Translations under genes and position numbers: made by a program | Shown here: piece after piece, positions 1 through 64,000 of the stretch | How the letters are laid out: each line of letters starts with the position of its first letter | Numbering within the stretch: position 1 is the stretch's first letter | Source: Flavobacteriales bacterium | GTDB lineage: Bacteria > Bacteroidota > Bacteroidia > Flavobacteriales_D > Sanyastnellaceae | Assembly (NCBI GenBank): GCA_049610985.1 | Contig: JBMZAB010000005.1 | Location: forward strand, 12,587-76,586 | Reading direction: 5' to 3' | Length of the DNA: 64,000 nucleotides | Notes under the pieces: generated by a model | What the model saw: the letters and a program-made list of their open reading frames with translations, nothing else | Databases searched by the model: none | Told to the model about the DNA's origin: nothing

Positions 1-318
1 GACACCCCCAGCGTGGTGGTGGTTCCCCTGCATGCCGGTTCAGGCATGCGCATCAAAATTGCAGAAGCTCTGGCCGCAGGGCGCCCAATTGTAACGACCA
101 CAAAAGGCATGACTGGGCTCCCTCTGGAACACGAGGAACATGTCATGGTGGCCGACACCGCTGAAGACTTCGCAGCGGCGCTGGTCGACCTGCTTTCTGA
201 CGGCGCCAAAGCGACAGCCATGGGCCAACGCGGCCGGGCCTGGGCCCAAGTCAACTTGCAGCACCGCGCCCGGGCGGAACAGTTGACCGCGTTCCTCGAA
301 CAATTGGTGGCCTCGTGA
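1..318 (+). CDS. glycosyltransferase family 1/4, C-terminal fragment (5' end upstream of window)
   Basis: Frame is open from the window edge to TGA at 316-318. Translation ...PLHAGSGMRIKIAEALAAGRPIVTT...EHVMVADTAEDFAAAL matches the C-terminal GT-B group-1 region. The stop overlaps the next GT start (GTGA). Confidence 0.7.
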   Translation, partial: DTPSVVVVPLHAGSGMRIKIAEALAAGRPIVTTTKGMTGLPLEHEEHVMVADTAEDFAAALVDLLSDGAKATAMGQRGRAWAQVNLQHRARAEQLTAFLEQLVAS

Positions 319-1505
319 ACATCCTGGTCATCGCTTCCCGGGTTCCCTTTCCCCTCGAAAAAGGAGACAAGCTGAGGCTCTACCACCAACTGAAGCACCT
401 GTCATCCAGGCATACCCTGACGCTGTGCGCCCTTCAAGACCACGCGCTGACCGAGACGCAACTGGAAGTTCTTCGCCCGCTCGCCCAGCACATCCACGTG
501 CTGCGCACCCCCGCCTCAAGAAAGCTGTGGCGCATGATGTGGGCTTGGACGTCGGAGTTGCCTTTTCAAGTGACCTGGTTCACCGATCGCAGGGCCAAAC
601 GCCAACTCGAACGCATCGTCGCAGACACGCAACCTGACCTTATTTACTGCCAACTTGTGCGGTGTGCTGAATACGTGAAGGACTTGCACGCATACCCCAA
701 AGTCTTGGATTACATGGACGCATTCAGCGCGGGCATGCACCGCCGGAGCCACCAGGAAAAAGGGCCTTGGGGCTTGATTCGACAGGCTGTGATGCGGGCA
801 GAGGGCATGCGCTTGGCGAGGCATGAGTCGCGTACGTTCGACTATTTCGACGCGCACACCATCATTTCTGAAAACGACCGGCTTCTGATTCCTCACCTGC
901 ACCGCGACACCATTCGCATTGTGCCCAACGGCGTCGACCTGGACGCATTCGGCGCTTCGGAACCTGCCGCTCCCGACGTGCCCACCCTGTTGTTCACAGG
1001 AAACATGTCGTACGCGCCCAACGTGGACGCAGCACAGCATTTGGTGAAGGACATCCTGCCCAGGGTTCAAACGCGCCCCATCCGTGTGGTCCTTGCCGGT
1101 GCAGAACCAGCTTCAAGCGTGACGGCCCTCGCCAGCGACGAGGTGACTGTCACAGGATGGGTGGACGACATCGCCGCAGAATACAGGCGCTCCACACTCT
1201 TTGTCGCGCCACTTCGCCTGGGCACCGGCCTGCAAAACAAGGTGCTTGAAGCCATGGCCTCTGCCTTGCCTTGTGTCCTCTCGCCACATGCCTTTGCGCC
1301 CTTGGGGATGCCAGCCCACGGGCATGCGGAGATTTGCGACCAGCCCGATGCGTTTGCCGCGGGCATCGACCGACTTCTGGCCCACCCTGAACAAGCCCAA
1401 GACATGGCACGCATGGCGCAACAGGAAGTGAAACGCAAATTCGCGTGGACGACCCATGGCGAGACGCTCAACAGAGTCCTGCAAGACGCTGTGGCCCCAC
1501 ATTGA
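315..1505 (+). CDS. glycosyltransferase family 4 (GT-B, group 1)
   Basis: 396-aa ORF with a GTG start. N-terminus MNILVIASRVPFPLEKGDKLRLYH and C-terminal ...GTGLQNKVLEAMASALPCV are typical of group-1 glycosyltransferases. Confidence 0.85.
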   Translation: MNILVIASRVPFPLEKGDKLRLYHQLKHLSSRHTLTLCALQDHALTETQLEVLRPLAQHIHVLRTPASRKLWRMMWAWTSELPFQVTWFTDRRAKRQLERIVADTQPDLIYCQLVRCAEYVKDLHAYPKVLDYMDAFSAGMHRRSHQEKGPWGLIRQAVMRAEGMRLARHESRTFDYFDAHTIISENDRLLIPHLHRDTIRIVPNGVDLDAFGASEPAAPDVPTLLFTGNMSYAPNVDAAQHLVKDILPRVQTRPIRVVLAGAEPASSVTALASDEVTVTGWVDDIAAEYRRSTLFVAPLRLGTGLQNKVLEAMASALPCVLSPHAFAPLGMPAHGHAEICDQPDAFAAGIDRLLAHPEQAQDMARMAQQEVKRKFAWTTHGETLNRVLQDAVAPH

Positions 1506-1529
1506 CCCAATTTTCTCGACCTTAGAGAC

Positions 1530-2537
1530 ATGAAGAACCCTCCTGCCAGCCTCGCCCATCTCGACTTCGTCGCCGGCATCCCATCGCTCGACTTGAGCCA
1601 TTTCACTCATGGCACGGAAGCTCAGCGCACCCAATTTGTGCACGACCTCGGCACAGCGTACCGGGAAGTTGGGTTCGTGGCCATCGGAGGCCACGGCATA
1701 CCACAGGACGTGATTGACGGGTTGTACAGCGAGGCAGAAGCGTTCTTTGCCCTGCCCGCCGAGACCAAAGCGCAGCACGAACACCCGGAGCACAACAGGC
1801 AACGTGGATTTGTCAGTTTCGGGACAGAGCACGCCAAAGACAGCGACGCGGCCGACCTGAAGGAGTTCTGGCAAGTTGGACAGTGTGACGTTCCGAAGGG
1901 TGCGGACATGAAACACTATCCTCCCAACGCCGTCGTCGCCGAACGCCCTCAGTTGTCGGTCAAGTCCGAGGCGCTGTTCCGAAGCATGGAGGCCGTTGGA
2001 CGGGATGTGTTGAAGGCGATCGCGTTGCACTTGGATTTGGAGGAGGATTACTTCGAGGCCTACGTCCCAGGCGGAAACAGCATCCTGCGGCTGATCCACT
2101 ACCCTCCGATCTTGCAGGAACCGAAGTCCAGCGTCCGCGCCGGTCAGCATGAGGACATCAACCTGATCACATTGTTGGTGGGCGCGTCCGCTTCTGGCTT
2201 GGAAGTGATGGACACCGCAGGGAACTGGACCCCTGTAACCGCCCTTCCCAACCAACTTGTGGTCAACGTGGGCGACATGCTTCAACGGCTCACAAACCAA
2301 GAGCTCAAGTCGACCACCCACCGTGTCGTCAACCCACCACGTGAATTGTGGGGCAAGCCCCGCTTCAGCATGCCTTTCTTCTGCCACCCTGTGCCGCACA
2401 TGAGTTTGGATGCACTGGAACAATGCGTGCCTGCTGGAGAAGCCCCCAAGGAAGCCCCCATCACCGCCGGGGCCTACCTCGCAGAACGCCTCCGAGAGAT
2501 CGGCCTCGTCCGCGACGACGCTTCTGAAAAAGAGTGA
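1530..2537 (+). CDS. 2-oxoglutarate/Fe(II)-dependent oxygenase (isopenicillin-N-synthase-like)
   Basis: 335 aa. H-x-D facial-triad context AGQHEDINLITLL, distal His in KSTTHRVVNP, and RFSMPFF near the C-terminus. Confidence 0.85.
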   Translation: MKNPPASLAHLDFVAGIPSLDLSHFTHGTEAQRTQFVHDLGTAYREVGFVAIGGHGIPQDVIDGLYSEAEAFFALPAETKAQHEHPEHNRQRGFVSFGTEHAKDSDAADLKEFWQVGQCDVPKGADMKHYPPNAVVAERPQLSVKSEALFRSMEAVGRDVLKAIALHLDLEEDYFEAYVPGGNSILRLIHYPPILQEPKSSVRAGQHEDINLITLLVGASASGLEVMDTAGNWTPVTALPNQLVVNVGDMLQRLTNQELKSTTHRVVNPPRELWGKPRFSMPFFCHPVPHMSLDALEQCVPAGEAPKEAPITAGAYLAERLREIGLVRDDASEKE

Positions 2538-2610
2538 AGCCCTGTGGGCGTTCAAATTTCTTGACAGTTTCCGGGGAGAACATCGCGCTCGCCCGTTCGT
2601 TCTTTGGGAC

Positions 2611-4107
2611 ATGCAGTGGTCTTCTCTTCTCCAATGTTCTGCCGCTGGGGCGGCATGTGGTTTGACTTTCGGCCTGATGTCGTGGTTGGATTCCCCCACA
2701 ACGCCCTCCACCTCCACCGTGTACGCCACGTCCCACGCCTGGACGCCCAGACCCGGGAGCGTCGCCATCTCGGCGAAGCCTGCCACCAACACCCCACTCT
2801 CGGACGACGCATTTGGCAGGGCGGCGCAGTCGTCCGTAGACGCCGTGGTCCACGTGCAAACCGCCGCGGTCGTCCCGACCCAGAGCAACCCGTGGTTGAG
2901 CATGTTGGGGATGGACCAAGGCCGGGTGGCGCAGGGCTCTGGGAGTGGCGTCATCCTCGACAGCCAAGGATGGATCGTCACGAACCACCACGTCATCGAC
3001 GGGGCCCAACGCATCCAAGTGGCCCTCTCTGATGGTTCCACCATGGAGGCGAAATTGATCGGCAGCGACCCGAGCACCGATTTGGCACTTCTCAAGACCA
3101 CCGCCTCGGGGGGACTGCCCACACTCGAATTTGGCAACTCGGACGAAGTGAACGTGGGCGAGTGGGTGCTTGCGGTGGGCAATCCGTTGAATTTGACCTC
3201 GACGGTGACGGCAGGCATTGTCAGCGCCAAAGGGCGGAACCTGCGGCTGTTGGAGCCGGATGCCAGACGAGACATCTACCCTGTGGAAAGTTTCTTGCAA
3301 ACCGACGCCGCAGTCAATCCCGGAAACAGCGGCGGTGCGTTGGTCAACCTGGATGGAAAGTTGATTGGCATCAACACGGCCATCGCATCTCAAACCGGGA
3401 GCTATGCGGGATACTCGTTCGCCATCCCGTCCTCCATTGTCCGCAAGGTGGTCGACGATTTGCGTGAATTCGGCCGCGTTCAACGGGCCTACCTCGGCAT
3501 CCAAGTCGACCAACGCGACCCGGGCGTCCGGGTGGCTGGCGTGTACCGAGGGAGCGGGGCCAGCGCAGCGGGCCTGCAACCCGGCGACCGCATCGAAGCC
3601 ATCGACGGCATCCCGGTGTCAAGCTTCCCAGCGCTCCAAGAGCAGTTGTCCAAACACCGTCCCGGCGCACGCATCGCCGTACAGATTCGCCGCGATGGAC
3701 AGCGCGTTCAAAAACAAGTGGAACTCCATGGGCGAGAAGCTTTGGCTTCTGCCAACGCACCATCCCCAATCACCAAGCCCGCCGAGGGCGCCGTGACTGG
3801 AGCAGCCAATGAAGAAGAATTCATCACCAACTGGGAGGTCCAACTCGAGCCGGCATCGGCCCAAGTCCAAACGCGTTTGGACGTTCGAGGGGGACTCGTT
3901 GTCACAGCCATACGACCTGGCCTATGGTCGGACGAAGGCATCCGTCGCGGAGCGGTGCTTCTGCGTTTGGATGGCGAACCGCTTCAATCTGAGGAAGACT
4001 TGACCGAGGCCTTGACACGGGCGAGAAAAGCCGGGCAACGCGGCGTCTTGTTGGAGGGCGTTCAGGCCAATGGCCAGCAGTTCTACGCCGGGGTCCCGCT
4101 CCCCTGA
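2611..4107 (+). CDS. HtrA/DegP/DegQ-family periplasmic serine protease with PDZ domains
   Basis: Triad contexts TNHHVIDGA (His), DLALLK (Asp), NPGNSGGALVN (Ser), followed by PDZ-like segments. The track ORF starts at 2410 and overlaps the previous gene, so the ATG at 2611 is preferred (hydrophobic N-terminus). Confidence 0.9.
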   Translation: MQWSSLLQCSAAGAACGLTFGLMSWLDSPTTPSTSTVYATSHAWTPRPGSVAISAKPATNTPLSDDAFGRAAQSSVDAVVHVQTAAVVPTQSNPWLSMLGMDQGRVAQGSGSGVILDSQGWIVTNHHVIDGAQRIQVALSDGSTMEAKLIGSDPSTDLALLKTTASGGLPTLEFGNSDEVNVGEWVLAVGNPLNLTSTVTAGIVSAKGRNLRLLEPDARRDIYPVESFLQTDAAVNPGNSGGALVNLDGKLIGINTAIASQTGSYAGYSFAIPSSIVRKVVDDLREFGRVQRAYLGIQVDQRDPGVRVAGVYRGSGASAAGLQPGDRIEAIDGIPVSSFPALQEQLSKHRPGARIAVQIRRDGQRVQKQVELHGREALASANAPSPITKPAEGAVTGAANEEEFITNWEVQLEPASAQVQTRLDVRGGLVVTAIRPGLWSDEGIRRGAVLLRLDGEPLQSEEDLTEALTRARKAGQRGVLLEGVQANGQQFYAGVPLP

Positions 4108-4184
4108 GGTCACTCAGCCCCTCCAGCCCCGCTCTGGTGCCCCGCGGTGCCCTGCACGTCCCTGCGTTGCGGTACCCTTGTGTC

Positions 4185-4778
4185 ATGCACCTTCCTCTCT
4201 TTCCATTGCGCATGTTGCCTTTGCCTGGGGAATTTGTGGAACTCCACGTCTTCGAACCCCGTTATCTGCGGCTGTTCAATGAGTTGGAGAACATGGAGTT
4301 GGTGGAATTCGGGATTCCCTGCGCCCACGAGGGTCAAATCCGACGCACCGGCGCCGTCATGCGCCTGGTGAATGTCTCTCGGCGCGAGGCCAATGGACGA
4401 CGTGATGTGACCGTGAAAGCCACGGGCTTGTTCAGACTGGAGTCTTTGGACATGAGGGACGGTCAACTTGCCTATCCCCTCGGAGAAACCGCCGACGTGC
4501 CGGACTGGAAAAGTTGGACCCTGGACGAGGATTGCCGGGCGGTGCGAGACACACTGGTGGGCCTGATGGTGGTCCACGGCTTGGATCCGAAACCCTTGGA
4601 GCAAGAGGGACTCATTGCGGTGTTGACCCATTTGGAACGAGACCCTGTGCAGCGGGCTGAAATTTTAGAAGGCCCCAACCTGGAAGAGATGCAACTCCGC
4701 TTGAAACAACACCTCGAGTTGGCCGTGCAAATCCTGACACAAAACCCCCAAGACGACGCCAACTTTTTCGTGAACTGA
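4185..4778 (+). CDS. LON N-terminal (substrate-binding) domain-only protein
   Basis: MHLPLFPLRMLPLPGEFVELHVFEPRYLRLF is the hallmark start of LON-N/PUA-like domain proteins. There is no AAA+ or protease part. The ATG at 4185 is preferred over 4137. Confidence 0.75.
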   Translation: MHLPLFPLRMLPLPGEFVELHVFEPRYLRLFNELENMELVEFGIPCAHEGQIRRTGAVMRLVNVSRREANGRRDVTVKATGLFRLESLDMRDGQLAYPLGETADVPDWKSWTLDEDCRAVRDTLVGLMVVHGLDPKPLEQEGLIAVLTHLERDPVQRAEILEGPNLEEMQLRLKQHLELAVQILTQNPQDDANFFVN

Positions 4779-4795
4779 CCCTGTATCTTTGGGTC

Positions 4796-5605
4796 ATGAA
4801 GATGCAATCAAGATGGCCCATGATGGCCATGGCGGCAGCCCTGGGATTGTGGGCGTGCGGAGACAACCAAGGAAGCCAAACGCTGAATGCAGGCGCAGCT
4901 TCATCTGCCGAGGTATTTGGAGGCCCGACAGGCGCCACCGACTTGCGCGTTCCTGACTTGGAATTCCACCCTGAACTCGACCCCCTCAAAGTCACCACCG
5001 CCGGAGACAACCTGGTGACCTTCATGTCCAAAGACTCGTCCGACGTCGTCCTGGGCGACTTGTACAACTACTTCCACTTTTCCAACGTCGGCGAATGGGA
5101 CGCCATGTTTGAGCACTTCCCCTCGCACCGCACGGAAGACACCGCCATGGTGCGCATGCAACGCGAGATGATGGACAAGTGGTTCCACAAAGGCCTTCGC
5201 AACCGCGCTGGTGGGGCGCACATCCGCTACGTCAGCCCATGGGTGGAGGAAGAAGACCAGCGCGTCGCGCTGCTGGGCCTGGACCTCAACTACTTCCTCG
5301 ATTTCTTCGAAAATTTCGAAGGCAACCCCGAGGGCATGCGCCTCTCGTTGCAAGACCAATACGGCCGTGACGCCATCGAGTGGCATGAGTTTGACCAAAT
5401 CGACGAGGGCGACACCGCCCTGATCCGGCAGTTTGAGGTGAATGCCGAGATCGTGATGTACGCGTTGAGTTCGCACGACAGCCTTCACTGCACATTCCTC
5501 CCTCCTCAAATCAGCAAGTCGCCCAAGCTCGCGGCCGAGATGATGGACAACGAGACCATGCTCACTTTGCTCCGCCACAAGCGCGAGCACTACGACAAGA
5601 ACTGA
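4796..5605 (+). CDS. hypothetical lipoprotein
   Basis: Lipoprotein-type signal MKMQSRWPMMAMAAALGLWAC|GDNQ. 269 aa with no recognisable motif. Confidence 0.6.
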   Translation: MKMQSRWPMMAMAAALGLWACGDNQGSQTLNAGAASSAEVFGGPTGATDLRVPDLEFHPELDPLKVTTAGDNLVTFMSKDSSDVVLGDLYNYFHFSNVGEWDAMFEHFPSHRTEDTAMVRMQREMMDKWFHKGLRNRAGGAHIRYVSPWVEEEDQRVALLGLDLNYFLDFFENFEGNPEGMRLSLQDQYGRDAIEWHEFDQIDEGDTALIRQFEVNAEIVMYALSSHDSLHCTFLPPQISKSPKLAAEMMDNETMLTLLRHKREHYDKN

Positions 5606-5618
5606 GCGTCGACGTCCC

Positions 5619-6527
5619 ATGCAAATTCGCGCCACCAACGAATGGGCCAACCTCAAGAAGGTGGTCGTCGGCACCGCCCAGTCGATGGGAGGCACGCCTG
5701 CGTTGGAGGAGGCTTACGATCCCAAGTCCAAGGAGCACATTGCCGCAGGCACCTTCCCGACGGAAGCCGACTGCGTTTGTGAATTGGACGCCTTGGCCAC
5801 ACTCCTGCAAAGCATGAACGTGGAGGTTCTTCGTCCCCGTGTGGTGCCTGATTTGAACCAAATTTTTGCCCGCGATGTGGGCATCGTGGTGGAAGATCGC
5901 CTGGTGGCCACCCGCATGATCGCAGACCGGGCGGACGAATGGCAAGGCGTCGCCCCCTTGCTTGCAGACGTGCCGGACTCCCACATTCTTCACCCTCCCT
6001 CGGGTGTGCGCGTGGAAGGCGGCGACGTGATGCCCCGAGACGGCGAGCTTTGGGTGGGCTACAGCGCGCCAGGCGACTTCGACGCATTCACCACGGCGCG
6101 GACCAACGAAGCCGCCTTGGATTGGCTGTCGGATCAATTCCCAGATTGGAACGTGCGGGGTTTTCAACTGCAGAAGTCCGACACGGACCCCAAGGCCAAT
6201 GCGCTTCATTTGGACTGCTGCCTCAGCACGTTGGCCGGAGGTCACGCCGTGTTTCACCCTGAAGGATTGAAATTGGCTGACGACGTGGCCTTCGTTCGCG
6301 ACACCTTTCAAGGTCACATCCTTGAAGTGGGCGCCGACGAGATGTACCACATGCAGTGCAATTTGATCTCTGTGACTCCGGAAGACGTGGTGTCTTGTCC
6401 TCCTTTTGAACCCTTGAACCGACAACTGGAAGCGTGGGGCTACCGGGTTCAGACGACACCCCTTCAAGAAACCGCCAAAATGGAAGGCCTCTTGCGTTGC
6501 GTCACCATGCCTTTGCACCGGGATTGA
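5619..6527 (+). CDS. amidinotransferase/DDAH-like enzyme (guanidino-group-modifying superfamily)
   Basis: 302 aa. The C-terminal catalytic-Cys context EGLLRCVTMPLHRD and an internal ...VEGGDVMP... segment are typical of the arginine deiminase/DDAH/amidinotransferase fold. Confidence 0.75.
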   Translation: MQIRATNEWANLKKVVVGTAQSMGGTPALEEAYDPKSKEHIAAGTFPTEADCVCELDALATLLQSMNVEVLRPRVVPDLNQIFARDVGIVVEDRLVATRMIADRADEWQGVAPLLADVPDSHILHPPSGVRVEGGDVMPRDGELWVGYSAPGDFDAFTTARTNEAALDWLSDQFPDWNVRGFQLQKSDTDPKANALHLDCCLSTLAGGHAVFHPEGLKLADDVAFVRDTFQGHILEVGADEMYHMQCNLISVTPEDVVSCPPFEPLNRQLEAWGYRVQTTPLQETAKMEGLLRCVTMPLHRD

Positions 6528-6548
6528 ACTTTTGAACCTACCCTTGAC

Positions 6549-7511
6549 ATGAGCCACCCTGCCCAAAGCACCTGCCACATTTTGATGGTTCGGCCTGCGA
6601 CATTCCGCAAGAACGAGGAAACCGCAGGCAACAACCACTACCAACAGGACGCCCAGATCGACGACGTGCACCAAGCGGCCCTTGACGAATTCGACGGCAT
6701 GGTGGACGATTTGCGCGGACGCGGCGTGAACGTCATGGTGGTGGAGGACGACCCCTCGACGGACACGCCAGACGCGCTGTTCCCCAACAACTGGGTGTCG
6801 TTCCACGCCGACGGCCGCGTGGGGCTGTACCCCATGTTTGCGCCCAACCGTCGCTTGGAGCGCAGGGAAGACATCCTCCACGACTTGGTCCACGTGAATG
6901 GATTTGACCTGGATGAAATCGTGGACTTCACCGAATTTGAAGGTCACGACGCGTTCCTCGAGGGCACTGGGAGCATGGTCCTGGACCGTGTGCATGGCAA
7001 GGCCTACGCCGCCTTGAGCCCTCGCACCGACCGCGACGCCTTCGCGCATTGGTGCGAATCGATGGATTTGGAGGGCGTGATTTTCGAGGCCAACCAAACG
7101 GTCGGCGACGCGCGCATGCCCATTTACCACACCAACGTGATGATGGCGGTGGGCACCGGCTGGGCGGCCGTGTGCCTCGACTCCATCGACCACCCCGACG
7201 ACCGGGCGCTCGTGCTCGACTCCCTCCAAGAGGACGGCCTGACCGTGGTCGACCTGTCTGAAGACCAAATCAACCGCTTCGCTGGCAACATGCTCGAAGT
7301 GGCCACCGACCAAGGCGACAAACTCATCGTGATGAGCTCACGAGCCCACGACGCCCTGACCGACGACCAGCGCACCACGCTTGGGAAGTTTGGCACCCTG
7401 GTTCACAACGACTTGCACCACATCGAAACCTGTGGCGGCGGTTCCGCCCGCTGCATGATGGCGGAAGTCCACCTCCCCCGCCCTGCCCAAACCAACGACG
7501 CACACGCATGA
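6549..7511 (+). CDS. arginine-deiminase-related / citrulline-utilisation hydrolase (CtlX-like)
   Basis: 320 aa. ILMVRPATFRKNEETAGNNHYQQ at the N-terminus and a C-terminal GGGSARCMMAEV catalytic Cys context. The stop overlaps the argS ATG (ATGA at 7508-7511). Confidence 0.75.
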   Translation: MSHPAQSTCHILMVRPATFRKNEETAGNNHYQQDAQIDDVHQAALDEFDGMVDDLRGRGVNVMVVEDDPSTDTPDALFPNNWVSFHADGRVGLYPMFAPNRRLERREDILHDLVHVNGFDLDEIVDFTEFEGHDAFLEGTGSMVLDRVHGKAYAALSPRTDRDAFAHWCESMDLEGVIFEANQTVGDARMPIYHTNVMMAVGTGWAAVCLDSIDHPDDRALVLDSLQEDGLTVVDLSEDQINRFAGNMLEVATDQGDKLIVMSSRAHDALTDDQRTTLGKFGTLVHNDLHHIETCGGGSARCMMAEVHLPRPAQTNDAHA

Positions 7512-9301
7512 TTCACGGCATTGACGCGCGGCTGCACCAAGCCGTCCTTGACACCTTCGAAGCCACCTTTGGCAAGCGCCCCGCAGACCGTCAGATTCAA
7601 ATCCAGACAACCCGTGCCGAATTTGAAGGGGACCGCACCTTGGTGGTGTTTCCCCTCGCAGGCATGGCAGGGGCACCTCCGCACCTCGCGGCTGACACGT
7701 TGGGACAAGCCCTGACTGAAGCGTGCGACTGGATCTCCAGCTTCAGTGTGGTCAAAGGGTTTTTGAACCTCTCCTTGACCGACGCGTGCTGGAACGCCGC
7801 GCTCCAGGATGCGCTGACCCAATCCGATTGGGGCCACGCCCCGGCCGGCTCCAAGCCTCAGGTGATGGTGGAGTACAGCTCACCCAACACCAACAAGCCG
7901 TTGCACTTGGGCCACCTGAGGAACAACTTCCTGGGCTACAGCGTCTCCCGCATCCTCGAGGCCGCGGGCCACGACGTCAAGAAGGTGCAAATCATCAACG
8001 ACCGTGGCATTCACATCTGCAAGTCCATGGTGGCGTGGCAGAAATTGGGGCAAGGCGAGACGCCGGCTTCGACCGGCGAAAAGGGCGACAAACTCGTGGG
8101 CCGGTACTACGTCGCGTTCGACAAGGCCTTCAAGGCTGAAGTGGCAGAAGGTGTGGCCAAAGGACTTGACCCCAAAGAAGCGGAGGCGGCCAGCCCAATG
8201 CTGCAAGAAGCCCGCGCGATGTTGCAGCGCTGGGAAGAAGGCGACGAGGAGGTCGTGGCGCTTTGGAAAACCATGAATGGCTGGGTGTACGACGGCTTCG
8301 ACGAGACCTACAACGCCATGGGCGTGTCGTTCGACAAGCTCTACTACGAATCGGACACCTACCTCCTTGGCAAAAAGCATGTGGAACAGGGCTTGGCCGA
8401 CGGGGTGTTCTTCCAAAAAGAGGACGGCTCCATCTGGGTGGACCTCACCGACGACGGCCTGGATGAAAAGCTCCTGCTCCGTGGAGACGGCACCGCGGTC
8501 TACATGACCCAAGACATCGGCACCGCCATCCTCCGCTTCGCAGACTTCCCCGGCCTCGACCGCCAGGTGTACACCGTGGGCAACGAACAGGAATACCACT
8601 TCAAGGTGCTGTTCTTGATCCTCAAGAAACTTGGATTCGCCCAAGCGGAGGCCAACCACCACCTCAGCTACGGCATGGTGGAACTGCCCGAAGGCAAGAT
8701 GAAGTCCCGCGAAGGCACCGTGGTCGACGCGGACGACCTGTTGCTGGAAATGCGCGACACGGCGCGCAGCATCTCTGACGAGCTCGGCAAGGTGGACGAC
8801 TTCGGCGAAGACGACAAGGCAGAGCTGGCCACCAAAGTGGGACACGGCGCACTGAAGTACTTCCTTTTGAAGGTCGCCCCGCCCAAGTCCATGATGTTCG
8901 ACCCCAAGAGCAGCATCGACTTCTTTGGCAACACGGCGCCTTTCATCCAGTTCAACGTGGTGCGGTGCAAGAGCATCTTGCGCAACGCCTCAACCTCGCC
9001 TTCCACACTGACGTGGGACCAGACCACCCCGCTGGACGCTTCTGAGCGCCAATTGGCCGCAGGCGTCCTCGGATTCCCGGACGTGGTCCAAGAGGCCGCC
9101 GCCAGCTACGACCCTTCGCTCATCGCGAACCACTGTTACGACCTGATCAAAGCCTTCTCCAGCTTCTACCAAGACCACCCCATTGCCAAAGAAGAAGACG
9201 CCGCAACCCGTCAGGCCCGACTTGGCTTGACCGCTTTGGTCAGCGAAACCGTCTCCAACGGCATGGCCATGCTCGGCATCGACATGCCCGAGCGCATGTG
9301 A
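7508..9301 (+). CDS. argS: arginine--tRNA ligase
   Basis: 597 aa. Class-I HIGH motif in SSPNTNKPLHLGHLRNN, and a conserved C-terminal anticodon-binding (DALR) region ending ...GIDMPERM. Confidence 0.95.
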   Translation: MIHGIDARLHQAVLDTFEATFGKRPADRQIQIQTTRAEFEGDRTLVVFPLAGMAGAPPHLAADTLGQALTEACDWISSFSVVKGFLNLSLTDACWNAALQDALTQSDWGHAPAGSKPQVMVEYSSPNTNKPLHLGHLRNNFLGYSVSRILEAAGHDVKKVQIINDRGIHICKSMVAWQKLGQGETPASTGEKGDKLVGRYYVAFDKAFKAEVAEGVAKGLDPKEAEAASPMLQEARAMLQRWEEGDEEVVALWKTMNGWVYDGFDETYNAMGVSFDKLYYESDTYLLGKKHVEQGLADGVFFQKEDGSIWVDLTDDGLDEKLLLRGDGTAVYMTQDIGTAILRFADFPGLDRQVYTVGNEQEYHFKVLFLILKKLGFAQAEANHHLSYGMVELPEGKMKSREGTVVDADDLLLEMRDTARSISDELGKVDDFGEDDKAELATKVGHGALKYFLLKVAPPKSMMFDPKSSIDFFGNTAPFIQFNVVRCKSILRNASTSPSTLTWDQTTPLDASERQLAAGVLGFPDVVQEAAASYDPSLIANHCYDLIKAFSSFYQDHPIAKEEDAATRQARLGLTALVSETVSNGMAMLGIDMPERM

Positions 9302-9304
9302 GGC

Positions 9305-9664
9305 TCAGCCTTTGCGCTGCAACCGCCGCTCCGTGCGGTGACCCTCGCACGCCATGCGTATGGTGACACTTTCCGTGCCATCTGGCACTGCCACACTCCA
9401 GGCGTGGACACCCACTTCAAGCGCTCCCTCATGAACCGCGGTGTCGTGATCGTCCTTGTGGAGGCTCAACACCACCTCTCCGGCACGCACAACACGAAGG
9501 TGAATGTCCACCACGCCGCCGGACCACAGCGCCCCCTCTCCTTCCCAGTCCGCAGCCACCGGGGGCGGCACGCCCTTTCCGAAGGAGGCCCGCATGCGAT
9601 GCCACAAGACATAGAGAAGCATGGCCAACAGGCCCACCAACATCGTCCACTGAAGCGTCTGCAT
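9305..9664 (-). CDS. hypothetical small membrane-anchored protein
   Basis: 119 aa with an N-terminal TM helix (WTMLVGLLAMLLYVLW) followed by a beta-rich region. Sits 11 nt downstream of the DUF493 gene on the same strand. No motif support. Confidence 0.45.
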   Translation of the reverse strand: MQTLQWTMLVGLLAMLLYVLWHRMRASFGKGVPPPVAADWEGEGALWSGGVVDIHLRVVRAGEVVLSLHKDDHDTAVHEGALEVGVHAWSVAVPDGTESVTIRMACEGHRTERRLQRKG

Positions 9665-9675
9665 GGAGCTGGCGG

Positions 9676-9981
9676 TCAGAGGGAGAAAATGCCTGGAATC
9701 TTGGACGCGGCCTCGTAGCGGGCAAAGATGTCGTCAGGCCCCGTCACCTTCTCGTCCACCGTCACAGCGCGGTAGTTCCCCTTGGAAGATTCCCGCACTT
9801 GGAACGCGGCCTTGGTGCCAAAAATGGCGCGAAGCGACGCCTCGTTCTCAGGCTTGGCCGGCACAATGAACTTGAACTTGAACACACACGGCCAGGTGTG
9901 GGTGTCGTTCAATTGTTGACGCAGCTGTTCGCGTTTTTCGTCGTCTTGAGGGGTCATATTTCCAGGAACTTGGGGGGACAA
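9676..9981 (-). CDS. DUF493/YbeD-like small protein
   Basis: WPCVFKFKFIV... and ...SSKGNYRAVTV... match the YbeD-family pattern. An alternative ATG lies at 9957. Confidence 0.7.
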   Translation of the reverse strand: MSPQVPGNMTPQDDEKREQLRQQLNDTHTWPCVFKFKFIVPAKPENEASLRAIFGTKAAFQVRESSKGNYRAVTVDEKVTGPDDIFARYEAASKIPGIFSL

Positions 9982-10014
9982 AAATAAGAACGGGCCGCCC
10001 GAAGGCGACCCGTT
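9976..10014 (-). terminator. rho-independent terminator of the 10044-11216 gene
   Basis: Minus-strand transcript AACGGGUCGCC-UUCG-GGCGGCCCGUU forms an 11-bp stem (one G.U) with a UUCG tetraloop, followed by CUUAUUUUUG. It starts 29 nt after the stop codon. Confidence 0.6.
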
Positions 10015-10082
10015 GACGTCCTAGGGTTTGTTGGGCAGAGCTGTCAACATGGTTGGCCAAAAGCCGCCAAGAATTGCAACAA
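9989..10082. repeat. 94-nt perfect direct repeat, copy A (last 12 codons + stop + hairpin of the 10044-11216 gene)
   Basis: Hand alignment gives 9989-10082 identical to 26951-27044, with a constant offset of 16,962 nt. Confidence 0.9.
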
Positions 10083-11216
10083 GTCTCCGGTCGACACCGA
10101 CCCATCCCCGTCCAAATCTGCAGGGCACAGGTCTTCTGCGGCCTCTGCAATGCATTGGTTCAATTCCGCATTCCATGTGGTCCCGGCACCGCAATACAAC
10201 GAAGGGTCCACGACTTCTTCGTCTGCGTCACAAATTCCATTGTCGTTGTCGTCCGATTGGCAGCTTCCTCCACAAATGCCCAAAGCATCTGCTTGGTTGC
10301 CTTCGCAATCGCAATCTCCTTCAGGAATGTCGCTGCATCCGCATTCGTACACCTCTCCCGGACCGTTGCAGATGCCGCACGCATCCAAGGCACCCACACA
10401 CGGATCCACATCGTCACAAATGCCATCCCCATCTGCATCCTCGCAACCGTCTTCTTCACATGAAATGGCTCCGCCATTGACCGACAACTCGGTGAATTCA
10501 ATCAACCCACTGGAAAATTGAAATTTGACCGACCGAGCGAAGGAGACGGCGCTGACAGTCACGTCGTTGAGTCCCAAAGACAGCGGCATCGCATTGCCAT
10601 TGTTCCAATTCCCGTTGGCCACGGTCTTCACCACACGGTAGTTCGCCCCTTCAGCGGGCAAAGCTGTAACAAAAATGCTCATGGATTGGGCGTCGGCGCT
10701 GTTTGGATCGTCAGGCGTGGTGGCAGTCACCACGTGTGGCCATGTGGCATTGGGCCCTGCATCCACCCCCGCGCAAGTCTCCATCGCGACACCATCCAAA
10801 TCGTTGGCACAAGACAGGGCGTCTCCATTGAGCGAAAGCTCAGTAAACTCCACCAGGCCGCTGTCGAATTGAAATTTGACAGACCGGGCGAAAGACACCG
10901 CACTGACCGTCACAGAGTTGACACCCAACACCAAGGGCACGGCGTTGCCATTGTTCCAGTTCCCATTGGCCACCGTCTTGACCACGCGGTAGTTCGCCCC
11001 TTCTGCGGGGAGAGAGGTGATAAAAATTTCCAGGCTTTGGGCACCGGAACTGTTCGGGTCGTCAGGTGTGGTGGCCGTCAGCACATGCGACCATGTGGAA
11101 TTGGGGCCTTCGTCGAACAAATCACACGATTCAATTGCGTTTTGGCCCCAGGCAAAAGAAGAAGCGAGGAGCAAAAAGAGCGCGAGGGTTGGAGAGGGGA
11201 TTTTCATGACACTCAA
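10044..11216 (-). CDS. secreted protein: two tandem about 106-aa unknown domains + Cys-rich TSP3-like region + dockerin-like C-terminal tail
   Basis: Signal peptide MSVMKIPSPTLALFLLLASSFAWGQ. Duplicated module ...GPN(S/A)TW.HV.TATTPDDPNS...ANYRVVKTVANGNWNNGNA...FARSVKFQF.SGL.EFTELS.NG. Also [14 protein letters not shown] and [21 protein letters not shown]. The tail is CPADLDGDGSVSTGDLLQFLAAFGQPC. Confidence 0.8.
   Translation of the reverse strand: MSVMKIPSPTLALFLLLASSFAWGQNAIESCDLFDEGPNSTWSHVLTATTPDDPNSSGAQSLEIFITSLPAEGANYRVVKTVANGNWNNGNAVPLVLGVNSVTVSAVSFARSVKFQFDSGLVEFTELSLNGDALSCANDLDGVAMETCAGVDAGPNATWPHVVTATTPDDPNSADAQSMSIFVTALPAEGANYRVVKTVANGNWNNGNAMPLSLGLNDVTVSAVSFARSVKFQFSSGLIEFTELSVNGGAISCEEDGCEDADGDGICDDVDPCVGALDACGICNGPGEVYECGCSDIPEGDCDCEGNQADALGICGGSCQSDDNDNGICDADEEVVDPSLYCGAGTTWNAELNQCIAEAAEDLCPADLDGDGSVSTGDLLQFLAAFGQPC
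10458..11126 (-). repeat. in-frame tandem domain duplication (period 351 nt / 117 aa)
   Basis: Residues 31-136 and 148-253 of the 390-aa protein align without gaps. Nucleotide identity is roughly 80% by eye. Confidence 0.85.
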
Positions 11217-11266
11217 ATGAAGGATTCGGAGAATAACTTACACAAAACCAAGCAAAAAACCAAGCG

Positions 11267-12889
11267 TCATTTCATGCCCTCTTTTCTCTCTAAGGCTTTG
11301 CGAGGCTCGCTGTACACCCTCTGGATGACCGTGTCTGTCATCAACTTCATGTCCTCAAGGGATTGATCGTCGCCAAACTCCACCTGCAACGCCTTCAGCT
11401 CCGACTTCAACCTCTGCACGAGTGTATCCGGTGCACTGGCATACATGTTGTTCAATTCATACGGATCGTCGTCAAGGTTGTACAATTCCCATTCGTCCAT
11501 GGAGTAGTAAAAGTGCATCAACTTGTAGGGACCCGATTTGATGCCGTAATGCGGTTGCACCTTGTGCCAAATGGGGTATTCGTAGTAATGGTAATAGACC
11601 GCCGTCCGCCCAGGCTCATCATCGTTGTCAAAAGCCGATTTGAAACTTTTCCCCTGCATGGTTGAAGGCACTTCCAACCCCGCCATGTCCAACAGCGTGG
11701 GACCGAAATCGATGTTCATGGCCATGTGGTCAGACACGGTTCCAGGTTCAATCACCCCGGGGCACTGAACCACGAATGGCATTTTGAACGACTCTTCGTA
11801 CATCCATCGTTTGTCGAACCAGCCATGCTCGCCCAGGTAGAAGCCTTGGTCTGAAGTGTACACCACAAGGGTGTTCTCATCGAGGCCAGTTTCTTCCAAA
11901 TGGTCCAACACGCGTCCCACGGCGCGGTCCACACCCGCCACGCAACGCAGATAGTCTTTGATGTACGTCTGGTATTTCCAATGTTTCAAATCCTCTCCCT
12001 GCAATGAATCGTGGGGCGTCCAGAATTGTCCCTTGTCTCCGTAAGCGAGCCAGCGCATGGAATCACGGCGTGTCAACCCAGGCGGCGGCACTTGCTTCAT
12101 GTCCCTGCGGTTCAGGTGCTCCCCAATTTCCATCATGTTTTCCGCTGCCGCAGGGCGTCCTGCATAGTCGTCGTTGAACGACAATGGCGTGGGGAAATCA
12201 AAATCCGCAAACAACTCGTGGTACATCGAATCCGGGCGCCAATCCCTGTGCGGGGCTTTGAACTGGTAAAGCAACATGAATGGCTTGTTGGGATCGCGTT
12301 GCTCTGTCAACCACGCGATGCAATCGTCTTCAATGACCTGTGTGGAGTGCCTGGTGGTTTCCACCAACGTGTCCACCCCATTCACACAAAATTGTGGGTT
12401 GAAGTAAGTGCCTTGACCTCCCCAATTGATGAGCACCTTGGAGTGGTCAAAGCCCTCGGGCGTCGTACCCAAGTGCCACTTGCCGATGACAGCGGTTTCG
12501 TAACCGTTTTGTTGGAACACCTTCGGAAAGGTGAGCAAGTCCCCGTTGAAATCACCTCCATCCACATTTTTGTAGAAGCCATTCACGTGGCTGAATTGAC
12601 CCGTCAGAATCGACGATCGGCTGGGTCCGCAAATGCTGTTGGTGCAGTACACCTGGTCCATTCTTGCCCCGTTCTTGGCAATCCTGTCGATGTTGGGGGT
12701 CGGGGCAAGTTTTGAAATTTCAGAACCGTAGGCACTGATGGCTTGGTAGGCATGGTCGTCCGCCATGATGTAAATGACGTTGAGCGGCTTGTCTTTGTCA
12801 CCGCGTTGAGTAGTGGATTGGCAGGAAAGCATGCTCACGGCCAGCAAACACATCGCGAGGGTTGCGAGGGGGGGCTGAATTCTTGTCAT
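11267..12889 (-). CDS. sulfatase (Cys-type; N-acetylglucosamine-6-sulfatase/arylsulfatase-like, with DUF4976-like C-terminus)
   Basis: NVIYIMADDH..., sulfatase signature C-x-P-x-R in SICGPSRSSILTG, and a C-terminal LYNLDDDPYELNN. The ATG at 12889 gives the lipoprotein-like signal MTRIQPPLATLAMCLLAVSMLSC. The track extension to 13126 would overlap the upstream gene. Confidence 0.9.
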   Translation of the reverse strand: MTRIQPPLATLAMCLLAVSMLSCQSTTQRGDKDKPLNVIYIMADDHAYQAISAYGSEISKLAPTPNIDRIAKNGARMDQVYCTNSICGPSRSSILTGQFSHVNGFYKNVDGGDFNGDLLTFPKVFQQNGYETAVIGKWHLGTTPEGFDHSKVLINWGGQGTYFNPQFCVNGVDTLVETTRHSTQVIEDDCIAWLTEQRDPNKPFMLLYQFKAPHRDWRPDSMYHELFADFDFPTPLSFNDDYAGRPAAAENMMEIGEHLNRRDMKQVPPPGLTRRDSMRWLAYGDKGQFWTPHDSLQGEDLKHWKYQTYIKDYLRCVAGVDRAVGRVLDHLEETGLDENTLVVYTSDQGFYLGEHGWFDKRWMYEESFKMPFVVQCPGVIEPGTVSDHMAMNIDFGPTLLDMAGLEVPSTMQGKSFKSAFDNDDEPGRTAVYYHYYEYPIWHKVQPHYGIKSGPYKLMHFYYSMDEWELYNLDDDPYELNNMYASAPDTLVQRLKSELKALQVEFGDDQSLEDMKLMTDTVIQRVYSEPRKALERKEGMK

Positions 12890-12903
12890 GGAAAGAGAAT
12901 TTG

Positions 12904-14190
12904 TCAATTTTTTCGGGCAGACACGAGGAAGGGCAAATTGGCGGAAGAACATTGGTCCGTGGTGTTGCATGCCCTCACAAAAACACGGTAGGCCTCTGGC
13001 TGTTGAGGGGCGGTGAACTCGACGACTGAGCCTCGGGACACCTCGAAAGAGGCCGGGACTTCCTTCAGACTCGCTTGGCGGTCTCCGCCTGTTTTGGTCG
13101 AGGTCGACTCTGGGAACAAGGCGCACGTCCAGCGCACCTCGGCCCCGTGGCCCTCAACCTCCACCTCCAATTGCAGGAGCTCTCCAGGCTGAACCACATG
13201 GTCCTTCCGCCACCCCTGGCCTTTCAATTTCAGGTCCACAATGCCGGGCGACCGGGTCGCGGGCCATTCTCCTGTCCAGGCGCGGTGCATGGCATCCACA
13301 CCGTCGGTCGGCCGGCCATCGCTCAAAAAGAGTCCATGCCAGGTTGCTGTGGACTCTTGTTTTTGGCCCCACAAAAAACAATAGCTCCCCAAGCAACGTG
13401 CGCTGTCTGAGGCAATGATTTCTTCAAACCGCCTCAAACGGGTGGCTGCTTTGACCCCGCCAGGGGGCTCTTTCTTCGCACCCCATGCTGTCTTGGGTGC
13501 TTCAAATGGGCCGTTGACCCCCCACTCCGTGACGAGGTAGGGCTTGTCCCATCCAAATCGCCGAATGTTCAAGGGCAACTTTTCGATGCTCCCGTAAGCG
13601 TTGACCCCAAGCACATCCACACTGGGGCACTGGGTTCGGACCATGTAGATTTTGGCCGGATCGATGCCGGCGAGCACCGTGGAAGTGGGATGATCGGGAT
13701 CCACCTGGTGAATAAATTCGGCCAAGGCCTCCACGGAATCCCAAACCCGGGTGTTGGTGTATTGTAAGTCCACTTCATTTCCGATTCCCCAAAGGAGCAG
13801 CGCCGGGTGGTCCTTGTATTTCAGAACTTCTTGCTTGAGCTCGGCCAATTGACCTTCCACAGCGTGCACGTCGTTGTAATCCATGCCCGTGCGCTCAGGC
13901 CTTAAATACAAACCCAGCATGACCGACATCCCGCGGGCATGCGCAGAATCCAACAAGGCCGATTTGTTCGTGCTCCAAAGCCGGATGGAATTGGCTCCCG
14001 ACGATTGAAGCAACTCGAAGTTGGCTTTGGCTCCGGCGCCCAGTACAGGGTGGGTTTCGCCGTGACGCAACAAGGTCCATCCGGAGGAATCTTTCGAAAT
14101 CGTCACTTCAGGAACCTGCGCCCTTCCCACCGTCGAGGCGGTAAAGCACCACCACGCCAAAATCACGTATGCCGTCTTCTTCTGCCTCAT
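12904..14190 (-). CDS. clan GH-A glycoside hydrolase (TIM barrel + C-terminal beta-sandwich; GH2/GH158-like)
   Basis: Signal MRQKKTAYVILAWWCFTASTVGRAQ. Acid/base context LLLWGIGNEVD and nucleophile context PYLVTEWG. The start at 14190 forms an ATGA overlap with the upstream stop; an alternative start is at 14211. Confidence 0.75.
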   Translation of the reverse strand: MRQKKTAYVILAWWCFTASTVGRAQVPEVTISKDSSGWTLLRHGETHPVLGAGAKANFELLQSSGANSIRLWSTNKSALLDSAHARGMSVMLGLYLRPERTGMDYNDVHAVEGQLAELKQEVLKYKDHPALLLWGIGNEVDLQYTNTRVWDSVEALAEFIHQVDPDHPTSTVLAGIDPAKIYMVRTQCPSVDVLGVNAYGSIEKLPLNIRRFGWDKPYLVTEWGVNGPFEAPKTAWGAKKEPPGGVKAATRLRRFEEIIASDSARCLGSYCFLWGQKQESTATWHGLFLSDGRPTDGVDAMHRAWTGEWPATRSPGIVDLKLKGQGWRKDHVVQPGELLQLEVEVEGHGAEVRWTCALFPESTSTKTGGDRQASLKEVPASFEVSRGSVVEFTAPQQPEAYRVFVRACNTTDQCSSANLPFLVSARKN

Positions 14191-15380
14191 GGTTGTCGAC
14201 GTTGAAGCCAACGTTCCACCTTGTCCGGATGACCGCGATACGCTTCCCAGGCGAAGTCGTGAAGGGTGATGTCGGTGTCATCAGGCAGGATCACACGCAC
14301 CTCCCTGGTGCCCGCCCAATTGAATTCGTCATGCCGAGGCATGCTTTTGATGGGAAGCGCACAGGACCAAATGCCCTCCTCCAATTGCACACAATGTTGG
14401 GGGGTGAGCGTCGATTGAATCTGCCGCGGCTTGCCTGTGCCCGACCAGATGGACATGCCAAGAGGCACCCATCCCCCCTCCAAGCGAAATGTCAAAGCTG
14501 AGTGGGAATGCACCTCCGTCATGTCCAACATTTCCCATCCGTTCAGTGCCACGCCGAAGGCATTCCATTCCTTGTTCGTTCCGCCTTTGTCGTGCTTCAA
14601 CACCAAAAAGGAATTTCCTCGAGATTCCGACCAAAAGACCGAGGAGGACGACGCATTTTCTTGAATGCCCCACCACAATTTGGAACGGCCCAAGTCCAGC
14701 GGAAGAGCCCCGCACACGTCTTGAGACCTGGAGGACAGCTTCTCCCCTTGATGCTCGAATGGCACAATTCGAAGGCCGTCAAGATGTACGCACCCTTCGC
14801 GCTGAAACTCGATGCGCAGCTCTTTGATGTTTTCCAAATTCACCCCCCTCGATGCCGCACGAAACGCGGACAATGGAATGTGCGCCTTTCTCCATTGGTC
14901 GTCGAAGGTTTGCCCCTCCACGTCGAGCAAATTGATCTTGGAAGTGGCTTGTCGGCCTGCGTAATCGATCAAGGCGAAAAACATCGGGATTTTGGAAGCC
15001 GTGCCCCGTTCAAGTTTGATGTGACATTGAATGGCTGCAATCTTCTCCAAGGGCTTCAAGTTTTTGCCCATGTAATTGGCCCATGGGAACCCCACCCCCA
15101 GGTACCGACAGCTGTCCGTTTGAGACCACTCCACCCGCACGTGATCGGCCCCTTCTGCAGACCCTTCTCGGACGACATCCACCCGTTTGCAAGGATGGGA
15201 TTTGTGGCCAAACATGAGGGAGTTGGCTTCGTCCAAATAAATGTCCCTGTGGACGTAGTTTAACACCCGCTCTTCCGCCGTCGGACGCAAGTCCAAGTCG
15301 TACAATGGCATGTCTTGCATGGTGCCACATCCCAGCAGCAATCCGGCAACCAACCCCAAAGTCAACCGCATTCGCATCAT
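14187..15380 (-). CDS. lipoprotein with two CBM-like beta-sandwich regions (putative surface glycan-binding protein)
   Basis: Lipobox MMRMRLTLGLVAGLLLGC. Two segments resemble non-catalytic carbohydrate-binding modules (e.g. ...NIKELRIEFQREGCVHLDGLRIVPF). This rests on compositional and pattern inference only. Confidence 0.65.
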   Translation of the reverse strand: MMRMRLTLGLVAGLLLGCGTMQDMPLYDLDLRPTAEERVLNYVHRDIYLDEANSLMFGHKSHPCKRVDVVREGSAEGADHVRVEWSQTDSCRYLGVGFPWANYMGKNLKPLEKIAAIQCHIKLERGTASKIPMFFALIDYAGRQATSKINLLDVEGQTFDDQWRKAHIPLSAFRAASRGVNLENIKELRIEFQREGCVHLDGLRIVPFEHQGEKLSSRSQDVCGALPLDLGRSKLWWGIQENASSSSVFWSESRGNSFLVLKHDKGGTNKEWNAFGVALNGWEMLDMTEVHSHSALTFRLEGGWVPLGMSIWSGTGKPRQIQSTLTPQHCVQLEEGIWSCALPIKSMPRHDEFNWAGTREVRVILPDDTDITLHDFAWEAYRGHPDKVERWLQRRQP

Positions 15381-16411
15381 TCTTGCTCCAAAAGTGGGGC
15401 ACCTTCCGTGAACATGACGTAGTCCAAGTCGGCACGGGCTTCAATGTCTCCGTTCTCAGGACAATTTCCGCTGTTGAAGGGACAAGCCTGCAGTCCGAGA
15501 CGGATGCCTCGGATTTGGCTCGGTTCACGAACGTTGTTGCCCCCTTCACTTTTCACCTCGAACTCCGAATACGACACGGACACATACCGCCAACCCTCCC
15601 AATCCACCGGCCGAACTTGATGCTTGTACACTTCCATGCCCGTTGCAAAAATGTCCGCAGCATTGTTGGAGGTGTTGTCGTTGAATGGGGCGTCAGACTC
15701 AGAAAGCAAGATGTTGACGTATTGATCGGACGCAAATTCCCCGTTCAGCCCGCCAAGCACACCCAGATTCAGGAAGAACCCTTCGGCATCGGTCGTCACG
15801 GAGGTCAAATCAAGCGGAATGTCGATGTATCCGAGGCTCCAGTCCCAATTCACCCGTCCCCCCATTTTAAAGTACTGTCCCCCTTGGAGCGCTTCATCTT
15901 GGGCGAGGTCGAACGTCATGTTTCCACCGTCTTGGTGCCACACCAACGCCCCATTTGGCAATCCGTCGTCAAAATCCGCCACAGGCAACCCTTCGTACAC
16001 CTTTTCGCCTTGAATCACCAAGTCTTGCTGGAACACCTCAGGCTCCCCTTCCACTGTCAACTCAACCTCGCAGGATTCGACCAAGAAAAAGGGAACGTCA
16101 TCGCAGTTGCCGTGCCACACCACCTGTTCAGGCAGGAGTTCCCTTGAAAATCCAGACAAGGTTTTCACACTCCCTGATTCCGTCCCCACAACGCGGACTG
16201 TCCATTCGACGGGCTTGGAGAATTCGCACGCAAATCCAACAACGTCGCCCACCGAAAAGTCTGGGGTGTGGGTTGTCAGACTCAGTGAGTCCAGCACCTC
16301 AAACTGGCCAAACAGCTCGTCAAGGGATGGCCCCTCAGAATCCGGCCTGTCACACCCGATTGCCAAGAGACACATCAAGACTGAAGCCCACCACATTCTT
16401 GTCTTTCTCAT
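15377..16411 (-). CDS. lipoprotein, Ig-like + CBM-like region (putative surface glycan-binding protein)
   Basis: Lipobox MRKTRMWWASVLMCLLAIGC. 344 aa. ATGA overlaps with both neighbouring genes. Confidence 0.65.
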   Translation of the reverse strand: MRKTRMWWASVLMCLLAIGCDRPDSEGPSLDELFGQFEVLDSLSLTTHTPDFSVGDVVGFACEFSKPVEWTVRVVGTESGSVKTLSGFSRELLPEQVVWHGNCDDVPFFLVESCEVELTVEGEPEVFQQDLVIQGEKVYEGLPVADFDDGLPNGALVWHQDGGNMTFDLAQDEALQGGQYFKMGGRVNWDWSLGYIDIPLDLTSVTTDAEGFFLNLGVLGGLNGEFASDQYVNILLSESDAPFNDNTSNNAADIFATGMEVYKHQVRPVDWEGWRYVSVSYSEFEVKSEGGNNVREPSQIRGIRLGLQACPFNSGNCPENGDIEARADLDYVMFTEGAPLLEQE

Positions 16412-18129
16412 AGTCTTGCAGATATCACGATGAACACTTGATTTGCCCTCACCTCATCCCCCTCTCCTGTCTTTCCTTGTCCCCAGGCGTTCCATTGGAC
16501 ACAGGCAGAGATGTCCTTGGCCAGGATGTGCTTGATTCCCAAGGACGCCATCCAAGCTTGGGTGTCCAACTCCACCCGTTCAAAGTTGTACAAGGTTCCA
16601 AAACCGTCTCGAAGCGCCAAGTATTCGTGGCCCTGCCCTACCGCATGACGCCCTGACCCCTCCAACCATGTGCCAGGCCACACTTCAAATCCGGCCGACA
16701 TCGTCAGGTTGGACGTCAGCAATTCAATGGCCTCCAACGCACTTCCTCCACGTTGGGTTTGTTGAAGCCTTTCAAACACAGACACTCGCCAAGGGTGAGA
16801 CGTCGTGGTGGACGTCCATTCTGCCCCCAACCCCAACGCCTTGAATGTTCGGAGTTGCGTTGTGCCTTGACCGGTCAACTCCGAGTGCATCCCCAGATCC
16901 AACTTCATGGCCAATGCATTCTGCTGTTTCTCCACCGCCAATTCGCCCCCACGTCGGTTGGGGGTCGCATGGCCAAAGGGCAAAATGTTGTCGAACAACG
17001 GGGCCACCGCCATCAACGTGGGGGACAAACTTTGGTTGGCACGAGTCACGTCTGTCAGAAGGTCAAAAAGCGATGCTGATCGAGTCGTCGACCCTGCATC
17101 CACGGTGGGAAATACAGCGGGCTCGGGGAGCTCCGCGAAGTTGTAACGCTTGGATTGCGACCCTGCACTTCTGAAAAAAGGATCCACTTCCCGGTATGAA
17201 GCATGCAGGGTCCAGGAAGAGTCTTGGCTTGTCACATCCAGATTCAAGCCGGCGAACCCACCGCGCACAGAAAAGGCCACGCTGTCCAAATCTGGCGCGT
17301 TCACATCGCGTATCCTCCAGCCCCTTCGTGAGGCTCCAGCTTCCGCGGTCCACCTCATGTGGAGTCCAGGTGTTGACCCTTTCTTGTGGATCAGACCGTG
17401 CACCACTGGGTTCAACACGTTGTGTTTTGCGGTGCCTGATTGGGGGAGGTCGGCCATCACCGAGTGGTGGAATTCGCCTGACCATCCGTCCTGTCCAGTG
17501 ACTGCGGATGTCACGCCGGCCAACACGCGATCAGGCACGTAAGATGTTTCAGAGAGCTGTCTTGACCCTCGCGGCCGTGTGGCGTAACCGTCCAACACGA
17601 GACGCTCCACCCAGCGATCTCCCAAGAACACGGCGTTGGCATGTGCACCTTGCAACCGCCAGCGGTTGTCCTCAAAAAAATTCTCGTAAGCCACCAGGTT
17701 CTTTTGGGCCTCAAACGCCTTGCCCCACGGATCGAAAACTTCTCCGTCGTCGGCATGCAACGTGAATCGGGACTGGTTCAAGTAGATGTCACCCACATTG
17801 AACCTCACCTTGCCACCCAACACCCCAGAAACGCGCAATTGCCTGACGTCGACTTGGGTGCCTTGACCGAAAAACCCTCCAAATTCATTCAGGACCCTGA
17901 CCTGGGCGAACACCTCCACGTTGGGGGTGGGATTGACGTGGGGGTTCAAATCAAGCAGATTCCATCCAGCCGTCACCGAAGGCTCAGGCTGGTTCACCAG
18001 GGTGTTCGAAGTGAACCAGGTTCTGGCGAACCCATCCAGCCAATACTGGGGCTCTCCACCCTCCTCACCCTGTCCCCAGGCCACATTCCCGAGGCACAAC
18101 AAGAGGATGGCAGACAATTGATGTTTCAT
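16408..18129 (-). CDS. predicted outer-membrane beta-barrel protein (unknown family)
   Basis: Sec signal MKHQLSAILLLCLGNVAWGQ. 573 aa of alternating amphipathic short strands rich in G/N/T/S/aromatics. Shares the motif ..QSR[LF]T[VL].. in register with the upstream barrel gene. Confidence 0.6.
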   Translation of the reverse strand: MKHQLSAILLLCLGNVAWGQGEEGGEPQYWLDGFARTWFTSNTLVNQPEPSVTAGWNLLDLNPHVNPTPNVEVFAQVRVLNEFGGFFGQGTQVDVRQLRVSGVLGGKVRFNVGDIYLNQSRFTLHADDGEVFDPWGKAFEAQKNLVAYENFFEDNRWRLQGAHANAVFLGDRWVERLVLDGYATRPRGSRQLSETSYVPDRVLAGVTSAVTGQDGWSGEFHHSVMADLPQSGTAKHNVLNPVVHGLIHKKGSTPGLHMRWTAEAGASRRGWRIRDVNAPDLDSVAFSVRGGFAGLNLDVTSQDSSWTLHASYREVDPFFRSAGSQSKRYNFAELPEPAVFPTVDAGSTTRSASLFDLLTDVTRANQSLSPTLMAVAPLFDNILPFGHATPNRRGGELAVEKQQNALAMKLDLGMHSELTGQGTTQLRTFKALGLGAEWTSTTTSHPWRVSVFERLQQTQRGGSALEAIELLTSNLTMSAGFEVWPGTWLEGSGRHAVGQGHEYLALRDGFGTLYNFERVELDTQAWMASLGIKHILAKDISACVQWNAWGQGKTGEGDEVRANQVFIVISARL

Positions 18130-18130
18130 G

Positions 18131-20071
18131 TCAAAAAGTCAATTTCAATTCCACCATGGTTTCCGATCCTGCCAAGGCATTGAGTGAAAAATTAGGATCT
18201 CGGAAGGTATACCACTGATGCCGCACGTAAAGGTTGACGCCGTCACTCAGGGATAGATCCATCCCTGCTCCGAGCCTGCTCTGCGTTTGGTTGCGGGCAG
18301 AAGTCATGACTTCATGACGGCCACCACTGAGCCAACTCGTCCATGGATTGGCCACACTCGGAACGTCCGCATCCCCTGCCGCTGTCTCTCCGTTGCCCAC
18401 CACACGTTCGAACCCGAGGTGAATCAACCCCACACAACGCGGACTGAATTCCACACCCAAATCCAGTTGGCTGCTTTGCTGACGGAGCAACGACGCCGTG
18501 GGCCCATCAAATCCATCCCACCAACCGCGCTGAGCCGTGTTCATGCGATGAAGCCATGTCGCCATCCAGTCACGGCCTTTAAAGGTTCCTTTTCTTTTGA
18601 CTTGGACTTCCAAGGTGTTGAATCGCTTTTTGAATGCGGTGGCCTCGGTCGCGAGCGAATCAGACAATGACACCACTTCGAAAGTCCGGCGATACACGCT
18701 GTTTAGCGCATTGTAAGGCCCCCACGATTGGGAGAACAAGTTCAACCTGGACAGCGTCTCGCCGTTGACAATGTGGAAATACGAAACCCCACCAGACGTC
18801 GGCGTCAACTCCGAGGCCAGACCCATGCCCGTGTTGATTTGCCATGCTCCCACTGCCCCTTGCATTTGCACTTCCAAGCCTTGCCTGTTGTTCACCGGAG
18901 TGCCCAGCTGCACCATGGGCGATTCAAAAGGCGCGCGAACCGTGGCTCCTATCCCAGCCACATTGGGAAACACTTCCAGGACAGATGAATTCAAAAAATT
19001 TCCTGTGACGTTCACGAATTCCGGGGCAATTCTGTACGCCCGCAGCGACAATGGCACCTTGGCCTGGGATGTCGGGCGGATGTCCAGGAACACAGCCTCG
19101 CCTTGCTGCCATTCCATGTCCATGTCTTCTCTGTACTTTCCCCAACCACCTTCAAGCAAGACCACATGCTCCTTCCAAACCGCCTTTGTCTCTAGGGTGT
19201 GAAGGTGGTACACCCTGGCGTCCCCGTTCAACGTGTCGATGACGGCCTGAGACGTGAGGGTGTTGTACGCCAGGTTCATCTTCGACCCCAAAGACTTGGA
19301 CACGCGCCAACTTGACGCGAAGTTGGGCACACCGGATGCGATTGCACGGTTGAAGTTGCTCTTCCCCAAAACGCCTTTGACCTCAAGTTGACCAGGCAGG
19401 TCCTTCATCCCTAAAAAAATGCCTTGAAACGCACGGCTGCCGTAACGCAAACCCATGTCCACCAGGCCTTGCTCCACGTAACGGTTGTAACGCGCCCACG
19501 GCCTCCGTTCCACGGAGGTTTGCGGCCTTCGGTCGAACAAGCTCAGCCGGTTGAACGATTGGTTACCCCACACCGTCAATCGACTCTGACGGTACCACGT
19601 GACGCCCCCGGTTCGAAGCGTCACCTTGCCCCAGTTTCTTCGGATGTTCATTGAGGTGTTCAACCCGAGGTCCAACGTCAATGCGGAAGGGTCCACCTCT
19701 GGCCCTTTGAACAGCGAATTGCCCATGAAATCCACCCCAATCCTCACCCCTTCTTTCGTGGTGATCTTCAGGCGGGTCAAAAACATGGGCTCTCGATAGA
19801 GGTCGCCCACCAAAACCGCCATGGTCTTTCCGGAATTCCCTGGAAACACTTCATTTTGGTTTCTCACATACCCCAACACGCGACAGAACCCTGACGCCGA
19901 CACCCCATGCGCAGGCTGCCGAATGGACGGAGCGGAACTGCTCGTCCAACTTTGTGAATCCAACCCTTGGGCCAACATGGGGGCTGGCAAAAACAAGAGG
20001 GCAGTCCACAACGCGACCCTCAACGGGAGGCCTTCAAAATGAAAACAAGGATGGCGCAGGAGAGGAGACAC
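18131..20071 (-). CDS. predicted outer-membrane beta-barrel protein (unknown family)
   Basis: GTG start. Signal ...LRVALWTALLFLPAPMLAQG. 646 aa ending ...ETMVELKLTF, the terminal aromatic typical of BAM substrates. Confidence 0.6.
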   Translation of the reverse strand: MSPLLRHPCFHFEGLPLRVALWTALLFLPAPMLAQGLDSQSWTSSSAPSIRQPAHGVSASGFCRVLGYVRNQNEVFPGNSGKTMAVLVGDLYREPMFLTRLKITTKEGVRIGVDFMGNSLFKGPEVDPSALTLDLGLNTSMNIRRNWGKVTLRTGGVTWYRQSRLTVWGNQSFNRLSLFDRRPQTSVERRPWARYNRYVEQGLVDMGLRYGSRAFQGIFLGMKDLPGQLEVKGVLGKSNFNRAIASGVPNFASSWRVSKSLGSKMNLAYNTLTSQAVIDTLNGDARVYHLHTLETKAVWKEHVVLLEGGWGKYREDMDMEWQQGEAVFLDIRPTSQAKVPLSLRAYRIAPEFVNVTGNFLNSSVLEVFPNVAGIGATVRAPFESPMVQLGTPVNNRQGLEVQMQGAVGAWQINTGMGLASELTPTSGGVSYFHIVNGETLSRLNLFSQSWGPYNALNSVYRRTFEVVSLSDSLATEATAFKKRFNTLEVQVKRKGTFKGRDWMATWLHRMNTAQRGWWDGFDGPTASLLRQQSSQLDLGVEFSPRCVGLIHLGFERVVGNGETAAGDADVPSVANPWTSWLSGGRHEVMTSARNQTQSRLGAGMDLSLSDGVNLYVRHQWYTFRDPNFSLNALAGSETMVELKLTF

Positions 20072-20127
20072 GGCTCAACTTACTCCATATTGTTGAACGA
20101 CTGCGGCATGGGCCCGTCAAGAATGCG

Positions 20128-21153
20128 TCAATTCTGAGGTGCGAGGGGTACGGAATCTCGAACACACCGGAATCCGACATGGCTAGCGCCCGTGTCTTCT
20201 GCCACAGGCATTCGCGCAGTCACCCTGTAACTGGAGCAGTATCCAGGATGGCAGAGGAAAGAACCACCCCTCATGACGCGTTTGGGGACATGGTCTTCCA
20301 TGGGGTCAAACGAAACTCCCGGCCCCCTTGGATTCAAAACAACCTGACCGGAACGACTTGCATAAGTGTAAGGGTCGTACCGATCGCTGCACAATTCCCA
20401 CACGTTGCCTCCCAAGTCGTGGATTCCGAGGCTGTTTGCTGGGTACGACATGACTGGAGCCGTCTTGACGTGGCCATCCAATTTGGCGTTGGAGACTGGA
20501 AATTGCCCTTCCCAGATGTTGCATTTCACCTCACCCTGCCCTGGAGCTTCGTTGCCCCAAGGAAACCTGACTTGTTCCCCACGAGCGGTGGCTGCAAACT
20601 CCCACTCCGCTTCGGTGGGCAAGCGCGCCCCCCTCCATGTCGCATAAGCCACGGCGTCCTCCAACGCGATGTGCACCACAGGATGATCCAACACCTCTTG
20701 ATACGTTGAACCTGGGCCTTCAGGGCATTTCCAGCTGGCCGACTCTGTCCACTTCCACCACTGCCCAGGGTCCCTCAGACTGAAAATCGCCTCAGGAGAA
20801 AAGAACGTCATGGAACCAGGGTCGTGGGAACCTTGCGGGGTGTCAACTGGTCGCTCGGCCACGGTCACGTACCCCGTGCTTTCCACAAATTCTGCGAACT
20901 GGGCGTTGGTCACCTCATGACGGTCCATGTGAAAGCCATCAACCCTCACAAGGTGTCTTGGCTGTTCACGAGGCAACGCATCCGAATCCCCTGAATGCGC
21001 CCCCATTTGGAATGCTCCCCCTTCCACCCAAACCATGGACGCATGACCTGCTGCAGGCTGGGGAGATGCCAGCTTCTTCTCATGATTCTTCGCAGCTGGC
21101 TGACATCCCAAAACAACGACCAGCCCAAGAATGCTCCTCCAAGATGTATTCAT
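20128..21153 (-). CDS. formylglycine-generating enzyme (SUMF1/FGE family)
   Basis: MVWVEGGAFQMGA..., ...VTNAQFAEFV..., ...GGNVWELCSDRY... and ...RVMRGGSFLCHPGYCSSYRVTAR are canonical FGE-sulfatase domain blocks. The start overlaps the upstream stop by 1 nt (TGATG). Confidence 0.9.
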   Translation of the reverse strand: MNTSWRSILGLVVVLGCQPAAKNHEKKLASPQPAAGHASMVWVEGGAFQMGAHSGDSDALPREQPRHLVRVDGFHMDRHEVTNAQFAEFVESTGYVTVAERPVDTPQGSHDPGSMTFFSPEAIFSLRDPGQWWKWTESASWKCPEGPGSTYQEVLDHPVVHIALEDAVAYATWRGARLPTEAEWEFAATARGEQVRFPWGNEAPGQGEVKCNIWEGQFPVSNAKLDGHVKTAPVMSYPANSLGIHDLGGNVWELCSDRYDPYTYASRSGQVVLNPRGPGVSFDPMEDHVPKRVMRGGSFLCHPGYCSSYRVTARMPVAEDTGASHVGFRCVRDSVPLAPQN

Positions 21154-22565
21154 CAGTGCGTGGATTCAAAAGAGCGAAACGGGTCGTTTTTCCAGGTGAT
21201 CCCATCTTGCCACCGAGGCGCTTTCACTTGCTTCAGATAATCGAGCAAGTCCGACTCCATGTCGTGGGCAAGCTCCGGCAACTTGAGCGCGAGGTTTGTC
21301 GTCTCTTCCAAGTCCTTCTCCAAGTCAAACAACCGCACCTCGCCGTTGTCGTGGAACTTCAGCAGTTTGTAATGGCCAGAGATCCAAGCCGAGTGTGCAC
21401 GGTTGAGGGCGATTCGGTTTTGGTATGGCACATGAAAGGCCATGCCCCCATTCGGCCGCACCACATCCTTGGCTTGCACTCCTCGCAGCACGTGGACAAA
21501 ACTACCCCCATCCAAGCTGTCAGGCGCCTCACTCCACCCTCCCGCCAATTCAGCCACGGTGGGCAAGAGGTCCGCTCCCCAGACACAGGCTGACGTCGCC
21601 ACGTTCGCAGCAACACCAGGACCTGACACCACAAACGGCACCCTGAGCCCACCTTCCATGGCGTCCCATTTCCCCCTGCTCAAGGGCTCATTGAGGCTCT
21701 TCTCATAATGCTTGGCCCCAGGAATGTTTGGGACACCCCCGTTGTCGGACAGATAGATCATGTAGGTGTTGTCGTCCAACCCCAATTCATGAACCTTCGC
21801 CAAGAGTAGGCCTAGACTCGCATCCAAGTCCATGGTCATGCCGGCCATTCCTTGGTGACGGTGTCGCCGGCCGGGCTCCGTCCTTCCCACCTTGCCTAAA
21901 GAAGCTGGTGTTGTTTCAATGTTGGTGTGCACCGCATAATGGGAAATCTGTAGGAAAAACGGACGGGCCAAGGCATGACAAGAGTCCACGAATCTCATTG
22001 CACGGTCTGTCAACTCAAAGACACGCTTGGGGTCAGAAACCACCTCGGTCTCCCATTGACTTCTGTCGTTGACGAACCCGCCATCCACATTTTTCGTCGG
22101 TCCGTCGCTGACGTCGTACCCCACCTCCTCAGGGGTGCCACCCATGCCCCATTTTCCAAAATGTGCGGTCTGGTACGTTGAGTCGATGGTCTGAAGGGCC
22201 TTGGGCAAACTCACCCAGTCCCCGTGAGGAATGTGAGAGGTGTTCATCCCCACCCGAATCAACTGGATTCGGGCTGGAGATTTCCCGAATTGAATGCTGT
22301 AACGCGACGGGGCACACACGGGTGCCGACGCCCTCGCGTTGGAGAACCTCATCCCGCTTTGGGCCAACGAATCCAGCCACGGCGTCTGGTGAAAGTCACT
22401 TGCCGATTCTGGCAGCCCAGGAACCATTTCCACCGACGTCCCATTCCACGCCTGGTCGTCCACCAGCACGACGACAAAGTTTGGCGGGGCCTTCTGACAC
22501 GTGCGCTCATCCGAGGCACACGAGGCACAAAAAACCAAGCACAACATCCACACGTGCATCCTCAT
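21153..22565 (-). CDS. sulfatase (Cys-type, arylsulfatase A-like)
   Basis: Signal MRMHVWMLCLVFCASC, then NFVVVLVDDQ... and the C-x-P-x-R signature in APVCAPSRYSIQFG. Confidence 0.9.
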   Translation of the reverse strand: MRMHVWMLCLVFCASCASDERTCQKAPPNFVVVLVDDQAWNGTSVEMVPGLPESASDFHQTPWLDSLAQSGMRFSNARASAPVCAPSRYSIQFGKSPARIQLIRVGMNTSHIPHGDWVSLPKALQTIDSTYQTAHFGKWGMGGTPEEVGYDVSDGPTKNVDGGFVNDRSQWETEVVSDPKRVFELTDRAMRFVDSCHALARPFFLQISHYAVHTNIETTPASLGKVGRTEPGRRHRHQGMAGMTMDLDASLGLLLAKVHELGLDDNTYMIYLSDNGGVPNIPGAKHYEKSLNEPLSRGKWDAMEGGLRVPFVVSGPGVAANVATSACVWGADLLPTVAELAGGWSEAPDSLDGGSFVHVLRGVQAKDVVRPNGGMAFHVPYQNRIALNRAHSAWISGHYKLLKFHDNGEVRLFDLEKDLEETTNLALKLPELAHDMESDLLDYLKQVKAPRWQDGITWKNDPFRSFESTH

Positions 22566-24082
22566 GGCTCTGACGACTCCAGTGATGGGCGTTTCAGAAC
22601 CGGCGCCACGCGGGGCAAGGGCCTTGCCAAGGGGTTCACCAGGCCCACACCCGCCGGCACCACCTTGTGGGAAGAATCCATTTGAACCAACACCTGTTGA
22701 AGAGAGTCCAGAATCGGGCCCATGTCCAGTTGACCCGCCAAGTTGTCCAACTCAGAGGGATCTGCCTGATGGTCGTACAACTCCCATCCCAGCTCGCCTT
22801 CGTTTCCCCATCGAGTGATGCGGTGACGCGCTGTGCGAAGAGAGGATCCCTTCCTCCACTCCGTGTACGCACCCGGTGAAACTTGGTCTTCTGTCTCGCG
22901 GGGCTGCAGCACATTTCTGCCCGGAAGTTGTGCAGGAGGAACCAACCCAGCCCATGCGGCGACCGTGGGATAAAGGTCCACCAGTTCCACAGGTGCGAAT
23001 TCCGCGGCATGAGAATTCAATTCGTCTGGGTTTCTGAGGATGAAGGGCACCCTCGTTGCCTCTTCAAACAACGTTTGCTTCTGCCAATGGCCATGTTCTC
23101 CGAGGTGATAGCCATGGTCGCTCAAAAACACGACCAGCGTGTTGTCGTCAAGTCCCGTCTCTTTCAGCGCCCCGAGCACCCTGCCCACCTGTGCGTCCAC
23201 AAAGGACACGGACGCGCGATACGCCTGAATCACCATCTGCGCAGTGTCATGCGCCAAGTCCACTTGGACTCGGTTGCCCCGAATGGAGCGCTTGGACGGG
23301 GTGGGCAACGCCGACAAGGTTGAATCGGCGTAATCGGGAACCACCATGTCCCCCTTGGGATGCATGTCAAAAAAGGAAGAAGGCGCGACAAATGGCGTGT
23401 GGGGCCTGAAGAATCCCGCCGCCAAAAAGAAGGGTTGCTCGGTTTGCGCATGCGCACGGAGCTTCTCAATGGTCAACGAAGCCACCATCCCGTCGGTGTG
23501 CTCTTCCTCGTCTCCTTCGGAACTCAACCAACTCAAAGTCCCACCGAACTTTCCTTCGACCAGAGAGTGAATCAAGTGCTCCTCGCGCTTGTCTCGTCCT
23601 GATGGGTTGTACGTTTCATCCCACGACGGATTGTCGTCTTGGCCCGACGTGCCGATTTCTCCAGGGTTGTCGTAATGGAAAAGCTTGCCCACCCGGGTCA
23701 CGTGGTAACCGTGCTGCCGGAACAATTGAGGCAGGGTCACCACCTCGGGCATGGCGTCCCGAAGCATGACGCGATTCTCTCGAACGCCAGACTGAGAAGG
23801 GTAAAGTCCAGTCAGAAAACTTGTGCGAGACGGACCACAGAGCGGGTATTGACAATGGGCTTGGTCGAAGCGGATCCCTTCAGAGGCAAGCGCGTCGATA
23901 TTTGGGGTCGATGCCAAGGAATCTCCATAACATCCCAGCATGCAGTTCAAATCGTCCGCAACCAACAGCAGGACATTCCGTGTGGCATGGAGATGCTCCT
24001 TCTCACTGGGAGCGCATGAAACCATGAATCCCAACGCCACGACCGACAGCAACCTCCACGCCGATTGAGGAGCAAACCTCAC
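22562..24082 (-). CDS. sulfatase (Cys-type, iduronate-2-sulfatase-like)
   Basis: NVLLLVADDLN... and YPLCGPSRTSFLTG. The GTG at 24082 gives the lipoprotein-like signal VRFAPQSAWRLLSVVALGFMVSC, 10 nt after the upstream stop. The track start (24187; ATG at 24184) would overlap the upstream gene by about 90 nt. Confidence 0.85.
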   Translation of the reverse strand: MRFAPQSAWRLLSVVALGFMVSCAPSEKEHLHATRNVLLLVADDLNCMLGCYGDSLASTPNIDALASEGIRFDQAHCQYPLCGPSRTSFLTGLYPSQSGVRENRVMLRDAMPEVVTLPQLFRQHGYHVTRVGKLFHYDNPGEIGTSGQDDNPSWDETYNPSGRDKREEHLIHSLVEGKFGGTLSWLSSEGDEEEHTDGMVASLTIEKLRAHAQTEQPFFLAAGFFRPHTPFVAPSSFFDMHPKGDMVVPDYADSTLSALPTPSKRSIRGNRVQVDLAHDTAQMVIQAYRASVSFVDAQVGRVLGALKETGLDDNTLVVFLSDHGYHLGEHGHWQKQTLFEEATRVPFILRNPDELNSHAAEFAPVELVDLYPTVAAWAGLVPPAQLPGRNVLQPRETEDQVSPGAYTEWRKGSSLRTARHRITRWGNEGELGWELYDHQADPSELDNLAGQLDMGPILDSLQQVLVQMDSSHKVVPAGVGLVNPLARPLPRVAPVLKRPSLESSEP

Positions 24083-24092
24083 AATGCCTGGC

Positions 24093-25046
24093 TCAAGGAC
24101 GATGAACGATGAAGCGATGGACTTGGGTAATTCCTCCCAGGTGCGTCTCCAACAAATACGTGCCTGGCAACCATCCAGAAACATCAATGGCCGTGGAGGT
24201 CGACTGAGAATGTTCAGTCAAGCACACCTTGCCCTGGGCATCCAACACCCGAAATCGGCCAAGGGCTAGGCTGGACGTCACCCACAATTCCATGGATGCA
24301 GGGTTGGGCGCCATGCCGATGGACAAGGAGGACTGAGCGTCTTGCACGTCGTCCACTTCCCCGGCGCAAAGGCAATCGGCTGTGATCATGTCGTTGATTG
24401 TGTCGTCGTTTCCGTCATCGCACGAATCCCCCACCAAGACACACATGCCGTTGTCCACTTCTGCATAGGGCGCGTAGTTGCACGCCTCCGCATTGGTGCA
24501 ACCCACAGAATTGTAAACCACCATTTGTTTCCAGTAGATGGTGTCTCCATTTGCAACTCCCCATGGACCGCGCCAACCAAAGCGCCCCACTGTCCCTTCA
24601 AACGTGCCACTCCCACTGTTGGGGGGGCTTGTCAAATCCAAGGTGTACGTCTGGAATCCCTCCATCTCTGTGTCCACAGGAACATTCCAATGACACATGA
24701 ACGCGTTGGTTTCTGGTGCGTAGGCGAACAGACGCGCGTTGGGGTTGCCCGACGTGGTGGGGTTTCTCAACGTGATTTGAACGCGGTCGTACATGCCGGC
24801 GTCGATGCCCAAGCTTTCATTGACTGTGCCACTGCGCATGACCGGGGTCGTGTTGAATGCCCGCATGGCCATGGCCTCGGGCTGCTCAATGAGGTTGCAA
24901 CCGAGGTTGGACTCACTGGCGGGAACCCACCCTTCCTTGGAGTCTTGCCAATCGTAGACAATCTGCGCCGTGGCGCACGTCGGGGCAATCACAAACGACA
25001 ACAACAAACAGACGATGCAGGAGGAAATGCGCAAGGAGGTGGTCAT
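24093..25046 (-). CDS. T9SS C-terminal-sorting-domain protein with unknown N-terminal domain and one ACNY module
   Basis: Signal MTTSLRISSCIVCLLLSFVIAPTCATAQ and module GCTNAEACNYAPYAEVDNGMC. The last about 75 aa (24096-24320: ...MAPNPASMELWV...LDAQGKV...GTYLLE...) match the Por_Secre_tail pattern. Confidence 0.75.
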   Translation of the reverse strand: MTTSLRISSCIVCLLLSFVIAPTCATAQIVYDWQDSKEGWVPASESNLGCNLIEQPEAMAMRAFNTTPVMRSGTVNESLGIDAGMYDRVQITLRNPTTSGNPNARLFAYAPETNAFMCHWNVPVDTEMEGFQTYTLDLTSPPNSGSGTFEGTVGRFGWRGPWGVANGDTIYWKQMVVYNSVGCTNAEACNYAPYAEVDNGMCVLVGDSCDDGNDDTINDMITADCLCAGEVDDVQDAQSSLSIGMAPNPASMELWVTSSLALGRFRVLDAQGKVCLTEHSQSTSTAIDVSGWLPGTYLLETHLGGITQVHRFIVHRP

Positions 25047-25098
25047 AACTCTTTCAATGGATTGATTCACAGGCAACGTCCCAAGGTACATTAGAAGC

Positions 25099-26943
25099 AT
25101 GAGTCTTCTCCGCACTCCAAGTGCAACCTGCTGCTCCATGTTGTTGAGGCTTGGCGCCTTTTGGGTTGGCATGGTTGGATGCATCCTCTCCTGCCACGCC
25201 CAGCAAACCTACCACGTGTCGCCCACAGGCGACGATGCGCTCTCGGGATTGTCTCCAACGAATGCCTGGCAATCCTTGGACGCGCTGAATGCGCAAACGT
25301 TCTTGCCAGGCGACAGCATCTTGTTTGAGCGGGGCGGAATTTGGCATGGCATGCTGCACCTTAAAGGGTCGGGGGCTGAAGGAGCGGCACTCGTCGTTGG
25401 AGCCTATGGAGACAACTCCCAGCCCAGGCCCATTCTGGACGGGGACGGATACCAAGCGTCCCTTTTGATTTACAACGACAGCCACATTGTTGTCCAAGAC
25501 ATGGTTTTCACCAACCAAACATCCCATCTTGATGACAATGGTGAGGTGAAGAAATTGCCCACGTTTTTGGGCGAAACCAACGATTGGGGGTCGGGCAAGA
25601 ACGTGCGATTTGGCATCAAGGTCGTTGCCGACGCGGCCACTGTGAAGGACCTTGTGTTCCGAGATGTCAAGCTTCACGACATCTACCCCACCCCAACCAA
25701 CCCAGACAACGCTCACTTGGGTTACGGCATCAAGCTTGAAAGTCGATCCGACACTTTGAACGGGCAAATTCACACCATCGACGACGTGTTGGTGACCGGC
25801 GTTGAATTCACACGGACTGGGCATTATGGCATGTGGATCAAACCGCTTGGCCTCGCGGGGAACAACAGCATCAAGCACGAAAACATCCACATCACCGGGT
25901 GCACCTTCACGCACACAGGTGGCTCAGGGTTCGTGCCCAACCGATCGAGACATGTGGTCGTGGAACACTGCCTGTTCAACCACGCAGGCTCGAGCATCGA
26001 CGATCGCATGTGGGCGCGTGGAAGCGGCACATGGCCCTTCAAATGTGAGCGGGTCGTCATCCAACACAACCGCTTGATGAATGCCCACGGACCCCAAGAC
26101 TCGTACAGTGCGCACATCGACTACGGCTGCAAAGACGTTGTCATTCAATACAACCTGAGCTTCAACAACGAGGGCGGGTTCGCCGAGATTTTGGGGGACA
26201 ACATCAATTGTGGATACAGGTACAACATCAGTGTCAACGACGGACACCGGGAGGACCCAGACGGACAACCTTGGAACAAGAAGGGCAAAATCTTCTGGCT
26301 TTCGACGTTTTGCGGGAACAACCAAGTTCGATGCCCCAGCCAGGGCTCCTTCTTCTACAACAACACGGTGTACGTCGACGAGTCCATCAATCCTGAAATC
26401 TACGTATGGCCAGATGCGGGCGATGTGCTGATTTGCAACAACCTGGTGTCCATGGCTGCGGGTGGCGAGGTCCTTCCGACTTTGCTTGAAGACGAAGGCA
26501 ATGTGTTCAACGTGAACCACAATCTATTTCACCCTCCAGCGCGCATCGACCTTGACAACGACCTCCTGACGAACGCCTCGTTTCTGTCGCCCCAGTTCTT
26601 GGCCACAAGCGACGCCCCCGTCCAGTCAGAACTGAACTACCAACCGTCTCCTGCCAGCCCCACCTTGGGCAACGGCGCGTTGATTTCCGGAAGTGATGAC
26701 CCTTGGGACTTTCGCCACAACAATGGAGGTCAAGATTTTTTTGGCCTGCCCGTCCCCGACACTACTGCCCCGACCATCGGTGCCTTGCAACGCAGCTTGT
26801 GCGCCGAAAGTACCTTTTGGAATGCCAACACGAATCAGTGTGAGCCTCACCCTGAACCATGTCCGGAGGATTTGGATGGAGATGGCACGGTCAGTGTGTT
26901 CGACCTGCTGATGCTACTGACCGCCCTGCCCACAACATGCTGA
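25099..26943 (+). CDS. right-handed parallel beta-helix protein (possible polysaccharide lyase/hydrolase) with dockerin-like C-terminal tail
   Basis: N-terminus ...QQTYHVSPTGDDALSGLSPTNAWQSLDALNAQTFLPGDSILFERGGIWHG is typical of beta-helix carbohydrate-active proteins, with repeated ...N..V... coils. The tail is CAESTFWNANTNQCEPHPEPCPEDLDGDGTVSVFDLLMLLTALPTTC. Confidence 0.8.
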   Translation: MSLLRTPSATCCSMLLRLGAFWVGMVGCILSCHAQQTYHVSPTGDDALSGLSPTNAWQSLDALNAQTFLPGDSILFERGGIWHGMLHLKGSGAEGAALVVGAYGDNSQPRPILDGDGYQASLLIYNDSHIVVQDMVFTNQTSHLDDNGEVKKLPTFLGETNDWGSGKNVRFGIKVVADAATVKDLVFRDVKLHDIYPTPTNPDNAHLGYGIKLESRSDTLNGQIHTIDDVLVTGVEFTRTGHYGMWIKPLGLAGNNSIKHENIHITGCTFTHTGGSGFVPNRSRHVVVEHCLFNHAGSSIDDRMWARGSGTWPFKCERVVIQHNRLMNAHGPQDSYSAHIDYGCKDVVIQYNLSFNNEGGFAEILGDNINCGYRYNISVNDGHREDPDGQPWNKKGKIFWLSTFCGNNQVRCPSQGSFFYNNTVYVDESINPEIYVWPDAGDVLICNNLVSMAAGGEVLPTLLEDEGNVFNVNHNLFHPPARIDLDNDLLTNASFLSPQFLATSDAPVQSELNYQPSPASPTLGNGALISGSDDPWDFRHNNGGQDFFGLPVPDTTAPTIGALQRSLCAESTFWNANTNQCEPHPEPCPEDLDGDGTVSVFDLLMLLTALPTTC

Positions 26944-26950
26944 ATGCGAA

Positions 26951-27044
26951 AACGGGCCGCCCGAAGGCGACCCGTTGACGTCCTAGGGTTTGTTGGGCAG
27001 AGCTGTCAACATGGTTGGCCAAAAGCCGCCAAGAATTGCAACAA
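26951..27044. repeat. 94-nt perfect direct repeat, copy B
   Basis: Identical to 9989-10082. It begins 8 nt after the stop of the 25099-26943 gene. Confidence 0.9.
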
Positions 27045-27056
27045 ATCCAGATTCAA
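27006..27056 (-). pseudogene. orphan 3' remnant of a dockerin-tail gene (LNLDLLQFLAAFGQPC*)
   Basis: The minus-strand frame is closed by an in-frame TGA at 27057-27059, so only 16 codons plus the stop remain. The last 12 codons and stop are nucleotide-identical to the end of the 10044-11216 gene. Confidence 0.6.
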
Positions 27057-27180
27057 TCAACCATGATTTATTCAAGCGGACTTGACCTCAATGGGCGAGC
27101 TGTCAAGTTGGCAGGACAGAGCAAGCATCTTCCGCCTGATGCTGCGCTCACCAGATTGAACGAAAGCCGTCGTCAACGCC

Positions 27181-27214
27181 AAAAAAAATCCCGACCTCAC
27201 TGGCCGGGATTTTT
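27181..27214 (-). terminator. rho-independent terminator of the 2379-aa gene
   Basis: Minus strand AUCCCGGCC-AGU-GAGGUCGGGAU forms an 8-9 bp stem including a G.U pair, followed by U8. It lies 67 nt after the stop codon at 27281-27283. Confidence 0.65.
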
Positions 27215-27280
27215 CATCCTTTCGTCTAGCCTTCGCTGAGCGAGGTCAAGATTCAAGAATTCAACACTCGCTCGCTGCGC

Positions 27281-30200
27281 TCACTCGGCATCCTGGATGC
27301 AACGAACAGACATTCCCTCTCCCCCCGCAGAACTCACCGAGATAGTCGTAAAGGCGCTATGTAGTCCTCGGAACATGCCGCCGTTGCCTACGGGCGAAGA
27401 AGTCCACCAGCTCGCTACGGTTCCTGCACCATGGCTGCCATTGGCATCCTCGTATCCGGCTGGCAAACCAGCAAAACCACTCGTATTTGTGCCGTTCCAA
27501 GCGGGGTTATCACTTGGTGAGGCTTTCAATTGAGTGCCTTGGTCGGTGCCTCGCCAGGCCCCGCTGTTGGCTTCTGCCTCAGTCATGCCCAAAGCAAATT
27601 CCAAGGTTAACCAGTCTTCATGCGACGGAACGTGCCAGCCGCTCGGACACAGACCACGGGCATCGTCCACGGCGTTCCAATTGTAAAGGCGGCCGTAAGT
27701 CTCAAGAAGTGAAGCATCGTCATTGTACACTGCAACAGCTCCAGACGACATATTCATCCACTCGCTTTGGCTCACGTTTGAAGAAATAGCATCGCCATTC
27801 TCATAGTTCTCGCTGCGGAGGTTCTCAGCAAACCAGCATTGGTCACCGATCAGCACCGTGGCGTAATCGTAGCCCTGGTAGGAAAAAGGGTCGCCGCAGG
27901 ACAAAGACTCAGCCGGACAACTGGATGACCAATCAAATTCCCAGTTCTCGTTTGACGAGAATGCCGAATGAATGCTGCATTTGTTTTCATCAGAGAGGGA
28001 GTTTTCAGCTCCAGACATCATCGCTTCCATGTTTTCCACATTCGAAACGTCCCAGCCAGAGATGTCCTGGTCGAAAACGAGACCGGCGTCGGCGTAAAAC
28101 ATGGCCCCCATGGACACCACATTGGAAACGTCCCAGCCTCCGATTGGCTGATTGAATGAGTAAGCATCCTTGAACATGGAAGTCATATCGGTCACATTGG
28201 ATACATCCCAGCCAGAAATGTCACTGTTGAACTGAAAGGCTCTGTGGAACATGTCCCGGGTGTTGGTCGCACTCGAGACATCCCAAGAGGAAAGATCTCT
28301 GTTGAAGATTTGAGCATCATCAAACATCCAGGTGAAGATTTCGACCGACGACACGTCCCACCCGGACACGTCTCCATTGAAAGAGTGGCATCCAATAAAA
28401 TGGTGATTCATGTTGGTCACATTGCTCACATCCCAATTCTCCAATCCCTCACCTGTGAATGATCCGCAGCTCCTGAACGCATTGTCCATGCTTGTCACAT
28501 TGGAGACATCCCAATCTCCAAGGTTCTGATCAAAAGAGCTACACCACACAAACATGGATTCCATGCTTGTAATACCTGACACGTCCCAACCACTTATGTC
28601 AGCGTTGAAATCATAACAATCCCAGAACATTTGTGTCATATCCGTCACGCTGCTGACGTCCCAATCGGAAATGTCAGCATTGAAACTTTCACATCCTCTG
28701 AACATTCGGTGCATGTTGGTCACATTGGATACATCCCAGCCAGAAATGTCCGCATTGAAGTTGGTGTGAGCTGTCGAACAATCCCATTCGCATCCAAAGA
28801 GCATGACCATGTTCGTAACAGCACTCACGTCCCAGTCTTCAATTGGACCATAAAGGGCTGCTGCCTCAGCTTGGTCATCGTACCAGAGGTCGACCGCACT
28901 GTGGATGTTGTCATTGGTCAACTCCACCAGGTCAGGCCCGTTGTTGAAGTCAATCACCCAAGGGCAAACGTTGCCCCACAACTGGAAGAAGTCGAGGAGG
29001 TCATTCACGTCCACTTGACCGTCACCGGTGAAGTCGCCTGGACAAGGCTCGAGGTAGTCACACTCGCCTGGGTAGTTGGCAGAGGCGTCGAAGTTCAAGG
29101 CCGTGTCGTCCTGACATCCGATGTAGAGACAAGCATCATCTCCGCTGCCGTCGGCGTACTGGTCGTAGTTGATCGCCGCTTCGTCGCTGCAACCTGTGGT
29201 CAAGCAGCTGAAGTCGCAGCTCTCGTCGTCGATGGTTGCTTCAGGATCGAAGTTGCACGCGTCAGCGTACATACAACCTCCGTACAAGCAAGAACCGTCG
29301 TCTACGTTGGCCTCGTCGTCGTAGTTGGCCGCCGCTGGATCGGTGCAACCGACAGCCTCACAGCCGTCAGGCACTCCGTTGCCATTGGCATCGAACTCTG
29401 GGAAGATGTTGCCGTCGCAGTCGAACGCCACAATCATGACAGGATCGTACCCTCCAGTTTCCTCATTGAATTCGAAACAAGGCACAGCATCGACGTACTC
29501 GCAGCTTCCGTCGTCAACGGTGACGTCTGAGTCGTAGTTGCAGGCGTTGAAGCCACCAAATGGGTTCAATGAAGCATCCATGCATCCGAAAACATCTTCT
29601 TCGTCACAAATGCCGTCATTGTTGAAGTCGTTGTAGCACTCTCCATCGCAGTTGCGCAACTCGTCCTCGGAGTAAGTGCAAGACCCGTCGTCGTAAGTGG
29701 CATCTTCGTTGTAGTTGCAGGCTGCATACGTTCCATCTTCAGCCAAGCTGTCGTCGGTACATCCGCATGACGGCGCACCGAAGCTCAACGTCAAGTACTC
29801 AGCGTCTGCACCCACCCCGTTCGGGAAGACCTGCACATAGAGCTGACCAGTCAACGTTCCGTCGGTGGTCAACTGCGCGATCAACACGCGGTTGTCGTCA
29901 CCAGCCACACCGTTCGACAAGTCACTGAGGGTGAACCAGCTGGCTCCAAAGAATCCGCTGAGCTCGAGGTTTCCACCGGCTTCGAAATCGTCGGCCCAGG
30001 TGTCCCCTGCCGCAGCAGCCAATGTCACATCCTGCACGCTGTCGTCGCCTGCAGCAGGAGCCTGGTCAATGCCAATGGTCAACCAGCTGTCGTAGGCTGA
30101 GCTTGGGAACAACTCAAACAACAAGGGGTTGATCGCACCTGCAGTCACTCCGCCGTATTCGTCCTGGTAGAAGCTCGTGCTCGTACGCAAGTATGAGGGG

Positions 30201-33200
30201 TTGAATTCGTCACCTGCCACAGCTGACACGAAGTCGGTCGGACCTGGCGTGGTCACGTACAGGCGGTACGTGGTCATGCCTGCAATGCCGCCTACCGCGT
30301 GTTCCTCCACTGCGAGACCGAAGCCGTTTTGGCCACCGTCGCCGTCAAGGGCGCATGAGCAGTAGTCGCATGAACCGTCATCAATCAACGAACCGAGGGT
30401 GTAGTTGCATGCGAGGACGTCGGTGCATCCGAGGCAAGTCTCGTACTCACAAGAACCGTCTTCTTCTGTCGCATCAGCTGAGAAGTTGCAGGCACCTGCA
30501 TCTTGACATCCGTAGATTTCTTCGCAATCACGCACACCGTCACCGTCCGTGTCCACATCGTCGGTCACGTCAAGGCCAGCCAGAATCGCAGCCACGGCCT
30601 CTGCACCTGTGGTGTTGCACACCTCACAACCTTCCAATGGAATCACGGCTGGCTGCAAGTCGGTCACGCCTTCTACGTAGTTGCACGCAGTTGGCACCGG
30701 GCTACCCAAGATTTCGAGTTCGTCACACACCCCGTCGCCGTCGGCGTCGTTGATGCACGTCTCTCCATCGCACTCGTAGAATTCGGGAGCGTAGTAGCAC
30801 GCCAACTCAGAGGCGGACACCATCACTTCAATGGAGCCTTCAGAACCGGACACAGAGAACCCCGACACATTGTCCCCATCCACGATGGTCATCTCAGCAC
30901 CGTTCCAGCCGTCGCCGTAAGAGTCGAAACCTTCGATGGTGTAAGAACCGCCGTCCAATGCAATGAATCCATCGAATGGAGCCCCGTAGGTTTCACCGTT
31001 CAACGTCCAAGAAATTTCTGAAGGCCATGAACCTGCAGTCAAAGCAATGCTCAACCCTGAGGCTGGTGCTGGGTCTGTTGCTTCCGGGTTGTAGTTGCAA
31101 GCCATTTCGTCTTGACATCCCTCCACTTCACACACGTCGTTCACACCATCTCCGTCAGAATCGAGGTCAGTCAAGCCACCATCTTCAGTGCAGAAGAGAC
31201 AGTTGTCGGCATCCTCGAACAAACAGCCCGCGGGGTCCACCATGACGTCAATTGAACCTTCACTTCCGCTCACGGAGAACGAAGAAGAGTTTGAAGGGTT
31301 GTTAGCGTCCACGATGGTCATTTCCGCACCGTTCCAACCATCTCCGTATGAATCGAAGCCAGCAATGGTGTATGCACCTTCGTCAAGGGCAATGAACCCT
31401 TCAAATGGTGCACCATATTCTTGGCCGTTCAATGTCCATGTGATCTCAGAGGCATAGGATCCTGCAGTCAAAGAGATGTTCAAGCCAGAAATAGCGTCAT
31501 CTGTGGCTGCAGGGCTGTAGTTGCACGCGGACTCGTCCTGGCAACCGGCAATCTCCAATTCATCGCAGACACCATCGCCATCAGAATCGTTCAAACAGCT
31601 GCCGTCACAGTCATAGTGCTCCTCAGCATATTCACAAAAATCGGCGTCGGTGGCCTCAGGGTTGTAGTTGCATGCGGTGTCATCTTGGCAGCCCAACACC
31701 TCCAATTCGTCACAAATTCCATCGCTGTCCGCGTCGTTCAAACAAGGACCACCGCAGTCATAGAATTCAGCGGCGTACTCGCAAGAACCATCTGAAGTGT
31801 TTGCTGCTCCGTCGTAGTTGCACGCAATCGGATCGGTACAACCTGGAACCTCATCGCAATCATTGATGCCGTCGCCGTTCGAATCGACTGGGACAGATTC
31901 ACCATCAACACATTCTTCGCAACCTGGGAATGGGACATCGCAGCTGCCATCGTCGCCACAAGCTCCCGCGTCATAATTGCAAGCTTCAGGGTTGGTGCAA
32001 CCGAGGTAACCGTCTCCACCGCAAACGCCACACGCATCGAGCACATTGCCGTCGCAGTCGCAAGCTGTTTCTTCAAAGCCAGAAGCGTAAATGCCGACCT
32101 CAGCAATGTGAAGCACGTTGCATCCATAAGATGCGCCAGGGCGCACAATGCGTACAACAGAACCAACCAATGGGGTAGGACACACTGCCAAAATGGGAGC
32201 GTTGATGTCATCACCAAGGGTCAAGTTATCTGCGCAAACAACTCCATCAACTTCAACACGAGCTCCATTGATACGCTCGTGACAACAGTCTTGGCGAGGA
32301 GTAATGCTAACTTCTGTCACCTCTCGGTCACCTCCCAAGCTGATTTGCCACCACTGGTCACCGTCTTGACCGCAATCAGTGTGATTGAAAGTGTTCAGGT
32401 CTCCATCAACAGCGTTGGATGCTGGTTCAGCTGTGGTGCTCTGGTCGGCTGTGGAAGCGTATGCGCTCAAGTCAAGCCAGCTGTAGTCACCAAAACCTCC
32501 TTCAGGAAGATCGGAACAGCCGCACTCGTAGATCGCGCCCGGACCGTTGCACACGCCGCAGTCGTCGTAAGCACCAACGCAGTCGTCCACGTCGTCGCAG
32601 GTGCCGTCGCTGTCCGCATCGGCTGCACAAGCACCGCCACACAATCCAATGGCGTCAAGCTGGTTGCCATCGCAGTCGCAGTCACCCTCTGGGATGTCTG
32701 CGCAACCGCACTCGTAAATCGCACCCGGACCGTTGCAAATGCCGCAATCGTCATAAGCACCAACGCAATCGTCTACGTCATCACAGATGCCATCGCTGTC
32801 CGCATCGGCTGCACAATCACCGCCACACAAGCCAATGGCGTCAAGCTGCAAGCATGAACCGTCTTCGTTGTTGGCCTCAGGGTTGAAATTGCAGGCTGTC
32901 TCGTCCATGCAACCACAGACGGTCACGATGTTCGGGAATTCACCTTCTCCCTCAAAGTCGACCGACTTTTGGATTTGGTTCTGACCGTCTCCCAGAGGGA
33001 AAATTTGGTAATTGAGGGTTCCTGAGATGGGGCCTGCCGTGGTGATCTGGGCGATCAACCAGCGCCCGTCGGTTGGAAGGGCGTTGGCAGCTGTGTTCAA
33101 AACGTACCAAGACGCCCCTGTGAGGGTGTTCACGTTGAAGCCAGTGCCTCCAGATTGGAAGTAAGCGCTCGGGCTAGGTGAGAGAGATGCGTCCTGCACG

Positions 33201-34420
33201 AGTGAAGGATCTTCTGCCCCTGGCACTTCTGCTGCTGGACCAGCAAGTCCAATTGTGGCGAAACTGTCAAACGCCAAATCTGGAAAGAAAGCCAAAAGAC
33301 CAGCACTCAATCCGGATGCATTCCAAGAGCTGTTGAAGGCATCGTTATAAATGCCTTCAGGCGTATTGATTATCAAAGGCTTCTGGTCGTTTCCGAACAC
33401 CGCAGAGATTTTGTCGGTCGCGTCTTCTGCATTCACGTAGAAGCGGTAAGTCGTGCCGAGATCTCCCACGTTGTAAGACTCCACAGTCAACTTGTACCCG
33501 GGGGTGAGCATTTCAGCGGCTGCGGGAACACAAGCGTCCTCGTCGTCGCAAATGCCGTCTCCGTCTGCGTCCAAAATGCAGTTGCCTTCGCAATCACGGG
33601 CAAAAGCAGGCAAGGTTCCCGCACAATCGCACGCACCTTCTGGGATGCCAGGACCATTAGGGACTCCACATTCATCGGCACAACTAGAGTTATCTCCGTT
33701 CGGGACTCCACATTCATCGGCACAGCTAGAGTTATCTCCGTCGCAAACACCACATTCATCGAGTTCGCCGGCGCATGGATCTTCTACCTCATCTCCCACG
33801 AAATTCCAAGTTTGCTGAATTTGATCAGCTCCGTCTCCGAGAGGGAAGATTTGGGCGTTGAGGGTACCAGAAATGTCACCCGCTGTCGTGATTTGTGCAA
33901 TCAACCACCGACCGTCTGTTGGCAGAGCGTTGGCAGCAGTATTCAAAACGTACCAAGACGCCCCTGTGAGGGTGTTGACATTCAATTCGGTGCCGCCGGC
34001 CTGAAAGTAGCCGCTCACTGTAGGAGACAGGGATGCGTCTTGAACCAATGATGGATCTTCAGCACCTGGCACTTCTGCTGCAGGCTGAGAAAGACCGATT
34101 GTGGCATAGCTGTCGTCGGCGAGTTCTGGGAAGAAAGCCAAGAGACCAACACTCAATCCAGATGCGTTCCAAGCGCTGTTGAAGGCATTGTTGTAGATGC
34201 CTGAAGGGGTTGACAGAATCAAGGGATTCTCGTCGTTGCCAAAGATGGCAGACAACTTGTCGGTGGCATCGTTCGCTTCGATGTAGAAACGGTAAACAGT
34301 GCCTTCTTCTGGAAGGACGGCAGCTGATGTCTCAATCGACATGCCATATTGCGCGTTGGCGCCCATGAATGGGGCCAATCCGAGCAGAGCCATGAGGGCG
34401 TAGCAAAGGTTCGTTCGCAT
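27281..34420 (-). CDS. giant mosaic secreted/surface protein (2379 aa)
   Basis: Uninterrupted 7.1-kb ORF with signal [24 protein letters not shown]. Order of parts: unknown domain A x2, Cys/TSP3 modules, F-type lectin, ACNY modules, DSYGDGWNG domain x2, domain A copy 3, ACNY modules, internal dockerin-like loop, BspA LRRs, Fib_succ_major. Confidence 0.9.
27284..27898 (-). other. Fib_succ_major (Fibrobacter succinogenes major paralogous) domain
   Basis: [11 protein letters not shown]...[10 protein letters not shown]...[13 protein letters not shown]...[12 protein letters not shown]...ASWWTSS...GMSVRCIQD follows the family's ordered motifs. Confidence 0.85.
28001..28918 (-). other. BspA-type leucine-rich repeats (DUF285-like), about 10 units
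   Basis: Repeated [15 protein letters not shown] units, preceded by the typical ...[34 protein letters not shown] leader. Confidence 0.85.
28964..29044 (-). other. internal copy of the dockerin-like Cys-framed loop
   Basis: [27 protein letters not shown] (residues 1793-1819). The same motif is strictly C-terminal in three other genes of this window. Confidence 0.8.
32081..32458 (-). other. F-type lectin (fucolectin/FTP, F5/8-type-C-related) domain
   Basis: [16 protein letters not shown]...[37 protein letters not shown]. The R-x-D-x4-R motif is exact (RQDCCHER), with a His 29 residues upstream. Confidence 0.75.
32498..32845 (-). repeat. tandem duplication of a 54-aa Cys/TSP3 module (period 186 nt)
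   Basis: [49 protein letters not shown] occurs twice (32684-32845 and 32498-32659), joined by DCDCDGNQ. Confidence 0.9.
33661..33744 (-). repeat. 42-nt in-frame tandem duplication
   Basis: 33661-33702 and 33703-33744 are identical up to the unit's last few bases, except one a/g at 33683/33725. They encode (N/D)[13 protein letters not shown] twice. Confidence 0.9.
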
Positions 34421-34484
34421 GATGAGATAATTTTATTCACCCTAAATATACGACGCAATCTCGAGAAAAGTTCCACTGAGCTCA

Positions 34485-34524
34485 AAAAAATCTTGATTCG
34501 TCGGGAAAAAATCCAAATTCGTCG
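34485..34524. promoter_or_regulatory. two 19-nt direct repeats (AAAAAATC-n4-TTCGTCG), 21-nt period, in a divergent promoter region
   Basis: 34485-34503 aaaaaatcttgattcgtcg and 34506-34524 aaaaaatccaaattcgtcg lie between the giant gene start (34420) and ffh (34611). A TATATTTA box (34450-34443, minus strand) sits about 23 nt upstream of the giant-gene ATG. Confidence 0.2.
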
Positions 34525-34610
34525 CACGTGTCACAACGCATCCCGCGACAACTCTCTGTGTACCTTTGCCGCGGCCTTCGCGCCCCTGAATCACCCACTG
34601 ACCCCGAACG

Positions 34611-35942
34611 ATGTTTGAGAATTTGCAAGAACGCTTCGAGCGTGCATTCAAAGTCCTGAAAGGACACGGATCCATCACCGAAGTCAATGTCGGCGACACC
34701 TTGAAAGAGGTGCGTAAAGCCCTTCTGGACGCGGACGTCGACTTCAAGACCGCCAAGAACTTCATCAGAACGGTGAAAGAAGAGGCGCTGGGCCGGCAAG
34801 TGCTCACGGCGATTCAACCAGGGCAACTCTTGATCAAGATCACCCACGAAGAGCTGACCAAACTCATGGGCCAAGCGGCCGCGCCGCTGGAACTGAAAGG
34901 AAACCCCGCCACCGTGCTCTTGGCCGGATTGCAAGGGGCCGGAAAAACCACCCATGCAGGAAAGCTTGCCGCACGCATCGCCAAATCAGGCCGCAAGCCC
35001 CTGCTCGTCGCCTGCGACGTTCACCGCCCTGCAGCTGTGGACCAGTTGCACGTGGTGGGTGAGAGCGTCGGCGCCGACGTCTACTCGGAGCCTGGCGTGA
35101 AAGACGCGGTGGGCATCGCTCAGCGCGGCATGGCGAAGGCCAAGGCAGAAGGCTACGGCGCCGTCATCGTGGACACCGCGGGACGTTTGGCCATCGACGA
35201 GGTCCTGATGAAAGAGATTTCAGCCGTACGTGACGTGGTTCAACCGCAAGAGACGTTGTTTGTGGTGGACGCCATGACAGGCCAAGACGCAGTGCAAACG
35301 GCCAAGGCCTTCAACGACCGACTCGATTTCACGGGGGTTATCTTGACCAAACTGGACGGCGATGCGCGTGGGGGTGCCGCATTGAGCATCTATTCTGTGG
35401 TGGGCAAGCCGATCAAGTTTGTGGGCACCGGCGAGAAGATGGACGCCTTGGACGTTTTCCACCCCGAGCGCATGGCGGACCGCATCCTTGGCAAAGGCGA
35501 TGTGGTCTCGTTGGTGGAACGCGCCCAACAGGCCATCGACGAGAAAGAAGCCCAGCGCCTGGAAGCCAAGCTAAGGAAGAACACCTTCGACTTGGACGAC
35601 TTTTTGGCCCAAATCCAGCAGATCAAGAAAATGGGCAACGTCAAGGAGCTGCTGGGCATGGTCCCTGGCATGGGCAAGGCGCTGAAAGGCATCGACGTGG
35701 ACGACGACGCATTCGTGGGGATTGAAGCCATCATTCGGTCCATGACCCCCGCAGAACGCGCCGACCCGGGCATCATCAACGGCAGTCGCCGCAGCCGCAT
35801 CGCCAAGGGCAGCGGCAAGAGCGTCGAGGAAGTGAACCGGCTGTTGAAGCAGTTCCAGGACATGAAGAAAATGATGGGCATGATGGCCAAAGGTGGCATG
35901 CCCAACATTCCCGGCATGCGCATGCCAGGTCGACGCGGATAA
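34611..35942 (+). CDS. ffh: signal recognition particle protein
   Basis: GLQGAGKTTHAGKLA (P-loop), DTAGR, TKLDGD, and a Met-rich M-domain tail MKKMMGMMAKGGMPNIPGMRMPG. Confidence 0.95.
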   Translation: MFENLQERFERAFKVLKGHGSITEVNVGDTLKEVRKALLDADVDFKTAKNFIRTVKEEALGRQVLTAIQPGQLLIKITHEELTKLMGQAAAPLELKGNPATVLLAGLQGAGKTTHAGKLAARIAKSGRKPLLVACDVHRPAAVDQLHVVGESVGADVYSEPGVKDAVGIAQRGMAKAKAEGYGAVIVDTAGRLAIDEVLMKEISAVRDVVQPQETLFVVDAMTGQDAVQTAKAFNDRLDFTGVILTKLDGDARGGAALSIYSVVGKPIKFVGTGEKMDALDVFHPERMADRILGKGDVVSLVERAQQAIDEKEAQRLEAKLRKNTFDLDDFLAQIQQIKKMGNVKELLGMVPGMGKALKGIDVDDDAFVGIEAIIRSMTPAERADPGIINGSRRSRIAKGSGKSVEEVNRLLKQFQDMKKMMGMMAKGGMPNIPGMRMPGRRG

Positions 35943-35994
35943 TCCGGCGTCGAACAAAGCCCCTCGAGAGACCTAATATTACGACACCCCAAGC

Positions 35995-36876
35995 ATGACT
36001 CAGATTTTGGACGGCAAGGCCACCTCGTTGGCCATCGAAGCAGAATTGACCCAAGCAGTGGACGCCCGGATGGCGTCTAGACTCAAACGCCCGCACCTCG
36101 CGGCCATCCTGGTGGGCGACAACCCGGCAAGCCGGGCGTACGTGGGCCACAAAGTGAAGGCTTGCGCCAGAGTTGGCTTCGAGAGCACTTTGGTGGAGCA
36201 TCCAGCCGACATCACTCAAGAAGCCCTGCTGGACGCGGTCCATGCCCTGAACAACGATCTGTCCATCGACGGGTTCATCGTCCAACTCCCCCTCCCCGAT
36301 CACATCGACGACCAGGCTGTGCTGGAAGCGGTGCATCCCGACAAGGATGTGGACGGGTTCCACCCGGTCAACGCCGGGAAAATGGCGCTGGATTTGCCGT
36401 GTTTTTTGCCTGCGACCCCCAAAGGGATCGTGTCTTTGCTGGATCGCGCAGGAATTGACACCCAAGGCAAGCACGCAGTCATTCTGGGCCGCAGTTCCAT
36501 TGTGGGCACGCCCATGGCGTTGTTGCTTCGCCGCAATGGCGCGCCGGGCAACTGCACCGTGACCGTGTGCCACAGCCGGACCCAAAACCTTGCGGAGCAC
36601 ACACGTCGCGCCGACATCTTGGTGGCAGCCATTGGGCGGGCACACTTCGTCACCGCAGACATGGTGAAAGAAGACGCCGTTGTCATCGACGTGGGCATCA
36701 ACCGCATTGCCGATGCAAGCAAGAAATCGGGCAGCCGCCTCACAGGAGACGTCGACTTCGACAAGGTGGCGCCCAAATGCAGTTGGATCACCCCTGTCCC
36801 CGGCGGTGTGGGGCCCATGACCATTGCCTCCTTGATGGAGAACACCCTCAAGGCCTGCGCCCAAAAAGACGCATGA
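35995..36876 (+). CDS. folD: bifunctional methylenetetrahydrofolate dehydrogenase/cyclohydrolase
   Basis: ILDGKATS..., ...LAAILVGDNPASRAYV..K.KA..., ...GRSSIVGTPMA.LL... and ...TPVPGGVGPMTIA are canonical FolD blocks. Confidence 0.95.
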   Translation: MTQILDGKATSLAIEAELTQAVDARMASRLKRPHLAAILVGDNPASRAYVGHKVKACARVGFESTLVEHPADITQEALLDAVHALNNDLSIDGFIVQLPLPDHIDDQAVLEAVHPDKDVDGFHPVNAGKMALDLPCFLPATPKGIVSLLDRAGIDTQGKHAVILGRSSIVGTPMALLLRRNGAPGNCTVTVCHSRTQNLAEHTRRADILVAAIGRAHFVTADMVKEDAVVIDVGINRIADASKKSGSRLTGDVDFDKVAPKCSWITPVPGGVGPMTIASLMENTLKACAQKDA

Positions 36877-37964
36877 CCTGGTCGGCCCAAGACGTGCGTT
36901 GGATGACACGGGCCTTGGAATTGGCCGCACGCGGACGATTCACGACTTGGCCCAACCCCATGGTGGGCTGTGTGGTCGTCCGAGACTACAGCTTGCTCGC
37001 CGAAGGATGGCATCGGAAACATGGTGAAGGACATGCCGAGGTCAACGCGTTGGCCCAGCTTGATCCCGAATTGGACTTGTCCCAAGCGACGGCTTACGTC
37101 ACCCTCGAGCCGTGCAGCCACACAGGCAAGACCCCTCCATGTGCAGACCTGCTTGTGTCCCGCGGCGTGGGACGCGTGGTGGTGGCCATGACGGATCCCA
37201 ACCCAGTGGTCGCTGGCCAAGGCCTCGAACGTCTGCAACATGCGGGCGCAGCGTGCGAGGTTGGCTGCCTCGAACGGGAAGCCCTGAAATTGAACGCCCC
37301 CTTCGTGCATTGCATGACGTCACGGACACCCTGGGTCACTTTGAAATGGGCACAATCGCCGGATGGGTTCATGGACGGACGGACTTCGCCAGCCATCAGC
37401 GCCGGAGGGTGGGCAATCACAGGAGCCGCGAGCCGGCGCCGGACCCACAGGTTGCGTGCGAGGCACGACGCTCTGTTGGTGGGCATGCGCACGTGGCTCG
37501 TGGACAGCCCCTCGCTGACCACACGAGACGCACCTGGCCCCTCCCCGCGTCCACTCATCCTGACCCATGGTCAGACGACACGGCCTGCCAATGCCAAGGC
37601 CGCCTCTGATGGGGCTGACGTCCCGGTGTTGGTCCATCCTGCTTCCGGCGCCTCTGAACAAGCGTTGGACACCTGGCGCCGCGCGGGCTACGACACCTTG
37701 GCCATGAATCAATCTCCCATGACCCCTGCATGGTGGGCCGACTTGCGCACGGGGCTGCGTTGCGATGCCGTGTTGGTGGAAGGCGGTGCCCAAATCGCCC
37801 AGATGGCCCTGTCCACGTCCAGCTGGAACGAACTCCACGTGCTTCAAAGCCTGAAGCCCTTGGGCAAGGGGTTGGCTGCACCAAGCCTCCCCAAGTCTGC
37901 CCCCACGAAGCACCAGAGGTGCGGCGACGACGACGTGCGGATTTGGGAACAGACTTTGAGATGA
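36873..37964 (+). CDS. ribD: riboflavin biosynthesis deaminase/reductase
   Basis: The ATG at 36873 overlaps the folD stop (ATGA). Deaminase zinc motifs HAEVNAL and PCSHTGKTPPCAD are followed by a reductase-like C-terminal half. The track's start at 36567 is an out-of-gene extension inside folD. Confidence 0.9.
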   Translation: MTWSAQDVRWMTRALELAARGRFTTWPNPMVGCVVVRDYSLLAEGWHRKHGEGHAEVNALAQLDPELDLSQATAYVTLEPCSHTGKTPPCADLLVSRGVGRVVVAMTDPNPVVAGQGLERLQHAGAACEVGCLEREALKLNAPFVHCMTSRTPWVTLKWAQSPDGFMDGRTSPAISAGGWAITGAASRRRTHRLRARHDALLVGMRTWLVDSPSLTTRDAPGPSPRPLILTHGQTTRPANAKAASDGADVPVLVHPASGASEQALDTWRRAGYDTLAMNQSPMTPAWWADLRTGLRCDAVLVEGGAQIAQMALSTSSWNELHVLQSLKPLGKGLAAPSLPKSAPTKHQRCGDDDVRIWEQTLR

Positions 37965-38836
37965 CCGCATTCTTCATCACCATCGCCACCACTGTGACCA
38001 TCTACCTGCTTTTCGCGGGATTTGGCCGATGGGGAGTTCAAACCTCTTGGGCCATCACCTTGAATTATTTTGTGGCAGCTGGCCTCGGCTGGACGCTGGC
38101 TGGGGGTGTGCCCGCCATGGGCGATACGCTAGCAGCGCCTTGGATCGGACCTCTTTCGGCATTGGGACTGGCCTTTTACCCGCTTTTTCGACTCACGGCC
38201 AAATGCTCCCAAGAACTCGGCGTCTCTGTGGCCACCGTGGCGACCAAGTTGTCCATGGCCATCCCAGTTTTGGTGTTTGCATTGCACGACGGATGGGCGG
38301 AGCTGGGGTTGGGGCAATGGCTCGGGTTGGCCCTCGCTTTCCCCGCAGTTTGGCTCTCTGCCATGGATGGGGCGACCACCCGACCCACGGATCAAGGTCG
38401 CCTGAGCATGGCTTGGATGCCGGTGGTCATGTTTCTGGGATCAGGAACCATCGACACCATGTTTGGCTGGTACACCGACGACCCCTCTATGGATGCGCCA
38501 GGCATGCAGATGGCGTTCGCCTCTGTGCCATTCACCTTGGGCGGCGTGGTCGGGTTGATGGACCAATGGAGATCGGCTGCCCCGCGTCCTCGACGCAAAG
38601 ACATCCTTGCCGGGACGATGCTAGGGGTGGCCAATTTCGGCTCCTTGTTTTTCCTGCTTCGGGTTTTCGACGGGGGCCTGGTTCAGCGAAGCATGGTGGT
38701 CCCCATGCTCAACTTGAGTGTCATCGTGCTGGCCACGCTGGTGGGCGTGCTGGCTTTCAAAGACATTCCAGGAAGAAAAGCACGGTGGGGCGTGGCGGTG
38801 GCGGCCCTGGCGATTGGCGCCATGATGGCCTTGTGA
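37961..38836 (+). CDS. polytopic membrane protein (DMT/EamA-like)
   Basis: The ATG at 37961 overlaps the ribD stop (ATGA). 291 aa with about 10 hydrophobic helices. The family assignment is tentative. Confidence 0.6.
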   Translation: MTAFFITIATTVTIYLLFAGFGRWGVQTSWAITLNYFVAAGLGWTLAGGVPAMGDTLAAPWIGPLSALGLAFYPLFRLTAKCSQELGVSVATVATKLSMAIPVLVFALHDGWAELGLGQWLGLALAFPAVWLSAMDGATTRPTDQGRLSMAWMPVVMFLGSGTIDTMFGWYTDDPSMDAPGMQMAFASVPFTLGGVVGLMDQWRSAAPRPRRKDILAGTMLGVANFGSLFFLLRVFDGGLVQRSMVVPMLNLSVIVLATLVGVLAFKDIPGRKARWGVAVAALAIGAMMAL

Positions 38837-38843
38837 CGGAATC

Positions 38844-41213
38844 TTACTCCCCGCCTCCGGCGTTGTTCAGCTCGGCGTCGCGCCGCGCACGTTGCATGGG
38901 GTTCTCACCTCCTGCCGCGTAGCGGCTGTAGCCACGGCTTCCTTTGTAGGCTTCGAACCGGGTCGGCTCGGGACGCGGAGGCCACACGTTGTTGCCCATG
39001 TCCACGTCGGCTGTTTCCATGTACGGATCGAGCATGATGCGAACAGCCGGCTGCTCCGTCACGAACACCTTGGTGACGGTGGGCTCACTCATTTTCCAGA
39101 TCTCCGCAGGGATGTGGCGGATGTCGCGGCTTCCGTCTTCGAATTCGAATTCCACAATCAACGGCATCACCAAACCACCCACGTTGCGGAACGTGATTTC
39201 GTAATACTGCTTGCCGCTTTCCAACAGGGTGCGGTCCTCTTCGCTGAGCCCGTCGAGAACCTCTTGGCCCTCCTGACGGTCCAACTCCAGAACTTCGTAT
39301 TTGCCTGTGGTCGTGTAGTAGTCGTTCAATGTGGGGTCCGCCTCGAGGTAAGATTGCGGCACGCCTCCATTGGCGTTGCGGAGTTGCGTGATGTCCTCAG
39401 GTTGACGTGCATCCGAAGCTTCGCGGAAGGCCACCTCCACATCCGGATTTTGGGAATCCATCTGCATCCACTTGATGTCCTCCATGGCGATGTCCACGTG
39501 GTCGATGGTGTAGAACCATCCCCTCCAGAACCAATCCAAGTCCACCCCGGACGCATCCTCCATGGTGCGGAAGAAGTCCGCCGGAGAAGGATGCTTGAAC
39601 GCCCAGCGTCGGCTGTACTCCTTGAAGGCGTGGTCGAAGAGGTCGCGCCCCATCACCGTCTCTCGCAAGATGTTCAAGGCTGTGGCCGGCTTGCCGTATG
39701 CGTTGTTGCCAAACTGGTAGATGGACTCGGAGTTGGTCATGATCGGGCTGATGCGCGTCTTGTCGCCGCCCATGTATTCCCGGATGTTCCGGGCACTTCC
39801 GCGGCGTGAGGGGTAATCCCGGTCGAACTCCTTCTCGGTCAAGAACTGCACAAACGTGTTCAGCCCCTCGTCCATCCACGTCCATTGACGCTCATCCGAG
39901 TTGATGATCATCGGGAAGAAGTTGTGGCCCACCTCGTGGATGATCACGCTGATCATGCCATGCTTGGTGCGTGCGCTGTACGTGCCGTCCTCTGCCGGAC
40001 GACCGCCGTTGAAGCAGATCATCGGGTACTCCATGCCGATCCATTTGGTGTGCACGGAAATGGCCACAGGGTACGGGTAATCGATGGTGAACTTGCTGTA
40101 GGTCTTCAGCGTTTGAGCCACGGCCTTCGTGCTGTACTGTTCCCACAAGGGGTTGCCCTCCTTGGGGTAGTAGCTCATGGCCAAAGGCGACTTGTTGCCC
40201 ACTTTCACGGCCATGGCGTCCCAGATGAACTTCCGGCTGGACGCCCAACCGAAGTCACGGACATTCTTGGCGTCGAACACCCAGGTCTTCTCGCCGTCGG
40301 CATGGGTCTTCTCGGTCTCTCGAGCTTCTTCCTCGGTGACGATGAGCACCGGCTGGTCATATTCCGACTTGGCCTGCTCGTAGCGGCGACGCTGCTGCGA
40401 CGTCAACACACTCTTCGCATTGCTCAACGTGCCTGTAGACGCCACGACGTGGTCGGAAGGCACGGTCAATTCCACATGGTAGTCGCCAAAGTTCAAAGTG
40501 AATTCGCCGCTGCCCAAGAACTGCTTGTTCTGCCACCCGTCGTTGTCACAGTACACCACCATGCGTGGGTAGAACTGCGCAATGGTGTAGATGTAGTTGT
40601 CTTCTTCCTCGAAGTACTCAAATCCGCTGCGGCCACCGTCTTTCATACGATCGTTGATGTTGTACCACCAATCGATGCTGAACTTGAACTGGCTGCCAGG
40701 TTTCAAGGGGCGGGCCAAATCGATTCGCATCATCGTCTTGTTCACCGTGTAATCCAGAGCTTTGCCTGCAGCATCCACCACCTTCTCAATTTTGAATCCA
40801 CCGTCGAACGTGGGTTCCAACTTGCGCAACTCGTCGAAGGTCGCACGGTCTTCCAACGACGATTCCCGGATTTTGTAACTGTCGCTGTCGAGTGCACGCA
40901 TGTTCTGATCCAACTGCAACCACAGGTAACGCAACTCGTCTGGGCTGTTGTTGGTGTAGGTGATGGTCTCAGAACCGTCGATCCGCTGGGTCTTGTCGTC
41001 CAAGTGGATCTTCATGTTGTAGTCCGCCTTCTGCTGCCAGTACTCGTGTCCAGGGGCGCCCGACGCCGTGCGGTACACGTTGGGGGTGGGAAGGTCTTGA
41101 CCCAACTGCCGAAATGCGTTGGTGTTCACACGCTGGGGAGTCTCCTGCTGGGCCCATGTCCCAGCTGCCATCACGCAGCTCAAGGCTGCCGCCATCCAAA
41201 TTCTCATGGTCAT
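38844..41213 (-). CDS. M1-family zinc metallopeptidase (aminopeptidase N-like)
   Basis: Signal MTMRIWMAAALSCVMAAGTWAQQ and gluzincin motif HEVGHNFF-x-WMDEG (HExxH + E). Confidence 0.9.
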   Translation of the reverse strand: MTMRIWMAAALSCVMAAGTWAQQETPQRVNTNAFRQLGQDLPTPNVYRTASGAPGHEYWQQKADYNMKIHLDDKTQRIDGSETITYTNNSPDELRYLWLQLDQNMRALDSDSYKIRESSLEDRATFDELRKLEPTFDGGFKIEKVVDAAGKALDYTVNKTMMRIDLARPLKPGSQFKFSIDWWYNINDRMKDGGRSGFEYFEEEDNYIYTIAQFYPRMVVYCDNDGWQNKQFLGSGEFTLNFGDYHVELTVPSDHVVASTGTLSNAKSVLTSQQRRRYEQAKSEYDQPVLIVTEEEARETEKTHADGEKTWVFDAKNVRDFGWASSRKFIWDAMAVKVGNKSPLAMSYYPKEGNPLWEQYSTKAVAQTLKTYSKFTIDYPYPVAISVHTKWIGMEYPMICFNGGRPAEDGTYSARTKHGMISVIIHEVGHNFFPMIINSDERQWTWMDEGLNTFVQFLTEKEFDRDYPSRRGSARNIREYMGGDKTRISPIMTNSESIYQFGNNAYGKPATALNILRETVMGRDLFDHAFKEYSRRWAFKHPSPADFFRTMEDASGVDLDWFWRGWFYTIDHVDIAMEDIKWMQMDSQNPDVEVAFREASDARQPEDITQLRNANGGVPQSYLEADPTLNDYYTTTGKYEVLELDRQEGQEVLDGLSEEDRTLLESGKQYYEITFRNVGGLVMPLIVEFEFEDGSRDIRHIPAEIWKMSEPTVTKVFVTEQPAVRIMLDPYMETADVDMGNNVWPPRPEPTRFEAYKGSRGYSRYAAGGENPMQRARRDAELNNAGGGE

Positions 41214-41290
41214 CTTGATTTTCGGGTGCCCAAAATACGCCCGCTTGGTCGAATGACTGAGGTCTGGAAGGATTGTTGCAATTTGCTGAC

Positions 41291-42010
41291 ATGAATACGA
41301 ATCGCCTCTGCGTGTGTGCTTGTGTGATGGCTATGTTGGGGTGTCAACCCGACGCCAACACGCCCGACGGCAACGACGGCATTGACGTCCATCAAGGGCG
41401 CGTGATTCGGTACCTGGCCTTGGGTGACAGCTACACCATCGGCGAGGCCGTCACCCCCTCGGCCCGTTGGCCCAACCAACTCGTCGACGCACTGCGCCCA
41501 GGCCTGCATGACGGAGACAGCCTGGCGGCCGCACAGATTGTGGCAACCACCGGCTGGACGACGGCCGATTTGAAGCAAGGCATGGACGGTGCAGGGTTGG
41601 ACACGACGGCGTGGGATTTGGTGTCCCTTCTCATCGGGGTGAACAACCAATTCCAAGGCTTGCCCATCGAAGATTACGCCCAAGAATTTGACGCGTTGCT
41701 GGACGCGGCCATTGGCTTGGCGGGTGGCGACAAAGCGCGCGTGTTTGTGTTGAGCATTCCGGACTATGGGTACTCGCCCTTCGGACAAGCCAACCAACCG
41801 TCCATCAGCACCGCCCTCCAGGCCTTCAACGACACATGTCGGACTCGCACCTCGGCCAAGGGCGTTTCCCATTTCAACATCACCGACATTTCACAACAGT
41901 GGCCTGACACCCCAGGCTTGGTCGCCGTGGACGGGCTTCACCCAAGTGGGTTGCAGTACAGCTTGTGGGTGGACTCGTTTGCGGGGGAGGTCAAAGACAA
42001 GCTTGAATGA
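41291..42010 (+). CDS. SGNH/GDSL-family hydrolase lipoprotein
   Basis: Lipobox MNTNRLCVCACVMAMLGC, block I YLALGDSYTIGE, block III ...IGVNN..., block V ...DGLHPS. Confidence 0.8.
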   Translation: MNTNRLCVCACVMAMLGCQPDANTPDGNDGIDVHQGRVIRYLALGDSYTIGEAVTPSARWPNQLVDALRPGLHDGDSLAAAQIVATTGWTTADLKQGMDGAGLDTTAWDLVSLLIGVNNQFQGLPIEDYAQEFDALLDAAIGLAGGDKARVFVLSIPDYGYSPFGQANQPSISTALQAFNDTCRTRTSAKGVSHFNITDISQQWPDTPGLVAVDGLHPSGLQYSLWVDSFAGEVKDKLE

Positions 42011-42019
42011 CCGTGACGC

Positions 42020-42817
42020 TCAGCCGAGCGACGACTTGGCGCGGTCCCAGTACACATCCATCTCCGCAAGTTCCATGTCTGCAAGATCCTTTCCATCCCT
42101 GGAAACCGCTTGCTCCAGGTGCTGGAAACGGGCGATGAATCGACGTGTGGTGCGTTCCAAAGCTTCGTCAGGGTTGACGTCCAAGAACCGCGCGTAGTTG
42201 ATCATGGCGAACATCACGTCCCCAAATTCCTCGCCCACCCTTTCGGGGTTGACTGTGGGGGCGTTCAATTCCTCTTGGAGTTCGGTGAGCTCTTCTTGGA
42301 CCTTCGCCCACACTTGTCCGACGTGGTCCCAATCGAAGCCCACACCGCGAACCTTGTCTTGCACCCGGTACGCTTTCACCAAACTGGGAAGCGATCGGGG
42401 CACCCCTTCCAGCACAGACTTCTTGCCCTCCTTGAGCTTCAATTTCTCCCAATTGGCCTTGACTGTTTCCTCGTCGTTGGCCTCCACATCTCCGTAGATG
42501 TGGGGGTGGCGCTCCACAAGCTTGTCGCAAATGCTGTGGAGGGCGTCGGCGATGTCGTACCCACCCTGCTCCTTGGGCAATTCAGAGCCCAATTTGGCGT
42601 AGAACACCATGTGCAACAGGAGATCGCCGGTCTCTTTTTTGATTTCTTCCACGTCGGCGTCCAAAATCGCATCGGCCAACTCGTACGTTTCCTCGATTGT
42701 CAGGTGCCGCAACGACTCGAAGGTCTGCTTCCGATCCCACGGGCACTTTTCCCTCAGGTCGTCCATGATGTCCAACAATCGACCAAAAGCTTCGAGGTGT
42801 TGCGCGCGCTTGTTCAT
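42020..42817 (-). CDS. mazG: nucleoside triphosphate pyrophosphohydrolase
   Basis: Tandem MazG domains: ...CPWDRKQTFESLRHLTIEETYELADAI... and ...VQEELTELQEE...GEEFGDVMFAMINYARF. Confidence 0.9.
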   Translation of the reverse strand: MNKRAQHLEAFGRLLDIMDDLREKCPWDRKQTFESLRHLTIEETYELADAILDADVEEIKKETGDLLLHMVFYAKLGSELPKEQGGYDIADALHSICDKLVERHPHIYGDVEANDEETVKANWEKLKLKEGKKSVLEGVPRSLPSLVKAYRVQDKVRGVGFDWDHVGQVWAKVQEELTELQEELNAPTVNPERVGEEFGDVMFAMINYARFLDVNPDEALERTTRRFIARFQHLEQAVSRDGKDLADMELAEMDVYWDRAKSSLG

Positions 42818-42930
42818 GCGTCAAAGGTAGGCGCCGTGTGTGCCTCAGGTTGCACGTTTGGCCGGCGGGACGAACCAATTTTTCATCCGATTGTTGCACC
42901 TTCGAAATTGAAATCCGAAGCCGCTTTCTC

Positions 42931-43236
42931 ATGAACCTTCAAGACCTCGTGGGACAAATCAAGTCCCAGCCCCGACTCCTCATCCGCTTCCACGCCTCGT
43001 GGTGCGGTGTCTGCAAATTGTTGGCCCCACATGTGGAATCCCTGAAGCAAAACGACGCGTACGCCGATGTCACGTTTGTCGACGTGGATGTGGAAGAAAA
43101 CTTGGACGTGAAGGAGGCGTTCAAAATCAACGACCTCCCCTATTTCGCAGGATTCAAAGACGGCAAATTGCTGGAAGAATTTGCCACCGCGAAGAAGGAC
43201 CGCGTGACGGAACTCACCGACGCCGTCGCCTCATGA
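42931..43236 (+). CDS. thioredoxin-family protein
   Basis: 101 aa from the ATG at 42931, with redox motif WCGVC in LIRFHASWCGVCKLLAP. Confidence 0.85.
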   Translation: MNLQDLVGQIKSQPRLLIRFHASWCGVCKLLAPHVESLKQNDAYADVTFVDVDVEENLDVKEAFKINDLPYFAGFKDGKLLEEFATAKKDRVTELTDAVAS

Positions 43237-43472
43237 ACGCCGCCGAAATCCGGAAGCTCATCGCTGAGCACGACATGGCGGGACTCGACAAGCTCGAGCA
43301 AGAAGTCTACGCCTCCATGGACGACGAGGCCAACGACGTGTCCGTGTTGGGCGACACCCTGACCAACATCCTGGGCGCAAAGCGCGTGTTGGAGGAAGCC
43401 GAGAAACAGGGGGTGGAACCCAAAGTGGCGCTGCGCACCTTTTTCAAGGACGTCCGAGACATCATCGGCTGA
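43233..43472 (+). CDS. small hypothetical protein (79 aa), translationally coupled to thioredoxin
   Basis: The ATG at 43233 overlaps the thioredoxin stop (ATGA). Acidic and helical, with no motif recognised. Confidence 0.5.
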   Translation: MNAAEIRKLIAEHDMAGLDKLEQEVYASMDDEANDVSVLGDTLTNILGAKRVLEEAEKQGVEPKVALRTFFKDVRDIIG

Positions 43473-43480
43473 GGGCTCAT

Positions 43481-45394
43481 TCAGCAGGGCTCGCCGTACA
43501 CCGACAACAGCATCAGGAGGTCGACCGACGTCACCTCCCCGTCTTCATTGAGGTCCGCGGGACACACATCCTCAACCGCCCCCATCAGACAAGTCCCGTC
43601 GTCCAACGTGGCTGCCGGGTCGTAATTCTCCGCGCCCGTCCATGTGCATCCTGAGCACCCCTCTGTGGTGCACGACCCGTCGTCCAGCAGCGCCTCCGGA
43701 TCGTAATTGCACGCGAGTTGGAAGGTGCACCCCGCACAAGACGCTCTTTCACAGCTGCCGTCGTCCACCAAGGCCAAGGGGTCGTAGTTGCAGGCAAAAT
43801 CGTACGTGCATCCTTCCGTCAACACGACCTCACCAGAAAACAGCCCCATGCCGTCCAGGGTGGTCCACCCCGCAAACCAAGGCTCAAGGACGGGATGAAA
43901 CGCCCCGTGGTAGGACGTCACTTCGAGCCTGTCGTCCGTCTGCAAGTAGTACGGTGTCACCGTTTGGCCTGCGGCTGGTCTCGGATCCAGTCCATCGACA
44001 AGCACACCGTCTGCGAGTGTGAAGTCTCCATCCTGGAGCACTTCCAACACCACGTTGCCGCTGTCGGACAGCCATCCCGAGAGTTCATCCTGGGCATCGT
44101 AATTTCCGTTGTAGCGACCTGGGATGACCTCACCCTCCCCACAAACCCGCCAATTGCGCAGGGTCAAGATGCCATACTGACTGGGCATGATGGCGTTGAA
44201 GCCGTCGCAAGACAAGTAATGTTGGATTTCAATCCCCGCGTCGCTCACCCCGTGCACAATGCTGTTCGTCCAATCGCCCCCTGGCAAGCTGTGGTAGCAC
44301 GCTGCATAATCGGCTCCGTTGGTCAACAGCGTGAGGTTGCTCATCGCCGGGGTGCAAAACGGTTCCGCGGTGGGGTCCATGTTGCTCTCCTCGAAGTCGT
44401 CGCCTTCCGCGTCGTACACAAAGCTGCGGCCTGGTGGGTTGCTGGCATGGGCCAACGCCGTGTCTTGAAGACCAAACCAATGTTGTCCCGCACCTTGCCA
44501 CCCCTGGTCGCTTTCAAACGCATCCTCCGCGTGGAACGCCGACATCACGCGCCGCACCTCCACCAAGCCTCCGAAAATGTGGAGACCATCGTCGGCCGAC
44601 GCCAGCAATTCAATGTGTTCCACCACCGTACCAGAACCGCAGGCTCCGAGCTGAAGCAGGTCCGTCTCGTGGCCATTGCCGCTCTGGTTCCATCCCAGGT
44701 TGGTGCTCCCATGGCGAATCGACAAGTGTCGCAAGATGCCCGAAGATCCGTGGGGGTCCTCGTTGCCGCCGTACACGTGACGCTGTTGTCCCGACACGTC
44801 GACCACACCTTCCAAGAGGTCCTCACCCGACCCCACACCTCCTGTGAAGGTCGGCGCATTGGCGAAGGAAAGATCGAGGTTCAGCGTGTTGGTTTGGGCG
44901 CCGCCGCACAAGGCCAAACCACCCCACATGCCCCGCACATCCAACCCCACTGAGCCGTCCAAAGGGTCTCCCAAAAAGGAAAATTGGATGGGGCAGTCAG
45001 CCGTGCCTTGGGCATCCAAGAACGCGCCCCTCGCCGCGATCAACGCCCCTGGCATGGTGCTGTAGCTCACGGTCTTGATGGAACCAAAAGCAAACGGAAT
45101 CTCCACCAGGCTCTCGCTCCGCCCCTGTCCCCCGGCGCCCAACACCACCGTGCCAGGCTCAACGCGAAGCGTGTCTCCAGCATTGATGAATACTTCTTCA
45201 AGAAGCACGTAGTGGTGGTCACAAGTCCACACTTGACTGCCCACTCCTGCACCGGCATTGTCCGTCACCCACACGGTGTCACGTTCCGACACGTTCGGGC
45301 ATCCGCACCCCTGTGCCACTCCTTCGCAAGGGGACGCACAGAGCCCCATCAAAAGGGACCAACACAACGCGAAAAGAAACCGGTACAAGGTCAA
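43481..45394 (-). CDS. secreted beta-helix-like protein with three ACNY modules and dockerin-like C-terminal tail
   Basis: Signal MTLYRFLFALCWSLLMGLCASPC. A central region with ...WGGLALCG..., ...YGGNEDPHGSSG... and ...ADDGLHIFGG... resembles a Bacteroidota surface-protein family. ACNY modules lie at 43589-43813. The tail is CPADLNEDGEVTSVDLLMLLSVYGEPC. Confidence 0.8.
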   Translation of the reverse strand: MTLYRFLFALCWSLLMGLCASPCEGVAQGCGCPNVSERDTVWVTDNAGAGVGSQVWTCDHHYVLLEEVFINAGDTLRVEPGTVVLGAGGQGRSESLVEIPFAFGSIKTVSYSTMPGALIAARGAFLDAQGTADCPIQFSFLGDPLDGSVGLDVRGMWGGLALCGGAQTNTLNLDLSFANAPTFTGGVGSGEDLLEGVVDVSGQQRHVYGGNEDPHGSSGILRHLSIRHGSTNLGWNQSGNGHETDLLQLGACGSGTVVEHIELLASADDGLHIFGGLVEVRRVMSAFHAEDAFESDQGWQGAGQHWFGLQDTALAHASNPPGRSFVYDAEGDDFEESNMDPTAEPFCTPAMSNLTLLTNGADYAACYHSLPGGDWTNSIVHGVSDAGIEIQHYLSCDGFNAIMPSQYGILTLRNWRVCGEGEVIPGRYNGNYDAQDELSGWLSDSGNVVLEVLQDGDFTLADGVLVDGLDPRPAAGQTVTPYYLQTDDRLEVTSYHGAFHPVLEPWFAGWTTLDGMGLFSGEVVLTEGCTYDFACNYDPLALVDDGSCERASCAGCTFQLACNYDPEALLDDGSCTTEGCSGCTWTGAENYDPAATLDDGTCLMGAVEDVCPADLNEDGEVTSVDLLMLLSVYGEPC

Positions 45395-45448
45395 TTGGTT
45401 TGAAACATAAACCTAGCTCAAAATGCCCGCATCCACTACCTTTGGACC

Positions 45449-45652
45449 ATGGGAATTGTTGAGATTTTATTGACAATCGGCCTCCTCAGTTTAGGTGTGG
45501 CCGGCATCGCCATCAAAATCTTGGTGAAGCCAGGGGGAGAGTTCAGCGGAACATGCGCCAGCAACAACCCCATGCTCCGCAGCGAAAAAGGGGGATGCAG
45601 CGTGTGCGGCGCCCGTCCCCAAGACGCATGTCAGGCAGAAAATCCAGCTTGA
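45449..45652 (+). CDS. nqrM: small Cys-rich single-pass membrane protein, candidate NqrM-like Na+-NQR maturation factor
   Basis: 67 aa with one N-terminal TM helix (IVEILLTIGLLSLGVAGIAIKIL), then C36-x13-C50-x2-C53-x7-C61. It lies 18 nt from the 3' end of apbE, in convergent orientation. Confidence 0.5.
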   Translation: MGIVEILLTIGLLSLGVAGIAIKILVKPGGEFSGTCASNNPMLRSEKGGCSVCGARPQDACQAENPA

Positions 45653-45670
45653 TTTAAGCGCTGTCCCGCC

Positions 45671-46834
45671 TCAGCGATTCACCTCTGGCAACTCGGACAA
45701 CCAAGTCAATTGCCCACGCATCTTGGGTGTCGCCCAGAAGCTGTAGGCGTCGGTGGAATCTGCCATGATGAACAACGCTTCAACCGGCTTGCCAGCCTGC
45801 TGCAAGCTGTCGATCCATGCTGCGCCGTCCTCTGGCCCCAACACCATGCACACGGTGGCGTAGGCGTCCGCGTAAGCCGCGCTGGGTGTGACCACCGTGG
45901 CGCTCAGCAAGCCATGGTCCACAGGACGACCGGTGCGAGGGTCCAAAGTGTGCGAAACGCGTTGGCCATTGACCACTGTCGTTTTCCTGTAGTTCCCGCT
46001 CGTGCACACAGAGGTGTTCTCCACAGGATAGATGGCCTGCAAGGAGCGGCCGACAGCTTGTGGCCGGTCCACTGCGATGCGCCAAGGCTGGCCTTGCAGA
46101 TTGCTTCCCCAACACTTCACCTCCCCGCCCAACTCCACCATGGCATGCGCCACACCTTCCATTTGGAGCACTTCGGCCAACCCGTCCACGGTGTAACCTT
46201 GGGCCACGGCATTGAAATCCAGAGAAACCCTGGAGTCGCCCTTGGAGAGGTGGCCAGCGGTCTTTTGACCACTGTCGTCGAGCACCTCGTTGAAATCCAC
46301 AACGTCGGTGCGGAACCTGGCGAAGGCGAGCACGCTGTCAACCATGGCTTGGGTCACCACATTTCGGTGCTCGGTGCGGAATCCCCACAGCTTCATCAAC
46401 GGCGCCATGGCCACGTCGAACGCGCCTCTTGACTCGGCATGCACATCGAAGGAAATGTCCCAAAGCAAGGCCCAGACGTCGGCCGCATCGCGCACTTCAA
46501 ACACCGTGTCGGTCCGGGAAAATGCATTGAACCGAGACAACGCCGACTCGGGCCGCCACGCGTTCATTTCCACATCCACCCGCTCAAGCTCGTCGTCGAT
46601 GGCTTGCTGGGGCACGGAATCTTGAGCCACGTACTTGATGGTGTACGTCGTGCCTTGGGCCTCGCCTTGGTGAACCCAGAGCTTCCCGCCCACGACAGGA
46701 TTCTCTACGTCGCATCCAGGGTCCTGACATCCGAAAACGACAAAGGCCCCTGCCAATGCAAGGACCTTTGTGATTCGTGGCGTGATGAAATCAGCCACCA
46801 AAGTCGTCGAAACTGACGTTTTCAGGGGGCACAC
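45671..46834 (-). CDS. apbE: FAD:protein FMN transferase
   Basis: [23 protein letters not shown] and VCTSGNYRK blocks are typical of ApbE. It follows nqrF directly. The start is uncertain: 46834 overlaps nqrF by 44 nt, while an in-frame GTG at 46798 overlaps by 8 nt. Confidence 0.85.
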
Positions 46835-48086
46835 CCCAATCGTCGCACATCTTCAGCACCGCCTGGTTCATCATGGGCGGACCGCAGAAGTAGAACTCGA
46901 TGTCCTCAGGCGCCTCGTGGTCTTTGAGGTGGTGGTCGATGACTGCGTTGTGGACAAAGCCAAGAAAGCCATCGCCCTCGTCGTTGATGTCCTTTTTCTC
47001 GTTCCAATTGTCCCCTTCGGCTGGCTCGGACAACACCAAGTGGAACTTGAAGTTGGGGAACTCCTTCTCAATCGCCCGAAAATCGTCCACGTAGAACAGC
47101 TCACGCTTGGAACGTCCGCCATAGAAGAAGGTGACCTTGCGGCCAGTCTTCAAGGTGTGGAACAGGTGGAACAAGTGGGAGCGCATGGGCGCCATGCCTG
47201 CACCACCTCCGATGTACACCATCTCGGCTTCGGTCTCTTTGATGAAGAATTCGCCGTACGGACCAGAAATGGTGACTTTGTCGCCTGGCTTTTGGGCAAA
47301 GACGAACGAAGAACAAATGCCTGGATTTACCTGCATCCATCCGTTCCGCGCGCGGTCCCAAGGTGGGGTCGCGATCCGAATGTTCAACATCACAATGTTG
47401 CCCTCCGCAGGGTGGTTGGCCATGGAGTACGCCCGAACGATCGGCTCGTCGTTGACCATCTTGAGGTCCCACAACCCGAACTTGTCCCACTCCGACTGGA
47501 AGGTCTTGGGATCTGGGTGATGCTCAGGGTGGGCCGTGATGTCGATGTCCTTGTAGTCCACAGTGATCGTCGGCACATCCACTTGGATGTATCCGCCAGC
47601 TTCGAAGTCCAAGGTTTCGCCCTCTGGAAGGCGCACCACAAACTCCTTGATGAAGGAGGCCACATTGTAGTTGGACACCACTTCGCACTCCCACTTCTTG
47701 ATGCCGAAGACTTCCTCAGGAACCTGAATGTCCATGTCTTCCTTCACCTTCACTTGGCATCCAAGGCGCCAGTTGTCGGCGATCTCTTTGCGTGAGAAGT
47801 GCGGGGTCTCGGTGGGCAGGATGGAACCTCCGCCAGTGTTGACTTGGCATTTGCACTGGACACAAGTGCCACCGCCGCCACAGGCTGAAGGAAGGAACAC
47901 CCCGTTGTTGCCCAACGTGGACAGCAGGGTTGAGCCTCCCTCCACCTCAAGGGTTTGCTCCCCGTTGATGGTGATTTTGAGTTTGCCCGCGGGCGAGAGT
48001 TTAGCCTTCACAAAGAGAAGCAAGCTCACGAGCATCAAGATGACCGTGAGGAAGAAGGCGATGGTCAGAATCAGCGTGGTCGTCAT
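46791..48086 (-). CDS. nqrF: Na+-translocating NADH:quinone oxidoreductase subunit F
   Basis: N-terminal TM helix, 2Fe-2S motif [12 protein letters not shown], and FAD motif RAYSMAN. Confidence 0.95.
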
Positions 48087-48092
48087 GTCTGA

Positions 48093-48707
48093 TCAGATTT
48101 CAATGCCCATGAAGCTCATGAAGGCGATGCCCATGAGTCCAGTGATGATGAACGTGATGCCCAACCCGCGGAGCGGCGCAGGGACGTGAGAGTAGCGAAT
48201 TTTTTCGCGGATGGCGGCGATGGCCACGATGGCCAACCACCAGCCCACCCCGCTGCCCAGGCCAAAGACCGTGGCTTCCCCAATGCTCGGGTACTGGCGG
48301 TCCTGCATGAACAAGGCGCCACCGAGGATGGAACAATTCACCGCGATCAGGGGCAGGAAGATGCCCAACGCGCCGTACAGTGCAGGGGCGAACTTCTCGA
48401 CAATCATCTCCACGAGCTGCACCATGGAGGCGATGACCGCGATGAACATGATGAAACTGAGGAAGCTCAAGTCCACATTGGCGTACTCTGGATTCAACCA
48501 GGCCAAGGCCCCTTCCTTGAGCACGTAGTTCTCGAGGAGGTAGTTGATTGGCACGGTGATGCCGAGGACAAAAATCACCGCAAGGCCCAAGCCGTTGGCG
48601 GTTTTGACCGTCTTGGACACCGCGAGGTAAGAACACATGCCCAAGAAGTAGGCGAAAATCATGTTCTCGATGAAGATGCCCTTCACGAATATGCTGAGGT
48701 ATTCCAT
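48093..48707 (-). CDS. nqrE: Na+-NQR subunit E
   Basis: 204-aa polytopic protein [31 protein letters not shown], Rnf/Nqr E-type, in operon position. Confidence 0.95.
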
Positions 48708-48710
48708 GGC

Positions 48711-49406
48711 TTAGTTTTCTTCGATAAGTGCCTCGTTGCGGCTGCGTTGAATCCAAATGATGATGCCCACCGTGATCAAAGCCATCGGAGGGAGAATCAT
48801 CAGGTTGTTGTTCTCGTAGAAGCCTCCTTCAGAGATGAACCAGCTTGTGGGCAGGAACTTGACTTGGCCCATGCCAGGGAGCGAGATGGCCCCACTGCCG
48901 AAGATTTCACGGACAATGGAAACCACCAGTAGAATCCAAGCGTAGCCCATCGCGTTGCCGATGGCGTCGAGGAGCGAAGGCCCAGGCTTGTTGCCCAAGG
49001 CGAACGCCTCAAGACGACCCATGATGATGCAGTTGGTGATGATCAAGCCCACAAAGACCGACAGCTTCTCGCTGATGTCGGGCTGGAAAGCTTTCAGCAC
49101 CTGGTCCACGATGATCACCAAAGAGGCGACGACCACGAGCTGCACAATGATCCGGATTCGGTCTGGCACCATGTTGCGAAGCAAGGAGATGATGACGTTG
49201 CCACCAATCATCACGAAGAGCACAGACAAGCTCATGATCACGGCCTGCTGGAGTTGCACGGTGATCGCCAAGGCGGAGCAAATGCCAAGCACCTGAACGG
49301 TGATGGGGTTGCTGTCGTCCAGGGGATCCTTGAGGAGTTTGCGGTTCTTTTTGCTGAACAAGCTCTCGCGCTTGGTCTCGACCGCGGTGTTGGTGTCGGT
49401 GCTCAT
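48711..49406 (-). CDS. nqrD: Na+-NQR subunit D
   Basis: ...LKDPLDDSNPITVQVLGICSALAIT... matches the NqrD/RnfE pattern. Confidence 0.95.
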   Translation of the reverse strand: MSTDTNTAVETKRESLFSKKNRKLLKDPLDDSNPITVQVLGICSALAITVQLQQAVIMSLSVLFVMIGGNVIISLLRNMVPDRIRIIVQLVVVASLVIIVDQVLKAFQPDISEKLSVFVGLIITNCIIMGRLEAFALGNKPGPSLLDAIGNAMGYAWILLVVSIVREIFGSGAISLPGMGQVKFLPTSWFISEGGFYENNNLMILPPMALITVGIIIWIQRSRNEALIEEN

Positions 49407-50176
49407 CGTTGGGCGCGTTGGGTTGAGTTGTTGAAGTACTTGAGGTAAATGCCCATGGTGCGGTTGAGCATTTCATCCACGCCCTTGGACGTGATGGTGC
49501 CGCCGGTGATGCCGTCGACGCTGTGCACGTCGGTCAACGCTCCGCCCTTCAAGACCGAGAAATAAGTGGGCCCCACTTCCGCGAGGGTCTTGCCTTCGAA
49601 CTTTTCGGTGAAGAAAGACTCCTTGATTTCGGCACCCAAACCTGGCGTCTCCGTCTTGTGATCAAACTTGGCGCCGTAGATGGTCTGCATGTCGCCCTCA
49701 AGCGCCACGTAGCCCCAAATCGGCCCCCACAGTCCCGAGCCCACCATGGGCACCACGAAGTAGGTCTCGCCATCTTTTTGGCATTCGAAGACCGGGAAGG
49801 TCAAGTCGTCGGCGTTCGCCCAAGACAAGTCGCCTTTGGCGGGCTTGTGCGAGCGGTAGTCCTTCTTGATGTCGATGTTGAAGGGGTCGGTCGCGTCGGT
49901 GGTGCTGACTTCCCCTTGCTTCACAGACACCTGCGCGCCAGTCGCGTCGATGGACACGCGCGAGGTCACGTATTCTGCAAAGAGCTCCTTGGCGTTGTCG
50001 CGCTGGGAGTCCACTTTGATGGCCCCAAGGATGTCCATCATCTTTTTGTCAGCCGCATTGGCCTGCTGGAGGGGCTTCAGCGAGATGGCTGTGGCTGCGA
50101 GGGCCGTTCCCACCACCACCACCATCACAATGGCAAAGCCAAAGGTGTAGCCGGTTCCGTTTTTGTTGATCGCCAT
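49403..50176 (-). CDS. nqrC: Na+-NQR subunit C
   Basis: Single TM helix, then the FMN-attachment context DGITGGTITSKGV. Confidence 0.9.
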   Translation of the reverse strand: MAINKNGTGYTFGFAIVMVVVVGTALAATAISLKPLQQANAADKKMMDILGAIKVDSQRDNAKELFAEYVTSRVSIDATGAQVSVKQGEVSTTDATDPFNIDIKKDYRSHKPAKGDLSWANADDLTFPVFECQKDGETYFVVPMVGSGLWGPIWGYVALEGDMQTIYGAKFDHKTETPGLGAEIKESFFTEKFEGKTLAEVGPTYFSVLKGGALTDVHSVDGITGGTITSKGVDEMLNRTMGIYLKYFNNSTQRAQR

Positions 50177-50203
50177 GGTTGTGCGTTTCGTTCGTTCGTA
50201 AGG

Positions 50204-51421
50204 TTAGGCTGCGGCCACAGTCAATCGCTTCTCGCGGCGCTTGATGTTGGCTTCAATCACGTAGTGGTCGATGAGTGGGGCCATGACATTCATGAACAGG
50301 ATGGCCATCATCACCCCCTCCGGGTAGGCGGGGTTGAAGACGCGAATCATGATGCTGAACAAGCCGCCAAAGAACCCGTACCAGAGCTTGCCGGTGTTGG
50401 TTTGGGCCGCACTCACAGGGTCGGTGGCCATGAAGACCATGCCAAACATGAATCCGCCCATCACCACTTGGTGCACAGGGCTGATGGTCATGTACGCGTT
50501 GGCGCCGATGAGGTTGAACAACACCCCCATCACCAAGCCGCCTGCCAAGAAGGAGGCGATCACGCGCCAGCTGCCAATGCCGGTCCAAATGAGGATGGCC
50601 GCGCCGATCAAGCAGGCCAACGCAGACGTTTCACCCACCGAACCTGGGATCAACCCCAAGAAGCAATTGCTCAGCGAGAACATGCCGCCGTCCGCGAACA
50701 ACGACATCGTGGCTGCACTCGCTTCTGACGCCGCGGTGCCGACTGTGCCCGCGAGGTGTCCCAAGGCCGTGGCCCCAGTGTAACCGTCCACAAGCATACC
50801 TCCTGCCTTGCTGGTCGCCACGTCGTGGATCCAGATTTCTCCACTCAATTGTTTGGGGTAGGCGAAGAACAAGAACGCCCGCGCCGTGAGGGCCACGTTC
50901 AAAATGTTCATGCCGGTGCCTCCGAAGACTTCCTTCGCCACCACCACGGCAAACGCCACGGCCAAGGCGACCATCCAAAGGGGCACGTCCACAGGCATGA
51001 TGAGTGGGATCAGCATGCCGGACACGAGGTACCCCTCGTTGATGCTGTGGCCTCGCATGCCCGCGAACAAAAACTCAATGCCCAAGCCCACGCCGTAGCT
51101 GACGACGATGAGGGGGATGACCTTCCATGCGCCCACGAGCACGTTGGCGAGGAGGTCAGAAGATTGGCCCAAGCTCAAATGGTATTGGTGCCCGATGTTC
51201 CACATGCCAAACAACAGACAGGGAATCATGGCCACAATCACCAAGAACATGGTGCGCTTCAAATCAATGCTGTCGCGGACGTGCGCCCCCGAAGAGGTCA
51301 CATGACCTGGGGTGAATGCGAACGTCTCAAGGGAGTCGAACACCACCCAAAAGCGCGACAGCTTGCCGCCCTCTTCGAAGTGAGGCTTGACCGATTGGAT
51401 GAGGTTGTGAATGGCTTTCAT
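50204..51421 (-). CDS. nqrB: Na+-NQR subunit B
   Basis: 405-aa polytopic protein with FMN-attachment context DGYTGATALGH. Confidence 0.95.
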   Translation of the reverse strand: MKAIHNLIQSVKPHFEEGGKLSRFWVVFDSLETFAFTPGHVTSSGAHVRDSIDLKRTMFLVIVAMIPCLLFGMWNIGHQYHLSLGQSSDLLANVLVGAWKVIPLIVVSYGVGLGIEFLFAGMRGHSINEGYLVSGMLIPLIMPVDVPLWMVALAVAFAVVVAKEVFGGTGMNILNVALTARAFLFFAYPKQLSGEIWIHDVATSKAGGMLVDGYTGATALGHLAGTVGTAASEASAATMSLFADGGMFSLSNCFLGLIPGSVGETSALACLIGAAILIWTGIGSWRVIASFLAGGLVMGVLFNLIGANAYMTISPVHQVVMGGFMFGMVFMATDPVSAAQTNTGKLWYGFFGGLFSIMIRVFNPAYPEGVMMAILFMNVMAPLIDHYVIEANIKRREKRLTVAAA

Positions 51422-51432
51422 GTCGTCAGACT

Positions 51433-52779
51433 TTATCCAAGTTCCACTTTCAAAGCGTCCAGCCCCTCACGCACGAGCGACTGCACAGGAATTTTCGAGG
51501 TGCATACGAATTCGCACAAGGCAAAATCCTCGGGCGCGACCTCGTAGATGCCCAGCTTCTCCATCGCATCGATGTCGTTCACCATGATGCTCTTGACGAG
51601 GTGCACTGGGAAGATGTCAAAGGGGAACACCGCCTCGTATTGGCCGGAGACCACAAAGGCGCGGTCTTCTCCATTCTGGTTGGTGTCCAACGTGTAGGTC
51701 TTCCCCTTGGGCATGAGCCACGTGGGGTAGGCACGGCTGGCCGAGAACTTGTTCAACCCTGGGCTCAACCAACCTTCGGTCAACATGAACTTGGGGTCGT
51801 GCCCTTCCGGCAACGCCACCACTTGCGTGGCGAACGCGCCCAAGTGACCGTCGATTCCAGCGTTGGTGCCGGTCAACACGCTGCCGCTGATGACGCGCGC
51901 GCCGTCGTGGACCTTCAAGCCGAGGTCGGCGAGCTTGGCGCCGACGATGGTTTCCAAGTGACGGGGGTTGTCCATCTCTGAACCGCATGCGGCCACCACA
52001 CGACGGGCACTGTACTTGCCCGTGTTCAGGAAGGCGCCAAGGTTGATTGCGTCTTGCAATCCCAACGTCCACAACACTTCCCCTTTGTTGATGGGGGCCG
52101 TGTGGTGAATCTGCACACCCACGTTGCCCGCGGGGTGAGGTCCTTGGAACGCAGTCGTCTTGCAATTTTTGAGTCCAGCGAGGGCGTTGTCGCCAGCTTG
52201 AAGGCCCACGTGCACCCCTCCTGCTCCTGCGAGCTCGGCCAGGGCATCAATTCCGCGCTGGAGGTGGTCCATTTGGCCTTTCACCACCACAGAAGTCGAC
52301 GCCGCCATGGGCGAGGAATCGAATCCACTCACGTAAATGGCGCGAGGGGTCTCGTCAGGGTTGGCCAACACGTCGAAAGGACGCTGGCGGAAAGCCGCGA
52401 ACAAACCTGCCTCGGCCAGATGGGCCACCAGGGAGTCTCGGTCCCCTCCGTTCCAAACCCCAAAGTCACGGTGCTTCTCTTCGTTGGAAGCCTCAACCAC
52501 GACGGCCATGATCCGGCGCTTGGCGCCACGAATCACATCCTTCACGGTGCCTGCCACTGGGCTTGCGACTTTGACGTTGGTGAAGGTCTTGTCGAACACA
52601 AGCGCGTCACCGACGCTCACAGCGTCGCCAGCTTTGACAGCAAGTTTGGGGGTCAATCCCGCGTAGTCGGGAGGTTGAATGGCCACCACCTTGGGTGCCG
52701 GCGCTGCAGCACATTCGGTGGAAGGAGCTCCGGCCAAGCGGATGTCAACTCCTTTTTTGATTCGCAAGGTCTTGGACAT
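51433..52779 (-). CDS. nqrA: Na+-NQR subunit A
   Basis: MSKTLRIKKGVDIRLAGAP... is the conserved NqrA start. The track's extra 42 codons (to 52905) have no support. Confidence 0.9.
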   Translation of the reverse strand: MSKTLRIKKGVDIRLAGAPSTECAAAPAPKVVAIQPPDYAGLTPKLAVKAGDAVSVGDALVFDKTFTNVKVASPVAGTVKDVIRGAKRRIMAVVVEASNEEKHRDFGVWNGGDRDSLVAHLAEAGLFAAFRQRPFDVLANPDETPRAIYVSGFDSSPMAASTSVVVKGQMDHLQRGIDALAELAGAGGVHVGLQAGDNALAGLKNCKTTAFQGPHPAGNVGVQIHHTAPINKGEVLWTLGLQDAINLGAFLNTGKYSARRVVAACGSEMDNPRHLETIVGAKLADLGLKVHDGARVISGSVLTGTNAGIDGHLGAFATQVVALPEGHDPKFMLTEGWLSPGLNKFSASRAYPTWLMPKGKTYTLDTNQNGEDRAFVVSGQYEAVFPFDIFPVHLVKSIMVNDIDAMEKLGIYEVAPEDFALCEFVCTSKIPVQSLVREGLDALKVELG

Positions 52780-52903
52780 GTCCAATCGGTTTTCGGGGCG
52801 CAAAGGTAGCCCCCACAATTCAAAAGAACGGACCAAGACAACACGCGATTTATCCATGGTCGCAAGGGCAATTCTTGAAAGGATTTGCGACGAACTTTGG
52901 GGC

Positions 52904-54205
52904 ATGACTTTCAGCTGGCACGTTCCTCACGCAAGTTCTGGGCTGTGGGCCTTGGCCCTGACTTGGTTCAGCGCCACGGTGGCCAACGCACAACCTTCCA
53001 CGTTTCCTCCCCTGCCCCTCGACGACGCGCGCATTCAAGCGGTGACGTTCCACCCTGTGGGCCAACCCATCGCGCCGCCGGTGGTTTCGCTGGCGCAATC
53101 CCAGGAACAAGGCGTGTTGGAACTGCGCTTTGACGACATGACGGGGGACTACACGCCCTGGGAAGTTCAAATCGTTCACTGCGACCGCCACTGGCAACCC
53201 TCCGACCTCCACCCCAGCGAGTACCTGCAAGGGTTCTACTCCACCCCCACCGCCGACGACGAGGCCAGCTTCGGAACCAAAGTGGATTTCACCCACCACC
53301 TGTTGCGGTTGCCCAACGACGACTTGAGGTGGACGCGAAGCGGCAATTACTTGCTCCAAATCGTCGACCCTTCTGAGCCTGAACGGCCGCTGGTGCAGCG
53401 CCGATTCGTGGTGTTTGAGGAATTGTGCGACGTGGACGCCAGGGTGAGCGAGCCCTCGGATTTGGCGTTGGTGCGCAGCCACCAGGAGGTGCACTTCACG
53501 GTGAAAGAGCGGACCTACAGCTTGTCTGACCCGTACGATCGGCTGACCGTCACCGTGGTGCCCAACTGGACCTGGTCACGGGCCATCACAGGCAAGGAGC
53601 CGAGGTTTGTCAAAGGCACCGAGATCGACTTCACCCGATCCGGCCATGTGTTTGAAGGGGGCAACACCTATCGATTTGTGGACCTCAAAGGCCTCGAATT
53701 CAGCGCACGCGGCGTCGCCCGCCTGGAAGAACATCCCGACGCATGGCACTTCTGGCTGGAGACAGACGAGCGCCGCACGTACGACTACTACGGCGGAGGC
53801 CAAGACATTCACGGTGCGTCGGTCACCCACAACGACCGGCTCGACCCCTTCACCGGGAGCGACCACGTGTGGGTGCACTGGTCTTTGGACACCCGCCACC
53901 CGCTGGCTGGAAGGGACGTCTATGTGGTGGGTGCGTTGAGCCAGCACGAGTGCAGGCCCGACTTCAAGATGATCTACGACGCCGACCGTGGCCTGTACAC
54001 GTTGGACCAAACCCTCAAGCAGGGCTACCACAACTACCACTACGTGGTTCGGGAACAAGGCGACCGCGACTCCGCAGGCCAACTGCTCGATGTCGAAGGA
54101 AGCCACGCCCAAACCAACAACCTCTACACCCTGGTGGTGCATTACGACGATTGGGAAGGCTACGACCGCGTTGTTGGCCTTTCGCAATGGGAATCGAATC
54201 CATGA
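52904..54205 (+). CDS. DUF5103 / T9SS-plug-like protein
   Basis: Signal MTFSWHV...WFSATVANAQ. ...LELRFDDMTGDYTPWEVQIVHCDRHWQPSDLHPSEYLQGF...SGNYLLQIV...RRFVVFE follows the pattern I recall for Bacteroidota DUF5103 proteins. Confidence 0.65.
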   Translation: MTFSWHVPHASSGLWALALTWFSATVANAQPSTFPPLPLDDARIQAVTFHPVGQPIAPPVVSLAQSQEQGVLELRFDDMTGDYTPWEVQIVHCDRHWQPSDLHPSEYLQGFYSTPTADDEASFGTKVDFTHHLLRLPNDDLRWTRSGNYLLQIVDPSEPERPLVQRRFVVFEELCDVDARVSEPSDLALVRSHQEVHFTVKERTYSLSDPYDRLTVTVVPNWTWSRAITGKEPRFVKGTEIDFTRSGHVFEGGNTYRFVDLKGLEFSARGVARLEEHPDAWHFWLETDERRTYDYYGGGQDIHGASVTHNDRLDPFTGSDHVWVHWSLDTRHPLAGRDVYVVGALSQHECRPDFKMIYDADRGLYTLDQTLKQGYHNYHYVVREQGDRDSAGQLLDVEGSHAQTNNLYTLVVHYDDWEGYDRVVGLSQWESNP

Positions 54206-55695
54206 AGCACGTCCTGCTCTTCTTCGCAGCCACGTGGGCGTGCCAAACCATCGCGCAGTCCCCGTTCGACACCTGGGCGGACGAGTACGGTGTGCTCGGA
54301 TTCAGCGTTTCTGTGGCCACTGAATCGGGCCCCACATCCACCTGGACCGGTGGCCTTCGAGAAGTGGAAGCACAACTTCCCGTCAACGCCGCCACAACTT
54401 TCAGGGTGGCCTCCATCAGCAAAGCCGCCGTGGCGGTTGGTTTTTTCAAGCTGTGGGCCAATGGCGAAATCGGGTTAGACGACGACATCAATGAGGTCCT
54501 CGGCACCACCCTCACGACCCCTGTGTTGCACCCTCAACATCCGAGCACGCCCCTCACCCCACGCATGCTGCTGAGTCACACATCGGGGCTCAGAGATGGC
54601 AGTGGGTATTCGGACTTTTTGAGCAGCACGTACAACGCTCCTTCGGGCAGTGAGATTCCTACGATTTCGGAAGCATTGGATCCCTCAGGCACCTATTACA
54701 CCACCGACATGTGGGGCACAGAGCCCGGCACCTACTTTGCGTATTCCAACCTCAATTTTGGCTTGTTGGCGACTGTCATGGAGGCTGTGACCCAAACGCG
54801 ATTTGACGTGTGGATGCGCAACGAAGTCTTTGCTCCGCTCAACATGAACGCGAGCTTCGCCATCCAAGACTTGGAGTCCATTGAAAATCTGGCTGTGCTT
54901 TACCGTCACGTGGGCGATTGGATTCCACAAGTCGACAACCACGGCGGAACCATGCCCGCAGCCCCGGACCTCGCAGCTTACATTCCCGGCACAAATGCCG
55001 CGCGTTTTTCCCCCCAAGGGGGGTTGCGTTGCAGCGCCCCTGACCTGCTCACCCTGGTGAACGAATGGGTGGCCCTGAGTTCTGGCGGCACAACCTCCCA
55101 GCTCCTTCCCGCGCCTGTGGTCCAAACTCTCCGAGAAGAAGAATGGTCTGTTGATGCCAGCAATGGAAACACCTATGGGGGCCTTTTCGAGGCTTGGGGG
55201 CTGGGGCTTCACATCGACGCCTTCGATTCAGAAAACCATCCGGCACCAGGCCAGGAAGCCACGGCTTGGGGACATCCTGGCGAAGCCTACGGGTTGATTT
55301 CTGGAGCCTACCACGTGGTGACTTCTGACGGTTGCCGTTGGAAATTCGCCTACCTGATCAACGGCATGAATCCTGAGCCCAACCTCGGTGAGGACGGTTG
55401 GTACAGCGTGGAGAATGCGCTGCACGACATTCTCGGACAATGGGCCAACGCGTCGTGCAGCACTTCCCAACTTGACGAGCAAGATTTCGCACCCAGACCT
55501 TGCTGTCACGTGATGGATCCTGGTCAAACACGTCCAGCCGACCTTGTTTGTTCGCCCTGTGTTTGGACAGATTGGAAAGGACGCATGGCTCACCAAACAA
55601 CGCAAGACTTGTGGCTCGCCCCTTCACTCGCTGCCGGGCACTACGTGCTGACTGAACAAGGCATGGTGGTGGGCACCGTACTCCTGACCCCCTGA
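54202..55695 (+). CDS. serine hydrolase, beta-lactamase/transpeptidase fold
   Basis: The ATG at 54202 overlaps the upstream stop (ATGA). Signal MKHVLLFFAATWACQTIAQ, S-x-x-K in FRVASISKAAV, and Y-x-N in YFAYSNLNF. Confidence 0.8.
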   Translation: MKHVLLFFAATWACQTIAQSPFDTWADEYGVLGFSVSVATESGPTSTWTGGLREVEAQLPVNAATTFRVASISKAAVAVGFFKLWANGEIGLDDDINEVLGTTLTTPVLHPQHPSTPLTPRMLLSHTSGLRDGSGYSDFLSSTYNAPSGSEIPTISEALDPSGTYYTTDMWGTEPGTYFAYSNLNFGLLATVMEAVTQTRFDVWMRNEVFAPLNMNASFAIQDLESIENLAVLYRHVGDWIPQVDNHGGTMPAAPDLAAYIPGTNAARFSPQGGLRCSAPDLLTLVNEWVALSSGGTTSQLLPAPVVQTLREEEWSVDASNGNTYGGLFEAWGLGLHIDAFDSENHPAPGQEATAWGHPGEAYGLISGAYHVVTSDGCRWKFAYLINGMNPEPNLGEDGWYSVENALHDILGQWANASCSTSQLDEQDFAPRPCCHVMDPGQTRPADLVCSPCVWTDWKGRMAHQTTQDLWLAPSLAAGHYVLTEQGMVVGTVLLTP

Positions 55696-55699
55696 CAGC

Positions 55700-56431
55700 A
55701 TGACAAACAACACACCCCTCCGCATTTGGATCACTGGCGCCTCCAGCGGCATCGGAAAAGCATGCGCTTTGACCTTGGCCGGCGCAGGCCACCACGTCCT
55801 CGCCTCCGCGAGGTCCCGCGCCGCCTTAGACGCACTGTTGGAAGAAGCCCAGGGCCTTGAAGGCTCGGTGTCCGCACTCCCCTGCGACGTCACGGACTTG
55901 GTGTCCGTGGCGCGCTGTGTGGAGTGGATTTCTGACCACTGGGCAGGCCTCGACGTGGTCATCCCCAACGCGGGCATCGGCTACTTCGATCCGCTTGAAA
56001 ACGCGAAAATCGAGGAGTGGCACGCCATGGTGGACGTCAACGTCACCGGGGTGTTGAACAGCTTGCACGCGACGCTGCCTCTGTTGTTGGCTTCCAAAGG
56101 ACATGTGGTGAACATCGGCTCCTTGGCCGCCCGCCAAGTGTTTCCTAACAGCGGCATTTACTGCGCCACCAAGCACGCCGTACTGGCCATTTCTGAGTCG
56201 CTCCGGACGGAGTTCAAGGGGCAGCTGGCCGTCACCACGATCAACCCAGGCGCGGTCAACACCCCCTTCATCGACCGCACCACCAACGACGAACTTCGGG
56301 CCAATTACCGCCCCCAATTCGACGTGGGAATGACCCCGGAATACGTGGCGGAAGCGGCCTTGTTTGCGGTGGAAAGCAGAGGCAGAGGCATCGTCAGCGA
56401 GCTCACCATTCGTCCCGACACAAGAAACTGA
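55700..56431 (+). CDS. short-chain dehydrogenase/reductase
   Basis: ITGASSGIGKA (TGxxxGxG) and catalytic YCATK (Y-x3-K). Confidence 0.9.
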   Translation: MTNNTPLRIWITGASSGIGKACALTLAGAGHHVLASARSRAALDALLEEAQGLEGSVSALPCDVTDLVSVARCVEWISDHWAGLDVVIPNAGIGYFDPLENAKIEEWHAMVDVNVTGVLNSLHATLPLLLASKGHVVNIGSLAARQVFPNSGIYCATKHAVLAISESLRTEFKGQLAVTTINPGAVNTPFIDRTTNDELRANYRPQFDVGMTPEYVAEAALFAVESRGRGIVSELTIRPDTRN

Positions 56432-57552
56432 TGACGTACAAGTTGAGACTTATCACCTCGTCCATCGGTTGGGGAGGATTGGAGCGCAATTTGTTGGTCA
56501 TGGCCCAATGGATGACCAAGGCCGGACACGAGGTGTCGTACGCCGCCGTGGAAGGTTCCCCGAGCTGGAACCATGCCCCGTCGTTTGGGGTCACCCCAGA
56601 AGCCATCCCCCATCATCCTCGTCGTGCCACCGTGTTGGATGTGCGACGGTGGAAGCAACTGGCACGCGAAGCCGACTTGGTGTGGATTCGGGCCCCGCGA
56701 GATTTGGACGTGGCCAGCCGCGCATGCCGCCAGACCGGCACCCCATTGTTGGTGCAACAGGCCATGCAGATCTCCAAGCCCAAAACGCTGTGGTGGCACA
56801 AGCGCCGCTACAGAACGGTGAACGCGTGGGTCAGCGGACTTGAATCGTTGCGTGCCGAATCCCTCGCAAACACCCCCCTCCAGGCGCCTCAATCCCACGT
56901 CCTCCCCCTCCCCTTGGCGCCACGCTGGTTTGACACGAGCCGCATGGGCACGCTGTCCGCCCGCCGCCACCTCGGCTTGATTGTGCCTGACGGCGTGAAG
57001 CTGGTCGGCACAGTGGGACGGTTGGATCCCGGCAAAGGCCAGCGAATGGCCCTTCGCGCGTTGGCACAACTCCCTGACCATGTGCACTGGCTGTTTGTCG
57101 GGGACAACACCGTCAACAACGGCGTCAATGAAGCGAGTCACTTGAAGCACCTGGCGGCGAAATTGGGGGTGAACGATCGCGTCCATTGGCTGGAAGGCCG
57201 CAACGACGTGCTTTCAGTGTACGACGCCCTGGACGTGTTTGCCATGACCAGCCACGCCGAGACGATTGGAACCGTCACGCTGGAAGCCATGGCCCGCCTT
57301 GTGCCGGTTGTGGGCTCCTTGGCCGGCGGCACCCCGGAATTGCTGGATGGGGGGCGCGGCATCGGATTTGAATCCCGCGACGACCGCGATCTCGCACGTG
57401 CCATCCACGACGTCTTGGCCATGGACGACGACGCAACTTCTGAGATGTGCGACGCCGCCAGGGAGCATGCGATGAATTCGCACCCAGACGCCTTGATTCC
57501 CGCTTGGAACGACTTGCTGCGCCAAACCATTCAGTCGGCACGGACGACTTAA
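56431..57552 (+). CDS. glycosyltransferase family 4
   Basis: [28 protein letters not shown] at the N-terminus and a C-terminal ...[23 protein letters not shown] (E-x7-E). The start overlaps the SDR stop by 1 nt. Confidence 0.85.
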
Positions 57553-57565
57553 GTTTGCAGCCACC

Positions 57566-59173
57566 ATGAGCGCTGCCATCCAAGACCAAATCCAACGCCG
57601 TCGCACCTTCGCGATCATCTCGCACCCGGACGCCGGCAAAACCACATTGACGGAGAAATTTCTCCTGTTTGGTGGCGCCATCCAAACGGCCGGCGCGGTC
57701 AAGAACAACAAGATCACCAAGTCTGCGGCATCCGACTTCATGGACATTGAACGCCAACGTGGCATCTCGGTGGCCACGTCGGTCATGGCGTTCCACTACA
57801 GGGACATCCTGGTCAACCTGCTCGACACCCCGGGCCACAAAGATTTCGCGGAAGACACGTACCGGACGTTGACCGCAGTAGACAGCGTCATCTTGGTGAT
57901 CGACTGCGTGAAGGGCGTGGAGCCCCAGACCGAGCGCCTCATGGAGGTCTGCCGGATGCGCAACACCCCTGTGATTGTCTTCATCAACAAGATGGACCTC
58001 GAGGGCCGCGACCCCACCGACCTGCTCGACGAGGTGGAAGCCAAGCTCAACATCCAAGTGCGGCCGTTGTCTTGGCCTATTTCTCAGGGGCACACCTTCC
58101 AAGGCGTGTACAACCTCTACAACAAGAGCCTGCGACTGTTCCAAGCGGACAAAACGAAGGTGGCCAAAGACGTGGTCGCCATCGAATCCCTTGACGACTG
58201 CGCCCTCGACGACCTCGTGGGAGAACACGCCGACACACTCCGTGAGGATGTGGAATTGGTGGAAGGGGTCTACGACGCCTGGGACCCAGCGCCTTACCTC
58301 GAGGGCAAGCTGGCGCCCGTCTTCTTTGGCAGTGCGGTGAACAACTTCGGCGTTCAGGAAATGCTGGACACCTTCATCGACATCGCGCCCAACCCCAAAC
58401 CCCGAGAAACATCCAGCCGAGAGGTTGCGCCTGACGAGTCCAAATTCACCGGGTTCATCTTCAAGATTCACGCGAACATCGACCCCAAGCATCGCGACCG
58501 CATTGCCTTCCTTCGCGTGTGCTCCGGCAGCTTCAAGCGCAACACCTTCTACCAACACACGCGCCTCACCAAAAAGCTGAAGTTTGCCAACCCTGCCACC
58601 TTCCTGGCCCAAGAAAAGAGCGTCGTGGACGAGGCTTGGCCGGGCGACGTGGTGGGCCTGTACGACACGGGAAACTTCAAAATTGGCGACACACTCACCG
58701 AGGGAGAAGATTTGCAATTCCGGGGCATCCCCAGCTTCTCGCCCGAAATCTTCAAGGAATTGGTCAACAAAGACCCCATGAAGAGCAAACAGCTGGAGAA
58801 AGGCATCCAGCAGCTGACCGACGAGGGCGTGGCCCAATTGTTCATCCGTGAAGCAGGCAACCGCAAAATCGTCGGCACCGTGGGAGAGCTGCAATTTGAG
58901 GTCATCCAATACCGTCTGGAACACGAGTACGGCGCCAAGTGCGAATTTCAAGCCAAACCCTACTCCAAGGCCTGCTGGATTGAATCCGAAAACGAAGACA
59001 AGCTCGCCGAATTCCGACGCATCAAAGCGCAGGACATTGTGCGCGACAAAGACGGCCTCGAAGTGTACCTCGCGCCGTCTCAATTCATGCTGAACATGGA
59101 GATCCAGAATTTTCCTGAAATCACCTTCCATTTCACCAGCGAATTCAAGACGGCACAAGAAGAGCACACTTGA
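57566..59173 (+). CDS. prfC: peptide chain release factor 3
   Basis: [20 protein letters not shown] (G1), DTPGHKDF (G3), INKMD (G4); the length and C-terminus fit RF3. Confidence 0.95.
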
Positions 59174-59195
59174 TGCGTTGTACCTTCCACACCGC

Positions 59196-59846
59196 ATGAA
59201 TTCAGTGCCCTTTCGCCTCGCATTTGTGTGTGCATTCACCTTGTGGATGGGCCCTGCCGCGTCATGCCAAACCGACAGCCTCTCCGCGCAAGTGGTGCAA
59301 GTCAGCGGCCTCGTCGTCACGGGCGATTCACTGTCTCCGCTTCCCTATTGTACGGTGTTCAGGTCGCGGGACCGTCGCGGAACCATGACCGACGCCCGCG
59401 GGTTTTTCAGTTTGCCAGCGCTGACGGGAGACACCTTGGAATTCTCAAGCGTGGGGTACGTGAGCCAACAGGCCGTCATTCCTGAAGGGGGTGCGTTGGC
59501 CCGGGTAAATCTGGTCCAACCGATGGGCCGCGATACCGTGGCCATGAAAGATGCGTTCGTCTATCCTTGGCCAAGCCGCGAGCGCTTTCGTCAAGACTTC
59601 TTGGCCCTTGGCCTGCCCAACCAAGGGCTCGACCCGGCTTGGGACTCCCCCATAGACCCCATGGACGTGTACGACCGCCTGAGTGAGGTGGGCCGCGACG
59701 GGCAATCAACGTCGTCGGAGGTGCTGGCCGCCCAAGCCCAACAAGCTGGCTATGCAGGTCAGGCTCCACCTGTGAATTTGCTGAATCCAGTGGCGTGGGC
59801 ACAATTCCTTCAAGCCTTGAAATCCGGCGATTTGCGAAGGCAATGA
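59196..59846 (+). CDS. carboxypeptidase-regulatory-like domain protein
   Basis: Signal MNSVPFRLAFVCAFTLWMGPAASCQ, then ...VSGLVVTGDSLSPLPYCTVF...TMTDARGFFSLPALTGDTLEFSSVGY is the CarboxypepD_reg pattern. Confidence 0.6.
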   Translation: MNSVPFRLAFVCAFTLWMGPAASCQTDSLSAQVVQVSGLVVTGDSLSPLPYCTVFRSRDRRGTMTDARGFFSLPALTGDTLEFSSVGYVSQQAVIPEGGALARVNLVQPMGRDTVAMKDAFVYPWPSRERFRQDFLALGLPNQGLDPAWDSPIDPMDVYDRLSEVGRDGQSTSSEVLAAQAQQAGYAGQAPPVNLLNPVAWAQFLQALKSGDLRRQ

Positions 59847-62377
59847 AATCTCGAAGCCATCGAATTCTCCTTGCATGTTGGCTGGGCATGATGTCCACAA
59901 CCGGCGCATGGGCCCAGGGCTTCTTCCTCACCGGCGATGTGCAGGACACCCGAGGAACGCCCCTCCCAGGCGCAGCCGTCTTGGTAAAAGACCACCTTCG
60001 ACTCGGCGTGACCACCGACGCAGAGGGCCAATACAGCATCGAGTTTCCCCACGCCGGCCCCTGGACCGTGCAGGCTTCGTTTGTTGGACACGGGTCAGAA
60101 TCGTGGTCTTGGACCTTCGAGCGTGAACGCGTTCAGCACCCATTCAGGCTCATGCCAGGAACCAACCTTCAAGAAGCGGAAGTGGTCGGAGACGGCCGCC
60201 AAGACATGACTGTGCAACGCATCGACCCCAAGCTCGCAGGCAAGGTCCCCACCCCTAGGGGCACGATCGAGGACGCCTTGCTGCAAGCGCCGGTGAACTT
60301 CACATCCGAATTGAGCAGCGCCTACAACGTGCGGGGCGGCTCGTTCGACGAGAATTTGGTTTACGTCAACGACATCGAGGTGTACCGCCCCTTCTTGGTG
60401 AGGAGCGGTCAACAAGAAGGGCTGTCGTTCGCCAACCCCGACATGGTGGACCGCATTGAATTCAGCGCGGGCGGGTTTGAGGCCAAGTATGGGGACAAAC
60501 TGAGCTCGGTGCTGGACATCCATTACCGCAAGCCCATCGAAGCGAAGACCCGGGCGACCGCCAGCGCGCTTGGCGCCCAACTTCAACACGACAATGTGCT
60601 GGGGCCTGTGCGCATGAACGTGGGGCTTCGCTACCGCAACAACAGTTACATCCTGTCCACGTTGGATGAGCGCGGGGAATACGCGCCCACCTACCTTGAC
60701 GGCCAGTGCTACCTGACGTGGGATCCCGACGGGTACGGGCCCTGGGAATTGCAAGCCCTCGGCGTGTACGGCAGAAACGACTACAGCTTCTTGCCGGCCA
60801 CCCGCGAAACCAACATAGGCACAGTGAACCAGGCGGCCCGATTGACGGTGTACTACGACGGGCGTGAAGAGTCGGGCTACGAGACGGGGTTTGGTGCCCT
60901 GGCTGCAGAACGGCGCACCGAACAATCGCGCATCCGATTCATCCAGTCGATTTTCCAAACGGCCGAACGCGAGTCCTTCGACATCCTTGGCCAATACTTC
61001 CTCAGCGAATTGGAGCGCGACCCAGGCGGCGACACCTTCGACGAAGGCCAAACATTCGGCGTCGGCGGCTTCCTGCAGCACGGACGCAACCAATTGTGGG
61101 CCCGTGTGGTCAGCTCTGCGCTCAAGGGGAGTCACATCCTGGACCAGCATCACCTGGAGTGGGGCGTCAAGCACCGGATCGAAACGTTCGACGACATCGT
61201 TTCCGAATGGAACGTGGTGGATTCGGCAGGGTTCTTCGCGCCGCATCCCGCGGACAACTTGGGCTACCTCGACCCCGAAGACCGTCCCAATCAGGTCATC
61301 GCCCTGCCCTATTACGTGTCCGAACATAACCTGGTGTCGGCCCACCGCAGCACAGCCTTCGTCCAAGACACGTGGGCGCAAGAGACTTCACGTGGCGACC
61401 TCCGCGTTCATGTCGGGGCCCGGATCCATCGGTGGTCGGTGTTGACGCACCCCGAAGCCAGCACACGCAACACGCACGTGGTGGGCGGCCCTCGGGCCAA
61501 CGTGTCTTTCGTTCCCGCAAGCATGGCCCTGACCGTGCTTCGCGTGTCGGGTGGCTACTATTACCAGCCGCCCTTTTACCGTGAGATGCGAGGACTGGAC
61601 GGGCTCGTCCGGAATGACGTGGCGCCCCAACGCGCGATCCACGCGGTGGCCGGAGTCGACCACGAATTCTCCTCCAAGGGACGCCCCTTCAAGTTTGTGG
61701 GGGAACTCTTTTGGAAAGACCTCGACAACCTCATCCCCTACGAGATTGAAAACGTCCGACAACGATATTACGCCACCAACAACGCCTCGGGCTACGCCAC
61801 CGGCGTGGACATGATGCTCAACGGGGAATTCATCCCTGGCGTCCAAAGTTGGTTGCGCATGTCCGCGCTCAAAACGGAGGAAGACCTCGTCGACGACAGT
61901 TACGAGGAGTACTTCAATGCCGACGGACTTCAAGTCGTGCCTGGCTACCACAGCGGCCCCTATGCCAACATCACCGACACCGTGGTGGTGCTCCCGGGCA
62001 TGATTCCCCGTCCTGCAGACCAACGCTTCAGCTTCAGCCTGCTGTTTCAAGACGAGATGCCGCGCAACCCTGACTACAAGGTGTTGCTCAGCCTCTTCTA
62101 CGGAAGCGGGTTGCCCTACGGACCGCCGTCCTTCAACAGGTACCAGGATGTGCTCCGCACCCCCGCCTACCGCCGCGTCGACGTGGGCTTCTCCCGGGCC
62201 TTGTTCGGCGACGAAGATGAGCGCGACGGGCTTGTGTCCATCGAAGTCTTCAACTTGCTGGGCATCAACAACACCATCAACCACAACTGGATCCAGGACG
62301 TCAATGGCCGTTATTACGCCGTGCCCAACTTCCTGACCGGCCGCAGGCTGAACTTGAAATTCACCGTCTCTTTCTGA
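59843..62377 (+). CDS. TonB-dependent receptor (CarboxypepD_reg + plug + barrel)
   Basis: The ATG at 59843 overlaps the upstream stop (ATGA). Signal ...MMSTTGAWAQ, then FFLTGDVQDTRGTPLPGAAVLVKD. The C-terminus ...RRLNLKFTVSF ends in Phe. Confidence 0.85.
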   Translation: MKSRSHRILLACWLGMMSTTGAWAQGFFLTGDVQDTRGTPLPGAAVLVKDHLRLGVTTDAEGQYSIEFPHAGPWTVQASFVGHGSESWSWTFERERVQHPFRLMPGTNLQEAEVVGDGRQDMTVQRIDPKLAGKVPTPRGTIEDALLQAPVNFTSELSSAYNVRGGSFDENLVYVNDIEVYRPFLVRSGQQEGLSFANPDMVDRIEFSAGGFEAKYGDKLSSVLDIHYRKPIEAKTRATASALGAQLQHDNVLGPVRMNVGLRYRNNSYILSTLDERGEYAPTYLDGQCYLTWDPDGYGPWELQALGVYGRNDYSFLPATRETNIGTVNQAARLTVYYDGREESGYETGFGALAAERRTEQSRIRFIQSIFQTAERESFDILGQYFLSELERDPGGDTFDEGQTFGVGGFLQHGRNQLWARVVSSALKGSHILDQHHLEWGVKHRIETFDDIVSEWNVVDSAGFFAPHPADNLGYLDPEDRPNQVIALPYYVSEHNLVSAHRSTAFVQDTWAQETSRGDLRVHVGARIHRWSVLTHPEASTRNTHVVGGPRANVSFVPASMALTVLRVSGGYYYQPPFYREMRGLDGLVRNDVAPQRAIHAVAGVDHEFSSKGRPFKFVGELFWKDLDNLIPYEIENVRQRYYATNNASGYATGVDMMLNGEFIPGVQSWLRMSALKTEEDLVDDSYEEYFNADGLQVVPGYHSGPYANITDTVVVLPGMIPRPADQRFSFSLLFQDEMPRNPDYKVLLSLFYGSGLPYGPPSFNRYQDVLRTPAYRRVDVGFSRALFGDEDERDGLVSIEVFNLLGINNTINHNWIQDVNGRYYAVPNFLTGRRLNLKFTVSF

Positions 62378-62395
62378 CGGGAGCCACGCCCGCAG

Positions 62396-64000
<1,605 letters not shown>

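What the first reader, a model, noticed from the sequence alone, without database searches (positions are those of the whole stretch)
27281..34420. 2379-aa mosaic surface protein combining at least seven module types, without a T9SS CTD
A single uninterrupted ORF encodes the following, in order. Signal peptide. Unknown about 180-aa domain A, three copies (33806-34342, 32963-33496, 29777-30337). TSP3-like Ca loops ([14 protein letters not shown]). More than 15 ACNY Cys modules. An F-type lectin. Two DSYGDGWNG domains. An internal dockerin-like loop. About 10 BspA LRRs. A C-terminal Fib_succ_major domain. I have not seen this combination described. The usual Bacteroidota sorting tail is absent, so how it reaches or stays on the surface is open. 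The gene has its own strong terminator and an AT-rich upstream region.
Basis: partly seen in the sequence, partly recalled or inferred. Interest (0 to 1): 0.7.

Follow-up and report, generated by a model that had tools for sequence, protein, structure and literature searches.

The report
Giant fused flavobacterial lectin with dockerin-like tag
This is a real 2379-residue secreted, calcium- and disulfide-rich sugar-binding protein of an uncultured marine Flavobacteriales bacterium, made by fusing a giant "stalk" protein to a complete smaller lectin protein exactly at a short dockerin-like module that, in this clade, ends secreted proteins about as often as the usual type IX secretion tail does and never together with it.

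Summary
GenBank already holds it as MGB1055685.1, named "BspA family leucine-rich repeat surface protein".

The exact module combination is unique among about 560 relatives, but it is built from recurring blocks:
- Syntenic orthologues share the core: domain A x2, GDGW x2, domain A, dockerin-like module (DOCK).
- This copy has gained an F-type lectin insertion.
- Its last ~585 residues (DOCK, 11 DUF285/PARCEL repeats, FISUMP) align end to end with the whole mature form of free-standing 600-870-aa proteins. The gene is therefore a fusion at DOCK.

No type A or B T9SS tail is present. The "internal dockerin-like loop" is probably the missing tail:
- Three other genes in this window end in it.
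- In 1.09 Mb of related loci, 68 ORFs end in it and 50 end in a T9SS CTD.
- No protein carries both.
- DOCK-ending proteins include GH16, reprolysin-like, M43 and S8 enzymes.

Most likely function: multivalent attachment to glycans or particles. How DOCK-tagged proteins cross or stay on the outer membrane is still unknown, and no cohesin-like partner was found.

The parts
27281..34420 (-). Whole gene, 2379 aa plus stop. GenBank protein MGB1055685.1, 'BspA family leucine-rich repeat surface protein', Flavobacteriales MAG.
34352..34420 (-). Signal peptide, aa 1-23, predicted cleavage ANA|QYG (Q-rule). There is no lipobox.
   Evidence: Read from the sequence. Conserved in orthologues. Q-rule paper PMC5837995.
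33800..34351 (-). Domain A copy 1, aa 24-207. Cys-free beta-sandwich domain with no curated family.
33497..33799 (-). Cys-rich spacer 1, aa 208-308 (13 Cys). Contains CGVC(D/N)G motifs and one DxDxDG loop.
32951..33496 (-). Domain A copy 2, aa 309-490. 76% identical to copy 1.
32501..32950 (-). Cys-rich spacer 2, aa 491-640 (22 Cys). Includes a tandem ~62-aa duplication with TSP3-like loops DADSDG(I/T)CDDVDDC.
   Evidence: (family D4, 86% nt identity)
32075..32500 (-). F-type lectin (FTP / F5_F8_type_C) domain, aa 641-782. It is an insertion that the syntenic orthologues lack.
31493..32074 (-). Cys-rich spacer 3, aa 783-976 (25 Cys). ACNY modules alternate with DxDxDG loops.
31229..31492 (-). 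GDGW (DSYGDGWNG) domain 1, aa 977-1064. Eight-strand beta sandwich.
30815..31060 (-). GDGW domain 2, aa 1121-1202.
   Evidence: (family D3)
30323..30814 (-). Cys-rich spacer 5, aa 1203-1366 (17 Cys).
29777..30322 (-). Domain A copy 3, aa 1367-1548. Divergent, 32% identical to copy 2.
29051..29776 (-). Cys-rich spacer 6, aa 1549-1790 (23 Cys). Six to seven ACNY-type modules.
28955..29050 (-). DOCK, aa 1791-1822: [32 protein letters not shown] Cys-bracketed single dockerin-type Ca-loop plus helix. It is the fusion joint.
28016..28954 (-). DUF285/PARCEL region, aa 1823-2135: N-cap ([23 protein letters not shown]) plus 11 repeats of ~25 residues.
27284..27892 (-). FISUMP (Fib_succ_major) domain, aa 2177-2379, at the extreme C-terminus.
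27181..27214 (-). Intrinsic terminator hairpin AAAAAUCCCGGCC-AGUGA-GGUCGGGAUUUUUUUU.
34421..34530 (-). AT-rich (35-42% GC) upstream region. It lies in the divergent intergenic space towards ffh.
26860..26940 (+). C-terminal DOCK tag (CPEDLDGDGTVSVFDLLMLLTALPTTC*) of the convergent neighbour, a beta-helix protein (gene 25099-26943).
10047..10127 (-). C-terminal DOCK tag (CPADLDGDGSVSTGDLLQFLAAFGQPC*) of the XC110 x2 protein (gene 10044-11216).
43484..43564 (-). C-terminal DOCK tag (CPADLNEDGEVTSVDLLMLLSVYGEPC*) of a 637-aa secreted protein with three ACNY modules (gene 43481-45394).

Best explanation
The gene encodes a Sec-exported, disulfide- and Ca2+-stabilised giant modular lectin or adhesin of an uncultured marine Flavobacteriales bacterium.

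Shown:
- It belongs to a large multi-paralogue family: an N-terminal 'domain A' followed by arrays of small Cys-rich ACNY and DxDxDG modules.
- The syntenic orthologues share the core A-A-GDGW-GDGW-A-DOCK.
- This allele additionally carries an inserted F-type lectin domain.
- Its C-terminal ~585 residues are collinear with the entire mature form of free-standing DOCK-PARCEL-FISUMP proteins. The gene is therefore a fusion of a DOCK-terminated giant and a DOCK-initiated lectin protein, joined at the shared DOCK module.
- DOCK is one dockerin-type Ca-loop plus helix, clasped by two cysteines. In this clade it ends secreted proteins (giants, GH16, reprolysin-like, M43, S8 and beta-helix proteins) about as often as the T9SS CTD does. 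It never co-occurs with the CTD.

Inferred:
- The Cys-rich modules form a rigid, Ca-loaded stalk.
- Domain A, GDGW, the F-type lectin, the PARCEL solenoid and the C-type-lectin-like FISUMP tip give multivalent binding to algal or particle glycans. The conserved neighbouring sulfatase/FGE/beta-helix cluster points to sulfated polysaccharide.
- DOCK, not a T9SS CTD, mediates Ca-dependent docking to a surface partner or to another DOCK, so it serves in place of the CTD for retention or assembly.
For: - ORF and domains.
- Family size and taxonomy: 249 homologues, and 1093 representative clusters at E<=1e-3. 78 loci in marine Flavobacteriales/Crocinitomicaceae MAGs, with several paralogues per MAG.
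- Synteny ffh-folD | giant | beta-helix | CTD protein | sulfatases holds in two independent assemblies. The gene there is 1785 aa, or 179+1745 aa.
- Core shared at 77-86% identity. The FTP domain is absent from orthologues, and their C-terminal cassette differs.
- Fusion: aa 1823-2379 hits free-standing PF03382+PF09603 proteins at 98% coverage. All 14 N-complete CTD-less members start with signal peptide plus DOCK. One BLASTP HSP joins giant 1796-2342 to P0400 27-583, 45% identity, E 5e-148, starting in the DOCK loop.
- DOCK resembles a dockerin repeat: the best PDB profile hits are type I dockerins (2y3n_B 1.3e-6, 1ohz_B 1.6e-4), each matched twice. Pfam gives weak Dockerin_1 and EF-hand hits on the tails.
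- DOCK versus CTD: of 36 readable 3'-complete domain-A ORFs, 16 end in a CTD and 20 in DOCK (read from the tails). Among 564 sequences, 70 have a CTD, 148 have DOCK, and none has both. Three more DOCK-ending genes lie in the window. In 1.09 Mb of related loci, 68 ORFs end in DOCK and 50 in a CTD.
- DOCK-ending proteins are typical secreted hydrolases. A crude heuristic finds signal-peptide-like N-termini in 34 of 47.
- FISUMP is a C-type-lectin-class ligand-binding tip used as a DGR target (PMC5758913).
Against: - No binding specificity was tested.
- The F-type lectin lacks the canonical fucose-binding His.
- Domain A and GDGW have no convincing structural relatives: best TM 0.38 and 0.50, and no match at E<=0.001. 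Their 'binding' role is a guess.
- No cohesin-like partner was found. The 34 T9SS-tailed neighbours have no Pfam Cohesin hit.
- DOCK is internal here and in about nine relatives, so it cannot be a strictly terminal signal.
- Two of five FISUMP proteins next to the free-standing genes have neither DOCK nor CTD by my pattern.
- The DOCK/CTD exclusivity is partly positional, because both usually sit at the C-terminus. The sample also consists of related and often fragmentary sequences chosen by homology.
- A docking module explains retention. It does not explain how a 250-kDa folded protein crosses the outer membrane.
Confidence: 0.6

Rival explanations
1. It is still a T9SS substrate. Either an unrecognised, non-A/non-B C-terminal signal (for example the FISUMP domain itself) is read by the T9SS, or DOCK binds a CTD-bearing carrier in the periplasm and the complex is exported together (piggyback). 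A candidate carrier is a small domain-A-CTD protein.
For: - The organism has T9SS cargo next door.
- A third, sequence-unrelated CTD class (type C, ChiA) is accepted in the literature (PMC10202324).
- Small domain-A + CTD genes lie divergently next to domain-A...DOCK genes in 8 loci.
- DOCK-tagged enzymes are of the same kinds as classical T9SS cargo.
Against: - No CTD model matches at E<=1.
- FISUMP is also found internally, upstream of a true CTD, in P0121. In the literature it is a ligand-binding tip.
- The syntenic orthologues end in a different domain, XC110, which also occurs internally in tandem.
- As far as I know, piggyback export through T9SS has not been shown.
Confidence: 0.2
2. 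It is not surface-anchored. It is released as a soluble or vesicle-borne multivalent lectin ('glue' or aggregation factor), or it stays in the periplasm. In this reading DOCK is only a Ca-dependent structural cap for the Cys-rich stalk.
For: - There is no lipid anchor, no CTD and no beta-barrel.
- DOCK tolerates N-terminal, internal and C-terminal positions.
- Some neighbouring FISUMP proteins have no tag at all.
- No receptor was found.
Against: - The tag is used on many unrelated enzymes and is strictly exclusive with the CTD. That is hard to explain for a mere structural cap.
- Many tails carry a duplicated, complete two-repeat dockerin-like domain.
- Lectin and hydrolase domains make sense outside the cell.
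Confidence: 0.15
3. The architecture is an assembly chimera: reads from paralogous repeat-rich genes were joined wrongly, so the 2379-aa ORF does not exist in nature.
For: - The source is a MAG contig.
- The family has many paralogues per genome.
- No independent sequence in my sample contains the FTP insertion, and none combines the FISUMP end with this core.
Against: - Intragenic repeats are at most 86% identical at DNA level.
- The gene is a single frame, bounded by a conserved signal peptide and a terminator.
- It sits in conserved synteny.
- An independent long-read assembly matches aa 780-1997 at 86% identity, across the DOCK-PARCEL junction.
- Fragments from other assemblies at 88-95% identity cover aa 1425-1824.
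- The PARCEL-FISUMP junction is collinear with free-standing proteins.
- The FTP domain is flanked on both sides by orthologous sequence in frame.
Confidence: 0.05

Closest known systems
Free-standing DUF285(PARCEL)-FISUMP proteins of Bacteroidota. NCBI names them 'BspA family leucine-rich repeat surface protein' and JGI 'TIGR02145 family'. Examples: P0366, P0373, P0390, P0400.
   Same: - Signal peptide with the Q-rule, DOCK loop, NDNIHxAVDLW cap, WDVS repeats and a FISUMP end.
- 45-50% identical and collinear with aa ~1796-2379 of the giant.
   Different: They are 600-870 aa and begin with DOCK directly after the signal peptide. Here the same unit is preceded by 1790 residues of another protein type.
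Syntenic orthologues of the giant in related Flavobacteriales MAGs (P0125 in GCA_902562575.1; P0123, P0124, P0128).
   Same: - Same locus (ffh, folD | gene | beta-helix | CTD protein | sulfatases).
- Same signal peptide.
- Same core A-A-GDGW-GDGW-A-DOCK at 70-86% identity.
- None has a T9SS CTD.
   Different: They lack the F-type lectin. After DOCK they carry a ~110-aa beta domain (XC110), and in P0124 a few PARCEL repeats come first. They do not have 11 PARCEL repeats plus FISUMP.
Cellulosomal type I dockerins and dockerin-bearing enzymes (Clostridia, Ruminococcus).
   Same: - A Ca-binding loop DxDxDGxVxxxD followed by a helix. The DOCK profile's best PDB hits are dockerins.
- The module is appended to the C-terminus of secreted hydrolases and binding proteins.
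- Many related tails carry two repeats.
   Different: - Here there is a single repeat bracketed by two Cys (presumed disulfide clasp), and it can be N-terminal or internal.
- The host is a diderm Bacteroidota member.
- No cohesin was found, and Pfam Dockerin_1 is below threshold for the giant.
T9SS-secreted giant adhesins of Flavobacteria (SprB, RemA) and the T9SS-tailed paralogues of this same family (for example P0121, L035, L063).
   Same: - Very large repetitive surface proteins of Bacteroidota with lectin-like modules.
- The paralogues share domain A, the ACNY modules and even FISUMP.
   Different: Those end in a type A or B CTD that is recognised by T9SS. This protein has none.
Giant Ca-binding T1SS adhesins (SiiE, LapA/LapF, BapA, MpIBP). 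Named from my own knowledge.
   Same: A long Ca-stabilised stalk with ligand-binding domains near one end.
   Different: Those have no N-terminal Sec signal, and they have a C-terminal T1SS signal and BIg/RTX repeats. This protein has a Sec signal peptide and Cys-rich modules. The NCBIfam adhes_GNV_Cterm hits seen were not reproduced on the three DOCK tails tested alone.

Membership tests
T9SS cargo, type A CTD | C-terminal ~75-aa Por_Secre_tail (PF18962 / TIGR04183) | tested here: not met
   No hit at E<=1 in Pfam or NCBIfam. My own CTD HMM finds it in the neighbour and in paralogues but not here. FISUMP fills the C-terminus to residue 2376 of 2379.
T9SS cargo, type B CTD | C-terminal CHU_C / gliding-motility CTD (PF13585 / TIGR04131) | tested here: not met
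   No hit at E<=1.
T9SS cargo, type C CTD (ChiA-like) | C-terminal ~100-aa ChiA-type signal (cl41395, per PMC10202324) | tested here: inconclusive
   Nothing of the kind appears among the four NCBIfam hits. I could not verify that a type C model is in the libraries searched.
F-type lectin (FTP / fucolectin) | F-type lectin fold and sequence signature, including RxDCCxER | tested here: met
   PDB hits FBP32 6e-14 and eel agglutinin 2e-10, with PRQDCCHER aligned to RGDCCGER. Pfam F5_F8_type_C 2.5e-11.
F-type lectin (FTP / fucolectin) | Fucose-binding triad His, Arg, Arg | tested here: not met
   Both Arg residues are kept. The His aligns to Gln (versus 1k12) or falls in a 3-residue deletion (versus 3cqo). 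Fucose specificity cannot be assumed.
DUF285 / PARCEL repeat proteins | Tandem ~25-residue amphipathic repeats matching PF03382 / TIGR02167 | tested here: met
   PF03382 4.2e-88. TIGR02167 2.1e-36 with 9 stretches. 11 WDV[ST] repeats. Family described in PMC2996958.
FISUMP (Fib_succ_major, TIGR02145) | Full-length match to PF09603 with the conserved Cys residues | tested here: met
   PF09603 4.8e-41, profile positions 1-187 of 187. TIGR02145 3.9e-28. Invariant C24, C87 and C203 in alignment A6.
Diversity-generating retroelement target | A template repeat matching the 3' end of the FISUMP/CLec domain, plus a reverse transcriptase nearby | tested here: not met
   No second copy of nt 27281-27900 anywhere in the 64-kb window. 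A reverse transcriptase was not specifically searched for.
Type I dockerin | Ca-binding loop plus helix with the dockerin signature | tested here: met
   The profile of 18 DOCK modules hits dockerins first (2y3n_B 1.3e-6) and generic EF-hands only at E>=0.5.
Type I dockerin | Two tandem repeats forming one ~60-70-aa domain that passes PF00404 | tested here: not met
   The giant has one repeat and no PF00404 hit at E<=1. On related tails PF00404 is weak (best 0.0075; 1.7e-4). Double repeats do occur in other proteins of the clade.
Type I dockerin | A cognate cohesin partner | tested here: inconclusive
   No Pfam Cohesin among 34 T9SS-tailed proteins of related loci. Whole genomes were not searchable. 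One Flavobacterium coralii DUF285 protein carries precomputed PF00963 plus a CTD.
Bacterial thrombospondin type 3 repeats | Match to the TSP_3 / TSP3_bac models | tested here: inconclusive
   Nine DxDxDG(I/V)(C/N)D loops by pattern, but no Pfam TSP3 hit at E<=1 for this protein. Relatives carry PF18884.
Surface lipoprotein (SPII plus lipoprotein export signal) | Lipobox Cys at the signal-peptide cleavage site | tested here: not met
   The only N-terminal Cys is residue 6, inside the n/h-region. The cleavage motif is ANA|Q.
T1SS giant adhesins (BapA/LapF/SiiE) | No Sec signal, and a C-terminal T1SS signal | tested here: not met
   A Sec signal peptide is present. NF045619 does not match the giant or the three DOCK tails tested alone.

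The most novel reading that the evidence does not exclude
Marine Flavobacteriales of this clade may have a second, undescribed system for displaying or assembling exported proteins.
- The tag is a Cys-clasped dockerin-like module, in single-repeat or double-repeat form, and it can sit at either end of a protein.
- It marks hydrolases, lectins and giant stalk proteins as an alternative to the T9SS CTD.
- It would dock them Ca-dependently onto a surface receptor or onto each other. A candidate receptor is the uncharacterised domain A carried by small T9SS-anchored proteins encoded next door.
- The result would be a cellulosome-like 'adhesosome' on a diderm cell.
- The giant in this window would then be a Rosetta-stone fusion of a stalk and a head that are separate, docking polypeptides in relatives.
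Probability: 0.3. Interest if true: 0.8.

Novelty: new variant of a known kind. Interest (0 to 1): 0.55.

Why it matters
Flavobacteriales are major degraders of algal polysaccharide and colonisers of particles in the sea. Their exported hydrolases and adhesins are generally assumed to travel by T9SS and to be recognisable by a CTD.

In this clade, within the homology-selected loci sampled here, ORFs ending in the short dockerin-like tag (68) slightly outnumbered those ending in a CTD (50). The tag is not covered by any Pfam or NCBIfam model that passed threshold here.

- If the tag mediates surface docking, CTD-based predictions of the secretome and surface proteome miss much of it.
- It would also point to a cohesin-dockerin-like assembly principle outside the Gram-positive cellulosome world.
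- The giant shows how such proteins evolve: whole ligand-binding 'heads' are swapped or fused at the tag.

Tried and rejected
- DGR target idea for FISUMP: no template repeat in the window.
- PDB sequence searches found nothing meaningful for domain A, FISUMP (single sequence and profile), the GDGW domain (single sequence and profile) and the PARCEL region.
- Foldseek of confident AF2 models gave only weak Ig-like or adhesin-like resemblances, so no fold family was assigned.
  - Domain A: pLDDT 85, best hit Als3, TM 0.38, E 5e-3.
  - GDGW: pLDDT 92, best hit MmpS5, TM 0.50, E 0.02.
- NCBIfam 'adhes_GNV_Cterm' hits looked like a link between DOCK and T1SS adhesins. Three DOCK tails scanned alone gave no hit, so I dropped that link.
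- A cohesin-like receptor was sought among 34 T9SS-tailed proteins of related loci. There was no PF00963 hit.
- I tested whether free-standing DOCK-PARCEL-FISUMP genes lie next to giant genes, which would suggest a simple read-through fusion. They lie in arrays of other FISUMP genes instead.
- Literature searches for dockerin-like tags in Flavobacteriales, and for such mosaic giants, found nothing relevant in the held library.
- The simple terminator scan missed the hairpin. Folding confirmed it.
It ran after I removed them.

Full report
**1.

A single ORF occupies 27281-34420 on the minus strand (2379 aa, ATG start). The N-terminus ([23 protein letters not shown]|QYG) has the shape of a Sec/SPI signal peptide that exposes Gln. 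This is the Bacteroidota 'Q-rule' (PMC5837995, listed). The same N-terminus recurs in orthologues.

About 70 nt past the stop lies a GC-rich hairpin followed by a U-run. It folds at -23.9 kcal/mol, z = -4.0 against shuffles. Upstream, GC drops to 35-42%.

The exact protein is in GenBank as MGB1055685.1, 'MAG: BspA family leucine-rich repeat surface protein [Flavobacteriales bacterium]', on a 91.7-kb contig.

**2. Module map**

Pfam, NCBIfam, home-made HMMs and motif counts give this order:

| Residues | Module |
|---|---|
| 1-23 | signal peptide |
| 24-207 | domain A |
| 208-308 | Cys-rich spacer |
| 309-490 | domain A |
| 491-640 | Cys-rich spacer with a tandem 62-aa duplication |
| 641-782 | F-type lectin |
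| 783-976 | ACNY / DxDxDG array |
| 977-1064 | GDGW domain |
| 1121-1202 | GDGW domain |
| 1367-1548 | domain A |
| 1549-1790 | ACNY array |
| 1791-1822 | dockerin-like module (DOCK) |
| 1823-2135 | DUF285/PARCEL cap plus 11 repeats |
| 2177-2379 | FISUMP |

- The Cys-free globular domains alternate with spacers that hold 106 of the 128 cysteines.
- The lectin's best solved relatives are the canonical F-type lectins FBP32 and eel agglutinin. The RxDCCxER arginines are kept, but the fucose-binding His is Gln or deleted.
- Domain A and GDGW gave confident AF2 models (pLDDT 85 and 92). Both are beta-sandwiches without a convincing PDB neighbour.
- Neither Pfam nor NCBIfam reports any T9SS tail at E<=1, and FISUMP runs to the last residues.
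- The organism does use T9SS: the gene at 24093-25184 carries Por_Secre_tail.

**3. It is one member of a large mosaic family**

- Domain A alone retrieves 249 proteins. In an exhaustive search it retrieves 1093 representative clusters, 576 of them at E<=1e-10.
- It occurs in 78 loci of marine Flavobacteriales/Crocinitomicaceae MAGs, several per genome, almost always right after the signal peptide.
- The full-length search shows hundreds of 1300-3900-aa relatives. They mix the same Cys-rich modules with LTD, CBM48, SprB, PA14-type and other domains.

**4. Orthologues define a core, and this allele has two novelties**

In two independent assemblies the same neighbourhood (ffh, folD | gene | beta-helix | Por_Secre_tail protein | sulfatases, FGE) holds a gene of 1785 aa. 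In a frameshift-prone long-read assembly it is split into 179+1745 aa.

- These orthologues match residues 1-628 and 780-1827 at 70-86% identity.
- They lack the F-type lectin.
- After DOCK they carry a ~110-aa beta domain ('XC110'). In P0124 a few PARCEL repeats precede it.
- None has a T9SS CTD.

**5. The C-terminal third is a complete second protein**

Residues 1823-2379 hit free-standing 600-870-aa proteins with Pfam DUF285+FISUMP at 98% coverage and 45-50% identity.

- Every N-complete, CTD-less member (14 of 14) starts with a Q-rule signal peptide, followed at once by a dockerin-like loop-helix (for example DPDVDGDNNIGVNDLLALLGLF). Then come the same NDNIHxAVDLW cap, WDVS repeats and FISUMP.
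- The one member with a T9SS CTD has no DOCK.
- A single BLASTP segment aligns giant 1796-2342 with P0400 27-583 (E 5e-148). It begins inside the DOCK loop.
- The giant is therefore a DOCK-terminated stalk protein fused in frame to a DOCK-initiated lectin protein, with the shared module as the joint.

**6. DOCK is the clade's alternative terminal tag**

- Of 36 readable 3'-complete domain-A ORFs, 16 end in a Por_Secre_tail. The other 20 end, within six residues of the stop, in C-P-x-D-(F/L)-x-G-D-G-x-V-x-x-x-D-L-L-x-F-x-x-x-x-G-x-x-C.
- A profile of 18 such modules finds cellulosomal type I dockerins as its best PDB hits (1.3e-6, 1.6e-4, 7.9e-4). Each dockerin is matched twice, so DOCK corresponds to one dockerin repeat.
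- Across 564 fetched sequences, 70 carry a CTD and 148 carry DOCK (114 C-terminal, 16 N-terminal, 18 internal). None carries both.
- In this very window three further genes end in the tag: the convergent beta-helix neighbour (25099-26943), an XC110 x2 protein (10044-11216) and a 637-aa protein (43481-45394).
- In 1.09 Mb of related loci, 68 ORFs end in DOCK, many as a duplicated two-repeat domain. 50 end in a T9SS CTD.
- The DOCK-ending proteins without domain A include reprolysin-like M12B (9), GH16 (5), M43 (5), S8 (2) and beta-helix (2) enzymes. That is the kind of cargo normally given a CTD.
- NCBIfam has no model for the tail.
- I found no paper describing it in the held library.

**7. 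Caveats**

- The loci were chosen by homology to domain A, so the counts are not a genome census.
- Many sequences are fragments.
- A C-terminal DOCK excludes a C-terminal CTD by position alone.
- Two neighbouring FISUMP proteins have neither tag by my pattern.
- DOCK can be internal.
- No cohesin was detected among 34 CTD-tailed neighbours.
- A docking module explains retention, not passage across the outer membrane.
- The T9SS literature already accepts a third, unrelated CTD class (PMC10202324). Small domain-A-CTD genes sit divergently beside domain-A...DOCK genes in 8 loci. A T9SS-linked route therefore remains a live rival.

**8. Artefact check**

- DNA repeats inside the gene are at most 86% identical.
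- An independent assembly supports residues 780-1997 across the DOCK-PARCEL junction.
- Other fragments support residues 1425-1824.
- The PARCEL-FISUMP junction is collinear with free-standing proteins.
- Only the lectin insertion lacks independent support. It is in frame between orthologous flanks.

**9. Verdict**

This is a genuine, intact, secreted giant lectin or adhesin and a new architectural variant in a large uncharacterised flavobacterial family. Its particular module mix is explained by one domain insertion and one gene fusion.

The most interesting outcome is not the mosaic itself. It is that the 'internal dockerin-like loop' belongs to an abundant, uncurated, CTD-exclusive tag on exported proteins of this clade. 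What the tag does, and what it binds, remains to be shown.

Noticed in passing
window 25099-26943 (+), 10044-11216 (-), 43481-45394 (-): Three other secreted-looking proteins in the window end exactly in the Cys-bracketed dockerin-like tag (..CPEDLDGDGTVSVFDLLMLLTALPTTC*, ..CPADLDGDGSVSTGDLLQFLAAFGQPC*, ..CPADLNEDGEVTSVDLLMLLSVYGEPC*). They are a beta-helix protein, a protein with two XC110 domains, and a 637-aa protein with three ACNY modules. Only one gene in the window (24093-25184) has a T9SS CTD.
   Followed up: yes
related loci, e.g. L004:3053-5617(-), L046:4831-7740(-), L055:6197-8614(-), L071:5881-8343(-): Many proteins of the clade end in a duplicated tag (..FGC-x3-C-x-D-V-D-G-D-x-x-V-x-V-x-D-V-L-x-x-L-x-x-F-G-x-x-C*). 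This is a full two-repeat dockerin-like domain with extra cysteines. Pfam on 45 such ORFs shows reprolysin-like, GH16, M43 and S8 enzymes, lysyl oxidase and CBM48-like modules.
   Followed up: partly
L013, L014, L015, L016, L025, L033, L039, L045 (e.g. L015:8185-10050(-), 9917-11926(+), 11901-13874(+)): A conserved gene cluster recurs in several MAGs. A small (515-620 aa) domain-A + T9SS-CTD gene lies divergent to a domain-A...DOCK gene. In at least L014, L015, L025, L033, L039 and L045 a second DOCK-ending gene follows. In L015, L025, L033, L039 and L045 a double-DOCK gene also lies a few kb upstream. This suggests functional coupling between T9SS-anchored domain A proteins and DOCK-tagged proteins.
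   Followed up: partly
window 10044-24187 (-) and 25099-26943 (+): Next to the giant lies a cluster of three sulfatases (11267-13126, 21153-22565, 22562-24187), an FGE-type sulfatase-maturing enzyme (20128-21153), a CBM30-like protein (14187-15380), several ORFs with no Pfam hit, and the beta-helix protein. The part nearest the giant (beta-helix, CTD protein, two sulfatases, FGE) is syntenic in L002 and L003. It looks like a sulfated-polysaccharide utilisation cluster without SusC/D in view.
   Followed up: partly
window 10044-11216 (-); C-termini of P0123, P0125, P0128; internal tandem copies in P0170, P0182 and others: An uncurated ~110-aa beta domain ('XC110', ECSLFANGPNATWTHV...SVNGDAQECE) is bracketed by Cys. 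It occurs as tandem pairs inside giants, as the post-DOCK end of the syntenic orthologues, and twice in a small DOCK-tagged protein of this window. Its only weak NCBIfam hit is 'choice-of-anchor Z' at 0.0075.
   Followed up: partly
L016, L021, L028, L035, L043, L051, L061, L062 (titles 'Comamonadaceae'); L040 (title 'Methanobacteriota archaeon'): Contigs that carry typical Flavobacteriales domain-A genes (Q-rule signal peptides, T9SS tails) are filed under MAGs labelled Comamonadaceae or Methanobacteriota. This is probably mis-binning or mislabelling in the public records.
   Followed up: no
L001, L002 (ENA '..._pilon' long-read contigs); proteins P0002, P0009, P0012, P0124: In polished long-read assemblies the homologous giants, and even folD in L002, are split by frameshifts into short ORFs with out-of-frame tails. 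This explains why the first homologue list contained only proteins of 321 aa or less.
   Followed up: partly
P0420 (Flavobacterium coralii): A cultured-genus DUF285 'BspA family' protein carries precomputed Pfam Cohesin (PF00963) together with PKD domains and a T9SS CTD. This is the kind of T9SS-anchored cohesin carrier that a dockerin-like system would need. I did not examine it further.
   Followed up: no
window 32499-32848 (aa ~524-640): A tandem duplication of a ~62-aa unit ([46 protein letters not shown]), 86% identical at DNA level, lies immediately upstream of the F-type lectin insertion.
   Followed up: no
L082:6765-12271 and L083:1-11878: Free-standing DOCK-PARCEL-FISUMP genes sit in arrays of other FISUMP genes (Laminin_G_3-FISUMP x2; a 978-aa FISUMP/FG-GAP_2 protein). 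One neighbour (Lcl_C + SprB) also ends in the DOCK tag, and a phage-type integrase lies nearby in L083.
   Followed up: partly
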